From assembly GCA_000004695.1 (NCBI GenBank), contig CM000155.2, positions 3,360,001 to 3,424,000 on the forward strand: a stretch of 64,000 nt of DNA, written 5' to 3'. Below are positions 1 through 64,000 of the stretch, one piece after another (the first letter of the stretch is position 1; the number at the start of each line of letters is the position of its first letter). Position numbers and translations under genes: made by a program. This DNA comes from Dictyostelium discoideum (taxonomy: Eukaryota). The notes beneath the pieces were generated by a model. The model was not told where the DNA came from. It worked only from the letters and a program-made list of their open reading frames with translations, and made no database searches.

Positions 1-2
1 AT

Positions 3-920
3 CAGAAAGCAAATGCATCAGATAATGATACTGCAAAAACTCAAATCTTTGAAAAATATCAACGATTTTGGAGAATGTTAGAAATCTTATCCGAACAACA
101 TATAGTACGTGCAAATGATTTAATTCAAGAGGTTTTCGATGAACAACCTGAAGAAATGGATTCTTACTTTCAAGATAATATAATTTATTTCTTGGTTGGT
201 ACAATCATTGAACAACAAGCAATAGCAAGAGATGGTAGTGGTAGTATTAGTGGTAACCAAAAACAAATTAAAAAGTCACAAAAAAAAGAAGATCAACAAC
301 AATCACAAAAACAACAAAAACAACAACAACAACAACAACAACAACTACAACAACAACAACAACAACAACAACCAATTGATTTAATACCATCACCATCAAT
401 TGAATTGGTTAAAGTTGAAGGTGACGATTGCTTTGTTGATTTAAATAATAATCATATCGTTGATAATTCAGTACCAATTGTTGATGAACGTACAGTTGTT
501 GATGATTCAGATTTAGGTGATTTAGTTGTAGCGGCTACTCAAATTCCAAATAGTACATTCTATAATTTGGTTTGTTTTTCATCACCACGTATTCTCTATG
601 CAGTTCAATTATTAATCATGGATAATCGTTTAAAACTTCAACGTGATGCAATTGAAAAGTACTTTAAAAAGAAAGATTTAAAAGATGATAAAAAGGAATT
701 AGAAGAAGAGAAATCAATTAAACAAATTGAATTTGAAAAAATCACAACTAGATTAGATTCATTAGTTGCAAACTCAAAAGAATGGGTAAAATTCATTGGT
801 GATGATGATTTTGTTAAAAGAACAGATTATTTAATTAAAAAAGAAACTGAATTATTAAATCAAATTGAACAATTAAATGAAAAAATCTTTAAACTAGAAG
901 TTGAATTAGATAATTTATAA
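3..920 (+). CDS. hypothetical poly-Gln, acidic/coiled-coil protein, with its 5' end outside the window
   Basis: The frame is open from the window start (QKANASDNDTAKTQIFEKYQRFWRMLEI...) to a TAA at 918-920. It has a (CAA)n poly-Q run and a C-terminal heptad-like K/E-rich segment. I recognise no family. Confidence 0.5.
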   Translation, partial: QKANASDNDTAKTQIFEKYQRFWRMLEILSEQHIVRANDLIQEVFDEQPEEMDSYFQDNIIYFLVGTIIEQQAIARDGSGSISGNQKQIKKSQKKEDQQQSQKQQKQQQQQQQQLQQQQQQQQPIDLIPSPSIELVKVEGDDCFVDLNNNHIVDNSVPIVDERTVVDDSDLGDLVVAATQIPNSTFYNLVCFSSPRILYAVQLLIMDNRLKLQRDAIEKYFKKKDLKDDKKELEEEKSIKQIEFEKITTRLDSLVANSKEWVKFIGDDDFVKRTDYLIKKETELLNQIEQLNEKIFKLEVELDNL

Positions 921-1017
921 ATAATAAATAATTAAAATAAATAAATAATTAATTAATTTTATTTTTTTATTTCTTTTTTTTTTTTTTTATTTTTTATTTA
1001 TTTTTTTTTTTTTTTTT

Positions 1018-2088
1018 TTATGAATGAACTGTTAAATTTAAAGTTGAAGCTTTTCTTTTTAAATTTAAATTTTCTTGTAATTCTTTTTGATTTTTAATTT
1101 TTTTTGCTTTACAAATACATCTAAAACATAAAATTAAACGAATTGATTTTATAATCATAACTCTAATTGATAATACATAGAAACTAACGTATAATTCATT
1201 ATTTGACATTGAATTATTTCTAAAAACACAACCATTAACTTTATAATGTTGTGGAAAAAATAAAAATTGTTTATATTGAGTAATTATTGATATTACTAAA
1301 AAGAATTCCATTAAATAATATAAAATTTCAAATATTAATGATTTCTTATTTTTAAAATAAAATACTGGTAATAAGAAAATTGAATCTATAAATATTAAAA
1401 TCGAATAAACTAATCCTGCACATAAAAATGATACTGTTTTTTCCCTTTGTTCATTATTATAATCACTTTCCAATTCTTTATTATAATCAATATTTATATA
1501 TGGTGTTGTTACATAAATATTTTTACTACAAATTTCATAACCTTTTTTTTTTAGGAAAAAAAAAAAAAAAAAAAGAATAAAAAATAAAAAATAAAAAATA
1601 AAAATAAATAAAAGGTTACTATAAATATATATTATATATTATAATGTTATTAATTTTTGTTTATATTTACCTAATTCATCCTTATATGAAACTTTAAACC
1701 AAGGGACTTAAAAAAAAAAAAAAATTAATTATTTGAAATAAATAAATAAAAATATTAATATGTAAAAAATAAAATAATAATATTTTAAAATAAAATATTT
1801 ACAACCCAAAATAATTGCACCAAGTATTATACTTGGAACTAAAAGGAAAAAAAAGTCACAACAACTTCCTTTATTTAATGTTCTTAATTGTTTATTATAT
1901 TCTCTATCAATTTCAGATTGTGATTTTAATTTTTCATCATTATTATTATTTTCAATGTCATCATTGTGATTGTTATTAATAGTTAATAAATTTCCATCAT
2001 CTGTAATCACTCCTGAATTTAATATTGTTCTTGTATTATTTTCAATTTCAAATTGTAATTGTTGTAATTGAATTAATTGTGATCCCAT
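1018..2088 (-). CDS. 4-TM membrane protein, paralog A of a tandem pair. The exons are complement(join(1018..1541,1803..2088)).
   Basis: The ATG is at 2086-2088. Exon 1 ends ...ILGCKYF with donor GTAAAT (phase 1), and the acceptor (A)10AG lies before GTTATGAAA. Exon 2 encodes hydrophobic helices. Both exons are clearly similar to the 2954..4014 gene (GCKYFIL motif, VS(L/F)..LFLD motif), and the intron is at the same position and phase. Confidence 0.55.
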
Positions 2089-2869
2089 TTTTTTTTACTA
2101 AAAAATTTTTTTTTGGAATTATTACTTGTATATTTTTAAAAAAAAAAAAAAAAAAATTATACTAATTCCTATTTTATGGAATTTTTATTACTATAATTAT
2201 TATTATTATTATTTACACAAAAATACTAAAATTATGAATTTTTAAGTACAATAATTCAAAAATAATAATAATAATATTATTATTAAAAATAAAAATAAAA
2301 ATAAAAATAAAAATATTAAAAATAAATGAATAAAAAAAGCTCACATATAAATTCAAACATCACACTACATAAATTCAATTATTTAAAAAAAAAAAAAAAA
2401 GCAGATTTGTACATATTTTTTAATGTTGGGTTTATATGATAAAGGGGTGGATATATAAAAAAAAAATAATAAAAAAAAAAAATAAAAAAAATAATATTAA
2501 ATAAAAAAAATAAAAAAGCACATATTTCAAACATCACCACTACATTATTCCTATTATTAAAAAAAAGAGATTGTGCACAACTTTATTTTTTTTTGAATTA
2601 ATATGTGAAGGGGGGGGGGGGGTAAAGATTTACTTTTAAATTTAAAAATAGTAACAAAAAAAAAAAAAAAAAAAATTTCTATCCAAATTTAGCAATCAAA
2701 TGTTTTGTTTTGTTTTTTTTTTATTTAATATTTTTAACTACCATTTTCAATTTATGAAGTTTTTTTTAATTATTTAATAATAATTTATTCCCAAAATTTT
2801 TTATGATATATTTAAAAATAAAAATCGAATTAGATTTATTGTTTAAAAAATAAAATAAAATTAAGTTTA

Positions 2870-2924
<55 letters not shown>

Positions 2925-2953
2925 GGTTAATAATTAATTGATTAATTAATAAT

Positions 2954-4013
2954 TTAATGTTCACTAAGATTTGATAAATCTTGACATGAAGTTGCAGCAA
3001 AGTTTAATGGACCTGTTGATTCATATAATCGGTGGGGTTGTTTTTTTTTCAATAAAAAATTTGATTTATAAATATAATAAAAACTAACTAAAATTCTAAT
3101 TAATTTTAATGCAGCTAATCTTGAAATTGCAAAAAAGAAAGCTGGACCTAAAAAATTTTCAAATGATGTTCTTCCAGTACATCCAGTTACTGCAAAACTA
3201 AATGGAATTAAATAATAACTTTTAAAAGTTGATAAAATTACAATCAATAATGACCAATCTAAACAATAATAAATTAATTCTGGTATCATTGAATAATATG
3301 ATTTAAACAATACCACTGGAATTACCATTAATACATCTAAAAATAATAAAATACTACTAACTAATGATACTGTTAAAACCTTATACCCTTTTTGATATTC
3401 TTCCCAATAAATTTGGTCAGTTTTTTGTAATGGTGGTTTTTCATCTCCCAAATGAATATCTTTTTCACAAACTTGATTTCCTTTTGAATCATAAAATGAT
3501 GTTTTAAACCATGGTACTTTTTTTTTAAAAAATAAAATAAAATAAAATAAAATAAAATAAAATAAAATAAAATAAATTAATATTTTATATATATTTTTTT
3601 TTTTGGCAAATAAAAAAAAAAAAAAAGAATAAAATACTTACAACCTAACATCATACCACCAAAGAAAATACTAATCATGACATAGAAAATAAAAACAAAA
3701 ATAAAATAATTATTTCTTAATTTTTTTAATTCTAAATCATAGTGAAAATTTGTTGAATTCATTTTTTTAGGATCTTCAATACAATCTCTTCCTTTTTGAT
3801 TTTTATCAAAATAATTTTTATTATTTTTATTATTTTCATTATTGTTATTACAAATCGTTATTTGATCGTCAATTATATTATTTGCACCATTCATTGATTC
3901 AATTTCTTTAACATGACAATTTTTATTATTAATATTATTATTATTATTATTATTGTTACAATTATTATTATTGTCTGAAACTTCATAGGAAATTTCTTGC
4001 ATTGAAATATTCA

Positions 4014-4014
<1 letters not shown>
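2954..4014 (-). CDS. 4-TM membrane protein, paralog B of a tandem pair. The exons are complement(join(2954..3516,3642..4014)).
   Basis: The ATG is at 4012-4014. Exon 1 ends ...MMLGCKYF, with GTAAGT donor partner at 3636-3641 and acceptor A9G at 3517-3518. The exon-2 frame continues into the track ORF 2954..3451 (PWFKTSFYDSKGNQVCEKDIHLGDEKPP...). It has an N-rich N-terminus and four predicted TM helices. Confidence 0.6.
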
Positions 4015-4044
<30 letters not shown>

Positions 4045-4715
4045 TTAAAATAAATAAAATATATAAAATGATGAGAAAGTGTATAAATAAATATGATTTT
4101 GTTATAAATAAAAATAATTTAATTAAATTTAAAAAAAAAATAAAAAATAAAAAAAAAAAATAAAAATTGATGGGTTTTTTAATAAATGTGTGAATTGTAT
4201 AAATAAAAATAAATAAAAATATTTACAAAACAATAAATAAAAAAATAAATAAATAAATAAAATAAATAAAAAAAATAAATAAAAATAAATAGATAGATTT
4301 ATTAATTAAATTATTAAATGAACTTTTTTTTGAAATCAAATAAAAATAAAATTAAATAATTAAAATTAAAAATTTAAAATATTTGATTAAATTTAATAAT
4401 GATCTAAATTAAAATATTGGTAGTTTTACAAATAAAAAAAAAAATAATAACTAAAATAAAATAAAATGAGATGTGATGTTATTTTTTTTTTTTTAAAATT
4501 TTAAAATAAAAAAAAAAATAAAAATAAAAATTAATAAAAAAAAAAACAATAAAAAAAAAAATAACATTAATTTTTTGAATGAAGATGATTATAATAAATC
4601 GATTGATAAAATTAAATATTAAATGTGTTGAAAAAAAAAAAAAGCTGAAACATACAATGTATCTTTTTATTTTTGTTTTTTTTTTTTTTAAACAATTTTT
4701 TTTTTTTTTTTTTTT

Positions 4716-4815
4716 NNNNNNNNNNNNNNNNNNNNNNNNNNNNNNNNNNNNNNNNNNNNNNNNNNNNNNNNNNNNNNNNNNNNNNNNNNNNNNNNNNNNN
4801 NNNNNNNNNNNNNNN
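4716..4815. other. assembly gap (100 N)
   Basis: A literal run of n. Confidence 1.
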
Positions 4816-5379
4816 TTTTGGGTGCGAGGGGTGTTGTTGTGTTTTGTTGGTAGGGGGGGTGGTGGGGGTAGTGAGAGGGAGGAGGTGGGGAGAGTGTGGG
4901 GGTGTGGGGTGTATTTTGAGGAGGGGAGGGGAGGTGGGAAAGGTGAGGTTGTTGTGTGGTTGATATGGGTGGGTGGGGTGGGGGGTGGGTGTTGGGAAAG
5001 GTGGTAAGAAAGAGGAATAGTAAGGGGGGATGGAAGGGGTGGGGGGGTTTGGTGGAAGAAGGGGGGGGGAGAGGAATTTTTGGGGTATTTGGATTTAAAA
5101 GAAAGGGGGGGTATGAGTGTATTTTGCGCCAAAGGGGGGGATTTTTGGGGGGGGGGTTATTTCCCCTTTCCCCTTTTAACCCCCTTTTAATTTGGGAAAA
5201 AAAAAAAAAAAAAAAAAAATTTTTTTTGGGGGGTTTTGGGGGAAAAAATTTTAAAATTTTTTTTTAAAAAGGGTTTTTTTAAATTTTTTTTTAAAAAAAA
5301 AGGAAAAAAAAAAAAAAAAAAAAAGGATTTTTTTTTTTGGGGTTTTTGGCAATCCTTAAAAAAATTCCTTTATTTAATA

Positions 5380-5420
<41 letters not shown>

Positions 5421-5460
5421 CAGAACCCGCAACACAAACTTTTTTTTTTTTTACAATTAA
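4816..5460. other. anomalous G-rich, homopolymer-stutter island next to the gap (probably low-quality read or misassembly; alternatively G-run repeat)
   Basis: The plus strand is roughly 60% G over 4816-5200 (GGGTGGGGTGGGGGG, GAGGGAGGAGG blocks). This grades into alternating short homopolymer blocks (aaaa tttt gggg cccc) over 5100-5400, then ordinary AT-rich DNA. This is completely atypical for the surrounding ~22% GC genome. Confidence 0.6.
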
Positions 5461-5502
<42 letters not shown>

Positions 5503-5827
5503 TTTTATTTTTTTTTTATTTTTATTTTTATTTTTATTTTTTTTTTTTGTACATGTTCTACCCACTACCACTCAAAACAAAACCCACATTAAAATAAAAA
5601 TAGAAATTAAAAAAATCATTTCGTTCACATTGATCTTGTTATCATTTCATCCTCTATAATTTTTTTTTTTTTTTTTTTTTCTTTTTTTTTTTTTTTGTAA
5701 ATATATCTAAAAACCAAAGACAAATTCAAATAAAATCATCTCAATTCACCCAATCTAAAAATAAACTTTTTTTACAAAATAAAAAAATAAAAAATAAAAA
5801 TAAAAATAAAAATAAAAAAATAAATAA

Positions 5828-6079
5828 ATGTCAAACAAAAGAAAACAAGAAGAAGAAGAAGAAGAGGAAGGATATGAATATGAAGAATATGAACATGAAC
5901 GGGAGGAAGAGGAAGAAGAAGATGAAATTAAAGATAATTCAAAACATAAAAATGGTAATAAACCAACTAAAACAACAACTACAACTACAACTACAACTAC
6001 CACCACCACAATACCAAATTCAAAAAATAAAACAACTTCTACTCCAACTATAACAACAAGTCCAAAATTAAAAGGAAAA

Positions 6080-6117
<38 letters not shown>

Positions 6118-7131
6118 TAATAATAAAAATGAAAATGAAAATGAAAATAAAATTGAAAAAGATAAACATTTAACAATTCATGAAGAACGTCAAAAAAAGA
6201 GAGAAGCATGTAATAGATTCATTAAAAATCCAGAACCATTATTAAAATTAATTAAAACTATTATATTTGAGTATCAAATTAAATCAGAGATTTCATTCAC
6301 TCAATTAAAAGAGGTATGGAAACAATTTGGATCTGAAACTTTTAAAATATTTTTTGAAGCTCAAACTATAAATCATGAAGTGATTCATATACTTTATTAT
6401 GGTGTTTTAGGTTATACACTTTTAGATCAACCTATTAATGGTAAAGCTTGTATCATATTCTTACTTTATATTTTATATAATTCACAAATTTGTTCACCAA
6501 AACAACAAATTGTTTTAACAATTAGTATGTAATAATTAAAATATATATATTTTATATTTTTATATATATTTATATATATATACATATACTAAATATTTTT
6601 TTTTTTTTTTTTTTTTTTTTTTAGATATGTGGGAAAAGTTATTAGGATATTTCAATGAATTTAAAGAACAAGAAATTGTTGAAGCATATCAAGCATTTAG
6701 ATCATTAAGAACATCTGGTGCATTTGTATTTTCAGCTACACTTCATCCAGTTTCAACAATGAATATATTTAAAACCAATAGTATTGCATTGAAATCATCA
6801 GTAATTCCACCAGATTTAGTTGGTCAAGATACAACAAAATCTTTAAAAGAATTGTCAGAATTAGAAAGAATTCATAATGCTTATAACTCTGCTAAAATGG
6901 GTGAAAATGTAAATTATTATTAATATTATTATTATTATTATTATTTTATTTTTTTCATTAAACTAATTATTTTTTATTTTTTATTTTTTTTTTATATTGC
7001 AGGGAGTTATACCTTCATCATTAAATATTATAAATTCAAATTTTTCAAATGAAACAAAAGAATATACAGAACAAAATACTTATGTCAAATTCACAAAATT
7101 ATGGGAATCAAAAACGCCTGGTATGCCTTAG
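5828..7131 (+). CDS. SNAPC1 (SNAP43)-like protein with an acidic, Thr/Asn-rich N-terminus. The exons are join(5828..6524,6625..6908,7003..7131); the third exon is tentative.
   Basis: The ATG is at 5828. The donor GTATGT is at 6525 (phase 1) and the acceptor TTAG is at 6621-6624 with a matching frame (N then MWEKLLGYF...). The conserved core CIIFLLYILYNSQ ... EAYQAFRSLRTSGAFVFSATLHP resembles the SNAPC1 N-terminal domain, judged from memory. An optional GTAAAT donor at 6909 and a GCAG acceptor at 7001-7002 add 43 codons. Confidence 0.45.
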
Positions 7132-7294
7132 AGTGCAACATATAATAAGAAAGATTTCTTTTTTTTTATTTTTTTTATTTTTATTTTTTTTTTTATTTCA
7201 ATCTTTTTTTTTTTTTTTTATTTATTTATTTTTAACACAAAATCAATCAATTTATTTTATTTTTATTTTTATTTTTATTTTTATTTTTATTTTT

Positions 7295-8430
7295 TTAATT
7301 AAATAAAGTATTCCAAACCTTTTTAAAAACATATTTTGTTTTACATATTATACCATCACATGGTGGTGGACTCTTTGTTTGTTTGGGTGTTGGTGTAGGT
7401 GTGGATGTTGGTTTTGATGTTGGTTTGGGTGTTGATGTTGGTTTGGGTGTTGGTGTGGGTGTTGGTGTTAATGTTGGTGTTGGAGTTGGAGTTGGTTTAG
7501 ATGTTTTAATAATTGATGCCCTACAACCAATATTTGGATCACAAAAGAAAGATTTATTTGGATCATTATCATTTAGTTCTTTGGAACAGAATTTTGAATC
7601 TTTTTCAATGCAAGTACTATTTGAACAAACACCAGTATGACATTTACCATTACATTTCATTGGTTCACCTATTGCTTCAAATTTACCAGTTATTGGATTA
7701 CACTTTAAATCATTTAAACATTTATCAATTGGCTTTAAATTTATCTCTTTTTCAATATGAATGCAATAAGATTTCATATTAAATGATGAAAATTCAGAAT
7801 CTTCAAAAAATGTATCAATAGGTGGACAAAAATCAAATGTACATTCATTACCATCATCACAAGTTTTTTGATCACAATAATATTTACATTCATCACTATC
7901 TCTATTACAACTCTAAATATTTAAATAAAATAAATAATATATATATAATTAATGAATTTATTTTATTTTATTATTTTTTTATTTTATTTACTTACACAAT
8001 CATTAATTGGACAACCAAAATCAAAACTAGTTTCTAATTTAAAATTTGAAGATGTTGTATGTCTTTCACAATAAAAGAAATCAAAATTATAATAATTATT
8101 TTTAGCTAAACCTAATCTTGATAAGTATACTGTATCAGAGGATTCCTTTTGATGTAAACCACCTAAATCAATAACTAATTTATCATTAATGAAAACATAA
8201 ACATCATCATCACCAGTGAATCTAATAAACTCTTCATTTAAATTTGTACCATTAAAATATAATTTATTATTAAATTTTAAACAAAAATGATAATTATGTA
8301 TTTTACCATCTGAATCTTTATAAGATTTTATTGAATTTGTTGGAATTGATAATGTTAAATTATTATTTGTATCAATTGGAAAGAATTTATCACTTTCAAA
8401 TTCAATTAATCCAGTTTTTTGGTTTTTTAA
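7295..8430 (-). CDS. PA14-domain secreted protein with a Cys-rich region and a Thr-Pro linker. The 5' end is lost in the gap. The exons are complement(join(7295..7912,7996..>8430)).
   Basis: The upstream exon encodes NGTNLNEEFIRFTGDDDVYVFINDKLVIDLGGLHQKESSDTVYLSRLGL, a PA14 signature as in the Dictyostelium psi/PA14 family. An 83-bp intron runs 7913-7995 (GTAAGT to TATTTAG), in phase 0. The downstream exon carries many Cys plus a (TP)n/(KPTS)n tract and stops with TAA at 7295-7297. The exon frame hits a stop near 8430, no acceptor is visible before the N gap at 8464, and no signal-peptide exon is found. Confidence 0.6.
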
Positions 8431-8463
8431 TAAAATAATTTAATTAATTCAAAGGGTACCGAG

Positions 8464-8563
8464 NNNNNNNNNNNNNNNNNNNNNNNNNNNNNNNNNNNNN
8501 NNNNNNNNNNNNNNNNNNNNNNNNNNNNNNNNNNNNNNNNNNNNNNNNNNNNNNNNNNNNNNN
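8464..8563. other. assembly gap (100 N)
   Basis: A literal run of n, interrupting the 5' part of the PA14 gene. Confidence 1.
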
Positions 8564-8587
8564 TATTATTATTGTTGTTATTATTAA

Positions 8588-8638
<51 letters not shown>

Positions 8639-9649
8639 GATTATTATTTTTTTTTTTTTTTTTCACCTAAAAATGTAAATTTAAAAAAATTGTACAGCTA
8701 CAATAAAGGAAAGTCCACATGTGTCAACATTCGATTTTTAAGAGATAAATTGGGGGTATTAGGATATAAATAATTTGAATTTTAAATATTAAAAATAGCA
8801 ATAAAAAAAAAAGTGTGGGTGCACTAATTTTATTGGATGTTGCCCATTAAAATCAATTGTAGTTACAAAAATAATAATTTATCTCTTTTGTGAGATATAT
8901 TTCAAAAATAAATAAATAAAAAAATAATAAAAATAAATAAATAATTAAAAAAATAAAAAAAATAATTAAAAATAATAAAAAAAATTAAACAAACCAATGA
9001 TTTTTTATATTATATTATATCATCAAATATGATTCAAAAAATAAATTTAAAATAAATAAAAAAAAAAAAAAAATAATATATTAAAAATTGTGTGTGTTTG
9101 TTTTAAATTTAATTTTTTTTTTTTTTTTTACTTATTAATTCAAATTGGTATTTTTTTAGTATATTTTTTGAATACCACTCCGAAAAAATGTCACAAAAAA
9201 ATCTTTTTCTTTGGAAGCTTCTTCTGAGCTATTCAACCAAAAACGAATAAAAAAAAAAAAAATATTTTGTTAAAGGTTGCAAAAATGATCATTTTTTATT
9301 ATTGATTTTTTTTTTTTTTTTGGATTTTGATATTTTATTTTTGATTTTTTTTTTTTTTTATGACGTTAATTCGCACCCTACTACGGTTTTTTTACGACTT
9401 TTCCAAAAAAACAAACTTCACCAAAGGGTTTTTTTTAATTTATTTTTTTTTGGATTTTTTTTTTTTTGGATTAATTCACCACTGGTATTCAAAATTTTCA
9501 AATCAACTTTCCGAAGACATCACTGTTTGCTTTTCTTTTTATTATTTTTTTTTTTTTTTTTCATTTTGAAGTTTCTTTTTTTTATTTTTTTTTTATTTCA
9601 TTATTCTCTTCATTTTAAACATTAACATCAATTACAAATAAATAAAGAA

Positions 9650-11221
9650 ATGAAAGTTTTAAATTTTATAATATTATTATTTATTAGTTGTTTATTTATT
9701 AATTATTCAAAATCACAAGATGAAACACCAATTACATTAATTGTAAATCCAAATAATAATAATACATATATTGTTGGTGAAAAATGTGGCATTGATACAT
9801 TTACATGTAATTCAATTAGTGATGCAGTTGCATACTTTAATTCAATTGCAGTATTAGTAGATAATGGAACTATTTATCAACAATTAAATATAAAATTATC
9901 AAATGGTACTTATGGAATTAAAGAGAGTCAAGTTAATTTATTTTTATTTAATTGTACAATTTCACCATTGGATGAAGGTGTTAGTAATGTTATTTTCAAT
10001 GGTTATCAAAATCCATTAAATCAAACTCAATCAATGATTTCAGTTCATGGAAATGGTGAAGGTACAACATCAGTATTAATCAGTGGTATTACTTTCTTGT
10101 ATTTCAATCATTCAATTTGTAATATCGTATCAATTGATACCTATATAAATGTAACATTTGACCAATGTAATTTCGATGGATACCAAGTTCAAAGTAATAC
10201 ACACATGATTTCATTCTCTAGAATTAATCCACCAGATAATGCCACAATACCAACAAGTTGCTTAATAATTTCAAATTCCAATATTTTCAATACCGGTGGT
10301 AATAATAACACTTCATCATTCTCGAATAGTGATATTATTTCAGTCTCTGGTTTGAATGTTACATTGTATAATGTTTATATTAATAGTATTATTAATTCAT
10401 TACCACAATCAGTGTTAAAGGTTGATAGCAGTTATACAAACATTACCAATTGTAAATTCTCCAATATTTATACCTCACTCGGTGTAGTTTATGGCTTCAG
10501 TAGTAATATAACATTCTATAATTCAACATTTGACAGATTGTCAGCCGTGTCAGGTCCAGGTTTATTCAATCATATAGCAAGCAATAGTTACAATTCAACC
10601 TTTACAATGGCCTATTGTTTAGTTAGTAATTGCTATTCACCAACAAGTGCTGGTGTAATTTTATTAAATAATCCATTCTCTGTTGCTTTACCAAATAATT
10701 ATATTATGTATTCATCATTTAATTATAATAATGGCTCAAGTGGTGGTGTTTTATATAGTACAACTGTTCCTGTGAATTTTGATAATTGCATTTTCGATTC
10801 AAATAGTGCAGTAATGGGATCGATTGCACAAGTTATTAAAACATCATTATCTGTATCATATTCAACAATATTAATTTCAAATTCATCAAATTTACATAGT
10901 ATTGCTCTTGGTGGTACATTTGTATCTTGGTATTCCGATGCTACATTCACTTTTAATACATTTAGTGGAAAACTTGTTTCTTTTGAATGTACAAATTCAA
11001 CAATTGTTATTGAAAATTCAAAAAATTTAAATCCATATTATAATTGTTATAGTTGTAAACAAATATTTGTTAATTCAAATTCAATTTGTAAAGGTAGTAG
11101 TACAACTTCAACATTAAATTTTGGTAGTGATAGTAGTAATAGTAATTCTTTTAAATTAATTCCAAATTTTTCAATTTTAATTTTATTAATAACAATAATA
11201 ACAATATCATTTAATTTTTAA
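9650..11221 (+). CDS. secreted, probably GPI-anchored Asn-glycosylated surface protein (beta-helix-like repeats). Single exon.
   Basis: The ATG is at 9650. The N-terminal signal peptide is MKVLNFIILLFISCLFINYS, there are more than 30 N-x-S/T sequons, and the C-terminal hydrophobic tail (ILILLITIITISF) is typical of a GPI signal. There are repeated I/V-x-F/ N-x-T motifs. 523 aa. Confidence 0.65.
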   Translation: MKVLNFIILLFISCLFINYSKSQDETPITLIVNPNNNNTYIVGEKCGIDTFTCNSISDAVAYFNSIAVLVDNGTIYQQLNIKLSNGTYGIKESQVNLFLFNCTISPLDEGVSNVIFNGYQNPLNQTQSMISVHGNGEGTTSVLISGITFLYFNHSICNIVSIDTYINVTFDQCNFDGYQVQSNTHMISFSRINPPDNATIPTSCLIISNSNIFNTGGNNNTSSFSNSDIISVSGLNVTLYNVYINSIINSLPQSVLKVDSSYTNITNCKFSNIYTSLGVVYGFSSNITFYNSTFDRLSAVSGPGLFNHIASNSYNSTFTMAYCLVSNCYSPTSAGVILLNNPFSVALPNNYIMYSSFNYNNGSSGGVLYSTTVPVNFDNCIFDSNSAVMGSIAQVIKTSLSVSYSTILISNSSNLHSIALGGTFVSWYSDATFTFNTFSGKLVSFECTNSTIVIENSKNLNPYYNCYSCKQIFVNSNSICKGSSTTSTLNFGSDSSNSNSFKLIPNFSILILLITIITISFNF

Positions 11222-11530
11222 ATAAAAAAAAATAAATAAAAAATAAAATAAAAAATAAAAAAAAAATTAAAAACATGTTTTAAATAATTGTTTAAATAAA
11301 TAAATAAAAAATTATTAATTAAAAAAAACTTATTTTAATTTATTTAAAAAAAAAAAAAAAAAAATTGTTTTTCTATTTTTAAATTTTTTTTTTTTTGTGA
11401 TTATTATTTATTTTNTATAATTTTTTCCAAGCAAAAAAAAAAAAAATCAAAAAAAAAAAAAAATCGAAACAAAACAAAAAAAAAAAAAAATTTATTTATA
11501 CATATAAATACACCACACACGTAAATAAGA

Positions 11531-12419
11531 ATGCCAAGGCTTGATCATAAGAAAAACAAAGAAGAAAAAGATAATGAACCCTTAATGATGGTTAATAATT
11601 ACAATATAGGTATTCAAACTGATAATAACCAAGAAGATATTCAAAATGATTATCATCATTTTAATGATTTATCAATAAATATTAAAAATAATAAAAATAA
11701 TAATAACAATAATAATAAATGTAATAGTTTACATCATAAACATTATCATAATAGATTTATTATTAATGGTGGTAATAATAATAATGATAATAATAATAAT
11801 AATAATGGTGATGATTGTTGTGCCAATATTGAATTATTTGTAGATTTAATGTTATCAGAGAATGAATATATATTGTCAGGATTTAGATTACATACAAAGA
11901 ATTCATATATGGAATGTACAAAGAGTATATTTAAATTACATAATGATACATTAAATATATGGAGTCATTTATTGGGTGCTTTATTTTATTTAGTTTTATT
12001 TTTTACTTCAATTATTAAAATTATAAAATTAAATAATAATGATGGTGGTGGTGGTGGTGGTATTGGTAACAATTTTATATTAAATAGTGATGAAATTAAA
12101 TTATTAGAAACTATTGATTTACCATCAAATTTTAATTATTTATTTTTTCAATTAAGTTGTTTCATTTGTTTCTTATCTTCAACAATTTATCATACATATA
12201 GAAGTCATTCGATTGTAGTATTTAAAACAACTTTAATGTTGGATGTCGCTTCAATAGCTCTATTAATTCTATCTTCAGTTTGTTTAATTATTGATTCTGA
12301 ATTATCTTGTTGGCCATATTTTAAAAGAATTTATTTATTTTCTTTCTTAATTTTAATTTTAATTTCTTTTTTATCATTACCTAAAATTGTAAGTTTAAAA
12401 AAATAAAAATAAAAAAATG

Positions 12420-12457
<38 letters not shown>

Positions 12458-13005
12458 TATTTATTTAATATTTAATATATTTATATAGATGAGAGAAAAA
12501 AGGTATGGTTTAAGAACATTTTTATTTGCAATTTTAGCATTACAAGGATTAGTTGGTCATTTATTTAAAATTTATTTACAAGGTTATTTTGATAAAGATC
12601 CAAATCAATTTTATAATTTAATTGGTGCTTACACTTTATTTGGTTTAGCTTTATCAATTAGAAGATTTAAAGTTCCAGAATCATTTAAACCTGGTCATTT
12701 TGATGTTTGGGTAAATATTACATTTAATATAGTATATAATATAATATAATATAATATTATATAATAATTTAAATTTATTTGAAAAAATAATTATTTAATT
12801 TAATTTAATTTATTAATTTATTAATTTATTTATATGTTAAAAAAAAAAAAAAAAAAAATTTATCATTCTCAAACAGTTTTCAAGCCATCAAATATTTCAT
12901 GTTTTAGTAGTTTTTGGAACATTTCAATTAATTAAAGCGTACAGTTATATTTATTTAAATAAACTCGATAATGTAGGATATGTAAAACAATGTTTGGGTT
13001 TTTAA
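11531..13005 (+). CDS. PAQR / hemolysin-III (adiponectin-receptor-like) family 7-TM protein. The exons are join(11531..12388,12489..12710,12877..13005).
   Basis: The family motifs are ..NIWSHLLGALFYL.. (ETxNIWTHL-like) in exon 1 and PGHFDVW|FSSHQIFHVLVV spanning the exon 2/3 junction, matching AdipoR PGKFDIWFQSHQIFHVLVV. Introns are GTAAGT...TATATAG and GTAAAT...CAAACAG, and all exons are in phase 0. Total about 402 aa. Confidence 0.75.
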
Positions 13006-13142
13006 AAATAAATAAATAAATATATATTTATTATCACTACAAGTAGATGAAATACTATTTATAGGGATTGTTTTTATTTTTATTTTTTATTTTCACTATT
13101 TTAAATTACCTTTACGATGACAACAACAATAAATACACTATA

Positions 13143-13191
<49 letters not shown>

Positions 13192-14237
13192 CCCCACACC
13201 ACTATCTCTCCCCAAAAAAAAAAAATTAAATCAATTATAATAATAATAATAATAATTAAATGCATTATATATATATGGGGAATAATTAAATAAATTAATA
13301 TAATTAAAATTATAAATAATTATTAAAAAAATAAGAAATTTAATTTTAAATTTTAAAAGAAAAAATAATAGGCTGGGAAATAGAAATAATTAAAAATAAA
13401 AAATAAAAAATAAAAATAATAAAAATAAAAATAATAAAAATAATAAAAATAAAAATAAATTTATTGTAGTAACTTCTTTATGTGTTTTTTTTTTTTTTTT
13501 TTGTTCATATGACAGATTTAAATATCAGACCCCCCATGAAAAAATTCAAACATAACACCTTCTAAAACAGGTGAGAAAATATCTATCTGAAACGTGGCTT
13601 GATTGTTTTTGATAGTGGTTTATTTAACAAAATAAACCACTATTTAAATTTCTTTTAATTTCTGCAGATTTTATACACCCTATTTCAATTAAATAATTAT
13701 TTTTTTTTTTTTTTTTTTGGAAATCTAAGTTGTGTGAGTGGGTGTTATTGAAAAAAAAAAAAGAAAAAAAAAATGAAAGGTGGTTTTTTTTTGAGTGTGG
13801 TGCATTCAACATTTAGATTGATATGATGTTGAAATGATGTTGTTTGTTCAATCTAAATACCTTTAAAAAAAAATAATAATTAAAAAAAAAAAATTTAAAA
13901 AAAAAAAAAAAGTATTCATATGATTTTTGGTTGGTATTTTAGTGATAGTGTTGAAATTGATATTTTAAGAAAAAAAAAAAAAAAAAAAAATAATATAATA
14001 ATTTATAACAATATCACTGATATTATTTTTTGATATGAAAAATGGCGAATTTTCAATGTTAATAAAATTTCGTCATATATGTTGAAATTAATTTTTGGAA
14101 ATTTGCAACAACCCATCATATTTTTTTTTTTTTTTCAGAAAATTGATAAAAATAAATTAATAATCAAAAAAAAAAAAAAAAAAAAAAACATTCCCCAGCA
14201 CACAAAAAAAATCAATAAACACCCGGATTGGGAAGAT

Positions 14238-14288
<51 letters not shown>

Positions 14289-14784
14289 AAATAAAAAAAA
14301 GTAAAAAACAATAGTAAGTATTAACAAATTTAAAAAAAAAAAATTAAAATTTAAAATAAAAAAAAAATCTAAAATGGGCATATTTATATATATAATTGAT
14401 ATATCAGTACAACACCACACACTTATACACCACCCAAACACACCTACGCTCAAATTCATTTTTTTTAAATCCAATACTTACCTCTCTCACTTCAGATATC
14501 TATTTTAAAAAATGTGATAAGTCTTTAAAATTTTACATTTTTTTTTTTTTTTTTTTTAAAAAACAATCTGTAGTAGTTGGTTATTTAAAAATAAATTTAT
14601 AATAAATAATTAAAAATAATATAAATAAATAAATAAATTATTTTTTTTATTTTTTAATTTTTTTAATTTTTTAATTTTAAAAATAAAAAAATATAAAAAG
14701 AGAAAAAAAAAAAAAAAAAAATTAATAATTAATAATCTTATAATCTTATAATCTTAATAATAATAAAAATTAATTATAAAATAT

Positions 14785-14822
<38 letters not shown>

Positions 14823-14877
14823 TTATTTTTTAAAATTAAAAAATATATACCAAAAAAAAATAAAAATAAAAATAAAA

Positions 14878-14895
14878 ATGAATTGTATTAATAAC

Positions 14896-14935
<40 letters not shown>

Positions 14936-15705
14936 TTATGATACCAGATTTAAAAAATAATGATACTGGTAGTAGTGCTGATGATGGAAGAAGTGAAGGA
15001 GTTGCAGACTATCAAGTTTATGGATTTTATACATCTTGTTCATTTAAAGTTTATTTTATGTTTGAAGAATTAAATATACCTTATCAAACTTGTTTAGTAA
15101 ATATTAGATCTGGTGAACATTTTAAAGGTGAGTTTGCAGAAATGTCACCAAATAATAAAATTCCAATGTTAATTGATAATACATATAGTGTCGACAGTGG
15201 TGATGATGATGAACCTTTAAAAATCTTTGAATCTGGTGCAATTTTATTATACTTGGCAGAGAAATATCAAAAGTTTTTACCACCATTATCAAAACCAAAA
15301 GAGAGATGTCAAGTTCAACAATGGCTATCATGGCAAATCTCGGAAATGCAACCAGCTTTAACCTCTTATGTATATTATTTTATGATGGCACCAGAACCAG
15401 TTGCTTTTGGTATGGAAAAAGCTGACCAAGATTTACACAAAATTTTAAAGGTTTTAGATAAACGTTTAGATGATGGTAGAAAATATATTTGTAATGAATT
15501 TTCAATTGCTGATATAGCTTGCTTTGGTTTCGGTTCTTATTTCAATTTAAATGTTTTCAAAGGTTGGAATAAATATGAAAATGTTGTACGTTGGGTAAAT
15601 ACAATGTCTTCAAGACCTTCTATCTCTAAATTATTACCAATTGTTGAACAAACTTTAAGAGTTAGAAAATTAAAAAGATTAGATAATCAAGAATTAGTAC
15701 TTTAA
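14878..15705 (+). CDS. glutathione S-transferase, Nu-class / YfcG-like. Single exon, 275 aa.
   Basis: ESGAILLYLAEKY (GST N-domain motif), MSPNNKIPMLID and FSIADIACFGF align closely with E. coli YfcG/YghU-type GSTs (RISPNNKIPAIVD...LFESGAILLYLAEK...YSIADIACW), judged from memory. It has a poly-Asn N-terminus. Confidence 0.7.
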
Positions 15706-15776
15706 AAAAAAAAAAAAAAATATTTAAAAAAATATTTAAATAAATAAATAAAAATACCCTATTTTGTAAAATAAAA

Positions 15777-16388
15777 CTAATTTAATAATAATTTATAAGT
15801 TTCATTAAATTCTTTATTTGAAATTCTATAAATTTCATTATTCTTAATTAATGGTATGACTAAATAATCATTTTCCTTAAAAATCATTTTTTCACCCCAA
15901 CTTGCTATTAAATAAAATTCATATAATAAATTATTATTATTATTATTTCTAATTTCAATATTTTTATTATTTATTTTCAAAAAATTTAAAATTTCCTTAT
16001 TTACTTTAATTGCTTTTATTTTATTATTTTCATTATTTTTTGGTTTATATAATTTCCATTTATTATCACTATTATTATCATCTGAAATATTAAATAATTC
16101 ATATTTATCATTAAATTTATTAAATGGTATTATATATTGTTCATTTGCATTGGTTTGATTCTTTATTAGGAAATCATCACAATTTTTTATTTTATTTATT
16201 GTTTCTAATCCATCTGATGTAATTGTTTCTACAATTGATCCAATTTGATTAATTTCACATTTAATAGCTTCAATATTTTGAAATTTATAATAAACATTTT
16301 GATTTCCTTGAATATTAAAAAAATTTTCATTTAATAAATTTAATAGTTGATCATTTTGGAAAATTATAATTTCCTTTTGTATTTCCAT
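15777..16388 (-). CDS. hypothetical Asn/Lys-rich protein (203 aa)
   Basis: A true ATG at 16386-16388 and a clean ORF. I recognise no domain. Confidence 0.4.
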   Translation of the reverse strand: MEIQKEIIIFQNDQLLNLLNENFFNIQGNQNVYYKFQNIEAIKCEINQIGSIVETITSDGLETINKIKNCDDFLIKNQTNANEQYIIPFNKFNDKYELFNISDDNNSDNKWKLYKPKNNENNKIKAIKVNKEILNFLKINNKNIEIRNNNNNNLLYEFYLIASWGEKMIFKENDYLVIPLIKNNEIYRISNKEFNETYKLLLN

Positions 16389-16697
16389 TTTAAATTTCTT
16401 GAATTAAACAATTGTGTGTGCGTGTTAAAATAAAAATTTTCAAATAAAAAAAAAAAAAAAAAAATAGAAAAACAAATATCTTTTTTTTATTTTTTTTTTA
16501 TTTTTTTTTTTTTTTCAAACAAAAAAACTCAATTTTAATTTTTTAATTTTTTAATTTTTTAATTTTTATATTTTTTTTAACACACACTTTTTTATACATA
16601 TAATATAGTTTTTAGTTTTTATAATTTGTTTTTTTTTTTTTATAATAATTAAATAGAGTAAAAAAAAAAAGTATATATATATTTAAATTTTATTTAA

Positions 16698-18105
16698 ATG
16701 GGTAGTCCAACTATTAGTGATCAAGAAAAATCCCAAGTTGCCTTTATAGCAGGTAGTAGTTCTGATATTCATTCAACTACTGTTGCAAGATTGTATGAAG
16801 GTAGACAAGGAAGATGGGAATTTATGGCCGTCGGTATTGTTTCTGTTGTTTCAAATCGTGTAGATAAAACAAATTATATCAAAGTTTTCGATTTAAAGGT
16901 AAGTTATTATTATTATTATCATTATTATTATTTACAATATTAAAACTTTTTTTTTTTAAAAAATTAACATATTAATTTTTTTTTTTTTTTTATTATATTA
17001 TTTTTTTAAAAAAAAAAAAGGCCAACTACAGAATCATTTTTGAACAAGAAATTTATGACACTTTTGAATTTCAAAAACAAAGAGATTTCTTTTTTGCATT
17101 TGAAGGTGATTCCTGTGTTTATGGCTTATCATTTGCTGATGTAACTGAAGCAGCTGAATTCTATGGCCAACTTTTAAATTGTAAACAAGGAAATATTGGT
17201 AAAACTGCTGCAATTAATCCAAATACTTCTTCAACCAGTATGTTTTTAATTATTTTTTAATTTACAATAACAATAATAATAATAAAAATAACCTTATTAA
17301 TAATTTTTTTTTTTTTTAAATAGAAATTACTGCATCAACACCAGCACCAAAAGTTGAAAAGAAAAAAGAAAAGAAAGGTTTTATGTCTAAATTCTTTTCA
17401 TCGGAAGAGAAAGATTTGGAAATTTCAGCTCCAACCAACTTTAAACATGAAAGTCATATTGGTTGGGATCCAGAGAATGGTTTTGATATTAAGAATATCC
17501 CACCAGATTGGAGAAAACTTTTCCAATCTGCTGGTATTAAGAAGAGTGAATTAAAGAATGCAGAAACTGCTCAATTCATTGTCAATATCATTGGTGAACA
17601 AATGGTTGGTGGTTCAGCTCCACCACCAACTCAACCAGGTAGATCAGCTCCACCAGCTCCACCATCTTCAAACCAACCAGGTAGATCAGCTCCACCACCA
17701 CCACCATCTGTTGGTAAAAGTGCTCCACCACCACCACCACCATCCCATAAGACACCTGCAGCTCCACCATCAGGCGGAGGTGCTCCACCACCACCACCAC
17801 CTCCACCACCACCTTCTAGTGGTCCACCACCTCCACCACCACCAATGGCCAGTGCTCCTCCATCATCAGGAGGTGGTGGTGCCAGCGGCGGTGGAAGAAA
17901 TGATCTTTTGGCTTCCATTCGTAGTGGTGCAAGTCTTAAGGCTGTTGATAAAACCAATCCACTCCCAGATATTCAAAGTCTTGGTAATGAAGGTTCACGT
18001 TCTTTAGCTGATACTTTAGCTGCAGCTATGGCTAATCGTAGAGGTGGTATGAGAGAAGATGATGAAGAAGATGATGATGACGATGATGAATGGTCAGATT
18101 ATTAA
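16698..18105 (+). CDS. wasA: WASP (WH1-basic-CRIB/GBD-polyPro-WH2-central-acidic). The exons are join(16698..16898,17021..17237,17324..18105) = 399 aa.
   Basis: Exon 1 is WH1/EVH1-like. The introns are GTAAGT...AAG (phase 0) and GTATGT...AATAG (phase 1). Exon 3 has the CRIB motif ISAPTNFKHESHIGWDPENGF, PPPPP tracts, WH2 (GGRNDLLASIRSGASLKAVDK) and an acidic tail DDEEDDDDDDEWSDY with the Arp2/3-binding Trp. The reconstructed length equals the 399 aa I recall for Dictyostelium WasA. Confidence 0.8.
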
Positions 18106-18444
18106 ATTATTCTTTAACAAAATTCAAATTCAAAAAAATCATTAAATAAAGATTTCTTTATTTCTTTCACCAAAAAAAAAAAAAAATTTTATTTCTTTTA
18201 TTTTAAAAAAAAAAAAATTATTAATAAATCATATTTTTGATCAAAACTTTTTTTCTGATTTTTTTATTATTTTTTTTTTTTTAATTTTAATTATTTTTTT
18301 TTTTAATTTTTTTTTTTTTTTTTTTTTTTTTAATTTTTAATTTTTTTTTTTTTTTTCAATTTAATTTGTTGAAAATCAATTATTTTGTTGTATTTATAGA
18401 TAGTGAATTGTAGGGTTAAAGAAGGAAATAAAAAAAAAAAAAAA

Positions 18445-18606
18445 ATGGATGTAAATAATTTAAAACAAATTTTAGAAGAGACGTCAGCTCTCTCTGATCA
18501 TAAAACAAAAACAGAGAAATATAAATCAATTCTTCAACAACTTGTTGAATCAAAACAAGTAGCACCATTAAAAGTTTTTATTACACATTGTATGTATTAT
18601 TTATTA

Positions 18607-18648
<42 letters not shown>

Positions 18649-19169
18649 TCATTATTTACTTTATTAAATTTTAATTAAATTTAATTATTTTTTTTTAAAA
18701 AATAATAGTGACAGATGAATCAACACCATTAGTAATTTCACGTACAATTTTATTATCATTTACATCAAGTCATAAAACATTACCAGAGGATATTCAAATG
18801 GAGTTAGGTATTTTCGTATTGGATCGTATTCAAAATAGAGTTGTAGCATTTGAAGAACAAGTATCAGAGATTCGTTATAATCTTGCTAAATTATATGAAC
18901 GTCAAGAGAATTGGAGAGAATCTGCTCGTTGTCTTATTGCTATTCCATTGGATAGTAGTCAACGTGTTATCTCACCAGAATATAAAGTTAAAATCTATGT
19001 AAAGATTGCACGTCTCTTCCTTGAGGAAGAAGAATCTGGTCAAGCTGAAACTTATATCAATAGAGCAAGTGATTCATTACATTTAGTTAAAAATCAAAAA
19101 TTAATTTTAGCACATAAAGTAAGTAGATATACAAATAATTTATAATATATTCATATATAACATATTAAT

Positions 19170-19200
<31 letters not shown>

Positions 19201-19841
19201 GTTTAAAAAAAAAGACATGCTTTGCAAGAATTATGGATTATAAAAGAATGTTTTTAAAAGCAAGTTTAAGATATTATGATTTATCACAATGTTTACCAAA
19301 GGATACAGAGAGAATGCATGCATTATCATGTGCAATTGTTTGTGCAATTTTGGATAAAGCAGGACCACAAAGATCACGTACATTGGCAACATTGTATAAG
19401 GATGAGAGAAGTCAACAACTTGGTGTTTATACATTTTTAGAAAAGATGTTTTTAGAAAGAATCTTAAAGAAAACTGAAGTTAAAAAGTTTGCAGAACAAT
19501 TGAAACCACATCAAATGGCATTACTCTCTGATGGTAATACCGTATTGGATAGAGCTGTAATCGAACATAATCTCTTATCTGCAAGTAAACTCTACAATAA
19601 TATCACTTTTGATGAATTGGGTTCTCTTTTGGAAATTCAAGCTGAAAAAGCTGAAAAAGTCGCCTCAAAAATGGTCTGTGAAGAACGTCTCATTGGTTCA
19701 ATCGATCAAATCGAACGTCTCATTCAATTTGAAAATGTTGGTGATTCTCTCACTCAATGGGATAAAAAAATTGAAGGTCTTTGTATTCATATGAATAATA
19801 TTATTGAATCAATTTCAAAATATCCAGAATTTATTGTATAA
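18445..19841 (+). CDS. csn4: COP9 signalosome subunit 4 (PCI domain). The exons are join(18445..18589,18709..19118,19215..19841) = 393 aa.
   Basis: Strong colinear similarity to human COPS4 ([10 protein letters not shown] / SLVISRQLL; [25 protein letters not shown] / [25 protein letters not shown]; [29 protein letters not shown] is identical in part; [17 protein letters not shown]). Introns are GTATGT...AATAATAG (phase 1) and GTAAGT...AAAG (phase 0). Confidence 0.85.
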
Positions 19842-20607
19842 AATAATAATAATAATAAATAAATAAATAAATAATAAATAATTAATAACGAATGAAATAA
19901 AAAAAATAAAAACTAAAATCCTTTCCTTTTTTTTTTTTTTTTTTTTTTTTTTGTTCAAACAGGTATGAATTTTTTTTTTTGTTTAATAAATAATTTTTAA
20001 TTAAAATTCTTAAAAAAATGGAACATGTCTAAAATTTTATCTAAACAATTTAAAATTTTATTTTTTTATTTTTTTTATTTAAATAATAAAAATAAAAACA
20101 AATAAAAAAGATAAATGGAATTATTTAATTGGAAAATTGTAATCATTTTTTAAATAATATTGCATAGTTTTTTTTTTTTTAATTTATTTTTATTTAAAAA
20201 TTAATTAAAATGGAAATCGGGAAATATTTATTGGATTGATAATATTGGAAATAGAATAAATTTAATATTGAACTAGATAAGGAAATAAAAGTTAGGGATT
20301 GGCTTTGGCTTAATAATAAAGATGAAAGAAGTTAAAGGAACTATTTATAGAAAGAAAATTGNTAAAAAAAAAAAAAAAAAAAAAAACCAACGCTTGGGCC
20401 TTTAAAGAAAATTGGAAAAAAAAAAAAAAAAAAAAAAATTTCATCAAAATTTGTAAACGACATTTATTTTTTTTTAATTTTTTTTTTTTTATTTTTTATT
20501 TTTTATTTTTTATTTTTTATTTTTTTTTTTTTTTTTTTTTTTTTTTTAGCGATANCTCCTTTTTTTTTAATAATTTTCAACAACAATAAATTTATGTAGT
20601 TTCATAA

Positions 20608-23976
<3,369 letters not shown>

Positions 23977-24036
23977 AATATAAATAAATAAATAAAAAAA
24001 CAAAATAGTATTATTATATAATAGGTAAAAAGAGTA

Positions 24037-24136
24037 NNNNNNNNNNNNNNNNNNNNNNNNNNNNNNNNNNNNNNNNNNNNNNNNNNNNNNNNNNNNNNNN
24101 NNNNNNNNNNNNNNNNNNNNNNNNNNNNNNNNNNNN
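24037..24136. other. assembly gap (100 N)
   Basis: A literal run of n, at the left edge of the retroelement cluster. Confidence 1.
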
Positions 24137-25497
24137 TTCACTTAATGTTGATGGTGTTATTGTTTTTTTCTAAGAAAGAGAGTGGTCTTGTGATTGATGG
24201 AGGTGCATGATATCTAATTGATTATCAAGTCCTTTGTTTAGTGAGAGTTGGTTTGTTGGGGTTTGTTTTTTAGGTGTGTCGATTTTTGCACTTTTATTTT
24301 TTGTTGTTGAGGTTGTGGAGGTATTATTTGTATTGGTCGTGTTGTTATCTGTATGATTTAACTGTAATTCAGTTGAGTGATCATCAGCCATTGTTGAAAA
24401 GTATATAGGACGATAGCCCTTGCTTTAATGAGCAAAAAAAGGGTAAAATTAAGAGGAATGAATGTGGCGGTGAAGATATAACAGTGATTTATTTATTATA
24501 TGTATAAATTCTCCACATAAACATTTATGGCCCTAGATGATACAGCTCAAAAGGTAATAGAAGCATCACTAGAAAACGTAGATGAACTAACAAGAATAGA
24601 GAATGAGATCAATACCCAATCGATAAAAAATCAAGAAATTAAAACAAAATCAGAAAAACCTATTGAACCACCATCTCCATACAATACACCAATAAAACAA
24701 CACGGCGAAACAAAGAGACTAACAACGGAAGAAAAACTTAGAGAGGTAAATGATATCTTCGACTTCACCAGCCCAAACACTGATGCAATAAGAAAAATAG
24801 AATTCCCACTTTCAATCCCTTCAAATCAATGGTTCTTCTCCTCTCCAATAAAACATATCATGAGTTTCAGCCCAACCTATGGTACACCATCGAAAATTAT
24901 CGATTCACCAAGTAAATTGTTAAACACACCAAAAAACAAACAACAAGACAAAACAAACAGGACCAACAAAACACCAGTCAAACCAAAATTGGGTGAATAT
25001 GGACAAAAAAGCATAAAAACAAAAATGGATGAAGATATAGACAACTTCAACAAGGAAATTCTAAAACAAATCAATAAATCAAAAAACCCCACAAACACAC
25101 AAGACCAACAACACAACGAACAAAGTAAAGATCAGTTAGAAGACAAAATAAACCAGAAACTTCAAAAGGTAGATAAAAATCTACCCCAAATAAAACTATA
25201 AAGAAAAACACAATAAGAATAGGTGTTTGGAACGTCCAAGGATCCAACACCATCCAATCTGCCAGCATAATAAACACCGTTTTAGACAACAACAAGCTGG
25301 ACGCAGCACTTCTAACTGAAACAAATATAAAAACAAATAAAATTTACTCAATAAATCAACAATATAAAAACAAAATAACACACCACGCACCAATTGATAA
25401 AACAGGACAAGGGGTGTCACAAATCATCATCAACACCCGCAATAGAACTTCCTAAACATCTCAAAAAATACAATAATTCACTCAGTACTTTCTATAA

Positions 25498-25555
<58 letters not shown>
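24137..25555 (+). mobile_element. truncated non-LTR (LINE-like) retrotransposon of the tRNA-gene-targeted TRE5 type. It has a 5' UTR, ORF1 (24527..25201, 224 aa), an N-terminal fragment of ORF2 with an apurinic-endonuclease start (25208..25453), then an approx. 55-nt poly(A).
   Basis: GC content rises sharply versus the flanks. ORF2 begins IRIGVWNVQGSNTIQSASIINTVLDNNKLDAALLTETNIK, an APE-type endonuclease N-terminus. It terminates in A55 (25501-25555) and lies about 2 kb upstream of a tRNA gene. Confidence 0.7.
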
Positions 25556-25557
<2 letters not shown>

Positions 25558-26273
25558 CCAAGTTAATCAGAAAAATAAAAAAGATAGAAAGAAAATAAAA
25601 TGAAAATCACAAACAACACCACAAATATTAAGCAACACAAATGCCTACAAAAAATAAGCGAAATTGTGGATAAAACTCAATTAAAAAAAAAACAATTCAA
25701 ATACGTCATAAACATCAATCACGAACCAGACGATAAAATAAAAAAAGATTTAGAAAAAAGTTGGGACAAAAAAGATGTTTTAATCAAAAAGACCCTGTAA
25801 AAAAAAAAAAAAAATAAAATGAGATCTAGCATCTCAAGGAGAAGCAAATAATAATTGCGTTATCCAATTCAAAAAAAAAAAAAAAAAAAAACAATTCAAA
25901 AAAAAAGAAAAAACAAACAACAACAACAATCTCTTTTTTTGATTATTTCATTTTTCATATAAAAAAGACTTAAAAAACAAATAAATAAATAAATAAACTA
26001 TTTTAAAAAGCCATCTTTTTACTTTATTGTAATTTATTATTTGTTTCGTTTTGAGAATTTTGCGTAGCAAAATTTTCAAAAAAAAAGCAAAAAATAATCA
26101 GATCGAAAAAAACAAACAACAACAACAATCTCTTTTTTTGATTATTTCATTTTTCATATAAAAAAGACTTAAAAAACAAATAAATAAAAAAAGCAAAAAA
26201 TAATCAGATCGAAAAAAACAAACAACAACAACAATCTCTTTTTTTGATTATTTCATTTTTCATATAAAAAAGA

Positions 26274-26310
<37 letters not shown>

Positions 26311-26900
26311 GGAACCCAAGTTAATCAGAAAATTTCCAGATTTTTAACTTTTTAAAGTAAAATAAAAAAAATAGAAAGAAAAAAAGATGAAAATTACAAA
26401 CAACACCACAAATATTAAGCAACACAAATGCCTACAAAAAATAAGTGAAATTGTGGATAAAACTCAAACAAAAAAAAAAAAAAAAAAGTAAACTAACCCC
26501 TCTTTTAAAGACCCTGTAAAAAAAAAAAAAAAAAACCTAAAAATAAAATGAGATCTAGCATCTCAAGGAGAAGCAACTAATAATTGCGTTATCCAATTCA
26601 AAAAAAAAAAAGGTTTATTAAAAAAAGTCCACCCAAATATATATAACATCACATAACGCACTTTACCCTCGACATAAAAAAAAAAAAAAAAAAAAAAATA
26701 TATATAAAACTAATAACCCGGAAAAAAAAAAAAAAAGGGGACCATTGTAAAATTAAAACCTACTATATTAAAATGAGATTAATCTCATGAAGAAGCAACT
26801 CACAATTGCGTTATTCCATTCAAAAAAAATGGTTTATTGAAAAAATAATTGCGTTATCCAATTCAAAAAAAAAAAAAAAGAAGAAACTACAAATAAGAGA
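25556..26900 (+). mobile_element. mosaic of duplicated retroelement modules: two copies of a ~320-bp segment and tandem ~90-bp 3'-module repeats, each ending in oligo(A)
   Basis: The segment CCAAGTTAATCAGAAAA...ATGAAAATCACAAACAACACCACAAATATTAAGCAACACAAATGCCTACAAAAAATAAG at 25556-25800 recurs at 26325-26470. GACCCTGTAAAAA...ATGAGATCTAGCATCTCAAGGAGAAGCAA.TAATAATTGCGTTATCCAATTC occurs at 25790-25880 and 26510-26610, and a degenerate copy lies at 26760-26870. The unit AGCAAAAAATAATCAGATCGAAAAAAACAAACAACAACAACAATCTCTTTTTTTGATTATTTCATTTTTCATATAAAAAAGACTTAAAAA is found at 25905-25975 (partial), 26087-26175 and 26198-26285, followed by A25. Confidence 0.6.
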
Positions 26901-27426
26901 TTAATAGTTTATTTGTATATTTAAGATAGTAAAGAAAACACAATTCTTTTTATTTAATATTTTTAGAGTATTTATATTAATATTTTGAGTACCAGGATGA
27001 GCCTTCTATAGTCAGTTAGTATTTAATATTATTTATTGTTATTGGCAAACCTTCTAAAGTCGGTTATTACTAGTAACTGAATTATATTATGATTCTTATG
27101 ATTTCCATATTAATATATGTCAATACATAAATCCATATTAGTTTTAATATGGTGAATCATTACATTATTTATATTTAAATTTATTTATATTTTTATTTAA
27201 TAGCTTAATAATAATCTGAATCAAAATTAAATTATTTTTTTATATTTATAATAAATTAAATGAGTGACATTTATATAATTTGACAAATTTAAGATATTTA
27301 TTTTATTTTTAAATAATATAAATAGTATAATTTTATAAAAAATAAGGTAATTTTATTAGTATAAAAAGAAAAATAATTTTATATTCAGTGGGTTACATAC
27401 ATAAAATATAATTACAAAAGACCACT

Positions 27427-27540
27427 TTCGTTATATTTTTTTTTTTTTTTTTTTTTAAGTCTTTTTTATATGAAAAATGAAATAATCAAAAAAAGAGATT
27501 GTTGTTGTTGTTAGTTATTTTTCGATCTGATTATTTTCAA
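27427..27540 (-). mobile_element. 5'-truncated copy of the same retroelement 3' module, inverted, with an A20 tail. It ends 45 bp upstream of tRNA-Phe.
   Basis: 27447-27540 is the reverse complement of the 90-bp unit above (TAAGTCTTTTTTATATGAAAAATGAAATAATCAAAAAAAGAGATTGTTGTTGTTG...). T20 at 27427-27446 is the oligo(A) on the minus strand. 27541-27584 is the spacer to the tRNA, consistent with the ~48-bp upstream integration rule of TRE5 elements. Confidence 0.6.
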
Positions 27541-27584
27541 AACTTAAATATCCTTACTGCTTATAAAAACAAAATTTTCATCAA

Positions 27585-27658
27585 GCCTTAGTAGCTCAGT
27601 TGGTACGAGCGTGAGACTGAAGATCTTAAGGTCGCTGGTTCGATCCCGGCCTGAGGCA
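27585..27658 (+). tRNA. tRNA-Phe (anticodon GAA)
   Basis: GCCTTAGTAGCTCAGTTGGTACGAGCGTGAGACTGAAGATCTTAAGGTCGCTGGTTCGATCCCGGCCTGAGGCA. The 7-bp acceptor stem GCCTTAG/CTGAGGC pairs, the anticodon loop is CTGAAGA, the T-arm is GCTGG-TTCGATC-CCGGC, and the discriminator is A. Internal A box TAGCTCAGTTGG and B box GGTTCGATCC are present. Confidence 0.9.
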
Positions 27659-27682
27659 AAGATTTTAAAATAAAAATATTTG

Positions 27683-27702
27683 ATCGCAAGTTCGATCCCT
27701 GT
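27683..27702 (+). promoter_or_regulatory. ex-B box (extra B-box-like element downstream of a Dictyostelium tRNA gene)
   Basis: GATCGCAAGTTCGATCCCTG, with the core AGTTCGATCCC, lies about 33 nt after the tRNA 3' end. A duplicated B-box at this distance is a known feature of many D. discoideum tRNA genes. Confidence 0.55.
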
Positions 27703-28738
27703 TTTAGGTATTTTATTTGTTTTTTTATAAATCGTAATGAGCTTCGAATTCCAGCTAACGTTCTATTCATAATTTATATGTGATAACCCTCTTTGTTTAT
27801 TATCTATATAGGAAAAAATTATTCCAATTATATTAAATGAAAATTTTCAGTTTTATTATCTTATTACTCACAAATTTAAATATGTTAAAATTATATAAAT
27901 ATACACGCCAAAGAGCTTTTTTGAAAAAACATAAAAAACCAAAAAAACCTGAAAAACATAAAAAGAAAAAAAAAAAAACAAAAAAAAATCTTAAATACCC
28001 CAATAAACCTAAAATAAAAAAAAACCAAATTAAAAAAAAAACCTAAAAACCTTAAAGAACCTAAAAAAAACAAAAAATCCTAAAAACCTTAAAAAACCCA
28101 AAAAAACTAAAAAAAACTAAACAAAAAATAAAAAACCCACTTAACACAAAATTACTCTTCACCACTTTAATGCTGAAATTTTTACATCCAACCACCCTTA
28201 TTCTTTTTATTTTTTTTAATTTTTTTATTTTTTTTATTTTTTTTAGTGGTCCAAAGAGCATATAAAATGACTAAAATAACTAATTTTTCTTTTTATTTTT
28301 TTTTTTCGCATTGGCGTGTAAATTTATAATTAAAAAATAAAATAAAATAAAATTATTAAAGATATATCAATTATTATTATTAAATTACACGTGATATTAA
28401 TATTAATTATGCACATTGTTTTTAAAAATTTCAACACATTAAAAAAAAAACTTGTAACTCACAAATTATTTTTTATCTCTTTGTCCAATAATTTTTATTC
28501 TTGTATGAATTGAAATTATAATTGTAATATATTATTCAATTATAAACTGGAAAACAAATTAACAAAATTTATTCTAATTTTAGTTAAAAAAATTCTTTGA
28601 TTAAAAAAATTGCCGAATTTTTATTTTTTTTTTATTTTAATATTATTTTTTTTTTTTTTATATTTCGAAAGAAAAATATAAAAAGAAATAAAAATCAAAA
28701 GTCATATTCATATATCAAAATATACAAGTTTCAAAAAA

Positions 28739-29063
28739 ATGAATAAGGTAAAACCTAGGAAATTTAAACATAAATAATTTTAGATTTTTTTTTTTTTTAC
28801 TAATTCCAAAATTAAAGTTATTAAGTTTAATAGGATTTGCTCTTTTCTATGCTTTATTTCTTTTCTCTGTAGGCTCAAATGCTGAAGCAAATGGGTGCTC
28901 TGTTTACGTCGAACCTTATCAGTACTACGGTTTTTCGTGTCTGGACATGTCAATAAATTGCAACATACCATTTAAAACTTTTATGAGAATTAATAATTTA
29001 GATATGAAAAAGGATTGCGGTTACGAAAAAGTTGTATTGGGTAAAAGATATTGTTGTAATTAA
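28739..29063 (+). CDS. small secreted Cys-rich peptide (84 aa). The exons are join(28739..28747,28818..29063).
   Basis: A 9-nt first exon ATG AAT AAG, donor GTAAAA, acceptor ATTAAAG at 28811-28817. Exon 2 encodes LLSLIGFALFYALFLFSVGSNAEA (signal peptide) then NGCSVYVEPYQYYGFSCLDMSINCNIPFKTFMRINNLDMKKDCGYEKVVLGKRYCCN with 8 Cys. The local GC is above background. Confidence 0.45.
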
Positions 29064-29681
29064 ACAATGATAAACAAAATTTAATAAATTCTCTTTATGA
29101 AATTATTATTTTCAAAACTTTCAAATCATAAGTCCCAATTTTTTTTTTTTTTTTAATTTTGTAAAATTTTATTTTATCTTTTTATAACATTAAAATATTC
29201 TATTTTAATTATTAATGTTTATTCTATTGTTGTTAATTTAATTAAAATTATATTCAATTAAATATTTTATTAAACATTTCCATAAAGGGTTAAAAAAATA
29301 ATATAATTAATTTTAAATTAAATTTTAAAAAAAATAAATATAAAAAAATAATATAAAAAAATTAATGGAAATTAATTTAGAAAGAATTAATTAGAATTAT
29401 TCAGAGTAATAATTAATATTAATTTTAGAAAATAAGAATTAAAATGCTATACATAAAACTATAAAAACCCCTTTATATATATATATATATAAATAATAAA
29501 CTTCTTTTATTCGTCTCCCCATTGCTAAATTGTCTTCATTTATTTAGCAAGAATAATAGATAAAAAATAATTAAATAATAAACAAATTTAACTATTGTTA
29601 AATGATTCCTGTAAATGTTACAAAGATATTCATTATTATTATTTTTTATTATTTATTTAAACATTTTTATTTTTATTTTTT

Positions 29682-31511
<1,830 letters not shown>

Positions 31512-32092
31512 TTTTTCATTATGTTTTCAAAAAGTAAATAATAAAAGGTAAATGCTTTTTTTTTCTTTTTTTTTTTTTTTTGGATTTTTATTTTTTTTTT
31601 TTTTTTTTTTTTGGTTGATGATGTGGTTTGTAATGGGTACTTTTTCTTTTTTTTTTTTTAATTTTTCTTTTTCTTTTTCTCTTTATTTTTTTTTTTAACA
31701 TAAATATCAACAACCACTCAAGATTCGAAACACTTTTTTTTTTATTTTGTTCCGTTTTAACCGAACTTTTTTTTTTTTCTTTTTTTTTTATTTTTTTAAA
31801 AATAAAAAAAATATCTAAAATTTAAATTAATGCTGCAAAGATTTTTATTATTTTATTTTTTTTTTTATTTTTTATTTTTTATTTTTTTTTATTGAGTCAA
31901 TATTTTCCTGATCAATTTCTTATTTATTTTTTAATTTTAAAATTGATAACCCACTCGATTTGAAAATAGAATTTAATAATGTAAATACATTTTTTTTATC
32001 CACTTTTCCAAATCCCCACTTTTTCAATTTTTTTACTTTTCCAATTCCCCACATTATCAATTTTTAATTTGATTATTTTCAAATATATTTAC

Positions 32093-32128
<36 letters not shown>

Positions 32129-32239
32129 GATAAAAAAAAAAAAAAAAAATAAGAATTTTCTTAAAGAGAGAGATAGAATTATTTACAAGTTTATTTTGTT
32201 ATTATTATTTTTTTTTTTTTTTTTTTTTAAAAAAATTAA

Positions 32240-32656
32240 TTAATTTTTTGGTAATAAAAGTTCTAACCTTTTAGTTATTGGAATTAATAATTCATTATCA
32301 ATATTATTTGCCAAAAGATTAATAGTGAATAGTGTATGATTTTTAATTAAATTATCCACAATACTCTTTGCACCAACTGAACTAATCTTATTATTATATA
32401 ATGATAATCTCGATAAAATATTATTAAAAGGAAACACTTGATTAGCAATTGATGTTGCACCAATATCACCAATTGAATTACAAGATAAATCTAAATTTGT
32501 TATAGTTTTATTTGACTTCAATGCAAAAGAAATCTCTTTTGCACCAATTGCACCAATTGAATTATATGATAAATCAATAAATTCAATCACATTATTCTCT
32601 TTAATTAATTTTACTAATGATAATACACCATCACTTACAACTATATTTTTATCATC

Positions 32657-32696
<40 letters not shown>

Positions 32697-34277
32697 GGTG
32701 GTGGTGAAGCTTCTTTTGGATTTGTTGTTGTTGTTGTTGTTGATTGAATATGTGAAGATTCAATAGAAGTTATTAATGATTGTGATAATGAAATTGATTT
32801 AATTGTTTTATTTTTAATTAATTGATTTGCAAGTACTGAAACACCATAATTACCAAGGGAATTACTTGATAGATCTAATTGAGTTAAATTTATATTATCA
32901 TTTATTAAACTAAATGATTTTGCTAATTTAATAGCACCTAATGCTTCTAAATTATTACTAAATAAATTTAAATATTTTATATTTGAATTCTTTAAAAATG
33001 AACCAATATATTTCGCACCTCTATGACAAATTGTATTACAAGAGAAATCAATTGATGTAATTGGTGATACACAATTAGAAGAAGAGGATGATGATGATGA
33101 TGATGATGAGGATGATGATAAAACTTCAAATGATTTTGATAATTGAATTATTCCATTTGAATTTATCCAATTAATTGATAAATCCAATTGTGTCAATGTT
33201 TTATTATTAATTATAATATCAGAGAAAGAAGAAGCACCACTATCTTCAATACAATTACTACTTAAATTCAATGTAGTAATCATTGTATTCTCATTGTATG
33301 CAATTGATTTCGATAATAATTTAGCACCTTGATCACCAATTCTATTACATGATAAATCAATATTTAAAATTGACCTATTCAATGATAATCCAAATGCAAT
33401 ATATCCAACCGCTTGATTATCAATTAAATTTCTTGATAAATTTAATGATTTTAATGATTTATTCTTTCCTAATGAATTTTTAAATGTTAATCCAATTTTT
33501 GTTATTGCTGTCGTTATTGTTGATTGTGAAATTTCTGTTGGTGTTGCTGTTGGTATTATTATTATTGATGAAGATTCTGGTGATGATGATTCTGGTGATG
33601 ATGATGAAGAAGTAGATGATGATGATGATGGTGATAATGAAAGTTTACAATTTGATAAATTTAAATCAGTTAATGATTGATTAAGTGAAATCATTTCAGC
33701 AAATGCTAAAGTACCTTCTTGAAATAATGAATTACAACTATACTGTAATGATGTTATTGAATTATTAATTGATAATGCTTTTGCAATTGCAACTGAACCA
33801 AATTGTTTAATATCATTAAATGATAAATTCAATGACTGAATAGATTTATTACTTGATAAACCATCAGCTAGTATAATTGCAGATTCATTAGATAATTGAT
33901 TATATGATAAATCCAATGACGATAATGAAAGAGGTGTAATTGTTTTAAGTATATTTGAAAATTTAGATAATCCCACAAATCCATTACTAGTCGACTCTTT
34001 ACCACCAATTTTACAACGACCTAAATCCAATGACCAAAGTATCGATTTATTGCCACTCATAATATCATTGATTATACCAATGGTGGAATTCGATGTCATC
34101 AATTTTATTGTTAACTTTATTTTAAAATATTCTGGTAAATTAACTAACGACTTTAATTGATTCAATAATCCTAAATCAATTTGGTTAAATGCTAATTCTA
34201 AATTTATTAAATTTGAATGATCTTTTAAATCATTTATAAATTCTTTTAAATTATTATTTCCATTATTTCCATTATTT

Positions 34278-34315
<38 letters not shown>

Positions 34316-34642
34316 TAAAAAATTACAATATAATATATTTAATTCAATTAAATTCTCTAAACTTTTAATTAATTTTGATAATTTTAATAAATTTAATTTA
34401 CATTGTTTTAATGATAATGTTGATGTTGATTTAAATGATGATAATATTTTTATTGGTAAATCTAGTATATCATTATTATTAAATTCTAAGAAATGTATTG
34501 TTTCTTTACAATATTTATTCCACTTTTTATCAATTAATGTTAATTGAAAATAATCTGCTGTTAATCTATTATTACTAATTAATGAAATAATCTTTTTAAT
34601 TATTATAACTGGTAATTTATTAATATTATCAACACTAATCAT
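32240..34642 (-). CDS. leucine-rich repeat protein of the ribonuclease-inhibitor (RNI) type, with a possible N-terminal F-box-like segment. 800 aa.
   Basis: The ATG is at 34640-34642. There are at least 12 repeats of the ~28-aa RNI-type LRR (LxxLDLSxNxIGxxGAxxLAxALxxNxSLxx). The N-terminus LPVIIIKKIISLI resembles an F-box core. It has Ser/Thr-rich linkers. Confidence 0.7.
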
Positions 34643-35177
34643 TTTTTTGATTTTTTATTTTTATTTTTATTATTAATATTAATATTATTATTATTATTAT
34701 TATTATTATAAAAAATGATAAAAAAAGGAAAAAAATAAAAACTAAAAATATAAAGGAGAAGGAATTAATTTCTTTTTTTTTTTTTTATTTTTTATTTTTT
34801 GTATGTAAAAAATAAGAAAATATAAAAAAAAAAAAAAAAAAATTTGTTTTTTAATTTTTATTTTTTATATGTGAAATTATTTATTTGTGTATATAGATTA
34901 ACTGTTATTAAAAACATTGAGAAAAGTGTGTGTGTGTGGTGTGAGTGAGTATTGTTTATTATAATTAATATTAAAATTTAAATTTAAAAAAAAATAAAAA
35001 ATAAAAAATAAATAAAAAAAAAAAAAAACTGAAAAATTAATTTTTTTTTTTTTTTTTTTTTGTAAAAAAACACAACCAATTTCCTCAAATTAGATCAACA
35101 ATAATTCGATATTTATTTTTTTAATTTTTCTTTTTTTTATATTGCCACCATTTTAATATTAAAAAATAAATTTTATT

Positions 35178-35787
35178 ATGACTAGTGTAAGCAGTGATAG
35201 TAGAAAACAATTTAAAGGTTCAGGTGATCATGTATTTGATTTTGATAATAAAGAAAATCATGATTTCCTTTCATTAACAATAAAACAAGATAATAATAAT
35301 AATAATAATAATAACACCAATGTTTCATTATCACCATCAATTAAAAGTCAAGCAACATCTTCCACTGGTGGTAATAAGAATCAAATATTTTCACAAATGA
35401 GAGAATTAGATAAAAAATCATTAATGTTAATTGAAACTTATTATAGAGATAAATTAATAACTTATCAAGAAAAGTAAGTTATAATTTTTAAAATAAACAA
35501 ATAAAAACAAATGAAAACAAATAAATTAATTAATTAATAAATAAATACTAACTAATTTTTATTTATTATTATTATTATTAGATTAAAAAGAGAATTAGAA
35601 CAAATATATAATAAAAAATTACAATCATTAAAAATTCAATATGATAGTGATTCTTATTTAAAATTTAAACAATTTGAACTTGAAACTAAAAAAGCATTAT
35701 TGTTACTATTAAAAGAATTCCAAGATTTAAAGAAATCAAAACAACAACAAGAAAAACAATTAAAATTACAACAAATTAAACAAGAGA

Positions 35788-35863
<76 letters not shown>

Positions 35864-36091
35864 TGATGACCAACAAAAAGATATAGATAATAGTAATGAT
35901 ATTGTTAATGATTTTAAAACAGATAAAATATTAAAAGAAAAAGAAGAAATTTTAAATAAATTAGAATTAATAACGAAATCAATAACAGATTTATTTATTC
36001 AACAAGTTGATATCTCTACTGATACTATCGACTTTCAATCTTTTTTATCAAATATTGTAGCAACGACGACAACAACAACTGCAACAATATC

Positions 36092-36098
<7 letters not shown>
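35178..36098 (+). CDS. hypothetical coiled-coil protein. The exons are join(35178..35473,35582..36098).
   Basis: The donor GTAAGT is at 35474 (phase 2) and the acceptor TATTATTAG ends at 35581. The frame continues into track ORF 35700..36098. It is K/E/Q-rich and heptad-like, with an (AAT)n poly-N run. Confidence 0.5.
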
Positions 36099-36138
<40 letters not shown>

Positions 36139-36259
36139 AAATAAAATAATAGTAATAATTGTTGTAATATTATAAAAAAAGATGTATTTTCTTTATTATT
36201 AATTTTTTTATTTTTTATTTTAAAATATACATATATATAGCGCGTTTTATATATATATA

Positions 36260-37009
36260 TTAATTTGTTGTATTTGTATCAGGAGTTGTAATTGTTGTTT
36301 TTGATTGATCTATTAATTCTGGGAAAATATTGACAAATTCGTGAATTTCATCTATACAATAATCGACATGAGGATCATTTGAAGTAGCACCAACCAAAAC
36401 AGTGTACATACCAGCTTTTTTTGCTTCTACTAAATTCTCTACAACATCATCGAAAAACACACAACCAGATGCATCGGTAGTGTCAGCTTTTTTCATTGCC
36501 ATTTGGTAGGCGACTGGATGAGGTTTTGAAAAGTCCATCATTTCTAAATAATCTAACCAAGCATCGAAACAATCATCAATTTCCAATTCACGTGTAACAC
36601 GTTTACAATGACCAATGTCGGCATTTGAAAAGATCACCTTTTTGACACCACTCTTTACACTCTTGAGACATGCATGTAATCGTGCATCTGGTTTTAAATG
36701 ACTCTTTAAATCTAATCCACCATGAACATAATCTAAATATTTGTCAATGTTTACTTCATGATTCATCATTAAACCTTTTAATGTGAGGCCATATGTTTTA
36801 TAATAATGATTTCTAACTTTATCTACCTCTTCCATTGGTAAATTCAATATGATTGACATATATTGAGTGATTCTATTACTAACTTGTGCTGCTAATCCAC
36901 ATGATTTTGGATATAATGTATTATCTAAATCAAATAATAATGTATGAATTTTACGTTCACCATTATTCTTTATTAAATTATCTGTTGAATTAATTTCTGC
37001 TACTGTCAT
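36260..37009 (-). CDS. HAD-superfamily pyrimidine 5'-nucleotidase (Sdt1/SSM1-like). 249 aa.
   Basis: The ATG is at 37007-37009. The HAD motif I is LLFDLDNTLY, with YYKTYGLTLKGLMMNH, KPHPVAYQMAM and VFFDD (motif IV). It is colinear with yeast Sdt1p, judged from memory. Confidence 0.75.
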   Translation of the reverse strand: MTVAEINSTDNLIKNNGERKIHTLLFDLDNTLYPKSCGLAAQVSNRITQYMSIILNLPMEEVDKVRNHYYKTYGLTLKGLMMNHEVNIDKYLDYVHGGLDLKSHLKPDARLHACLKSVKSGVKKVIFSNADIGHCKRVTRELEIDDCFDAWLDYLEMMDFSKPHPVAYQMAMKKADTTDASGCVFFDDVVENLVEAKKAGMYTVLVGATSNDPHVDYCIDEIHEFVNIFPELIDQSKTTITTPDTNTTN

Positions 37010-38571
37010 TTTTATTTATTTATTATTGTAATTATTTTTTTATACTAATAAAAAAAAAAAAAAGGAATATTATGTTAATTTTTTTTTTTTTTTTTTATAA
37101 TATATAAATAAATATTTTAAAAGAGAGAGATAGAGATAGAGAGAGTGAAAGAAAGAGTGAATGAATTAATGATAAAAAAAAAAAAAAAAAAAAAAACCTA
37201 TTTATATTTAAAATTTAATATTGCCATTTAATTTTTTTTTTTTATTTTAAAAAAAAAAAAATAAAATATGTGGGATGGTGGTAAGTGTTTATTTAGGGTG
37301 TGTTTATTATGTATAATTACCAGTTGGGGAATTTGGGGGTTTAAAATGCCAAAAAAAAAAAAAAAAATTTTTTTTAAGAGGGGTGGTGTATATATATGTA
37401 TTTGAAGGAATGTAATAGTATTAAAAATTGTAATAATACCCAATAAGAAAGTTTATAGATAATGGTTTGTAATAAAATTATTATTATTATTATTATTATC
37501 TATGTTTTGAAATTATTTGTTGTAATTAATTTGATGGTATGGAAATAAAAAAAAAATGATAAAAAAAAAAAAAAAGGTGGGTTTTTTTTTTTTTAATTTT
37601 ATTTTTTTTTTTTTTTTCAAATTTATCAAAATTTTAGGAAAATAAAAATTAAATTAATTAAAATATTTTTTTTTTACCCCCCAAACCGCAAGGCACCAAA
37701 ATTTTTTTTTTAAGCAGTTATAATTCATCACTATTTTGAAACAATAACGAAAATGAATTTCATTTTTTTTTTTTCCCTAATAAATGACAAAAAATAATAA
37801 AAAAAAAAGAAAAAAAAATAAAAAAAAATAAAAAAAAAAAAAAGAAAAAAACAATTAAACAAAAGAAAAATTAATTAATTAAAATTTAAAAAAAAAATGA
37901 TTTGAAAAAAAAAAAAAAAAAAAAAATATAACCAAATGGTGCCAGGTGGAAGTTTCTAGCACTAAAAAGGTGTAAAATTATTTTTTTTTTTTTTATTTTT
38001 TTTTTTTTTTTGGTGTATGCAAACGTTATTTTAATATAACCTTAATCAAATTTAAAAAATTAAAAAAAAAAAAAATTTAAAAAAAATAAATTATTTAAAA
38101 AACATTTACAAATTTATTTTATAATAATATTATTTTTCGTACATCAAAAAATGTGAAAATATTTTAATTAATTATTTATTTTATTTTGGTTTTTTTTTTT
38201 TTTTTTTTTTTAAACAAAATAATTTTTTTTTTTTTATTTTAATCACCACTTTTAAATTTGATTAAATAAATAATTTTTTATTTATTCATTTTTAAAAAAC
38301 GATATAAAACATTTAACACTTCAAAAAAAAAAAAAATAAAAAAATAAAAAAAAACACTTCAAAAAAAATAAAAAATAAAATATAAAAATAAAAAATAAAA
38401 TCTTAAAAAACCACATATAAAATTTTCCATATCGGTATTAGTATTATTAATTTTATATTATTCTAAAATTAATCATTTATAGTTTTTATAATAAAAATAA
38501 TAATTATAATAATAATAATAATAATCCAAATTCGTAATAAGGAATAAAAAAAAAAAAAAAAAAAAAAAAAA

Positions 38572-40098
38572 ATGAATTATTATCAAAATTTAAATGAAAA
38601 TAATCAATTTAAATATAAACCAAATTATAATTATAATAATAATAATAATAAATATATAAATAATAATTATAAAAATAATAATAATAATTTATTATTAAAA
38701 ATAATGAAAAAAATTAAAATTAAAATTTTAAATTTAATTGAATTTTTAAAATTTAATTTTAAAAAAACCAATTTTAAAATAATATTTAAACAAATTGGGA
38801 TTCAATTATTATTTATGTGTTTATTATTTGGAATTATTGCACCAATTTCAATTTTACTTTATAATAATTCACCATCAAAATATTTAGGTAATAAAATCCA
38901 ATTTTCAAGTGAAGATATTTATTCACCAATTGAAAATAATATTTCAATTTATGATAGAAAAGAATTTCCACAACAATGGTCACAAGTTAATATTTTATTA
39001 GACCCACATTCACATACAACTTATTCCGATGGAACATTAACACCTGAGGAGAATATAAAATGGCATATTTCCAATGGTTTCAATGCAATGTTTATGACCG
39101 ATCATAATAAAATCGAAGGTGGGTTAGAGGGACAGCGAATCGCCCAAAAGAAATACTCTTCAAAGATATTGGTGGTGCCAGGTATCGAATGGACAAATTG
39201 CAGATGTCATTTAAATTTAATTGGTATCAATGTGAATGTACCCTTAATTAAATTCCCAACAAATAAAGAAATTAAGGAAATAATTGATTTCGTTCATTCC
39301 CAAGGTGGGTTAGTTATATTGAATCATTATCCATGGAGTTACTGGGCAGGTTTAGACCAACCCTCAATGGAAGAATGGTATGAAATGGGCATTGACTTCC
39401 TCGAGGTTGTAAATATTGACACTATGGACTACCAAGGTATAGTATTTTGTAAAGACCATGACCTTCGTTATGTGACAGGTTCTGATTTCCATAGTAATCA
39501 ACATGCTTACTCTTGGACAGTTTTCAATATACCTCAATTACCACATGGTTCAATCCCAACTCAAGATCAATTAATTAAAACATTATTAGATAAATCAACT
39601 AAAACTTCATTTGCATTCGATTCACTTGCTAGTAAAACAGTTTCAGTTAAATCAAATAAATTAACACTTAATCCAACCTTCATTTTCTTATCACCTTGGA
39701 TTTATATAGGTGGTTTCTTTCATAGTTTTTTCGAATTAAAAAAAGGAATGTATAGTTTTGTAGATGGTAGTTGTACTGAACAAATTGTTGATATTCATAC
39801 CAATGAATTAGTTTCATTAGTAGCTTGGATTTTCTTTATTTTTATAATTGCCCAATTATTATATTTCACTTTAATTTTCACTTTAAATTATTTAAAATCA
39901 AAATTTAAAAATAAATCAAAAGAATCAACAACAATAAATAAAGAAGATTTTGAAAAAGAAAAAGAAACTGAAATAGAAAATGAAAAACAATCATCAATTA
40001 ATTTAGATGACAATTGTGACAATTGTGAAAGTAGTGGTAGCAGTAGTAATTCTTCTGATATTATATCAGATAATAGTTCAATAAGTAGTAACGATTAA
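38572..40098 (+). CDS. PHP-domain (polymerase/histidinol-phosphatase family) metal-dependent phosphoesterase, membrane-anchored. 508 aa.
   Basis: The N-terminus is poly-N, followed by a TM helix (IQLLFMCLLFGIIAPISILL). PHP motifs are LDPHSHTTYSDGTLTPEE (motif I, HxH...SDG), LNHYPW and VTGSDFHSNQH (C-terminal GSDxH). There are further TM helices (LVSLVAWIFFIFIIAQLLYFTLIF) and an acidic/Ser-rich tail. Confidence 0.7.
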   Translation: MNYYQNLNENNQFKYKPNYNYNNNNNKYINNNYKNNNNNLLLKIMKKIKIKILNLIEFLKFNFKKTNFKIIFKQIGIQLLFMCLLFGIIAPISILLYNNSPSKYLGNKIQFSSEDIYSPIENNISIYDRKEFPQQWSQVNILLDPHSHTTYSDGTLTPEENIKWHISNGFNAMFMTDHNKIEGGLEGQRIAQKKYSSKILVVPGIEWTNCRCHLNLIGINVNVPLIKFPTNKEIKEIIDFVHSQGGLVILNHYPWSYWAGLDQPSMEEWYEMGIDFLEVVNIDTMDYQGIVFCKDHDLRYVTGSDFHSNQHAYSWTVFNIPQLPHGSIPTQDQLIKTLLDKSTKTSFAFDSLASKTVSVKSNKLTLNPTFIFLSPWIYIGGFFHSFFELKKGMYSFVDGSCTEQIVDIHTNELVSLVAWIFFIFIIAQLLYFTLIFTLNYLKSKFKNKSKESTTINKEDFEKEKETEIENEKQSSINLDDNCDNCESSGSSSNSSDIISDNSSISSND

Positions 40099-40164
40099 AA
40101 AAAAAAAAATAAAAAAATAAAATAAAATAAACTTTTTATTTGTAAATATAATTAATTTTATTAT

Positions 40165-41090
40165 TTAAAAATTATCTAAAGCATTAAATAAAGAATGATA
40201 AGTTTCTAATAATAAAGGTTTAGCTAATTCTGAATTTTCTTTAAAAGCATCTGGTTTATTTGGATTCATATTTACACCTAATACTAAAATTACAATATCT
40301 ATACCATATTCTTTATGAAGTATTGAATTTACTAATTGTTTATTATTTTGTAATGATATTGGATAAACTTTACCAATTTTACCACAATTTGGATATAAAT
40401 TTTTAGTCACTTTTTCAAAGGTACCAGTATCTAACATTTCATATAATTGTTTATTTTGTGGTGTTTTCTTTAATCTCCATGTCGATTCTGTTGCAAATAA
40501 TTTACAACCTAAATTAAATTGTTCTAAACTATTTGAATTTTCAATTTTAATAATTTCAAACCTTTTATCCCATTTATCATTAAAATGCTAAATATAAATA
40601 TAAAAATTATAAAATAAATTAGTAAATAATTTAAAATATAAATTTCAGAGATATATATACCTTTTTAAATGATTGAATTAAATTATCAGAATAAATAGAT
40701 TTCTCTACCATCATTTTTAATTTAATATCATCTTCTTTTTCATGAAAATGTAAATATTCTGAAATTGCATTTGCAGATATCTCTGTTGCATCATCAATAT
40801 TGAAACCAAATGTTGAAGTAGATATGAAAGGAAATGCTAATGATCTCTCTTTTAATGCATCTGTTAATCTTTTCTTTCTATATTTTGGTCCAATAATTTT
40901 ACTAATATTTGAATTACTTTCATCAAAATTTTCATTTATTTTTGTTTGTGGTTGTATTGATGGTGATGATGTTGATGATGATGTTTTAGTTGCCGGTGTT
41001 GTTGTTGTTGTTGTTGATGATGATGATGATGATGATGGTGATGACGATTGAGGTATAGTTACAGCAGAGTTTGCAGTTTTTGCAGAAGTT

Positions 41091-41164
<74 letters not shown>

Positions 41165-42141
41165 TTTTAAATCGTTAATTGAAGTTGTTGATTTTGTTTT
41201 AATTGTATCATCTGTTAAATTATTAGTTGATTGAACTGTATTTTGTACTTTTGAACCTGTTTTTGTTGTTTTATCATCATTATTTCTATCTTCATTATCA
41301 CTGTCATTATTATTATTATTATTGTTATTATTATTTATTAACTGATTTGGATGATAATATTCATTTAAATGATCAAGATTCTAAAATGAATGAATGAATG
41401 ATAAATAAAATATATAGTTAGTTTTCCAAAATAATGTTTTTTTTTTTTTTCATTCTTATTTATTTTGTATTCTTACCTTTCTATAACATTTTGAACCAAA
41501 AGGACATTGTGGTTTAGTATTAGTATTATCTATCTTTTTCTTTTTATTTATATCTTCATTTTCATTATTTTGTTTTTGTTGTTGTAGTTGTTGATGCTGT
41601 TGATGCTGTTGCTGTTGTTGTGAATCAATTTGTTTTCTTTTTTTATCATCTTGACTTTTATTATTATCATTATTATTATTATTATTATTTATTGGTTGAA
41701 AAGTGACTAAAAATGTATACATCTCAAATAAAAGTGAAAAACAATCACCATCTTCTAAAGTATAATTTTGATCTTTTGCCATTTGAACAAAAAATTCTTG
41801 ATTTGCTTTCTTTAAGTATGATGGATTAATACCTGTCTAAAATTATTATTATTTTTGTTAGTAAAAAAAGAAAAAAATAAAAAAATGAAAAAATGAAAAA
41901 AAAAAAAAGAATTAATTTTTGAATTCATATATATATATACATAAATACTTACAGATGAAATGTAAACAGTATCATCATTTAAAGTGATTGTAATTTGTTT
42001 TCTTGAACATTTCTTTTCTTGTAATTGTTCAAATGTTCCTCTACCAATATAATAATTACCAATATCACTACAATTTAAAATTGCACCTTTCAATGAGTCA
42101 TCAATACATTTAATATTTAAACAATTATTTATTTTTTTCAT
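40165..42141 (-). CDS. FHA-domain + PBZ zinc-finger protein with a macro-domain-like C-terminal segment (APLF-like ADP-ribose-signalling / DNA-damage-response protein). The exons are complement(join(40165..40587,40661..41380,41477..41836,41953..42141)) = about 563 aa.
   Basis: All four exons are multiples of 3, and the introns are GTAAGT/GTAAGA/GTATAT...TTTTAG/TATTTAG. Exon 1-2 carries an FHA-like core (DIGNYYIGRGTFEQ...KQITITLNDDTVYISS). Exon 2 ends with the PBZ motif KPQCPFGSKCYRK|NLDHLNEYYHP (C-x-F-G-x-x-C-Y-R-K-N-x-x-H-x5-H) split by the intron. Exon 3 has N/S/T low complexity, then RSLAFPFISTSTFGFNIDDATEISANAISEYL, resembling the macro-domain SIAFPAISTGIYGYP..AA..A block. Confidence 0.6.
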
Positions 42142-42441
42142 TTTCTATAAGTGTTGGTTGGTTGCTTTGAGAAAAAAGAAAATTAAAAAAAAAGAAAAAA
42201 ATTAAAAAAATAAAAATTAAAATTAAAATATTTATAAAAAACATTCAAACTCACTTTTTCCCACAATAAAAATTCCCGCCTAAAAAAAAAAATTTTGGAT
42301 TTCTTATAATTAACACTTAGAAGAAAACATTTTTTGGATTATTAAAATAAAATAAAAAAATAAAAAAAATTTTGTTTAAGAGTGTGTGTGTGTATTGCTT
42401 TTTTTTATTAAAATATTTTATTTTTTTTATTTTATTTTAAA

Positions 42442-44079
42442 TTAATTTAATTCTTGATTAATTTTAATTAATAAAGAATTAAAATAATTTGAATTCTCAG
42501 GTGATTTTGGTACACCTAAACCAAGTTTATACATATTTGATAGATTTGAAATTGCAGGTATACTTTTATTATTTAAATTGAAAGCATTTTGATAACAATA
42601 GAATGCTTTTGAATAATCAACATTTGTACCAAACCCATTGAAATGACAAACACCTTGATTTATATAAGCATCAGAATTACCTAATTCCGAAGCATCAATA
42701 AATAATTGTAATGCTTTTTTATAAGATTGTTCTCTTTTATTCTCACCTCTAAAATATTGTTCACCCAATATCACCATTGCCACTGAATCACCCCTCTCAA
42801 CACCCAATTCCAAATAATGATTAAACATATCCACATCCCTCTCACCAACACCACCAACACCATCCAAATAAAGTGATGCTAAAAATGCTGGTGCTTTACA
42901 ATTACCTTGTTCAATTGATAATTTTAAAAATTTAATTGAATCAATTAATTGTTCCTCCTCCTCCTCTTGATTATTACTATCTCTATTAATAAATGTTGAA
43001 CCTAATATAAAACTTGATTCAGAATCAGATAGTTTTGAAGAACCTTTAATTAAATATTTTAATGCTAATATTAAATGTTCTTCATTATTTAAAGTATCAT
43101 TTGAATAGGATGATAAATAGTATTTACCCAATTCCAATGTTGAGTTAACATCATCGAAATCAGTAGAAGCTTTATCTAACCAATAGATAGCTTGTTTCTC
43201 ATTTTTATCAATATTAAATTTACCATGTAATAAAATTAAACCAAGATTAAATTGAGCAACTGAAAAGTTTTGAATTGCACTTAGATGTAAATATCTTAAC
43301 CCTTTTTCAATTCTTTCTCTTTCACTAATTTCATCTTTAATTAAATTCTCTTTAAATAATACTGATTTCTTTCTTTCCTCTTTTAACCATTTTTTATAAT
43401 CAAATTGTTCTTCTTCATTATTATTATTAATTGATACCCAACCATTACCTAGTAAAACATTATTATCATTATTATTATTATTATTATTATTTGTAATTGT
43501 TGGAAATAATGGTTTAAATAAATTTTCAGTATTATTTAAAATTAATGATAAACCATATGCAAATTGACCTTTTGGATTATTATTATTGTCAGCTGATTTT
43601 CTAAAATATTCTAAAGCAATTTCATTATTCTTTTCAACGAGAATACCTTGAGCATAAAATGTACCTAAATGAAAATCAATCAATTCATCACTCTCCAGTA
43701 TATTTTGTTCTAATTGAATATATTTCTCAACTTCACCAGTTGTCATTTTACCTGTATAATCATCTCTAATCTTATTTAATAATTTTATATATTGATTTTT
43801 TGTTGATAATTCTTCATTATTATTATTAATATTATTATTATTATTATTATTAATATTACTATTATTAATATTACTATTATTTAATATTGTAGTTGGTGGT
43901 ACAGTTATTGATGGATTGTTATTACTATCACTATTATTATTATTATTATAATTATTATTATTATTATTATTTAAAGTAAATTCAATTGGTTTTTGTGTTG
44001 AAATACAAAATGATCTTTTATTATAACAAATTCTTTTAAAGACTTGAACTCTATTAAAAGAGAATTTTAATTTATTCAT
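42442..44079 (-). CDS. Sel1-like (TPR-family) repeat protein with a predicted N-terminal targeting segment. About 545 aa.
   Basis: The first true ATG is at 44077-44079; the track starts 3 codons earlier at a TTG. Multiple Sel1-type repeats are present (A..YF.KSA..GN..AQFNLGLIL..G; YKKALQLFIDASELGNSDAYINQGVCHFNGFGTNVDYSKAFYCYQNA). Confidence 0.65.
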   Translation of the reverse strand: MNKLKFSFNRVQVFKRICYNKRSFCISTQKPIEFTLNNNNNNNYNNNNNSDSNNNPSITVPPTTILNNSNINNSNINNNNNNNINNNNEELSTKNQYIKLLNKIRDDYTGKMTTGEVEKYIQLEQNILESDELIDFHLGTFYAQGILVEKNNEIALEYFRKSADNNNNPKGQFAYGLSLILNNTENLFKPLFPTITNNNNNNNNDNNVLLGNGWVSINNNNEEEQFDYKKWLKEERKKSVLFKENLIKDEISERERIEKGLRYLHLSAIQNFSVAQFNLGLILLHGKFNIDKNEKQAIYWLDKASTDFDDVNSTLELGKYYLSSYSNDTLNNEEHLILALKYLIKGSSKLSDSESSFILGSTFINRDSNNQEEEEEQLIDSIKFLKLSIEQGNCKAPAFLASLYLDGVGGVGERDVDMFNHYLELGVERGDSVAMVILGEQYFRGENKREQSYKKALQLFIDASELGNSDAYINQGVCHFNGFGTNVDYSKAFYCYQNAFNLNNKSIPAISNLSNMYKLGLGVPKSPENSNYFNSLLIKINQELN

Positions 44080-44539
44080 CTCAATCAATCTTCTTTCGTT
44101 AATGAAAAATTAAAAAAATAAAAAAATGAAAAATAAAAAAAAAATAAAAAATTAAAAAAAATAAATTTGAATGATTTTTTTTAAAACATTTAAATTTCAT
44201 ATTCAATAATAATCATGATTATTAAAAATAAATAAATTATTTTTGTTTGGTAATTATTGGTTTTTTTTTTTTTTTTTTTTTATTTTATAATTTTTAAAAA
44301 TTATTGAATAGAAAAAAAAAAAAAAATACAATAAATTCCATTGCCACTAGTCTGGTTACAAGGAATGGAATTTATTGTTTTTTTTTTTTTCCCAATTGAG
44401 AAAAAATAGGGAAATTGATAAAAAGCTTGAAAATGGATTATCGATGGTTCTCTATTATTATTCTAGAAAATTAAAACTAAACAAATATTTGAAAAAAATC
44501 TAGATTTTTTTTATAAAACTAAAAACAACAATAAAATAT

Positions 44540-44579
<40 letters not shown>

Positions 44580-44973
44580 ATTTTGTTTAGTTTTTCAAAT
44601 TTTGTTCCATTAAACACTATCAATTTCCATAAGAAAAATAATATTTGCTTTTTTTAAAATAAAAGGAAAATTAAACAAAAAAAAAACCCTAACATTAATA
44701 TTAACATTCTTTTTAATCCAAACACACAAGAACATCGTTCTTTTTTTAGATATTTTTTTAAAAAAAAAAAAAAAAAAAATTAAAATTAAAAAAAATAAAA
44801 AAAAATAAAAAAAAATAAAAAAAATAAAAAAAAATTAAAATTTTTCTTTTTTTTCAGATTAGATTGTGCCTATTTAAATTTTTTCGCTTTTTAATTTTTT
44901 TTTTTTTTTAATTTCAACTAAACTTGATACAAATACAAAAACAAAAACAAATAAATAAATTAAATTAATAAAC

Positions 44974-45047
44974 ATGGAACCATCATTTAAATTATCATCT
45001 GGTCACAAAATCCCACTCGGTATGAAATTAATTTTATGATAAAAACT

Positions 45048-45085
<38 letters not shown>

Positions 45086-46128
45086 AAAATTCTAACTTTT
45101 TTTTTTTTTTTTTTATTATTATTAGTTGGTTTTGGTACATGGAAAGCTGAAACTACATTAGTTGGTAAAGCTGTTGAAGTTGCTCTCGATGCTGGTTATA
45201 GACACATTGATTGTGCTGCTGTATATTTAGTAAGTTTAATAATTTATTAAATTATAAATTAAATTATTAAATTATTAATTATTATTTTTTTTTTTTTTAT
45301 ATATTTAGAATGAAAAAGAAGTTGGTGAAGCATTCACAAAGAAATTTACAACTGAAGCAACAGTTAAAAGAGAAGATGTTTTCATTACTTCAAAACTTTG
45401 GAATACTTTCCATAAGAAAGAACATGTTAGACCAGCTTTAGAACGTACTTTAAGCGATTTAGGTTTACAATATTTAGATTTATATTTAGTTCATTGGCCA
45501 GTTGCTTTTGAATATACTAGCAATGATATTCAAACAAGTGGTTCAACTCAAGAATTTGTTTCAATTCGTGAAACTTGGGAAGAAATGGAAAAATTAGTTG
45601 ATGCTGGCCTCGTTAAATCAATTGGTCTTTCAAATTTCAATGTTCAAGGTTTAATGGAAGTTTTATCTTATGCTAGAATTAAACCAGCTGTATGTATAAA
45701 ATAATTAATAATAATAATAAATAATAATTAAAATATAAATTTACTAATATATTTTATAAATATAGGCAAACCAAGTTGAATTACATCCATTCCTTTCACA
45801 ACCAGAACTTAAAAAATTCTGTGATAAACATAATATTCATTTAACTGCATACAGTCCATTAGGTAATGGTGCATTCGTTGATAATGAAGAAGTTGGTGCT
45901 ATTGCAAAGAAATATAATAAAACCATTCCAAATGTTTTATGTAAATGGGCAATTCAAAAGAACTTTTCAGTTATTCCAAAATCATCAACACCATCACGTG
46001 TTGCTGAAAACTTTGACCTTTTCAATTTCGAAATCGAAGAAGCTGATATGCTCTTTTTAGATAAAATGGATAAAAATCTCCGTACTTGCGATCCAGCTAA
46101 ATTCTGGGGTGTACCACTTTTCAATTAA
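44974..46128 (+). CDS. alrA: aldo-keto reductase (aldose reductase). The exons are join(44974..45019,45126..45229,45309..45689,45766..46128) = 297 aa.
   Basis: The assembled protein [24 protein letters not shown]...[23 protein letters not shown]...[10 protein letters not shown]...[14 protein letters not shown]...IGLSNFN...[15 protein letters not shown]...[17 protein letters not shown] carries all the AKR1 signatures. The donors are GTATGA, GTAAGT and GTATGT. The length matches the 297 aa I recall for AlrA, and wasA being adjacent fits the same locus. The exact paralog assignment is uncertain. Confidence 0.75.
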
Positions 46129-46239
46129 ATAAATTGAAATATAATAAAATAAAATAAAAACTTTTATTTTTTTTCAATATTAATCAAAATTGTTATTTTT
46201 TATAAGTCTTTTTTTTTTTTTTAAAAGTTTGTGAAGATA

Positions 46240-46925
46240 ATGGTGCACACTATTTCTATTATTATTATAATTTTTATTAATATTTTTTTAGAAAATACTA
46301 AAAATGGAAATAAAAAATTTATATTCCTTAACAAAACCCATACCAATAGTAAAAATTTATGTATTCCCTGCCAATCAAATCTTAAAAAACAAATGGTTTG
46401 TATGGGAAAATAAAATTAAAATAAAAAAAAAAAAAAAAAAAAAAAAATAATTAATAACGTGTGGTGGGGGAGATAAACATACAACTAATATTTAATTTGA
46501 AGTATCATTTCTTACTTGGCTCTAACTTTATTAGTTAATATTACAATTATAATTGTTTTGTTTTTTTTTTTTTTTATAATTTTATTTTTTTTTATTTTTT
46601 TTATATAAAAAGGATAGTATTTTTTTTTTTTTTTTTTTTTTAAGTATTTTATTATTAAAATAAATAGGAATTTAATTTAAAAAGGTAAAAAAAAATAAAT
46701 ATATCAGAAAAACTTTAAAAATAAATAAATATATATATATTAATAGTTTTTTTAAAAAAGATAAAAACAAAAAATAAAAATAATCATACAGGTCGTTATG
46801 CCTGTATTGGAGCTTGTACTGATAAAGATCCAGATTTTTATAAAAACTGTCAAACAGTAAATGGACCATATTGTAAAAAAGTATTAGACAGATGTGATAA
46901 AGAATGTGCAAAAGTTCCATTTTAA
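46240..46925 (+). CDS. small secreted Cys-rich peptide, tentative. The exons are join(46240..46399,46792..46925) = about 97 aa.
   Basis: The ATG at 46240 gives MVHTISIIIIIFINIFL (signal-like). The donor GTATGG is at 46400 (phase 1), and the acceptor ACAG is at 46788-46791. Exon 2 encodes (C)RYACIGACTDKDPDFYKNCQTVNGPYCKKVLDRCDKECAKVPF, which has 8 Cys in 44 aa with normal codon usage. Confidence 0.35.
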
Positions 46926-47172
46926 TTTATTAAAAACTGAAAATAAAAACATATCTTTTATTTTATTATCTATTTTTGAATTACTAAACATATTTAATAT
47001 ATAAAATTTTAATATGAGGCCTTCCTCTAACAATGGTGATCAAAGAGAAGTTCCACTACAATAGTTCTGATATAACAAAAAATATTGAAACTAAGAGATC
47101 TTTTTGATTTTATTGACCATTTTAATTGGTTGCTAAACAATTGTTATTTTTTATCTTATTTTCCATTGCCTA

Positions 47173-47222
47173 ATGTTTAGACTGGAATTGAACCCTTAAC
47201 CTTATAGATGGCTAATAAACAT
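47173..47222 (-). pseudogene. degenerate partial copy of the tRNA-Leu 3' half (variable arm + T arm + acceptor), carrying a B-box-like GGTTCAATTCC. It probably acts as an ex-B box.
   Basis: The minus strand reads ATGTTTATTAGCCATCTATAAGGTTAAGGGTTCAATTCCAGTCTAAACAT, whereas the tRNA 3' half reads ATATCATTGATACAAGGGTTCGAATCCCTTAGCTTAC. It starts 3 nt after the tRNA end. At 50 nt it is too short, and the T stem does not pair. Confidence 0.5.
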
Positions 47223-47224
47223 AT

Positions 47225-47306
47225 TGTAAGCTAAGGGATTCGAACCCTTGTATCAATGATATTGCAGCCTTAATGCAACCCCTTAGACCAGCTCGGGCAA
47301 GCTTAC
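47225..47306 (-). tRNA. tRNA-Leu (anticodon AAG), class II with a long variable arm
   Basis: The minus strand is GTAAGCTTGCCCGAGCTGGTCTAAGGGGTTGCATTAAGGCTGCAATATCATTGATACAAGGGTTCGAATCCCTTAGCTTACA. There is a perfect 7-bp acceptor stem GTAAGCT/AGCTTAC, a Leu/Ser-type D arm (GCCCGAGCTGGTCTAAGGGG), an anticodon stem TTGCA/TGCAA with loop TTAAGGC, a variable hairpin TATCA-TT-GATA, a T arm AAGGG-TTCGAAT-CCCTT and discriminator A. Confidence 0.85.
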
Positions 47307-47769
47307 TTTTTGAAAAATTTATTTTTAATAGAAAATTTTATATCATTAAAAAAAATTTCAAAAAAAATATCCATATTATTCTCTTGATTTTAATTATTTA
47401 TTATGAAAATTTATCCATTACACCTCACTTAATACATCCATAAATATACCCAAAGTCAAACAATACCCACCCCTTACTATAAGGTCATGTAATTAATTAA
47501 TAAAATAATTACATCTCAACAAAATAATAAATTTTAAAAATATTACAAACCATAAAGAAGACTAAAAAAAGTCCAATAACAAAGATAAAATAAGAAAAAA
47601 AAGTAAAATCAAAAAAAAAAAAAAAAAAAAAAGTATAATAAAAATCTCAAAGCATTAATGAAAAAATTAAAATTATATGAAAATTGATTATTAAATATAT
47701 ATATATTTTTTTATAATTATTTTATTTTTTTAAATTATTTTTTTTATTTTTATTTTTATTTTTATTAAT

Positions 47770-48807
47770 TTAGTTTTGATTTTTTTCAATGTAATCAATG
47801 ACAGCGCCAGTGAATTGTTTAGTTGAAGATTTACCACCGATATCAGAAGTTAAGGTACCTTCTTTAATGACGGCTTTAACGGCATTTTCAACTTTGGTAG
47901 CATGTTCATTTAAGCCTAAATGTTTTAACATCATAACAGAGGCTAATAATAAACCGGTTGGATTTGCTTTATCTTTACCGGCGATATCAGCAGCGACGTG
48001 ATGAGCACCCATTTCGAAAATAATACTTCCCTCACCAACATTTGCACCACCAGCCAAACCTGGACCACCAACTAAAGCAGCACCAATATTTGAGACAATA
48101 TTACCATATAAGTTTGGAGTGACCATAACATCGTATTGTTCTGGTGATTTAACCAATTGCATACAACAATTATCAATGATGGTGTTTTCAAATTTAATTT
48201 CTGGATACTCTTTGGCGATTTGAGTGCAAGTTGCAAGGAAGAGACCATCGGTTTGTTTTTGAATGTTTGCTTTGTGAACGGCTGTTACCTTCTTTCTACC
48301 GTTTGCTTTGGCATATTCGAATGCGTAACGAGCAATACGTTCTGATGCTTCTTTGGTTATGATTTTAAGTGATTGGACTACACCTGGTGTCAATACTTGT
48401 TCGAGACCACTGTACTCACCTTGGGTGTTCTCTCTAATGACAACAAAATCAACTAAAACATCGTCGTGACGTGCGGTGATACCTGGAATTTGTTTGCATG
48501 GTACAACGTGAGCATATAAATCTAATGCTTTTCTAAGTTCCATATTTCTTGATTGAGATCCTGATAAAATCTCAGTGTAAAGTGGTCCCTTTAATGCAAC
48601 TTTATTTCTAGTAATTGATGCAATCAATTCTTGTGAAATTGGTTGTCCACCACTAATATCGAAAATTTCCCATTCAATTGGTACTTTGGCTGCTTGGAAT
48701 ACACCCATAACTGATGATGTAATCTCTGGACCAATACCATCACCTGGAATAACTGTAACTGTTTTTTTTTGAACTCCTGATGTATATCCAAGATAATTTC
48801 TAATTGA
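47770..48807 (-). CDS. idhB: NAD+-dependent isocitrate dehydrogenase, regulatory (beta/gamma-type) subunit, mitochondrial. The visible exon is 47770..48807, and the first exon (Met + presequence) is not located.
   Basis: The exon begins after the acceptor TTTTTAG (48808-48814) with SIRNYLGYTSGVQKKTVTVIPGDGIGPEITSSVMGVFQAAKVPIEWE. It is colinear with human IDH3B (KVTAVHKANI..DGLFL; KFETMIIDNCCMQLV / KFENTIIDNCCMQLV; VMPNLYGNI; AGLVGG). The stop TAA is at 47770-47772. Confidence 0.75.
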   Translation of the reverse strand, partial: SIRNYLGYTSGVQKKTVTVIPGDGIGPEITSSVMGVFQAAKVPIEWEIFDISGGQPISQELIASITRNKVALKGPLYTEILSGSQSRNMELRKALDLYAHVVPCKQIPGITARHDDVLVDFVVIRENTQGEYSGLEQVLTPGVVQSLKIITKEASERIARYAFEYAKANGRKKVTAVHKANIQKQTDGLFLATCTQIAKEYPEIKFENTIIDNCCMQLVKSPEQYDVMVTPNLYGNIVSNIGAALVGGPGLAGGANVGEGSIIFEMGAHHVAADIAGKDKANPTGLLLASVMMLKHLGLNEHATKVENAVKAVIKEGTLTSDIGGKSSTKQFTGAVIDYIEKNQN

Positions 48808-48894
48808 CTAAAAATAAATAAATTTAATAATTATTTTAATTTTTAATTAGTATATATAAAAACATTTAATAAAATAATAATAATAATTAAAAAA

Positions 48895-48902
<8 letters not shown>

Positions 48903-48933
<31 letters not shown>

Positions 48934-48945
48934 GGGGAATTCCCG

Positions 48946-48986
<41 letters not shown>
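48903..48986. other. poly(A)28 - TGGGGGGAATTCCCGGG - poly(T)36: an EcoRI(GAATTC)/SmaI(CCCGGG) adaptor-like palindromic motif, probably a cloning/assembly artefact
   Basis: The sequence is aaaa...aaaatggggggaattcccgggtttt...tttt. It is a G/C 17-mer with two restriction sites embedded between homopolymers, in a region where the idhB first exon is missing. Confidence 0.5.
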
Positions 48987-48990
<4 letters not shown>

Positions 48991-49384
48991 ATTATGTGTA
49001 TTGAAAAGAAGAAGAGAAATTGATTATTTGAGAATTGATTTGAATTGATGAATTGATTGGTTGAAATTGAAAAAAAGAAGAGAAATTGATTATTTGAGAA
49101 TTGATTTGAAATTGAAAAAAAAAAAAAAAAATTTGATAAACCACTGAATCACCCACACACACCAACTTTCGTTTTTTTATTATTTTTATAATTTTTTATT
49201 TATTTTTTCCTTTTTATTTTAATAAACAATCAAATATGATTATTACATTTGATGATGAAGCTTTGACAACAGTTCTTAAACGACCCAACATTTTTGTATA
49301 TGTATATATGTATATATGTGTAATCTGACAAACGATAATAAAAAATTTTTTTAATTTTTTTAATTTTTTATTTTTTTTTTTTCA

Positions 49385-49425
<41 letters not shown>

Positions 49426-49801
49426 AAAAAAATATTTTTTAAAAAAAAAAAAAAAAAAAAAAAAGAAAAAAATACAGGTGAGCGATTCACGCGACATACT
49501 TATACTAACTGAATATGATAATATTGCACATAAATGGCTTATTTTTGTATATAAAAAGAATAATTTAAACTACTCCCATTTTTTTATTTTATTGTTTTAT
49601 TCATTTTTATTTTATTATTTTTTTTTTTTTAATTATTAAAATAATTATTGTTTTTTTTTTCATTTTCCAGAAAAAAACAAAAAAAAAATTAACTTTATTA
49701 TTTTCTAATGATATATTTACTCTTTTCCAAAATAATGGATTAACCAAAAAAAAAAAAAAAAAAAAAAAAAGGGTTCAAATTCTATCCAAACTCTGGGGGG
49801 A

Positions 49802-49852
<51 letters not shown>

Positions 49853-50165
49853 TTTAAAATTTTTATTTTTATTTTTTTTTTTTTTTTTTGGATTTTATTG
49901 TTTTCCCTTTCTTTTTTAAAAAAGGAACTCATCAAAAGTCATTTTTAATTAAATTATTCTAAATAAAAAACTTTTCAAAAATTAAAATTAGTAATCAGTG
50001 GTTTATATTACAAATAATTTTTTTTTTTTTTTTATTTTTTTTTTTTTTTTTCATTTTTTTTTTTTTTATATTTTTTTAATTTTTTTCTTTTTTAAAATTT
50101 AAAAAAAAAAAATCATTTTTGTTTTATTCATCAATTGGAAACAATAGAAAAAATCAAAAAAAAAG

Positions 50166-50332
50166 AATGACAGGAAAGGAAGGTTTGTATTTTTTTTATT
50201 TTAATTAATATTATTTTTTAAAAAAAAAAAAAAAAAAAATTTTTATAGTAAAAAAAAACAAATAAAAAAAATTAAAAAAATCCTATGTATTATTACGATT
50301 AATATGGAAAAAAAAAAAAAAAAACCCCAAAC

Positions 50333-50369
<37 letters not shown>

Positions 50370-51303
50370 TTAACATTCTTTTTTTTTTATTTTTTATTTT
50401 TTTATTTTTTTAGAAAATAAACAACAACAACATGTTAATTTTCCATGGAAAAGATTGGTAGCAGGTGCAGTTGCAGGTACAGCAGATGTTTGGGCATGTC
50501 ATCCACTTGATCGTATAAAGACACAACTTCAAAATAATCCAGGTAAATCAATCGTTGGTACATTTGGAGATATTGTTAGTAAAGGTAAAGGATTTACAGG
50601 TGGAGTTAATGCATTATATGAAGGTATTTTACCAATGACAGCAGAGGCAATTTTTAAGGTTGGTATTCGTTACTTTGCATTCAGTTGGTTTACAGAGCAA
50701 TATAAAACCACCGTTTACAAAGGTGAAACATTAAATAAGAAACAACAGTTTGGAGCCAACTTATTAGGTGGTGCATTTGCAGGTACAATCGAGTCATTCG
50801 TAGTGGTTATTCCATGTGAATTATTAAAGGTACGTCATATGACTCAAGAACATAATAAATCATTTGGTACAGTATTTAGAGACGTACTTCGTGAAGAGGG
50901 TTTCCAAGGTTTATACAAAGGTGGTAGTGCAACACTCTTACGTCAAATCACAAATCATATGATACGTTTCCCAACTTTTTATGCAATCTCTGATTATCTC
51001 AAAGGTGGTGATCATTCCGTTCATCTCCCAGTTTGGCAAAATCTTTCAGCTGGTGCCATCGCTGGTACTGCTTCTACCCTCTTCAATAATCCATTAGATA
51101 CAATTAAAACTCGTATGCAAAAACAAGGTCAAAATCAAACAACAATGCAAGTCGTTAGAGGTATCTATCAAGAAACTGGTGTCAAAGGTTATTGGGCTGG
51201 TGTAATCCCAAGAATTTTAAGAGTTGCCCCTGGTCAAGCAATCACTTGGGCTGTTGTTGAATTAGTTATGGGTATTTTAGAACCTTCATCAAAGAAACAT
51301 TAA
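50166..51303 (+). CDS. mitochondrial substrate carrier family protein. The exons are join(50166..50181,50414..51303) = about 301 aa.
   Basis: A 16-nt first exon ATGACAGGAAAGGAAG, donor GTTTGT, acceptor TTTTTTTAG at 50405-50413, phase 1. There are three carrier repeats with P-x-D/E-x-x-K/R signatures (HPLDRIKTQLQ, IPCELLKVRHMTQ, NPLDTIKTRMQ) and six TM helices. Confidence 0.75.
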
Positions 51304-51417
51304 AAATAAAATAAAAAAAAAAAAAAAAAAAAAAATAAAAACAATAAAAACAATAAAAACATATAAAAATAATAATAATAATATAATAAACACATATTTA
51401 TCCAAAAAAAAAAAAAA

Positions 51418-51892
51418 TTAATCATCTTCTTTAAATTTATTATTCTTAACATCTTGTTTTGAAATAATTTTTAAACCAGTTGTATGTTTGAAATCTAAAA
51501 CACCAGCTTTGGAAATTCTGATTGCGAGTTGTTCAATTTTAAATGAATCGATACCACCAAATTCTTCAAAACCAACACATCTATCAACTGCAATACCATT
51601 TGAAAAGAAAACTAATGTTGGTAAAATCCTTATACCTAATTTTCCTGTAAAGAATTGAGCTTTCTCTGCATTAACTTTTAAAAATTTTGTACCTAAATGT
51701 GTTTTTGCTAATATTTCTAAACTTTTATCCAAAATTTTACATCTTTGAAAATCTGAATGATAAAAATGTACAACAACATTATCTGTACCTGTAACTTCTT
51801 TTAAAAAATCTTGTTCATCAATTTCTTTTAATTCACCATGTGTTGATAAAAAGCTTTGTTTTAATTTTGATCTTTTAAAATATTTTAAAAAT

Positions 51893-51930
<38 letters not shown>

Positions 51931-51935
51931 TAGTA

Positions 51936-51969
<34 letters not shown>

Positions 51970-52090
51970 TTCTTTATATGTTAACATACTCTTCTTTTAA
52001 TTGTTTCATTCTTTGTTCTCTAATTTTAGCCAATTCGTCATCATCATCGAAATCTTCATCTAATCCATTATTGGTATTATTTTCTGACAT
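51418..52090 (-). CDS. phlp3: phosducin-like protein 3 / thioredoxin domain-containing protein 9 (TXNDC9) homolog. The exons are complement(join(51418..51871,51990..52090)) = about 184 aa.
   Basis: Exon 1 (ATG 52088-52090) encodes MSENNTNNGLDEDFDDDDELAKIREQRMKQLKEE, with donor GTATGT (phase 2). Exon 2 after TTTTAAAAG encodes ...THGELKEIDEQDFLKEVTGTDNVVVHFYHSDFQRCKILDKSLEILAKTHLGTKFLKVNAEKAQFFTGKLGIRILPTLVFF. This is colinear with human TXNDC9 (HGEYREI...NVVCHFY...[32 protein letters not shown]...IKVIPTL). Confidence 0.8.
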
Positions 52091-52403
52091 TATTAAGATA
52101 ACAAAGAAAATTTCAGAGGTTGAGTGTTTTTTTGGTTTTAAAATTTTTATTTTTATTTTTTTATTTTTTTTTTTTTTACTTTTTCAATTTTTTTATTTTA
52201 TTTTTTTTTTTTTATATTTTTTTTTTTTTTTTTATTTTTTTTTATTTTAATATTTATTACACTCAATTGTATACTCTAATAAATTTTCTACTTTAAAAAA
52301 AAAGAAAATAAATTCTATCAATAAAAATAAAGAATATAATTTAATAATAAAAATAAAAAATAATAATAATTTAATAATAATAATTTTTTTAAAAAAAAAA
52401 AAA

Positions 52404-53152
52404 ATGTCAGAATATGGTAAAGCAGGTAGTGGTGGTTTACAAAGTTCACAATATGATAATATAGATAGAAGAGAAAGACAAAAACAATTAGTATTAGAAC
52501 ATGTTGATGTTTCAAAAGATCCATATATTATTTCAAATCATATAGGTTCTTTCGAATGTAGATTATGTTTAACAGTTCATAATAATGTTGGAAATTATTT
52601 AGCACATACACAAGGAAAAAAACATCAAACTCATTTAGCACGTCGTGCTGCAAAAGAACAAAGAGAAAATCCATCTGTTTCAAAAAATAATTATATGTAA
52701 ATATATTGAAAAATAAAAAAAAAAAAAAAAAAAAAAAATAAAAATAATAAAAAATAATTTATTAATTTAATTATAATTATATATCATAATATTTTAGTCA
52801 AACAACAAGAGTTATACATAAAAAAACAATTAAAATTGGAAGACCAGGTTATAAGATAATAAAACAAAGAGATTCAAAAACTGGTCAATTAAGTTTACTT
52901 TTTCAAATTGATTATCCAGAGATTGAATCTGGATTACAACCAAGACATAGAATTATGTCTGCATTTGAACAAAGAGTTGAACAACCAAATAAAGATTATC
53001 AATATTTATTATTCGCAGCAGAACCTTATGAAACTATAGCATTCAAAATACCAAATAAAGAAATTGATAGGACTACTGGTCCTGACGGTAAATTCTTTAC
53101 TCATTGGGATAGGAATAAAACTTTTACTTTACAATTATATTTTAAAGAATAA
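52404..53152 (+). CDS. sf3a2: splicing factor 3a subunit 2 (SF3A2 / Prp11). The exons are join(52404..52696,52798..53152) = about 215 aa.
   Basis: The C2H2 matrin-type finger is SFECRLCLTVHNNVGNYLAHTQGKKHQTHLARRAAKE, as in human YECKLCLTLHNNEGSYLAHTQGKKHQTNLARRAAKE. The donor GTAAAT is at 52697 (phase 2) and the acceptor TTTTAG ends at 52797. Exon 2 encodes IKIGRPGYKIIKQRDSKTGQLSLLFQIDYPEIESGLQPRHRIMSAFEQRVEQPNKDYQYLLFAAEPYETIAFKIPNKEIDR...FFTHWDRNKTFTLQLYFK, nearly colinear with human SF3A2. Confidence 0.85.
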
Positions 53153-53193
53153 TAATGATAATAATAAAAAAAAAAAAAAAAAATAATAAAATA

Positions 53194-53238
<45 letters not shown>

Positions 53239-53699
53239 AAGGAAATGTTTTTAAGTAGATATGTATAAAATTTTGATTTTTGATTTTTGATTTTTAAATA
53301 ATAATAACAATTATAAAAATCAAAAATCAAAAATTATTTTTACATATATCTACTTAAAAACATTTAAAGATTTTAAAAAGTCTCCCTTTTTTTTTTTTAA
53401 ATTAATTTTTTTTTTAAAAATTTTTTTTTTTATTTTTTTTTTTTTTAAAATTTTTTTTTTTTATTTTTAAAAATTTTTTTATTTTTTATTTTTTATTTTT
53501 TTTTTTTTTTTATTATTTTTTGATACAATAATTTTAAATAGAATAAAAATAGATATAAAAAAAAAAAAAAAAAAAAAATTAATAACAAATAAAATAATAT
53601 ATATATATATTATATATATATATTTTAATATTATATAATTGTAAAATAATTGTAAATTAAAAATAAATTAAAAATAAAAAAAATTAATATAATAAATAA

Positions 53700-53746
<47 letters not shown>

Positions 53747-53754
53747 ATGATATC

Positions 53755-58080
<4,326 letters not shown>

Positions 58081-58120
58081 ACATACAACTTTTAATATTT
58101 ATTTTTTAAAAAAAGTAAAA

Positions 58121-58151
<31 letters not shown>

Positions 58152-58216
58152 AAAAATAGATTTTTTTTTTTTAAATTATATAAATATCTTTTTTTTTTTT
58201 TTTGTTTTATTATTTT

Positions 58217-59308
58217 TTAAAAAGTTTCATTGTTTTCTTCTTGATTATTGTTATGATTATTATTATTAAAATCTCCAACTGTTTGTTGATCGAATGAGAA
58301 TTCCTCAGTTTCTGGTTGCACTTGTTCAGTTGAAGTTATTGGTTGTGGTAATTCAATTGATTCTGGTAATTGTTGTTCAAATGAAAATGGTTCTGGTTGT
58401 TGTTGTTGTTGTGATTGTTGTTGTTGTTGTAATTGTTGGAAATGTTCTTGGCTAGAATACATTGGAATTTCATTTGTATTTACAGTTGTTTGTTGTTGAT
58501 TTGTATAATTTTCAGTTATTGTTGATGATGATGATGATGATGAATAAGTTGGTGGTGGTACATTAAATAATTGTGGTTGTTCAAAACCTGGTGTTGTTGT
58601 TGTTTCTGTATTATTATTATTATTATTAATTGCACTTTCTAATAATAATGGTACTCTATCAGGGAATAAAGTATTATTACCTCTAATTTTATTAATTACA
58701 ACAGGTATATAACTACCAACTTTAACTAAACCATTTGTAACTGTTGATAATGTATTTGGTGGAATATATTCAATCACTTTATTATAACCAATAATACTAT
58801 AACCTTTGACGATACTAAATCCTTCAATACTATAATCTTTAGCTTTACTTAAATGTTCCATTGGTAAATAAGATTGTACCAAGTTAATTGTATCTGAAAC
58901 TTTTGAATATGCCCCTAATAATAATAATAATAGTTTTATAATTAAAAAATTTAAATTAGTAATTGTTATATATTAATAATAATAATAATTATAATAATTA
59001 TTAATTAATTAATAATTACAAAAAACTCTAAGATTAGATTTTAAATCTTCAATATCTTTAAATAAGTTTCTTGCTGGACCAACAGGTATTTTCATATTGA
59101 CAATATCTTCATAGGTTAAGTTTATTAATGCACGNCCATCTATGAAATTATCTCTTAATATATCTGCATAATGTGTACCTTGTCTAGCTTGAATTGACCA
59201 ATTGTAAACATCGGTAACACTCCATAACTCAATGGTCGTGGTTGAAGATGAAGAATTTTCATTTGAACTTGATACAATTGATGTATTATGAATTGTTGTT
59301 GGTAACAT
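58217..59308 (-). CDS. SAM (sterile alpha motif) domain protein with a Q/N/S-rich C-terminus. The exons are complement(join(58217..58914,59020..59308)) = about 329 aa.
   Basis: The ATG is at 59306-59308. Exon 1 encodes ELWSVTDVYNWSIQARQGTHYADILRDNFIDxRALINLTYEDIVNMKIPVGPARNLFKDIEDLK, the SAM fold consensus. The donor GTAATT is at 59014-59019 (phase 1) and the acceptor TATTAG is at 58915-58920. There is an ambiguous base at 59135. Confidence 0.55.
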
Positions 59309-59376
59309 TGTTTTTTTGGTTCTTGTTANATATGTGTGTGNGCGTGAGTGTCTATGACCAAGTGTAACTTAAACCT

Positions 59377-59428
<52 letters not shown>

Positions 59429-59550
59429 AATTTTGGAAAAAAAAAAAAAAAAAAAAAATATTTTTTAAAAATAAAAATAAAAATAAAAATATCANCANCA
59501 GCCCATCCAAAAAACTGACGCATCCGATTATAACTGACTCAACAAAATTN

Positions 59551-59585
<35 letters not shown>

Positions 59586-59772
59586 CGTNCACAAATAAAA
59601 TTTTAGTTAATAAATGAAAATAATAATAATCATCCCATTNTTNTTATTATCNCTATAAATGTTTTTTTTTTAATTTTTTTTGTTTAAACATTGTTTAAAC
59701 TTTTTTTTTTTTGTTAAAAAATTGTATAAACTTTTTTTTTTTTTTTTTGTATAATTCGTTTTTTTAATTTTT

Positions 59773-59806
<34 letters not shown>

Positions 59807-59921
59807 GATGATTCGTTTTTTAAATTTTTTTAATTTTTTTTTTTTTACAATTTTATTTATTTTATTTGGATTTAATCCATTCACTCTTTCTTTAAAAAAT
59901 AAAAATCAAACGAGATAAATA

Positions 59922-61439
59922 ATGAAAAGAATTAGTATTTTAAGATTACTAAGAAATAATAAAAATATAAATGGAGTAATAAATTATAAACCAACAACAA
60001 TAACACTATCATCATCAATCATAACAACAACAACACAACGATCATTGTCATTAAAATTTAACAATGAAAATAGATTTTATAGTAGTAGTAAAGCTCTATT
60101 AAATGGTAACATTGTAAATAATGAAATTTCTAAATCAATTGAAAAAGTTAATGATCCAAATTCTTTTGAATATGTTTTAAGTGGTTTTTATGAATCAAGA
60201 AAATTTGAAAAAGCAATTAAATATTTTGAAGAAATTAGGGAAAATAATGACCAATTTAAACCAAATAAACTTATAGTAACTAAAATAATGAAATGTTATG
60301 CAAAATGTAATAAAATGGAGAAATGTTTAGAATTGTATAATGAAAATCAACAAGATTTCGATATAATAATGGGTTTAGTTTTAATTAAAGGTTATTTAGA
60401 TCAATCAAATTTCGAAGAAGCAATGAAATGGTTTGAAAAATGTCAACAATTAAATATGGATAATATTCGTCACTACACTGTCATTATTGGAAAACTCTCA
60501 AAATCTGGTCAATTCTCTATTATCGATATGATGTTGGATCAAATTAAAATTAAAAATTTAAAATTTGATACTCATCTCTACACAATCCTCTTTACTGGTT
60601 TACAATCTTTCATAGGTAATGGTCATCTTGACCGTACTTTAAAATTATATGAACAATTAATGAACGATTTAAAAACAGCATCAACAACAACAACAACAAC
60701 AGATTTAAAAATGGATAGTAAATTATTTAAAGAATTAGTTGAATGTTTATTTTATAAAAAGCTATATAAATCAGTTGTAGGATTATATGAAAAGTTTAAA
60801 AATTCAAATATTGATTTTTCACTTATTTTACCAAAAATTTTAACATCATATAATTATGATTATCCAAATTCTCCAAATGATGTAATTCAACTTTGGTCAA
60901 AAATTAAAAAACCATCACCAGGGAGTTATGCTTGTTATTTCCATTTTTTAAATAACTGTAATGAATTTAACTATTTCCCAAATTATAAATTTAATATAAT
61001 TGATATTGTTGAAAAAGAATTAACATTGAATAAGAATAATATGAACTTATTTCAAAATGATATTTTCATTGTAAATCAAATTATTAGATATCATATTATA
61101 GATAATGATTTCTCATCGGCTTGGTCAATTTTCCAATATACACTTTCAAATTCAATTGCTGATGTTTTTTCATTTTTTTATATTTTAAAATATCTTACAA
61201 ATCATTCAACTAATCCAATAGTTTATAATAATTTAAAAGAAATCCTAACAAGTAGTTATTATATTAATCTAACAAAACAATATTCAGATTATAAAAAAGT
61301 AATTTGGATTCCAATTTTAAAACGTTTAAATTCATCTGAAGAATTTAAACCACAATTACAACAAACTATTAAATTATTAGAATCTCATACTTCTGAATCT
61401 TTAATTTTTTATAATAAAGCTTTAGGTAGAAATAACTAA
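59922..61439 (+). CDS. pentatricopeptide/TPR-like helical-repeat protein with a predicted mitochondrial presequence. 505 aa.
   Basis: The N-terminus MKRISILRLLRNNK is basic and amphipathic. There are ~35-aa repeats with PPR-like spacing (FEYVLSGFYESRKFEKAIKYFEEIREN..; LIVTKIMKCYAKCNKMEKCLELYNE..; MGLVLIKGYLDQSNFEEAMKWFEKCQQ; YTVIIGKLSKSGQF..). Confidence 0.5.
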   Translation: MKRISILRLLRNNKNINGVINYKPTTITLSSSIITTTTQRSLSLKFNNENRFYSSSKALLNGNIVNNEISKSIEKVNDPNSFEYVLSGFYESRKFEKAIKYFEEIRENNDQFKPNKLIVTKIMKCYAKCNKMEKCLELYNENQQDFDIIMGLVLIKGYLDQSNFEEAMKWFEKCQQLNMDNIRHYTVIIGKLSKSGQFSIIDMMLDQIKIKNLKFDTHLYTILFTGLQSFIGNGHLDRTLKLYEQLMNDLKTASTTTTTTDLKMDSKLFKELVECLFYKKLYKSVVGLYEKFKNSNIDFSLILPKILTSYNYDYPNSPNDVIQLWSKIKKPSPGSYACYFHFLNNCNEFNYFPNYKFNIIDIVEKELTLNKNNMNLFQNDIFIVNQIIRYHIIDNDFSSAWSIFQYTLSNSIADVFSFFYILKYLTNHSTNPIVYNNLKEILTSSYYINLTKQYSDYKKVIWIPILKRLNSSEEFKPQLQQTIKLLESHTSESLIFYNKALGRNN

Positions 61440-61823
61440 AATTAATTAAAACAAAAAAAAAATAAAAAAATAAAAATAAAAGTAAAATTAAAATAAAATA
61501 AATAATTTAAAGGTATATAAATTAAAAAAATAAAAAAAATAATCGGGTATTTTCTTTTTTAGTAATTTTTTTGATTTATAAATTACTATTTTTGGATTAT
61601 TTAGTTCTTTTTTAAAATTTTAAGAATTTTATTATATTTTTTTTTTACTTTTATATTTTCCAAATTTTTTTTTCCAAATTTTTTTTTTTTACTTTTATAT
61701 TTTTCATTTATCAATTTTTAAATATTTTATTTATCATTTATATATATTTATATATCCAGAATTTATTTTTTAAAAAAAAAAAAAAAAAAAAAAAATAATC
61801 AAAAAAAACAAAAAAAAAAAAAA

Positions 61824-62083
61824 ATGATTTTTTTAAATTTTTATTTTTTTGGGTTTGGGTGCAGTGTTTTCACCTTATTTTGTTTTGTTTTTTTATTTTT
61901 AAAAACATTCCAAAAAAAGATGAAAACTAAAAATATTCAAAAACCATTACCACAAAAAAGAACATCATATTTTTATTGTATAAATATAAAGAATTTAACA
62001 ACAAATGTAGATAAAATTATAACAATATATCCACAAAATTGTGATTGTACTTGTAATTGTTCATTCCCTTTCTCTCAAACTAG

Positions 62084-62141
<58 letters not shown>

Positions 62142-63548
62142 AATACTACAACAAAAACAACAACAAGATCAACATCAAAATCGACATCAACATCAACATC
62201 AGCAACAACACCAATATTTCAATTAGAAGGTAGTGGTGAATGTACATGTAGTTGTAATTGTGAAAATAATAATAATAATCAAATAATAACAGGTAAAAAT
62301 AATAATGAATTAATATTTAAATATTTTAAATTTAAATGTTGTTTATGTCTATGCCATAATAGAGAATTTTATTTAAAAATTATTCAATTAAAATCATCAA
62401 CTACATTATTAGATAAATGTTTTATTGAAGAGTATAATACTTTTACAAAAGTAGTAACTTCAAATAGTAATAATAATAATAATGATGAGGAAGAAGAAAA
62501 AGAAGAAGAAGAAGAAGAAGAAGATATAAGAATTTATTTTAATAATTTAAATAATAATGAATTTATTATTAATGATTATAGTAGTGAAATATTTTTAAGT
62601 ATACAACAAAATAATAAAATTATAAAATATCATTTATGTATTGACGAATTACCATTGAATAAATTTAAGAATTTTCAATTTTATAAGAATAAATTAAGTT
62701 CTAAACCAGATGGTGATCGTATTGATGCAATTCATGCAGAATGGTATAACAATTTAAATAAATTAGAATATCATCATGGTTATGTTCAATGGTTATTCCC
62801 ATTATATGCAAACAATGGTATGAATTATCAAGCATATGCATTGGATAGGATTGAATCGAAATTATTTAGAAATGATATTGATATTGCAAAGAGAATCATT
62901 AAATCCTATGAATTAATGTTAAATTTCTATGGTATTAGATTAGTTAATAAACATACTGGTCAATTGGAAAGATCAAAAGATTTACAGCATTCAAAGAAAC
63001 AATTCAATAATTTATCAAATAATTCTCATAATAATTTACGTATTAGTAGAATCATCACTTTCTTAGGTTTAGTTGGTTTTAAAAGATATAAAAAACCTTT
63101 AGTAGATTTCTTAAAATATCATATTAATAATGGTAATTTATCAATTTCAAAATATAGTATAAAAAATTATTGGGAACCTTTAATTGATTATTCAAAATCA
63201 AATTCAAAATGGTAAATACTAAAAATAAAAAAATAAAAAAATAAAAAAATAAAAATAAAAATAAATAACTTTTTATTAATATCTAAATTTATTTTAAGGT
63301 ATTTTGAAAATACATTAGAGAATGATAATGATAATGAAGAATCAATTTATTTTCATTATATTCATGATATTGAAAGAGCAGAGAATCAAGAGAAACAAAA
63401 GAATGAAGAGAAAGATAAAACAGAGAGTGTAGAGGAAGAATATGATATAAATGACGATGATGATGATGGGACAGATATTGAAGATTGTAGTAAAAAAATT
63501 TTTAATGATAAATATAGTTTACATCAAAATAATTATTTATATAATTAG
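61824..63548 (+). CDS. opioid-growth-factor-receptor-like (OGFr N-domain) protein. The exons are join(61824..63211,63299..63548); the N-terminus and the last exon are tentative.
   Basis: The conserved block is HGYVQWLFPLYANNGMNYQAYALDRIESKLFRNDIDIAKRIIKSYELMLNFYGIRL, an OGFr_N-like YxQWLFPL motif. The donor GTAAAT is at 63212 (phase 2) and the acceptor TTTTAAG is at 63292-63298, giving an acidic 83-codon last exon. The first ATG 61824 encodes a very hydrophobic Phe-rich leader that may be UTR. An alternative start is MKTKNIQ at 61920. Confidence 0.5.
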
Positions 63549-64000
63549 ATATAGGTGAGAGGGTTGGGGGTTGGAGGATATGTTTAATTATTTTATTTTA
63601 TTTTTTCTAAACATATGACTACACATTTGTAAAAAAAATAAAAATAAAAGAAAAAAAGATTAATAAATAAATAATTAAAAAAAAAAAAAAAAAAATGAAT
63701 TTTCTTCTCTTTCTTTTTCATTTTTATAAAAAAAAAAAGTAATTCCATAAAGAATATATATATTTTTTTTTTTTTAAAAAAAAATCTCCTTAAAAACAAA
63801 AAGTAAGTTAATACTAATCAAGATATTTCATTATTTGTTCAAAATATTTTAAATTCCTATAAAAGGTAATAAAATTAGGAAATAAATAATTAACAAAAAA
63901 AATAATAAATTTTATTTATTTTAAAATATTTTTTTTTTTTATTTCTTTTATTTGTTAAAATACATTTTTTCATCATTTTAAAATAGTGGTTGGGGTTACC

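Follow-up and report, generated by a model that had tools for sequence, protein, structure and literature searches.

We identified a locus in Dictyostelium discoideum that is very probably a tandem pile-up of TRE5-type retrotransposon copies lying between two head-to-head tRNA genes. It is part of a 64,000-nt stretch of DNA that was analysed as a whole, here called the window. The tRNA genes flanking the copies are, with little doubt, a minus-strand tRNA-Glu(UUC), lost in an assembly gap of the window, and a plus-strand tRNA-Phe(GAA). The locus is known biology; TRE5-A, TRE5-A.2, TRE5-C and TRE-TRE tandems at D. discoideum tRNA genes have been described for decades. The TRE names used here rest on published landmarks (lengths, residue positions and architecture) rather than on direct alignment to consensus sequences.

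We compared the window with an independent, gapless D. discoideum assembly (GCA_054883475.1), in which the syntenic locus is L002 and the left flank of the gap lies in L007. From 24519 rightwards, the window and L002 are collinear over 17 kb (99.46% identity). Within 24519-27720 they differ by just 14 substitutions and by the lengths of A-runs. This part of the structure is therefore not an assembly artefact, as it was recovered in an independent assembly. In unique DNA the two match at 100%, so the strains are practically the same. The features of the region are as follows.

24037 to 24136, no strand: assembly gap of 100 N; GCA_054883475.1 places its flanks 66 kb apart, inverted relative to each other
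24137 to 24516, minus strand: 5' end of a TRE3-type non-LTR retrotransposon, continuing into the gap; 5' UTR from 24516 down to 24392, ORF start (MADDHSTELQ..) from 24391 down to 24170
24517 to 25891, plus strand: element 1, a TRE5-A.2-type copy whose 5' part is absent in the window, as seen by comparison with L002
24527 to 25201, plus strand: C-terminal 224 codons of TRE5-A ORF1; 2 of 224 residues differ from protein P0008
25204 to 25445, plus strand: N-terminal remnant of ORF2; translation begins IRIGVWNVQG..LLTET
25446 to 25499, plus strand: surviving ORF2 end / 3' UTR of element 1
25500 to 25555, plus strand: internal A56 run ahead of the 3' B-module; A30 in L002
25556 to 25789, plus strand: 3' B-module with duplicate ORF1 start (ATG 25600); 99.5% identical to the 5' B-module of element 1 in L002
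25790 to 25870, plus strand: C-module, 3'-terminal ~81 nt as in TRE5-A.2, followed by an A21 tail (25871-25891)
25892 to 25906, plus strand: target-site duplication of element 1, right copy, 15 bp, CAATTCAAAAAAAAA; left copy in L002 only (18013-17999)
25907 to 26611, plus strand: element 2, 705 bp, a putative A-B-C deletion derivative of TRE5-A, with its module parts located as in the next five lines
25907 to 26104, plus strand: A-module of element 2, 198 nt; 100% identical over 165 nt to both A copies of L002
26105 to 26210, plus strand: second A of element 2, with a 93-nt internal deletion
26211 to 26276, plus strand: A(1-66) of element 2, followed by A30 (26277-26306)
26307 to 26487, plus strand: B-module of element 2; ATG 26387, 34 codons
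26488 to 26599, plus strand: C-module of element 2, followed by an A12 tail (26600-26611)
26612 to 26626, plus strand: target-site duplication of element 3, left copy, 15 bp, GGTTTATTAAAAAAA
26627 to 26829, plus strand: element 3, a 5'-truncated TRE5-C-like 3' end without B-module; variant C-module to 26821, then A8
26831 to 26845, plus strand: target-site duplication of element 3, right copy, GGTTTATTGAAAAAA
26846 to 26879, plus strand: element 4, an extremely 5'-truncated TRE5-A; last 19 nt of the C-module and A15
26880 to 27435, no strand: AT-rich unique spacer, 100% identical to L002
27436 to 27537, minus strand: element 5, a solo TRE5-A 5' fragment of 102 bp; 5' end towards tRNA-Phe, 47 nt upstream of it
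27585 to 27658, plus strand: tRNA-Phe(GAA); second B-box copy at 27690-27698

The repeats, ORFs and A-runs described in the original prediction are present where it had placed them. Its reading of the region as TRE5-A/DRE-family non-LTR retrotransposons targeted to tRNA genes agrees with ORF1, the modules and the C-module landmarks, and the target-site duplications support repeated integrations. It had also suspected that the gap conceals further structure. This proved correct, as L002 contains the tRNA-Glu(UUC) gene and the 5' part of element 1. Leftwards from the position of window 24519, L002 carries a complete ORF1, a B-module, an A-run, A(1-66) and a 198-nt A-module, followed by tRNA-Glu(UUC) on the opposite strand. 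This tRNA gene, present in L002 only, agrees with the published Glu(UUC) primer. A short C-tail lies between it and element 1 in L002, without a simple explanation.

Element 1 is complete in L002, where it measures 2,360 bp in the order A-A(1-66)-An-B/ORF1-ORF2 remnant-An-B-C. The published TRE5-A ORF1 protein is 51 kDa, with an I10* mutant (PMC3159450, PMC5911963). The complete ORF1 found here is 444 aa long in L002 and in AX4 protein P0010, begins MKITNNTTNI, and has Ile as residue 10, in line with that description. What had been listed separately as a LINE-like ORF1 and a 66-aa ORF are two parts of this one D. discoideum protein, with the ORF at 24527-25201 as its C-terminal part and the MKITNN.. 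ORFs as its N-terminal part. TRE5-A ORF2 encodes APE-RT-zinc finger. The ORF2 remnant of element 1 (83 aa) is 100% identical in L002 and partly found at another compared locus, L001; Pfam and PDB sequence searches gave no significant APE match for it. It is in the -1 frame relative to ORF1 (24527 mod 3 = 2; 25204 mod 3 = 1), and TRE5-A ORF2 is known to use a -1 frameshift (PMC5911963). The remaining ORF2, including RT and zinc finger, is deleted, which is a hallmark of TRE5-A.2.

The 3' end of element 1 carries further landmarks. A B-module duplication in the 3' UTR (290 bp, with the ORF1 start) is unique to TRE5-A (PMC3159450), and the B-module length that we reconstructed is 289 nt (267 + 22). 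The A-run in front of this module had been taken for an A55 tail, but it is A56 and internal. The C-module folds into a predicted three-stem hairpin (z-score -3.1). Numbered from the 3' end (..CCAATTC), its residues T15, C26, A35 and C38 coincide with the mutation sites in the literature, and each is part of a predicted stem; in the published TRE5-A hairpin, C38 and A35 are in stem I and C26 and T15 in stem III (PMC3159450). The two copies of the element 1 target-site duplication match at 15/15 positions. We therefore regard element 1 with considerable confidence as a non-autonomous TRE5-A.2. It resembles TRE5-A.2 in its AB-ORF1-BC architecture, 444-aa ORF1, near-complete ORF2 deletion, C-module hairpin and shortened BC junction with just the 3' ~81-87 nt of C. 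The integration 47-49 nt upstream of a tRNA gene, the 5' end towards the tRNA and the 15-bp target-site duplication are also shared. Apparent differences are an extra partial A-module, A(1-66), and a long internal A-run before each B-module; in the window, the gap and TRE3-type sequence take the place of the 5' third of the copy.

Element 2 starts with the same 198-nt unit that forms the extreme 5' end of element 1 in L002, upstream of B, and TRE5-A has a 200-bp A-module at its 5' end. This unit is partially repeated within element 2, as a tandem array at 26078-26306 (period 106, 2.2 copies) with an extra copy at 25908-25993. The original prediction had read these repeats as a ~90-bp 3' module; the repeat unit is in fact 106 nt and belongs to the 5' A-module. 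We also considered it as the 3' end of TRE5-B, an element without C-module. This was rejected, as the L002 unit is upstream of a B-module and ORF1, forms the tRNA-proximal 5' end and has a full length of 198 nt. Two repeated module pairs connect elements 1 and 2: 25569-25692 with 26356-26479 (93.5%, E 3e-48) and 25799-25882 with 26525-26611 (95%). These are the two ~320-bp modules thought to carry a 66-aa ORF each. Both are B+C modules, and the second holds only 34 ORF codons.

Element 3 is flanked by a target-site duplication that matches at 14/15 positions, and this 15-mer pattern is found nowhere else in the window. Its C-module is 72-77% identical to the TRE5-A C-module, and the sequence upstream is unrelated to B. 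The hairpin region is 51 nt, compared with 54 nt, and has the same three-stem fold (-13.2 kcal/mol at 22 C). Published TRE5-C has a C-module ~78% identical to that of TRE5-A.1, a 51-nt hairpin of -12.5 kcal/mol and no 3' B-module (PMC3159450). Element 3 is thus TRE5-C-like in C-module identity, hairpin length and the lack of a preceding B-module, but at ~200 bp and without coding sequence its family assignment is tentative. Element 4 is the outermost and presumably the oldest member of the stack. Target-site duplications were also sought around elements 2, 4 and 5, and none was convincing.

Element 5 joins the final ~15 nt of an A copy to A(1-66) and an oligo(A)21, and is 98% identical to 26197-26297 in inverted orientation. 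An inverted copy near the tRNA gene had been predicted at 45 nt; it is there, at 47 nt. TRE5-A integrates 47 +/- 3 nt upstream of tRNA genes (PMC5391098), always with its 5' end towards the tRNA (PMC3159450). Element 5 obeys this rule with respect to tRNA-Phe, as does element 1 with respect to tRNA-Glu(UUC), from which its 5' end is separated by 49 nt in L002. The plus-strand stack has its 3' ends towards tRNA-Phe, and since the orientation rule is strict, this is the wrong orientation for that gene. Most likely by a wide margin, the plus-strand stack was targeted at the minus-strand tRNA-Glu(UUC), and there is a similarly strong case that element 5 is the sole member belonging to tRNA-Phe. 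The AT-rich spacer at 26880-27435, of which no further copy was detected in the window or in the compared loci, presumably represents the intergenic sequence that originally separated the two divergent tRNA genes.

A TRE5 stack of this kind explains the locus with high probability. TRE5 elements insert ~47 nt upstream of tRNA genes, 5' end towards the tRNA, through target-primed reverse transcription; the targeting step rests on literature in which TFIIIB on the tRNA gene is recognised by the ORF1 protein. The plus-strand tandem stack would have grown at tRNA-Glu through four or more integrations in succession, each newer copy inserting between the tRNA gene and the older ones. The order from oldest to youngest may then be element 4, element 3, element 2 and element 1. 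One further TRE5-A integration would have taken place at tRNA-Phe, with element 5 as its only survivor. In published TRE-TRE tandems, successive copies are head-to-tail and not inserted into each other, with the youngest beside the tRNA gene (PMC5391098). The stack has the same head-to-tail arrangement. Unlike those tandems, it combines a TRE5-A.2 with an A-B-C mini-derivative, a TRE5-C-like end and a 19-nt tail, and a second tRNA gene, divergent and beyond its far end, carries a fragment of its own.

Elements 5 and 2 resemble the products of deletions between direct repeats within one element, similar to solo-LTR formation or to 5'-truncated LINE copies, except that the repeats would be homopolymer runs or a 290-bp module rather than LTRs. 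Element 5 was most likely shrunk by deletion between its internal and terminal A-runs, and element 2 may have arisen by deletion between its 5' and 3' B-modules. Alternatively, element 5 could have been retrotransposed in its present form from a short transcript, driven by the A-module and ending at the internal A-run, rather than being a deletion remnant, but we consider this improbable. If true, the TRE5-A machinery would mobilise RNA lacking the C-module hairpin via internal oligo(A) priming, a step towards a SINE-like derivative.

The original prediction assigned the whole set of fragments to TRE5-type insertions targeting tRNA-Phe(GAA), with later rearrangement and with the ~100-bp unit as a 3' module. 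This is understandable from the window, where no tRNA gene other than tRNA-Phe can be seen close to the region and the inverted unit ends just upstream of it. We regard it as very improbable because the plus-strand copies violate the orientation rule and lie 0.7-3 kb from tRNA-Phe, while L002 carries a correctly placed and oriented tRNA-Glu(UUC) for them and a full-length copy that has the ~100-bp unit at its 5' end. For the plus-strand stack, L002 already refutes it. A different possibility is that elements 1 and 2 are in tandem because TRE5-A modules were duplicated locally or recombined unequally, instead of through independent retrotransposition. The two share their starting nucleotide and have A-modules with 100% identity over 165 nt, and the partial tandem duplication of the A-module indicates that slippage or recombination does happen here. 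However, a common 5' end is expected of full-length transcripts, and element 1 has a perfect 15-bp target-site duplication and its own A21 tail. In addition, elements 1 and 2 are just 93.5% and 95% identical in their B- and C-modules and their BC deletions differ, making a duplication unlikely and favoring separate integrations.

The remaining question concerns the left edge, where the original prediction noted a GC-enriched block. The GC content does rise (0.31-0.36 over 24200-25400 vs 0.06-0.2 in the flanks), but the left 380 bp (24137-24516) are a minus-strand TRE3-type element rather than TRE5. This fragment is 98.6% identical to L001 20808-21086. At L001, the TRE3-type element begins 62 nt downstream of tRNA-Ala(AGC), and a gene from the same ATG matches PF03372 and PF00078. 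In being non-LTR (APE + RT) and in this position, it resembles the TRE3 family (TRE3-A to -D), whose members sit 40-150 nt downstream of tRNA genes (PMC5911963). Unlike them, the window copy does not lie downstream of a tRNA gene, nor next to one. A homology search with its minus-strand ORF found two short unnamed AX4 proteins only, and no TRE3 subfamily was assigned. The fragment abuts the middle of ORF1 and is missing from the syntenic L002; it is probably a chimeric contig end, the alternative being a strain-specific insertion. The junction at 24514-24519 and the gap join could be real in the source strain, if a TRE3-type element inserted into element 1, a 66-kb segment was inverted, or both. 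The junction is within contiguous sequence and exactly at the TRE3-type 5' terminus, as a genuine insertion boundary would be, and a contig break inside such a repeat is natural. Nevertheless, this is doubtful, as L002 has an intact element 1 at the site despite the practically identical strains, the site is outside the 40-150 nt range downstream of any tRNA gene, and TREs normally avoid inserting into each other (PMC5391098). Moreover, 8/14 substitutions are within the 600 bp adjoining the junction, and this stretch is closer to the L001 TRE5-A copy (99.5%) than to the syntenic copy (~99.0%), which points to confusion between repeats; at the other 'breakpoint' there is an AT-rich palindrome and no TRE. 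A chimeric contig end or a scaffolding error thus remains the preferred reading. Window 24036 corresponds to L007 2376 (record position 3,372,362), with window coordinates going up while record coordinates go down, whereas window 24519 corresponds to L002 16964 (record position 3,306,200), with both increasing in parallel. The scaffold join at 24037-24136 is therefore untrustworthy.

Wider searches added little. A Pfam scan had no match above threshold for ORF1, the ORF2 remnant, the 66-aa ORF or the minus-strand ORF. tRNA was the sole match in an Rfam scan of 23000-29500, which was empty in the spacer. No further TRE module copies were found elsewhere in the window, including the flanks of tRNA-Leu(AAG) at 47225-47306. 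A homology search with the left-flank gene had no match at E <= 1e-10, and low-complexity words probably swamped it. Exact-protein look-ups with the window ORF1, AX4 proteins P0001 and P0010, and the ORF at 19233-19841 were without result; one other gave 1.3-kb Logan contigs only. For annotation, the ORFs in this region are retrotransposon fragments and not host genes, and the former "3' module" is the A-module, a putative promoter.

Between 24200 and 25400 the window has a GC content of 0.31-0.36, compared with a background of 0.06-0.2. A 224-aa ORF (24527-25201) is followed, in a different frame, by the translation IRIGVWNVQGSN...LLTET and then by a run of 56 adenines (A56, 25500-25555; other A-runs are named likewise). 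Two related ~300-bp blocks open with MKITNNTTNIKQHKCLQ, a 106-nt unit is arrayed in tandem at 26078-26306 with an extra copy at 25908-25993, and an inverted copy of the repeat unit (27436-27537) lies 47 nt upstream of tRNA-Phe(GAA). The BLAST E-values of the internal similarities in this region (1e-31 to 1e-51) place them far beyond chance. All repeats, ORFs, the A-run and the inverted copy listed in the original prediction were found in the sequence.

Used as a protein query, the 224-aa ORF matched Dictyostelium discoideum proteins only. The longest match (P0010, 444 aa) starts with MKITNNTTNIKQHKCLQ and ends with ...KVDKNLPQIKL, so the 224-aa ORF and a 66-aa ORF are the C-terminal and N-terminal parts of a single protein. 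The LINE-like ORF1 and the 66-aa ORF previously noted thus exist, but both fall within P0010 and are not separate units. The databases label these proteins hypothetical, so we identified the family via published landmarks. TRE5-A has the architecture AB-ORF1/ORF2-BC, with an A-module of 200 bp, a 290-bp B-module that sets the ORF1 start and has a second copy in the 3' UTR (a duplication that TRE5-B and TRE5-C lack), and a C-module of 134-137 bp (Siol et al. 2011, PMC3159450). Those authors mutated ORF1 Ile-10 and four C-module bases, C38/A35 and C26/T15, numbered from the module's 3' end (PMC3159450). Residue 10 is also Ile here, and the C-module end ...GAGATCTAGCATCTCAAGGAGAAGCAAATAATAATTGCGTTATCCAATTC (to 25870) has C38, A35, C26 and T15 at the published positions, all four in stems of a predicted three-stem hairpin (z = -3.1). 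The ORF1 length of 444 aa is consistent with the published 51-kDa protein, and the -1 frame of the ORF2 remnant agrees with published TRE5-A (PMC5911963). On the strength of these landmarks, rather than alignment to a reference sequence, we assign the element to TRE5-A, the TRE5-A/DRE family proposed at the outset.

Exact look-up of the 609-aa protein in the right flank retrieved a syntenic locus (L002) from the gapless D. discoideum assembly GCA_054883475.1. Window positions 24519-41549 are collinear with L002 at 99.46% identity. Across 24519-27720 the two differ by 14 substitutions and the lengths of three A-runs, and identity is 100% both in the unique spacer and over the 2 kb that follow tRNA-Phe. 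Given this agreement, the architecture to the right of 24519 is real, and the strains behind the two assemblies are practically the same. Going left from 24519, L002 contains, in order, the remainder of an intact 444-aa ORF1, a 5' B-module and an A-run, and further left a partial A copy of 66 nt, a unit of 198 nt and then tRNA-Glu(UUC). This tRNA gene, which agrees with the published Glu(UUC) primer, is 49 nt from the 198-nt unit and lies on the other strand, so that the two 5' ends face each other. The position of the 198-nt unit, beyond the B-module and ORF1 at the tRNA-Glu side, identifies it as the 5' A-module. By the L002 order, what had been taken for a ~90-bp 3' module is the first half of this 198-nt 5' A-module, repeated.

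The region between the gap and tRNA-Phe was mapped as follows, with A(1-66) denoting the first 66 nt of the A-module.

24517-25891, plus strand: element 1, a TRE5-A.2-type copy (2,360 bp in L002)
25892-25906, plus strand: target-site duplication of element 1, CAATTCAAAAAAAAA, its other copy beside tRNA-Glu in L002
25907-26611, plus strand: element 2, a TRE5-A A-B-C deletion derivative
26627-26829, plus strand: element 3, a TRE5-C-like 3' end
26846-26879, plus strand: element 4, the last 19 nt of the C-module and A15
26880-27435, no strand: spacer of AT-rich, unique DNA
27436-27537, minus strand: element 5, the end of one A copy, A(1-66) and A21, 5' end toward tRNA-Phe, 47 nt away
27585-27658: tRNA-Phe(GAA)

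Element 1 carries the C-terminal half of ORF1, an 83-codon ORF2 N-terminus and ~54 nt of the ORF2 end. After A56 come the 3' B-module (25556-25789) and the final ~81 nt of C (25790-25870), and the element closes with an A21 tail. The supposed A55 tail is therefore A56, which precedes the 3' B-module inside the element. Element 1 and TRE5-A.2 share a near-total ORF2 deletion and a shortened BC junction (PMC3159450). Element 2 contains a 198-nt A, an A that lacks 93 nt internally, A(1-66) and A30, then a B-module with just 34 ORF1 codons, a C-module retaining ~20 nt more than that of element 1, and a tail of A12. The pattern GGTTTATT[A/G]AAAAAA borders element 3 at 26612-26626 and 26831-26845 and is found nowhere else in the window. 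The element 3 C-module shares 72-77% identity with the TRE5-A one, compared with 78% for published TRE5-C, and its terminal hairpin region spans 51 nt, as in TRE5-C, with a predicted fold of -13.2 kcal/mol at 22 C versus -12.5 (PMC3159450).

TRE5-A inserts upstream of tRNA genes at a distance of 47 +/- 3 nt (PMC5391098), with its 5' end invariably toward the tRNA (PMC3159450), and multiple integrations lead to TRE-TRE tandems without insertion into one another (PMC5391098). Elements 1-4 are oriented wrongly for tRNA-Phe and correctly for the tRNA-Glu hidden in the window. By the orientation of these four plus-strand elements, the stack records successive integrations at tRNA-Glu. In the presumed insertion order, from element 4 through 3 and 2 to 1, element 1 would be the youngest, being closest to tRNA-Glu and having an intact ORF1 and a perfect target-site duplication. 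tRNA-Phe was the target of element 5 only. The original prediction correctly read repeated insertion from this region but mistook tRNA-Phe for the target of the whole stack. Elements 2 and 5 resemble the products of deletions, possibly between two B-modules plus an A-run in element 2 and between internal and terminal A-runs in element 5. For the targeting of tRNA genes we adopt TFIIIB-ORF1 from the literature as the putative route. The locus is a textbook TRE5 cluster.

Two further pieces were observed. In L002 (18047-17999), ~20 nt of a C-module end and A9 (ATAATTGCGTTATCCAATTCAAAAAAAAA) lie between tRNA-Glu and element 1, ~19 nt from tRNA-Glu and ahead of the A-module; this is either a minimal 5'-truncated insertion or a piece that element 2 gained at its 5' end by template switching. 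Another locus (L001, 9526-11336) has a TRE5-A.2 copy whose 5' part is inverted in a twin-priming-like manner: C and B modules occupy the minus strand (9526-9915), whereas ORF1 to the ORF2 start is plus-strand (10001-11215) and stops 47 nt short of tRNA-Asp(GUC), on its upstream side.

The minus strand of 24137-24516 is 98.6% identical to L001 20808-21086, where a non-LTR element has its 5' end; the product called from this element contains APE and RT domains. The element begins downstream of tRNA-Ala(AGC), 62 nt away, so by the published positional criterion (PMC5911963) the segment would be TRE3-type; it is not TRE5. Its exact 5' terminus adjoins ORF1 codon ~219 in the window, with 3 nt between, which could reflect a real insertion. 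However, L002 has no TRE3-type insertion at this codon, and the ORF1 stretch by the junction is nearer the L001 TRE5-A copy (99.5%) than the syntenic L002 copy. Eight of the 14 substitutions fall at 24616-25117, ~500 bp of ORF1 within 600 bp of the junction, whereas the unique DNA flanking it matches L002 at 100% over 2.6 kb. This cluster suggests a repeat mix-up in assembly, or gene conversion.

On the other side of the gap, 8564-24036 is collinear with L007, a locus on the same gapless-assembly contig as L002. The flanks of the gap at 24037-24136 (100 N) are 66 kb apart and in opposite orientation in JBTAPE010000001.1 (record coordinates), bearing out the earlier warning about this gap. The gap at 8464-8563, by contrast, hides just ~570 bp and is collinear with GCA_054883475.1. 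An AT-rich palindrome without a TRE terminates the left contig on its far side. The join at 24037-24136 reflects a scaffolding error or else an inversion of 66 kb, and we consider a scaffolding error combined with a chimeric contig end likelier than a real insertion or inversion.

The left-flank gene (21112-23976) is a very Asn-rich, 954-codon ORF. Its last 358 codons had 0 matches at E <= 1e-10 in a 5.8-billion-protein database, probably a limit of word-based candidate selection on low-complexity sequence; the gene is nonetheless called in GCA_054883475.1 (L007 2436-5803). The flanks of tRNA-Leu(AAG) (47225-47306, minus strand) contain none of the TRE5-A, TRE5-C or TRE3-type modules of this study. 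Downstream of tRNA-Phe, at a distance of 270-480 nt, lies a degenerate A/C-rich microsatellite (27924-28136) with units resembling AAAAACCTAAAA and periods of 9-52. Its sequence is the same in L002 and showed no similarity to the TRE pieces of this study. The B-box core GTTCGATCC, present inside tRNA-Phe at 27638-27646, has a second exact copy at 27690-27698, 32 nt downstream of the gene (chance expectation, 0.03 matches in the window). This copy resembles the external B box described for Dictyostelium tRNA genes.

Follow-up and report, generated by a model that had tools for sequence, protein, structure and literature searches.

A putative two-pass membrane PHP hydrolase in Dictyostelium discoideum, from a protein family common to Amorphea and Asgard archaea

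The open reading frame at 38572..40098 on the forward strand of the 64-kb window (the whole stretch of DNA that was analyzed) begins with an ATG codon, contains no internal stops, and encodes a protein of 508 amino acids that matches the annotated D. discoideum AX4 protein DDB_G0293864 with 100% identity over 100% of its length. A paralog, DDB_G0288779, is also encoded in D. discoideum. The codon usage of DDB_G0293864 correlated with that of the other long open reading frames of the window (RSCU r = 0.945, against a range of 0.82–0.96 among those frames themselves) and GC3 was 0.165, thus bearing out the amoeba-like codon usage that a first-pass annotation of this DNA had reported. DDB_G0293864 is a native D. 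discoideum gene that is maintained vertically. The same annotation had described a poly-Asn leader and two PHP motifs lying between transmembrane (TM) helices, and all of these elements were located as follows:

38572..40098, forward strand: complete single-exon gene of 508 codons plus stop (DDB_G0293864)
38572..38691, forward strand: poly-Asn low-complexity N-terminal tail (residues 1–40), predicted to be cytosolic and disordered (pLDDT 35–47)
38692..38799, forward strand: Lys-rich juxtamembrane segment (residues 41–76), predicted to be cytosolic from family positive-inside statistics
38800..38862, forward strand: TM1, signal-anchor helix (residues 77–97), hydropathy peak 2.55, within AlphaFold helix 67–98
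38938..38946, forward strand: N-x-S sequon N123-I-S, read from the sequence, in the linker from TM1 to the PHP barrel
38992..39621, forward strand: PHP catalytic domain (residues 141–350) with nine predicted metal ligands
39001..39033, forward strand: PHP motif I, DPHSHTTYSDG (residues 144–154, with H146, H148, and D153), aligning with the HxH...D motif of TM0559 and RNase AM
39478..39492, forward strand: PHP motif IV, GSDFH (residues 303–307, with D305 and H307), aligning with NSDFH of TM0559 and GSDFH of RNase AM
39667..39798, forward strand: conserved pre-membrane module (residues 366–409), an aromatic helix SPWIYIGGFFHSFF followed by a KGMYSF...GSC beta-hairpin
39808..39888, forward strand: TM2 (residues 413–439), hydropathy peak 2.49, within AlphaFold helix 410–464
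39889..40095, forward strand: C-terminal tail (residues 440–508), Lys-rich near the bilayer and acidic and Ser-rich beyond, predicted to be cytosolic and disordered

Asparagine accounts for 44% of the first 45 residues of the protein, and alignment showed this poly-Asn tail to be conserved in close Dictyostelium species only. The N-terminal region as a whole (residues 1–76) carries 14 Lys or Arg residues versus two Asp or Glu, with four of the basic residues in the 15 positions preceding TM1. The two hydropathy peaks were the maxima of 19-residue Kyte–Doolittle windows at residues 79–97 and 420–438, all values elsewhere being below 1.6, and the two corresponding helices were the long helices of the AlphaFold model. 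In that model, the pre-membrane module comprises a helix at residues 368–384 and strands at 387–390 and 405–408, and pLDDT falls below 50 across residues 459–508. Two residues of the aromatic pre-TM2 helix, P375 and G380, are kept from Asgard archaea to eukaryotes (Pro in 165 and Gly in 120 of 189 sequences), while the KGMYSF...GSC hairpin was found in many eukaryotic members and in none of the Asgard members. TM2 carries a family motif, [W/Y]-x4-F-x3-E, represented in DDB_G0293864 by W419, F424, and Q428. The final position, where DDB_G0293864 has Gln in place of Glu, is Glu in 131 (76%) and Gln in 10 of the 172 sequences without a gap there.

The predicted metal ligands of the catalytic domain are H146, H148, D153, H178, E206, H213, H252, D305, and H307, and these nine positions were invariant or at least 90% conserved in the family alignments and lined up with the ligand motifs in TM0559 and RNase AM. 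The domain has the distorted (beta/alpha)7 barrel of the PHP superfamily. An HMM search, as suggested in the first-pass annotation, matched residues 145–208 to Pfam PF02811 at 28.4 bits (gathering score 26.4; E = 2.5e-6), and the Heimdallarchaeum homolog scored 34.1 bits against the same model. The NCBIfam model for CehA/McbA metallohydrolases, NF038032, covered residues 144–312 with an E value of 9.3e-22 and a score of 77.8 bits, just below its cutoff of 80, and several Asgard homologs bear the CehA/McbA name in NCBI records; the family therefore lies at the edge of this model. The two matches indicate that the PHP motifs in the reading frame are no chance resemblance. The better-known PHP enzymes were not matched at family level. 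The score was 51.7 bits against a cutoff of 375 for the RNase AM/TrpH (RNase RNM) equivalog NF047791, and 48.5 bits against 400 for the 3′,5′-nucleoside bisphosphate (pAp) phosphatase NF041577, both outside membership, and the cutoff of 117 bits for PHP-type histidinol phosphatases (NF004981 and relatives) was not reached. A Pfam scan of DDB_G0293864 returned no polymerase domain that would place it with DNA polymerase X or Pol III alpha, the PolX model aligning with residues 136–194 only and scoring 25 of the 426 bits required.

The topology of the family was studied by applying the positive-inside rule to 157 members, of which 90% favored a cytosolic location for both termini and 4.5% the opposite arrangement; the 15 residues following TM2 contain on average 4.29 Lys or Arg across the family. 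A glycosylation sequon was present within 30 residues upstream of the HxH motif in 76% of the TM-class members, as compared with 28% in shuffled sequences, and its position across the family peaks 10–13 residues before the first metal-binding His. The soluble paralogs that have no TM helices largely lack this positionally conserved sequon. In DDB_G0293864 itself, N123 sits 23 residues before H146, which is upstream of the family peak, and N98 is also present directly after TM1. On the basis of the positive-inside rule and the conserved sequon, the PHP domain is placed outside the cytoplasm, with both termini predicted to be cytosolic, and the TM-PHP-TM proteins are probably N-glycosylated. Note that the pre-TM2 helix is hydrophobic enough in a few members to be called as a TM segment, and the topology would change if this helix spanned the bilayer.

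Orthologs with the TM-PHP-TM layout were found in Dictyostelia, Physarum, Mastigamoeba, Thecamonas, and strain Nk52, as well as in chytrids, blastoclads, Mucoromycota, Glomeromycotina, Kickxellomycotina, and two Ascomycota among the fungi, so that the family is not confined to dictyostelids, a point that the first-pass annotation had left for checking. Almost all complete family members have both TM helices. All named prokaryotic protein matches came from Asgard archaea, with the exception of one metagenome-assembled genome (MAG) labelled Bathyarchaeota. A scan of GTDB, for which the queries were an alignment of 10 closer Asgard sequences with peptide patterns biased to Heimdall-type sequences, returned 46 Asgard or unclassified-archaeon loci and one bacterial locus. 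MAG contamination was rejected as the source of the Asgard matches, because the gene is carried on complete Heimdallarchaeum chromosomes and contig L001 displays compact prokaryotic gene organization. An exclusively Asgard distribution among prokaryotes was also rejected, as the family member in a Halioglobus MAG is genuine and lies on a truly bacterial contig (GC-rich and encoding a sigma-54 activator). The Asgard proteins scored 230–426 bits, whereas bacterial proteins outside the family, which appear as weak matches among the protein hits (P0020–P0023), scored at most 110 bits. The Asgard homologs already have TM anchors, and comparison of the eukaryotic and Asgard profiles with hhalign gave an E value of 1.6e-77 over 335 columns spanning TM1 to TM2. 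Asgard genomes also carry a soluble paralog of ~ 253 amino acids with no TM helices. A family of fixed TM-PHP-TM architecture is thus common to Amorphea (Amoebozoa, apusomonads, strain Nk52, and Fungi) and many Asgard lineages, with sporadic bacterial members.

The gene neighborhoods of the 47 prokaryotic loci revealed no recurrent neighbor of the TM-class gene. Clusters that did recur at these loci, namely an ABC ATPase (11), a TPR protein (10), and an aminomutase-like pair (8), did not consistently adjoin it. The aminomutase-like pair, named by sequence resemblance, was found at Promethearchaeota and Hodarchaeota loci with short matches. In Heimdallarchaeum aukensis, a membrane sulfotransferase adjoins the gene, an arrangement that recurs only in the sister genome.

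One interpretation of these data, to which a probability of about 0.6 is assigned, is that DDB_G0293864 is a native two-pass PHP hydrolase with an extracytoplasmic catalytic domain, belonging to a family common to Amorphea and Asgard archaea. The PHP domain would then be exposed outside the cell or inside a secretory or endolysosomal compartment, where a metal-activated water would attack an ester bond in a substrate located in the lumen, outside the cell, or on the surface of the membrane; the bond would most likely be a phosphoester. The aromatic pre-TM2 helix and the conserved polar position in TM2 may serve to hold the barrel near the bilayer. Lumenal, TM-tethered metallophosphoesterases with bi- or trinuclear sites are known in PGAP5, Cdc1, and Ted1, which act on a membrane-bound phosphoester, the ethanolamine phosphate of GPI, and have a calcineurin-like fold unrelated to PHP. 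Pfam and structure searches gave no sequence or structural match between these proteins and DDB_G0293864, and the likeness would be an analogy of architecture only, that of a TM-tethered lumenal phosphoesterase acting on a membrane-surface substrate.

The catalytic activity and substrate class of DDB_G0293864 are predicted from sequence. The first-pass annotation had named the product a membrane-anchored PHP phosphoesterase; the membrane PHP protein is upheld by TM1, TM2, and PF02811, but the term phosphoesterase is insecure because the nearest named family, CehA/McbA, hydrolyzes carbamate esters. It could be that DDB_G0293864 has the same tethered extracytoplasmic topology and yet, like the CehA/McbA carbaryl hydrolases, cuts a carboxyl or carbamate ester or some other bond, and this is considered unlikely. 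NF038032 was the top family-level match, and CehA/McbA and DDB_G0293864 share a PHP-like catalytic domain. A review describes essential histidines in the PHP-like domain of McbA, at residues 467–504, and reports a periplasmic location and an N-terminal TM region for the enzyme of Pseudomonas C5pp. The position of these histidines puts the PHP-like domain far from the N terminus of a larger protein, unlike in DDB_G0293864. The known substrate of CehA/McbA, moreover, is a xenobiotic carbamate ester, and hydrolysis of carbaryl is therefore unlikely to be the ancestral activity. Against a non-phosphoesterase, the other characterized structural matches were all phosphoesterases or nucleases (RNase AM, Cv1693, EndoQ, histidinol phosphatase, and CpsB), and PHP phosphoesterases typically have such a full set of nine ligands in a trinuclear site. 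Crystal structures from the CehA/McbA-like branch are available for TM0559 (PDB 2anu, 255 residues) and BVU_3505 (PDB 3e38, 343 residues), two functionally uncharacterized PHP metallo-phosphoesterases with ~ 21–25% identity to DDB_G0293864. Neither is known to have the pre-TM2 helix or TM2 motif of the family, and the PDB title of BVU_3505 mentions an additional C-terminal domain.

A cytosolic PHP domain that is merely tethered to the membrane, and that acts on nucleotides or RNA in the manner of RNase AM (TrpH) or pAp phosphatase, is improbable. The best PDB sequence matches do include RNase AM (YciV/TrpH; 7ug9 and 9etk) and Cv1693 (2yb1), and the soluble Asgard paralog indicates that the fold is workable in the cytosol. 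Those two enzymes, however, are soluble cytosolic proteins that target RNA 5′ ends or pAp and have an insertion domain, which DDB_G0293864 does not, and its equivalog scores amount to about one-seventh of the cutoffs. The charge bias of the family and the enrichment of a positioned sequon in the TM class argue further against a cytosolic location. A PHP-like scaffold or receptor without catalytic activity is very improbable: in one D. purpureum paralog, P0006, Gln replaces the second His of motif I, but all nine ligands are kept between eukaryotes and Asgard archaea at a mean pairwise identity of ~ 31–34%, a pattern that marks selection on catalysis.

The origin of the eukaryotic genes was examined using neighbor-joining (NJ) trees. 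Bootstrap values were 93% for Dictyostelia plus Physarum and 79% for Fungi, and an unrooted tree separated eukaryotes from Asgard archaea with no more than 41%. In the rooted tree, the bacterial outgroups behaved as long-branch rogues, one grouping with Physarum and two with P0096, and the rooted tests of monophyly were discarded for this reason. The best scores of the eukaryotic proteins were flat over Heimdall- and Promethearchaeota-labelled loci, with a spread of ~ 10–20 bits, so that none of the Asgard lineages can be singled out as sister. PHP domains are far more frequent among prokaryotes, and the first-pass annotation had raised the possibility of horizontal acquisition; no sign of acquisition from bacteria was seen, the closest prokaryotic relatives being almost all Asgard. 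Uptake of a bacterial PHP gene by dictyostelids, with membrane anchors added later, is extremely improbable, since for all the weak bacterial matches and the true Halioglobus member it is contradicted by the taxonomic distribution, with the same protein in amoebae, Thecamonas, Nk52, and at least six fungal lineages, as well as by the two supported eukaryotic groups, the native codon usage, the low scores of bacterial proteins outside the family, and the presence of the anchors in Asgard homologs.

The eukaryotic copies may instead reflect vertical inheritance from the archaeal ancestor or an ancient Asgard-to-eukaryote transfer. A fuller scenario, in which an Asgard-derived membrane enzyme was inherited vertically from the archaeal ancestor as an extracytoplasmic, N-glycosylated, two-TM ecto-enzyme, kept in Amorphea (Amoebozoa, apusomonads, and Holomycota), and lost elsewhere, is offered tentatively and is on balance doubtful.

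Literature searches on DDB_G0293864, DDB_G0288779, and PHP domains in Dictyostelium or Asgard archaea returned nothing relevant, with no biochemical, localization, or expression report on the family, which also goes unmentioned in two Asgard papers. In the literature that could be searched, three features seem not to have been described before: a PHP hydrolase anchored permanently by a TM helix on either side, its catalytic site predicted to lie outside the cytoplasm, the conservation of the TM-PHP-TM architecture across Asgard archaea, amoebae, and fungi, and the almost wholly Asgard range of the family among prokaryotes. The fold and chemistry are already known, and this is thus no new kind of enzyme.

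By either route, the scenario of bacterial transfer to dictyostelids gives way to a better-supported one. An ancient transfer from Asgard archaea to Amorphea would be a rare documented case of gene flow in that direction. Should the eukaryotic genes trace back to the archaeal host, an exofacial membrane enzyme with a position-conserved glycosylation site would join the set shared by Asgard archaea and eukaryotes, as one of few exofacial enzymes beside the cytoskeletal, trafficking, and informational components. Dictyostelium and Mucor genetics would then offer a tractable handle on the role of an Asgard surface enzyme.

The PHP gene was found to occupy an uninterrupted open reading frame (ORF), and its product showed full-length 100% identity to DDB_G0293864 of Dictyostelium discoideum AX4, a protein annotated merely as hypothetical or as 'polymerase/histidinol phosphatase-like'. 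The features of the ORF, with residues numbered on its product, are as follows.

38572-40098, + strand: ORF with ATG start, 508 codons
39001-39033, + strand: PHP motif DPHSHTTYSDG, residues 144-154
39478-39492, + strand: PHP motif GSDFH, residues 303-307
39808-39888, + strand: second transmembrane helix (TM2), residues 413-439, with W419, F424 and Q428

The first-pass annotation had placed both PHP motifs between predicted TM helices and behind a poly-N leader, and this arrangement was recovered in full: Kyte-Doolittle analysis (19-residue windows, threshold 1.6) returned just two TM candidates, at residues ~77-97 (TM1; peak 2.55) and ~413-439 (TM2; peak 2.49), while Asn made up 44% of residues 1-45. 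The codon usage, described as amoeba-like, was indeed indistinguishable from that of the window's remaining long ORFs, which ranged from 0.82 to 0.96 in RSCU r where this ORF gave 0.945. The GC content was 8-20% in the DNA around the ORF and 27-36% within its conserved part.

The Pfam profile PF02811 matched the Dictyostelium protein at 28.4 bits, above its gathering score of 26.4, and the best family-level match was NCBIfam NF038032 (CehA/McbA metallohydrolase; E = 9.3e-22, residues 144-312), at 77.8 bits below the cutoff of 80. The equivalog models for RNase RNM/AM, pAp phosphatase, histidinol phosphatase and PolX matched the N-terminal motifs only, at a small fraction of their cutoffs. Sequence matches in the PDB comprised RNase AM (7ug9, 9etk), TM0559 (2anu), BVU_3505 (3e38), BAD_1165 and Cv1693, and in residue-level PDB alignments H146/H148/D153, H178, E206, H213, H252 and D305/H307 aligned on known ligand motifs. 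An AlphaFold model prepared from 19 homologs had a mean pLDDT of 74, with most 10-residue blocks of residues 121-350 at 87-97. Eight of the nine ligands were invariant in 19 eukaryotic homologs and the ninth, H148, was at least 90% conserved; conservation in the ligand columns also reached at least 90% when 48 of the most divergent members, archaeal ones included, were aligned. Alignments and model together identify the Dictyostelium protein as a true PHP-fold hydrolase whose predicted active site is intact, and a catalytically dead enzyme is unlikely, given a PHP fold whose full ligand set is conserved in eukaryotic and archaeal members. One of three Dictyostelium purpureum paralogs, P0006 (DICPUDRAFT_74921), has Gln at the second His position of motif I (HTQS versus HSHT); this copy may be degenerate or altered in specificity.

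When 1.84 billion representatives were searched exhaustively with a profile, 183 family clusters passed E<=1e-30; general PHP matches at E<=1e-3, the background, numbered 17,017. It had been asked whether orthologs exist only in dictyostelids, and this was refuted. The amoebozoan members included many Dictyostelia (D. discoideum itself has two paralogs, DDB_G0293864 and DDB_G0288779, 66% identical), Physarum and Mastigamoeba, and further members were present in the apusomonad Thecamonas trahens and in EukProt strain Nk52, which we take to be a nucleariid. Fungal members were found in chytrids (Gorgonomyces, Lobulomyces, Dinochytrium), blastoclads (Allomyces, Catenaria, Blastocladiella, Sorochytrium), Mortierellomycotina, Mucoromycotina, Glomeromycotina, Kickxellomycotina (including Smittium) and two Ascomycota, Saitoella and Trichomonascus. 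Two environmental clades lay on contigs with typical eukaryotic genes (MTR4, GATA factor, importin, TRAPP, WAPL). Name-bearing searches, with sources including NCBI nr, UniRef and EukProt, returned no animal, choanoflagellate, plant, alga, SAR or excavate member.

Among prokaryotes, two classes were observed. The first is compact (~350 aa), with the eukaryotic layout of a PHP barrel between two TM helices (TM-PHP-TM), and its named members come from Heimdallarchaeota/Heimdallarchaeaceae, Promethearchaeota (Lokiarchaeota), Sigynarchaeota and the 'Asgard group'. The second is soluble (~253 aa, no TM) with the same PHP core, and is labelled Hermod-, Thor-, Hod- or Promethearchaeota (proteins P0305, P0309, P0315, P0320 and others; loci L023-L029, L032-L035, L040 and L043). 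All these phyla belong to the kingdom Promethearchaeati in the NCBI taxonomy. A pattern scan of GTDB (185,579 species, one genome per species) yielded 47 loci, 46 of them Asgard or 'uncultured archaeon', and these included the complete chromosomes of Ca. Heimdallarchaeum aukensis, whose 340-aa TM-PHP-TM member has an N-H-S sequon 12 residues before the first His, and H. endolithica. Two loci on contigs not labelled as Asgard are as follows.

L047 3908-4921, + strand: sole bacterial locus of the scan, 337 aa, TM-PHP-TM, on Halioglobus sp. MAG contig JAWVYG010000016.1
L001 2285-2815, + strand: Arf/Ras/Roc-type small GTPase on contig WJJB01000120.1 (GCA_014729935.1), a few genes upstream of the gene for family member P0096

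The Halioglobus contig is genuinely bacterial, as shown by its high GC content and a sigma-54 activator gene; it also has a fatty-acid hydroxylase family gene and an FGGY kinase. This member probably reflects sporadic transfer into bacteria, and it rules out an Asgard-exclusive family, which is thus better called Asgard-dominated. P0096 comes from a MAG labelled Bathyarchaeota, on a compact, prokaryotic-looking contig. Arf/Ras/Roc-type GTPases are typical of Asgard genomes, and for this reason the bin may be mislabelled. The best bacterial protein outside the family, a BVU_3505-like Maribacter protein of 483 aa, scored 110 bits, compared with 234-426 for Asgard proteins.

Eukaryotic and Asgard proteins are homologous along the entire architecture. 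When the profile of the eukaryotic core was aligned to that of the Asgard TM class, the probability was 100 (E = 1.6e-77) over 335 aligned columns, extending from TM1 through the barrel and pre-membrane helix to TM2. A Heimdallarchaeota member modelled independently with AlphaFold (mean pLDDT 79) had the same order of elements, differing solely in the missing eukaryotic beta-hairpin, and its PDB neighbours were identical and very similarly ordered. Over 308 trimmed columns, the Dictyostelium protein showed mean identities of 32.7% to Asgard TM proteins and 32.2% to fungal orthologs.

The history of the family was explored with distance trees only. Bacterial outgroups behaved as rogue long branches and made the rooted tree unusable; without a root, bootstrap support was 93% for Dictyostelia plus Physarum, 79% for Fungi and 86% for the soluble Asgard class. 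The eukaryote-versus-Asgard split was present in the best tree and in just 41% of bootstraps. In best-hit scores no single Asgard lineage stood out as closest to the eukaryotic members. One interpretation of these data is a single ancient transfer from Asgard archaea to stem Amorphea with loss in Holozoa, a possible history at somewhat under even odds. Vertical descent of the gene from the archaeal ancestor, followed by its loss in non-Amorphea and Holozoa, is a more tentative account, and more complex histories take up the remainder; the distribution itself supports ancient transfer and vertical inheritance about equally. Transfer from eukaryotes to Asgard archaea is unlikely, because several phyla, two architectural classes and a mean identity of ~40% among Asgard TM members argue that the family is old there. 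A recent transfer from bacteria into dictyostelids can effectively be dismissed. The first-pass annotation was sound in its observation and partly so in its interpretation, with bacterial acquisition falling away.

The layout common to the homologs is a variable tail, TM1, a short linker, the PHP barrel, an aromatic helix, TM2 and a second variable tail. The conserved aromatic helix reads SPWIYxGxFFHSF, with P375 and G380, and many eukaryotic members have a KGMYSF...GSC beta-hairpin before TM2. In 15-residue flanks of the 157 members with both TMs detected, mean K+R counts were 3.19 before and 1.20 after TM1, and 1.04 before and 4.29 after TM2, favouring an N-in/C-in topology in 90% of members and the reverse in 4.5%. 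Of 210 TM-bearing members, 76% had an N-x-S/T sequon in the 30 residues preceding the HxH motif, versus 28% of composition-matched shuffles, the 'no TM' comparison group being contaminated with truncated gene models. Its position peaked sharply 10-13 residues before the first His, where genuine soluble Asgard paralogs (~253 aa) mostly have D or K as judged by eye; the Dictyostelium protein's own sequons lie further upstream, at N123 (23 residues before H146) and N98. In archaea and eukaryotes, N-glycosylation at N-x-S/T occurs on the exofacial or lumenal side, and the sequon is a second, independent indicator of a predicted outward-facing PHP domain. The simplest reading puts the domain outside the cell in archaea, and either in a lumen or outside the cell in eukaryotes.

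TM2 carries a motif, [W/Y]-x4-F-x3-E, conserved from Asgard archaea to fungi, with W or Y at 159 of 174 non-gap positions and E at 131 of 172. Conservation of an acidic residue inside a TM helix suggests that TM2 is more than a passive anchor, with a role such as oligomerisation or contact with a partner protein or head group. At the Glu position DDB_G0293864 has Gln428, and its paralog DDB_G0288779 apparently has His in an alignment judged by eye.

Archaeal gene neighbourhoods of the family gave no clue to function. A neighbouring ORF pair resembling B12-dependent aminomutase alpha/beta, by sequence resemblance only, recurred in eight scan loci. Neighbours in H. aukensis (first line) and in the Dictyostelium window were as follows.

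L030 5057-6136, - strand: sulfotransferase (Sulfotransfer_3, E 3.5e-30), CP084166.1, immediately downstream of the PHP gene
27585-27658, + strand: tRNA-Phe(GAA)
29682-31511, - strand: class-3 lipase
32240-34642, - strand: LRR_6 repeats
36260-37009, - strand: HAD-superfamily hydrolase, 249 aa (Pfam Hydrolase and HAD_2, E ~2e-12), upstream neighbour of the PHP gene
41456-41782, - strand: 108-aa ORF with poly-N and poly-Q tracts and a weak C-terminal PBZ (zf-CCHH) match
42442-44088, - strand: Sel1 repeats
47225-47306, - strand: tRNA-Leu(AAG)
47770-48708, - strand: isocitrate/isopropylmalate dehydrogenase

The sulfotransferase has a hydrophobic N-terminal stretch by eye, and since, beyond H. aukensis, only the sister genome H. 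endolithica has it paired with the PHP gene, no functional link was drawn. The HAD hydrolase is a second predicted small hydrolase adjoining the PHP gene, an adjacency that is probably coincidental in a eukaryote. Several of the lipase, LRR_6, Sel1 and dehydrogenase ORFs are likely exons of larger spliced genes, and the 108-aa ORF, whose PBZ match (21.5 bits) falls below the gathering score of 22.7, is probably one exon of a DNA-damage-response protein.

What the analysis shows is a PHP barrel that has its complete trinuclear-type ligand set and is tethered to the membrane at both ends. With both tails cytosolic, the barrel would lie on the exofacial or lumenal face, probably N-glycosylated, where bound metal ions would activate water for ester hydrolysis. 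The aromatic pre-TM2 helix and short linkers would keep the active site close to the bilayer, so that the substrate could be either soluble and extracellular or lumenal (a nucleotide, nucleic acid or phospho-metabolite) or a membrane-surface head group. We place the probability that the protein is a phosphoesterase at roughly 0.5-0.6: the structurally matched enzymes of known function are all phosphoesterases or nucleases; against this, among the members of the nearest named HMM family are carbaryl (carbamate-ester) hydrolases that are periplasmic and have an N-terminal TM region.

In the literature searched neither Dictyostelium gene is mentioned, and PHP domains are not linked to proteins shared by Asgard archaea and eukaryotes. 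The enzyme class, PHP hydrolase, is ordinary, here in a conserved two-TM format predicted to face outward and with an unreported distribution, of evolutionary interest, across Asgard archaea and Amorphea. With a link to Asgard archaea, a conserved exofacial architecture and genetic model organisms at hand, the family is worth following.

Follow-up and report, generated by a model that had tools for sequence, protein, structure and literature searches.

The apl locus of Dictyostelium discoideum: a four-exon gene for a protein with FHA, PBZ and circularly permuted macrodomain modules

Gene structure and identity

The minus strand at 40165-42141 of the window (the whole 64,000-nt stretch that was analysed) carries the published D. 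discoideum gene apl (DDB_G0293866, UniProt Q54B72), an already known gene. The span is exact, its two ends being the final base of the TAA stop and the A of the ATG; the exons, introns and protein modules are listed in Table 1.

Table 1 Features of the apl locus. Positions refer to the window; residues are numbered on the 563-aa model; FHA, PBZ and macro denote the three protein modules.
Feature	Position	Strand	Residues	Description and support
apl coding region, ATG to TAA	40165..42141	-	563 aa	4 exons and 3 introns; rebuilt model, cDNA length, 5LW6_A identity
Exon 1	41953..42141 (189 nt)	-	1-63	Phase 0; first part of FHA, including G33-R34 and S46-R47
Intron 1	41837..41952 (116 nt)	-		Phase 0; GTAAGT..TTTAG; 89.7% A+T; before T64-G-I-N-P-S-Y
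Exon 2	41477..41836 (360 nt)	-	64-183	Phase 0; remainder of FHA, N/Q/K-rich linker, first half of PBZ (C174, C180)
Intron 2	41381..41476 (96 nt)	-		Phase 0; GTAAGA..TTTAG; splits PBZ finger between CYRK and N
Exon 3	40661..41380 (720 nt)	-	184-423	Phase 0; second half of PBZ (H187, H193), N/S/T-rich linker, first permuted macro segment
Intron 3	40588..40660 (73 nt)	-		Phase 0; GTATAT..TTTAG; between K423 and H424, the circular permutation seam
Exon 4	40165..40587 (423 nt including stop)	-	424-563 and TAA	Phase 0; second permuted macro segment
FHA domain, aprataxin/APLF/PNKP type	41690..42141	-	1-112	Intron 1 inside; FHA_2 match, family profile, GST-FHA construct
PBZ (zf-CCHH) zinc finger	41345..41515	-	171-195	Intron 2 inside; Pfam PF10283
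Low-complexity linker	40904..41344	-	196-342	46 N, 25 S and 24 T in 147 residues; largely AAT/TCA/ACA repeats
Circularly permuted macrodomain	40168..40903	-	343-563	Intron 3 inside; 5LW6_A identity, PDB profile searches

The introns of apl are 84-92% A+T and its exons 76-78%; an in-frame TAG lies two codons upstream of the ATG, and retention of any one of the three introns leads to a frameshift or an early stop. The four-exon, 563-aa model of the original prediction stands with exact coordinates, as supported by the cDNA length, by the sequence of 5LW6 (continuous over the exon 3/4 join), by the alignment of five dictyostelid orthologues (all three joins spanned without gaps), and by orthologue intron positions. 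Each of the three phase-0 positions recurs in the genes of other dictyostelids: that of intron 1 is common to D. purpureum, P. violaceum, H. album, and C. fasciculata; that of intron 2 is kept in D. purpureum, P. violaceum, and H. album and absent in C. fasciculata; that of intron 3 is kept in D. purpureum, P. violaceum, and C. fasciculata, not in H. album. A prokaryotic or mobile-element origin was considered and rejected in view of the 20.9% G+C of the window, the spliceosomal GT..AG introns, and the ordinary eukaryotic neighbours.

Over its last 224 residues (340-563), the model shows 100% identity to PDB chain 5LW6_A, which bears the name 'DDB_G0293866' and is the macrodomain of D. discoideum APL [Gunn et al. 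2016, J Cell Sci 129:3845; PMC5087659, here and below as far as its consulted parts go]. According to that source the cDNA was amplified as nt 1-1689 (563 codons), the protein was expressed at full length, the order FHA, PBZ, macro was described, and the macrodomain structure was solved. Our model agrees with the paper in the cDNA (nt 1-1689), the macro construct (nt 1026-1689), residue E439, and the domain order FHA-PBZ-macro; that the identity extends over the full length is supported by the length of the cDNA, the matching residue numbers, and the 224 C-terminal residues without a difference. Differences between published APL and this gene were not detected, the letter-level comparison covering residues 340-563. 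The combination of FHA, PBZ, and macro that was read from the DNA thus matches published APL, the macro identity being given by 5LW6 and refined to a permuted domain; the architecture is indeed unusual next to APLF, as had been claimed, but it is not new, having been reported in 2016.

The exact 563-aa sequence had no match in a collection of 15 billion proteins. A full-length homologue search with this query, rich in low-complexity repeats, scored only the 8000 candidates that had most words in common with it and gave 8 matches, the full-length D. discoideum protein not among them. With a domain-only profile, the D. discoideum construct (a UniParc entry for the 5LW6 macro construct that carries the D. 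discoideum name) was recovered together with more than 200 relatives.

The long linker of residues 196-342, of which neither length nor sequence is kept among orthologues, might suggest that FHA and PBZ are encoded by one transcript and the macrodomain by another, or that the two parts are spliced differently, in which case the four-exon model would be wrong. Linker and both flanking domain segments lie, however, within one uninterrupted exon (41380-40661); a cDNA spanning all 1689 nt has been amplified and expressed [PMC5087659]; the PDB construct crosses the exon 3/4 join; and orthologues in five species share the architecture and, largely, the intron positions. Separate transcripts are essentially refuted, and the single four-exon gene is retained below.

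FHA domain and PBZ finger

The generic FHA model PF00498 gave no match in a Pfam search of the 563-aa model, and FHA_2 (PF17913) matched residues 28-72 as a single sequence just below its cut-off (E 1.4e-4; 22.1 bits vs 23.1). A family profile built from seven dictyostelid N-termini was more telling when compared with the PDB: all eight matches with E <= 0.01 were FHA domains of aprataxin (4.1e-8), APLF (6e-6), or PNKP (2e-4 to 8e-4), with alignments of about 80-90 residues for aprataxin and APLF. Residues G33, R34, S46, R47, N67, P68, and S69 are invariant across six dictyostelids, and the conserved residues line up with IGRG and CSRQQ/VSRRH of aprataxin and APLF. In the FHA structures of PNKP and APLF, the Gly-Arg of the first loop, the Ser-Arg of the second, and the Asn of the NPS loop have a phosphopeptide-binding role. 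[quoted passage not shown] Human FHA domains of this subtype bind CK2-phosphorylated XRCC1 and XRCC4; by analogy, that of APL would dock onto a phosphorylated repair partner. The published GST-FHA construct comprises nt 1-336 [PMC5087659], and a ligand of this domain was not found reported in the consulted parts of that paper or of a 2021 review.

The PBZ finger is recognised without difficulty by PF10283 (E 3.3e-11; 43.4 bits vs a cut-off of 22.7; model positions 1-25 of 26). Its ligands C174, C180, H187, and H193 lie in KPQCPFGSKCYRKNLDHLNEYYH with the spacing C-x5-C-x6-H-x5-H; the first Cys is followed by an aromatic residue and a Gly, and this signature, with a YRKN core, is invariant in six dictyostelids. 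The finger is split by intron 2 between CPFGSKCYRK and NLDHLNEYYHP exactly as had been predicted, the break falling after the two Cys and ahead of the two His. PBZ1 and PBZ2 of APLF both align to this region, and Pfam counts a single PBZ stretch in APL. GST-PBZ (nt 504-591) binds poly(ADP-ribose) (PAR) in vitro on dot-blots [PMC5087659].

A circularly permuted macrodomain

The C-terminal block RSLAFPFISTSTFGFNIDDATEISANAISEYL, tentatively called macro-like in the original prediction, corresponds to residues 362-393 and lies within the domain that is identical to the solved macrodomain. As judged by sequence comparison, the APL macrodomain is circularly permuted: residues 343-423 (ISTxxFG loop, F374) represent what is the C-terminal part in a canonical macrodomain, and residues 424-563 (E439 at the position of the GDIT Asp) what is the N-terminal part, so that the ISTxxFG loop, found near the C-terminus canonically, comes first in the domain of APL. 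The Macro model PF01661 reaches 14.5 bits (cut-off 22), and of its 118 positions only 88-117 are matched, by the first 42 residues of the domain; it stays below the cut-off as a result of the permutation, since it is the sequence order of the model that fails and not the fold.

The first segment was traced by PDB profile searches, in which APL 352-423 aligns to residues 167-235 of 240 in MACROD2 and 167-225 of 235 in MACROD1 (E about 1e-5). For the second segment the rice domain serves as a bridge: residues 98-224 of rice APL-macro, which correspond to APL 424-563, align to canonical MacroD residues 27-131 (E 6e-7), a stretch that includes the GDIT and NAAN..GGGGV motifs, and the rice and APL macrodomains are linked by profile searches at E 2e-13 and 2e-6. 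Re-ordering of the two segments into the canonical order followed by a Pfam rescan brought marginal gains (at best 17 bits for H. album, model positions 50-118), with all scores below the cut-off. The permutation is therefore demonstrated by the PDB profile searches and not by the re-ordered Pfam rescan.

The fold itself is known from 5LW6, titled an ADP-ribose binding macrodomain, with the conserved six-stranded sheet flanked by helices [PMC5087659]. An AF2 model of the D. purpureum macrodomain (72% identical, pLDDT 87.8) superposes on 5LW6 with a TM of 0.94. Foldseek with the D. purpureum model returned the permuted 5LW6 and 5LW0 and no canonical macrodomain at E <= 0.001; as this is a sequential aligner faced with a circular permutation, the miss is no test of a shared fold.

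Failure of the HMM searches for FHA or macro was to count against the original prediction. Taken literally, they do fail: PF10283 passes, and neither PF00498 nor PF01661 does, FHA_2 falling short by a small margin. Such a test is too strict, because the family profile matches only FHA domains of aprataxin, APLF, and PNKP and a solved macrodomain structure has the very sequence of the C-terminal domain.

Ligand pocket

The acidic adenine contact (E439) and the distal-ribose aromatic (F374, at the ISTxxF position) are both present, and PMC5087659 assigns the same roles to these two residues. The Gly-rich diphosphate loop 1 (NAAN..GGG) reads TESTWRLKKTPQNK in D. discoideum vs NAANWRLKPGGGGVN in rice, and Gly was found at the loop-1 region in none of six dictyostelid sequences. 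In all six, NAAN..GGGGV has become (T/S/I)E(S/T)x..K(T/I)(P/A)(Q/S)NK with a two-residue deletion, rice being canonical; the adenine-contacting acidic position varies between E, N, and D among orthologues; and PAR blot assays are permissive for basic proteins. These points would fit a degenerate fold that makes no use of a canonical ADP-ribose pocket and reaches chromatin via another ligand, a protein partner, or a basic patch, as would the fact that an ADP-ribose-bound form was obtained for the rice domain only, though co-crystallisation with 2 mM ADP-ribose was set up [PMC5087659]. Such degeneration is improbable, given that GST-MACRO of D. discoideum binds PAR in vitro, that neither the macrodomain nor the ADP-ribosyltransferase Adprt2 is dispensable for enrichment on chromatin, that the authors of the D. 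discoideum structure see both substrate-binding loops in it [PMC5087659], and that E439 and F374 are in place.

Canonical binding of mono-ADP-ribose by the D. discoideum macrodomain has the support of blot assays only. A basic patch, KY(R/K)KK(R/K)L, is conserved at the N-terminal edge of the macrodomain (residues 347-355). It is conceivable, at about one chance in ten, that the dictyostelid branch, without the Gly-rich loop that plants keep, reads ADP-ribosylated chromatin in a non-canonical way, through another moiety of PAR, through this patch, or through a protein partner.

By sequence, the nearest canonical relatives (MACROD1, MACROD2, and O. iheyensis MacroD) are all MacroD-type hydrolases, and the APL macrodomain might on this ground be an ADP-ribosyl hydrolase of that type, an eraser and not a reader. 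The active site of MacroD-type enzymes is, however, formed by NAAN and the Gly-rich loop region, replaced by TEST...KTPQNK in D. discoideum. APL is described in the 2021 review, as far as consulted, as being without a domain of recognised enzymatic activity, and deletion of the macrodomain abolishes recruitment [PMC5087659], which is the behaviour of a reader; hydrolase activity is very unlikely.

Comparison with related proteins

Human APLF resembles APL in its N-terminal FHA domain of the same subtype, in PBZ with the C-x5-C-x6-H-x5-H signature and YRKN core, and in being a PAR-dependent DNA-repair scaffold [PMC5087659]. It differs in composition: APLF consists of FHA, two tandem PBZ, and a C-terminal acidic histone-binding tail, whereas APL has one PBZ and, in place of PBZ2 and the acidic tail, the permuted macrodomain. 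The FHA domain of APL moreover scores higher against aprataxin than against APLF, and APL responds to cisplatin and not to agents that cause strand breaks [PMC5087659]. APL as the APLF orthologue was rejected, as it has one PBZ and its C-terminus is a macrodomain with no acidic tail after it; the same paper likewise calls APL APLF-like, not APLF.

The permuted-macrodomain family is shared with plant aprataxin-like 'bHLH140' proteins (rice Q10MW4, PDB 5LW0; Arabidopsis, Camelina, Papaver). Rice Q10MW4 matches APL residues 343-558 (E 6e-15), and plant homologues appear in the profile search at E 1e-40 or better and in Foldseek with a TM of about 0.75-0.8. In plants the macrodomain is fused to a PNK-like kinase (PF13671) and an aprataxin HIT/zinc-finger, in APL to FHA and PBZ; plant homologues keep the canonical GDIT and NAAN..GGGGV motifs, whereas dictyostelid APL lost the Gly-rich loop sequence.

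With canonical MacroD-type domains (MACROD1, MACROD2, O. iheyensis MacroD, Af1521; PF01661), APL shares the fold according to the published structure [PMC5087659], and both have the acidic residue that contacts adenine as well as the ISTxxFG loop with its aromatic at the distal ribose. In APL the two segments are circularly permuted, and the Pfam model and sequential structure aligners consequently miss the domain; the Gly-rich loop sequence of the canonical type is gone in dictyostelids.

Proposed function

Enrichment of Myc-tagged APL on chromatin was seen solely after cisplatin; it was lost when the macrodomain was deleted or in cells without Adprt2 [PMC5087659]. In the consulted part of the 2021 review, APL counts among the verified factors of interstrand-crosslink repair, and its proposed role is that of a scaffold; no report of defective repair in apl- cells was found in the consulted part of PMC5087659. 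We consider apl to encode, with a probability of about 0.93, a non-enzymatic scaffold of the DNA-damage response, with disordered N/Q/S/T-rich linkers between its three reader modules. In the proposed sequence of events, ADP-ribosylation by Adprt2 upon cisplatin damage makes the mark; the PBZ finger and the permuted macrodomain both bind PAR, the macrodomain being required for bringing APL onto chromatin; and the FHA domain would then hold other repair factors there. The scaffold role and the FHA ligand are what we infer in this scheme.

The link between ADP-ribosylation and interstrand-crosslink repair was first made via APL, as published in 2016, and that picture is unchanged here. A reading of the raw sequence alone was sufficient to rebuild the four-exon gene and to name its three domains, including a macrodomain missed by the Pfam model; small additions of the present analysis are the conserved intron positions, one of them at the permutation seam, and the finding that dictyostelids have lost the Gly-rich loop sequence.

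As a side observation, a phase-0 intron lies at the exact permutation seam in four of five dictyostelids. This seam intron may go back to the linker of ancestral tandem macrodomains, the presumed source of the permuted domain. An ancient relic shared with plants was rejected for poppy, where, unlike in apl, there is no intron at the seam: one exon crosses it, and the intron follows NAANW.

Identity and gene structure

The feature at 40165–42141 (-) is the already characterised gene apl (DDB_G0293866, UniProt Q54B72). When the gene model was searched against all PDB sequences, residues 340–563 of its product, APL, were 100% identical to chain 5LW6_A (E 5e-146), whose molecule name is 'DDB_G0293866'; the title of 5LW6 in the Foldseek library reads 'Dictyostelium discoideum ADP-ribose binding macrodomain (residues 342-563)', and the UniParc copy of the construct (P0009) is labelled D. 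discoideum. This structure was published by Gunn et al. 2016 (J Cell Sci 129:3845, PMC5087659). All boundaries of their cDNA constructs (full length, nt 1–1689, 563 codons; FHA, nt 1–336; PBZ, nt 504–591; macro, nt 1026–1689), fit the gene model, and the published E439 is E439 of the translation; together with the PDB identity, this identifies the locus as apl.

The original prediction of a four-exon gene with a 563-aa product was reproduced in every detail. The ATG (42141) has an in-frame TAG two codons upstream, and the frame reaches the TAA stop (40165–40167) only when three introns are removed (see table); retention of any one gives a frameshift or early stop, and the spliced translation is 563 aa long. 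Because each exon length (189, 360, 720, and 423 nt) is divisible by three, all three introns are phase 0. G+C content of the window is 20.9%, with short GT..AG introns that are A+T-richer still; base composition and intron type are typical of a dictyostelid genome.

The exon joins are independently supported by alignments to orthologues and by shared intron positions. All five dictyostelid orthologues used (D. purpureum, Polysphondylium violaceum, Heterostelium album, Cavenderia fasciculata, and one EukProt sequence) align gap-free over the three joins. Proteins of the four named species were mapped to their own genomic loci: each has the FHA intron (before NG[IV]NPSY) at exactly the same site, in phase 0; three have the intron that splits the PBZ, which is absent from the C. 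fasciculata locus; the third intron (after FKK) is kept in all but the H. album locus, which has an intron at T318/E319 instead.

Features of apl and neighbouring genes (window coordinates)
Feature	Position	Strand	Remarks
tRNA-Phe(GAA)	27585–27658	+	ARAGORN
Class-3 lipase	29682–31511	-	
LRR_6 protein	32240–34642	-	
HAD hydrolase	36260–37009	-	
PHP-domain protein	38572–40098	+	508-aa membrane protein; PF02811, E 2.5e-6; converges on apl
apl loop-1 region	~40450–40500		TESTWRLKKTPQNK; aa ~455–470; without Gly-rich loop sequence
apl intron 3	40660–40588	-	73 nt, GTATAT..TTTAG; phase 0, K423/H424
apl basic patch	40865–40891		GPKYRKKRL; aa 347–355; just upstream of first macrodomain strand
apl intron 2	41476–41381	-	96 nt, GTAAGA..TTTAG
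apl intron 1	41952–41837	-	116 nt, GTAAGT..TTTAG
Sel1-repeat protein	42442–44088	-	PF08238, E 2e-29; upstream of apl, stop ~300 bp from its ATG
tRNA-Leu(AAG)	47225–47306	-	ARAGORN
Isocitrate/isopropylmalate dehydrogenase fragment	47770–48708	-	
PPR-repeat protein	59922–61439	+	
OGFr_N-domain protein	61824–63215	+	

Domain architecture

The predicted PBZ finger scored 43.4 bits with Pfam zf-CCHH (cut-off 22.7), has the proper ligand spacing (C-x5-C-x6-H-x5-H), and aligns to both fingers of APLF; intron 2 splits it exactly as first written (CPFGSKCYRK/NLDHLNEYYHP), between its two Cys and its two His. For the N-terminal FHA module, the single sequence gave no match to generic FHA (PF00498) in Pfam and 22.1 bits with FHA_2, slightly under the cut-off of 23.1. 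A profile of seven dictyostelid N-termini matched only the FHA domains of aprataxin (4e-8), APLF (6e-6), and PNKP (2e-4) in PDB, and dictyostelid orthologues show no variation in the Gly-Arg, Ser-Arg, and Asn-Pro-Ser loops, which bears out the assignment.

The C-terminal macro-like block proved to be the solved macrodomain 5LW6, circularly permuted. Pfam Macro (PF01661) reached 14.5 bits (cut-off 22), with only its final 30 model positions matching, onto residues 1–42 of the domain; C-terminal model positions at a domain's start are the signature of circular permutation. APL 352–423 matches MACROD1 and MACROD2 at their C-terminal ends, and in the rice homologue (5LW0) the counterpart of APL 424–563 aligns with residues 27–131 of a canonical MacroD, including GDIT and NAAN..GGGGV. 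Circular permutation was also concluded by Gunn et al. 2016 (PMC5087659), with the retained fold shown by crystallography. When modelled with AF2, the D. purpureum domain (pLDDT 87.8) fits 5LW6 with a TM of 0.94 and 5LW0 with ~0.75–0.8; a sequential structure aligner found no canonical macrodomain for it at E <= 0.001, as expected of a permuted domain. Failure of HMM searches, named in the original prediction as grounds against it, thus did occur for PF00498 and PF01661, but the conclusion to be drawn from it was not borne out: the FHA + PBZ + macro interpretation is supported, with the macrodomain permuted.

In its mode of action APL resembles APLF, but by architecture it is not an orthologue: APLF has two PBZ fingers, whereas APL has one, with the macrodomain in place of PBZ2 and the acidic tail, and the APL FHA domain gets a better score with aprataxin than with APLF. 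The permuted macrodomain family is also present in plants, in aprataxin-like 'bHLH140' proteins with PNK-like kinase and HIT domains.

Seam intron and loop 1

Two points go beyond Gunn et al. 2016: a conserved intron at the seam, and the loss of the loop-1 Gly-rich sequence in dictyostelids. The seam, at which the old C-terminus (...IYSDNLIQSFKK; aa 343–423) joins the old N-terminus (HFNDKWDKRFEI...; aa 424–563), coincides exactly with the third intron, and counting D. discoideum this intron is kept in four of five dictyostelids (not H. album); the paper (PMC5087659) makes no mention of introns. An ancient relic common to plants is unsupported, since in the poppy homologue one exon spans the seam and the intron falls instead after NAANW.

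The loop-1 sequence NAAN..GGGGV, kept in rice and other plant homologues, is missing from all six dictyostelid APL macrodomains, with a two-residue deletion at the site. According to Gunn et al. 2016 (PMC5087659), both loops are structurally present, and bound ADP-ribose was obtained with the rice domain only. Because of this missing sequence and the rice-only complex, there is a modest possibility that the dictyostelid domain recognises its ligand non-canonically. The basic patch, GPKY(R/K)KK(R/K)L, is mostly conserved among orthologues (Y350, K352, and K353 invariant); it could act as a nuclear localisation signal or account for part of the PAR binding on blots.

Proposed function

On blots, PAR binding was seen with GST-APL, GST-PBZ, and GST-MACRO; cisplatin, but not MMS, phleomycin, or 4-NQO, leads to enrichment of Myc-APL on chromatin, and this enrichment is nearly abolished by macrodomain deletion and also depends on the ADP-ribosyltransferase Adprt2 (PMC5087659). 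A 2021 review counts APL as one of the verified factors of interstrand-crosslink repair and favours a scaffold role because it has no domain of recognised enzymatic activity. Taken together, these reports make a PAR-reader scaffold the best-supported mechanism. Adprt2 would make ADP-ribose at cisplatin lesions, to be read by the macrodomain, probably jointly with the PBZ. FHA domains of aprataxin, APLF, and PNKP bind XRCC1 and XRCC4; by analogy, that of APL may tether a phosphorylated repair partner.

Neighbouring genes

Only 66 A/T-rich bp (40099–40164) separate the stop codons of apl and the PHP-domain gene, so their 3' UTRs probably overlap; the P. violaceum locus also has a tail-to-tail PHP-domain neighbour. 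Six other large ORFs (OGFr_N, dehydrogenase fragment, PPR, lipase, LRR_6, and HAD hydrolase) look like ordinary housekeeping genes, and three long ORFs in the window (53755–58080, 21112–23976, and 9650–11221) have no Pfam match. In C. fasciculata (L004, 3030–3942), the APL orthologue and a RecQ-family helicase gene (DEAD, Helicase_C, RQC) are tail-to-tail neighbours, an adjacency that is probably coincidental, though both are DNA-repair genes.
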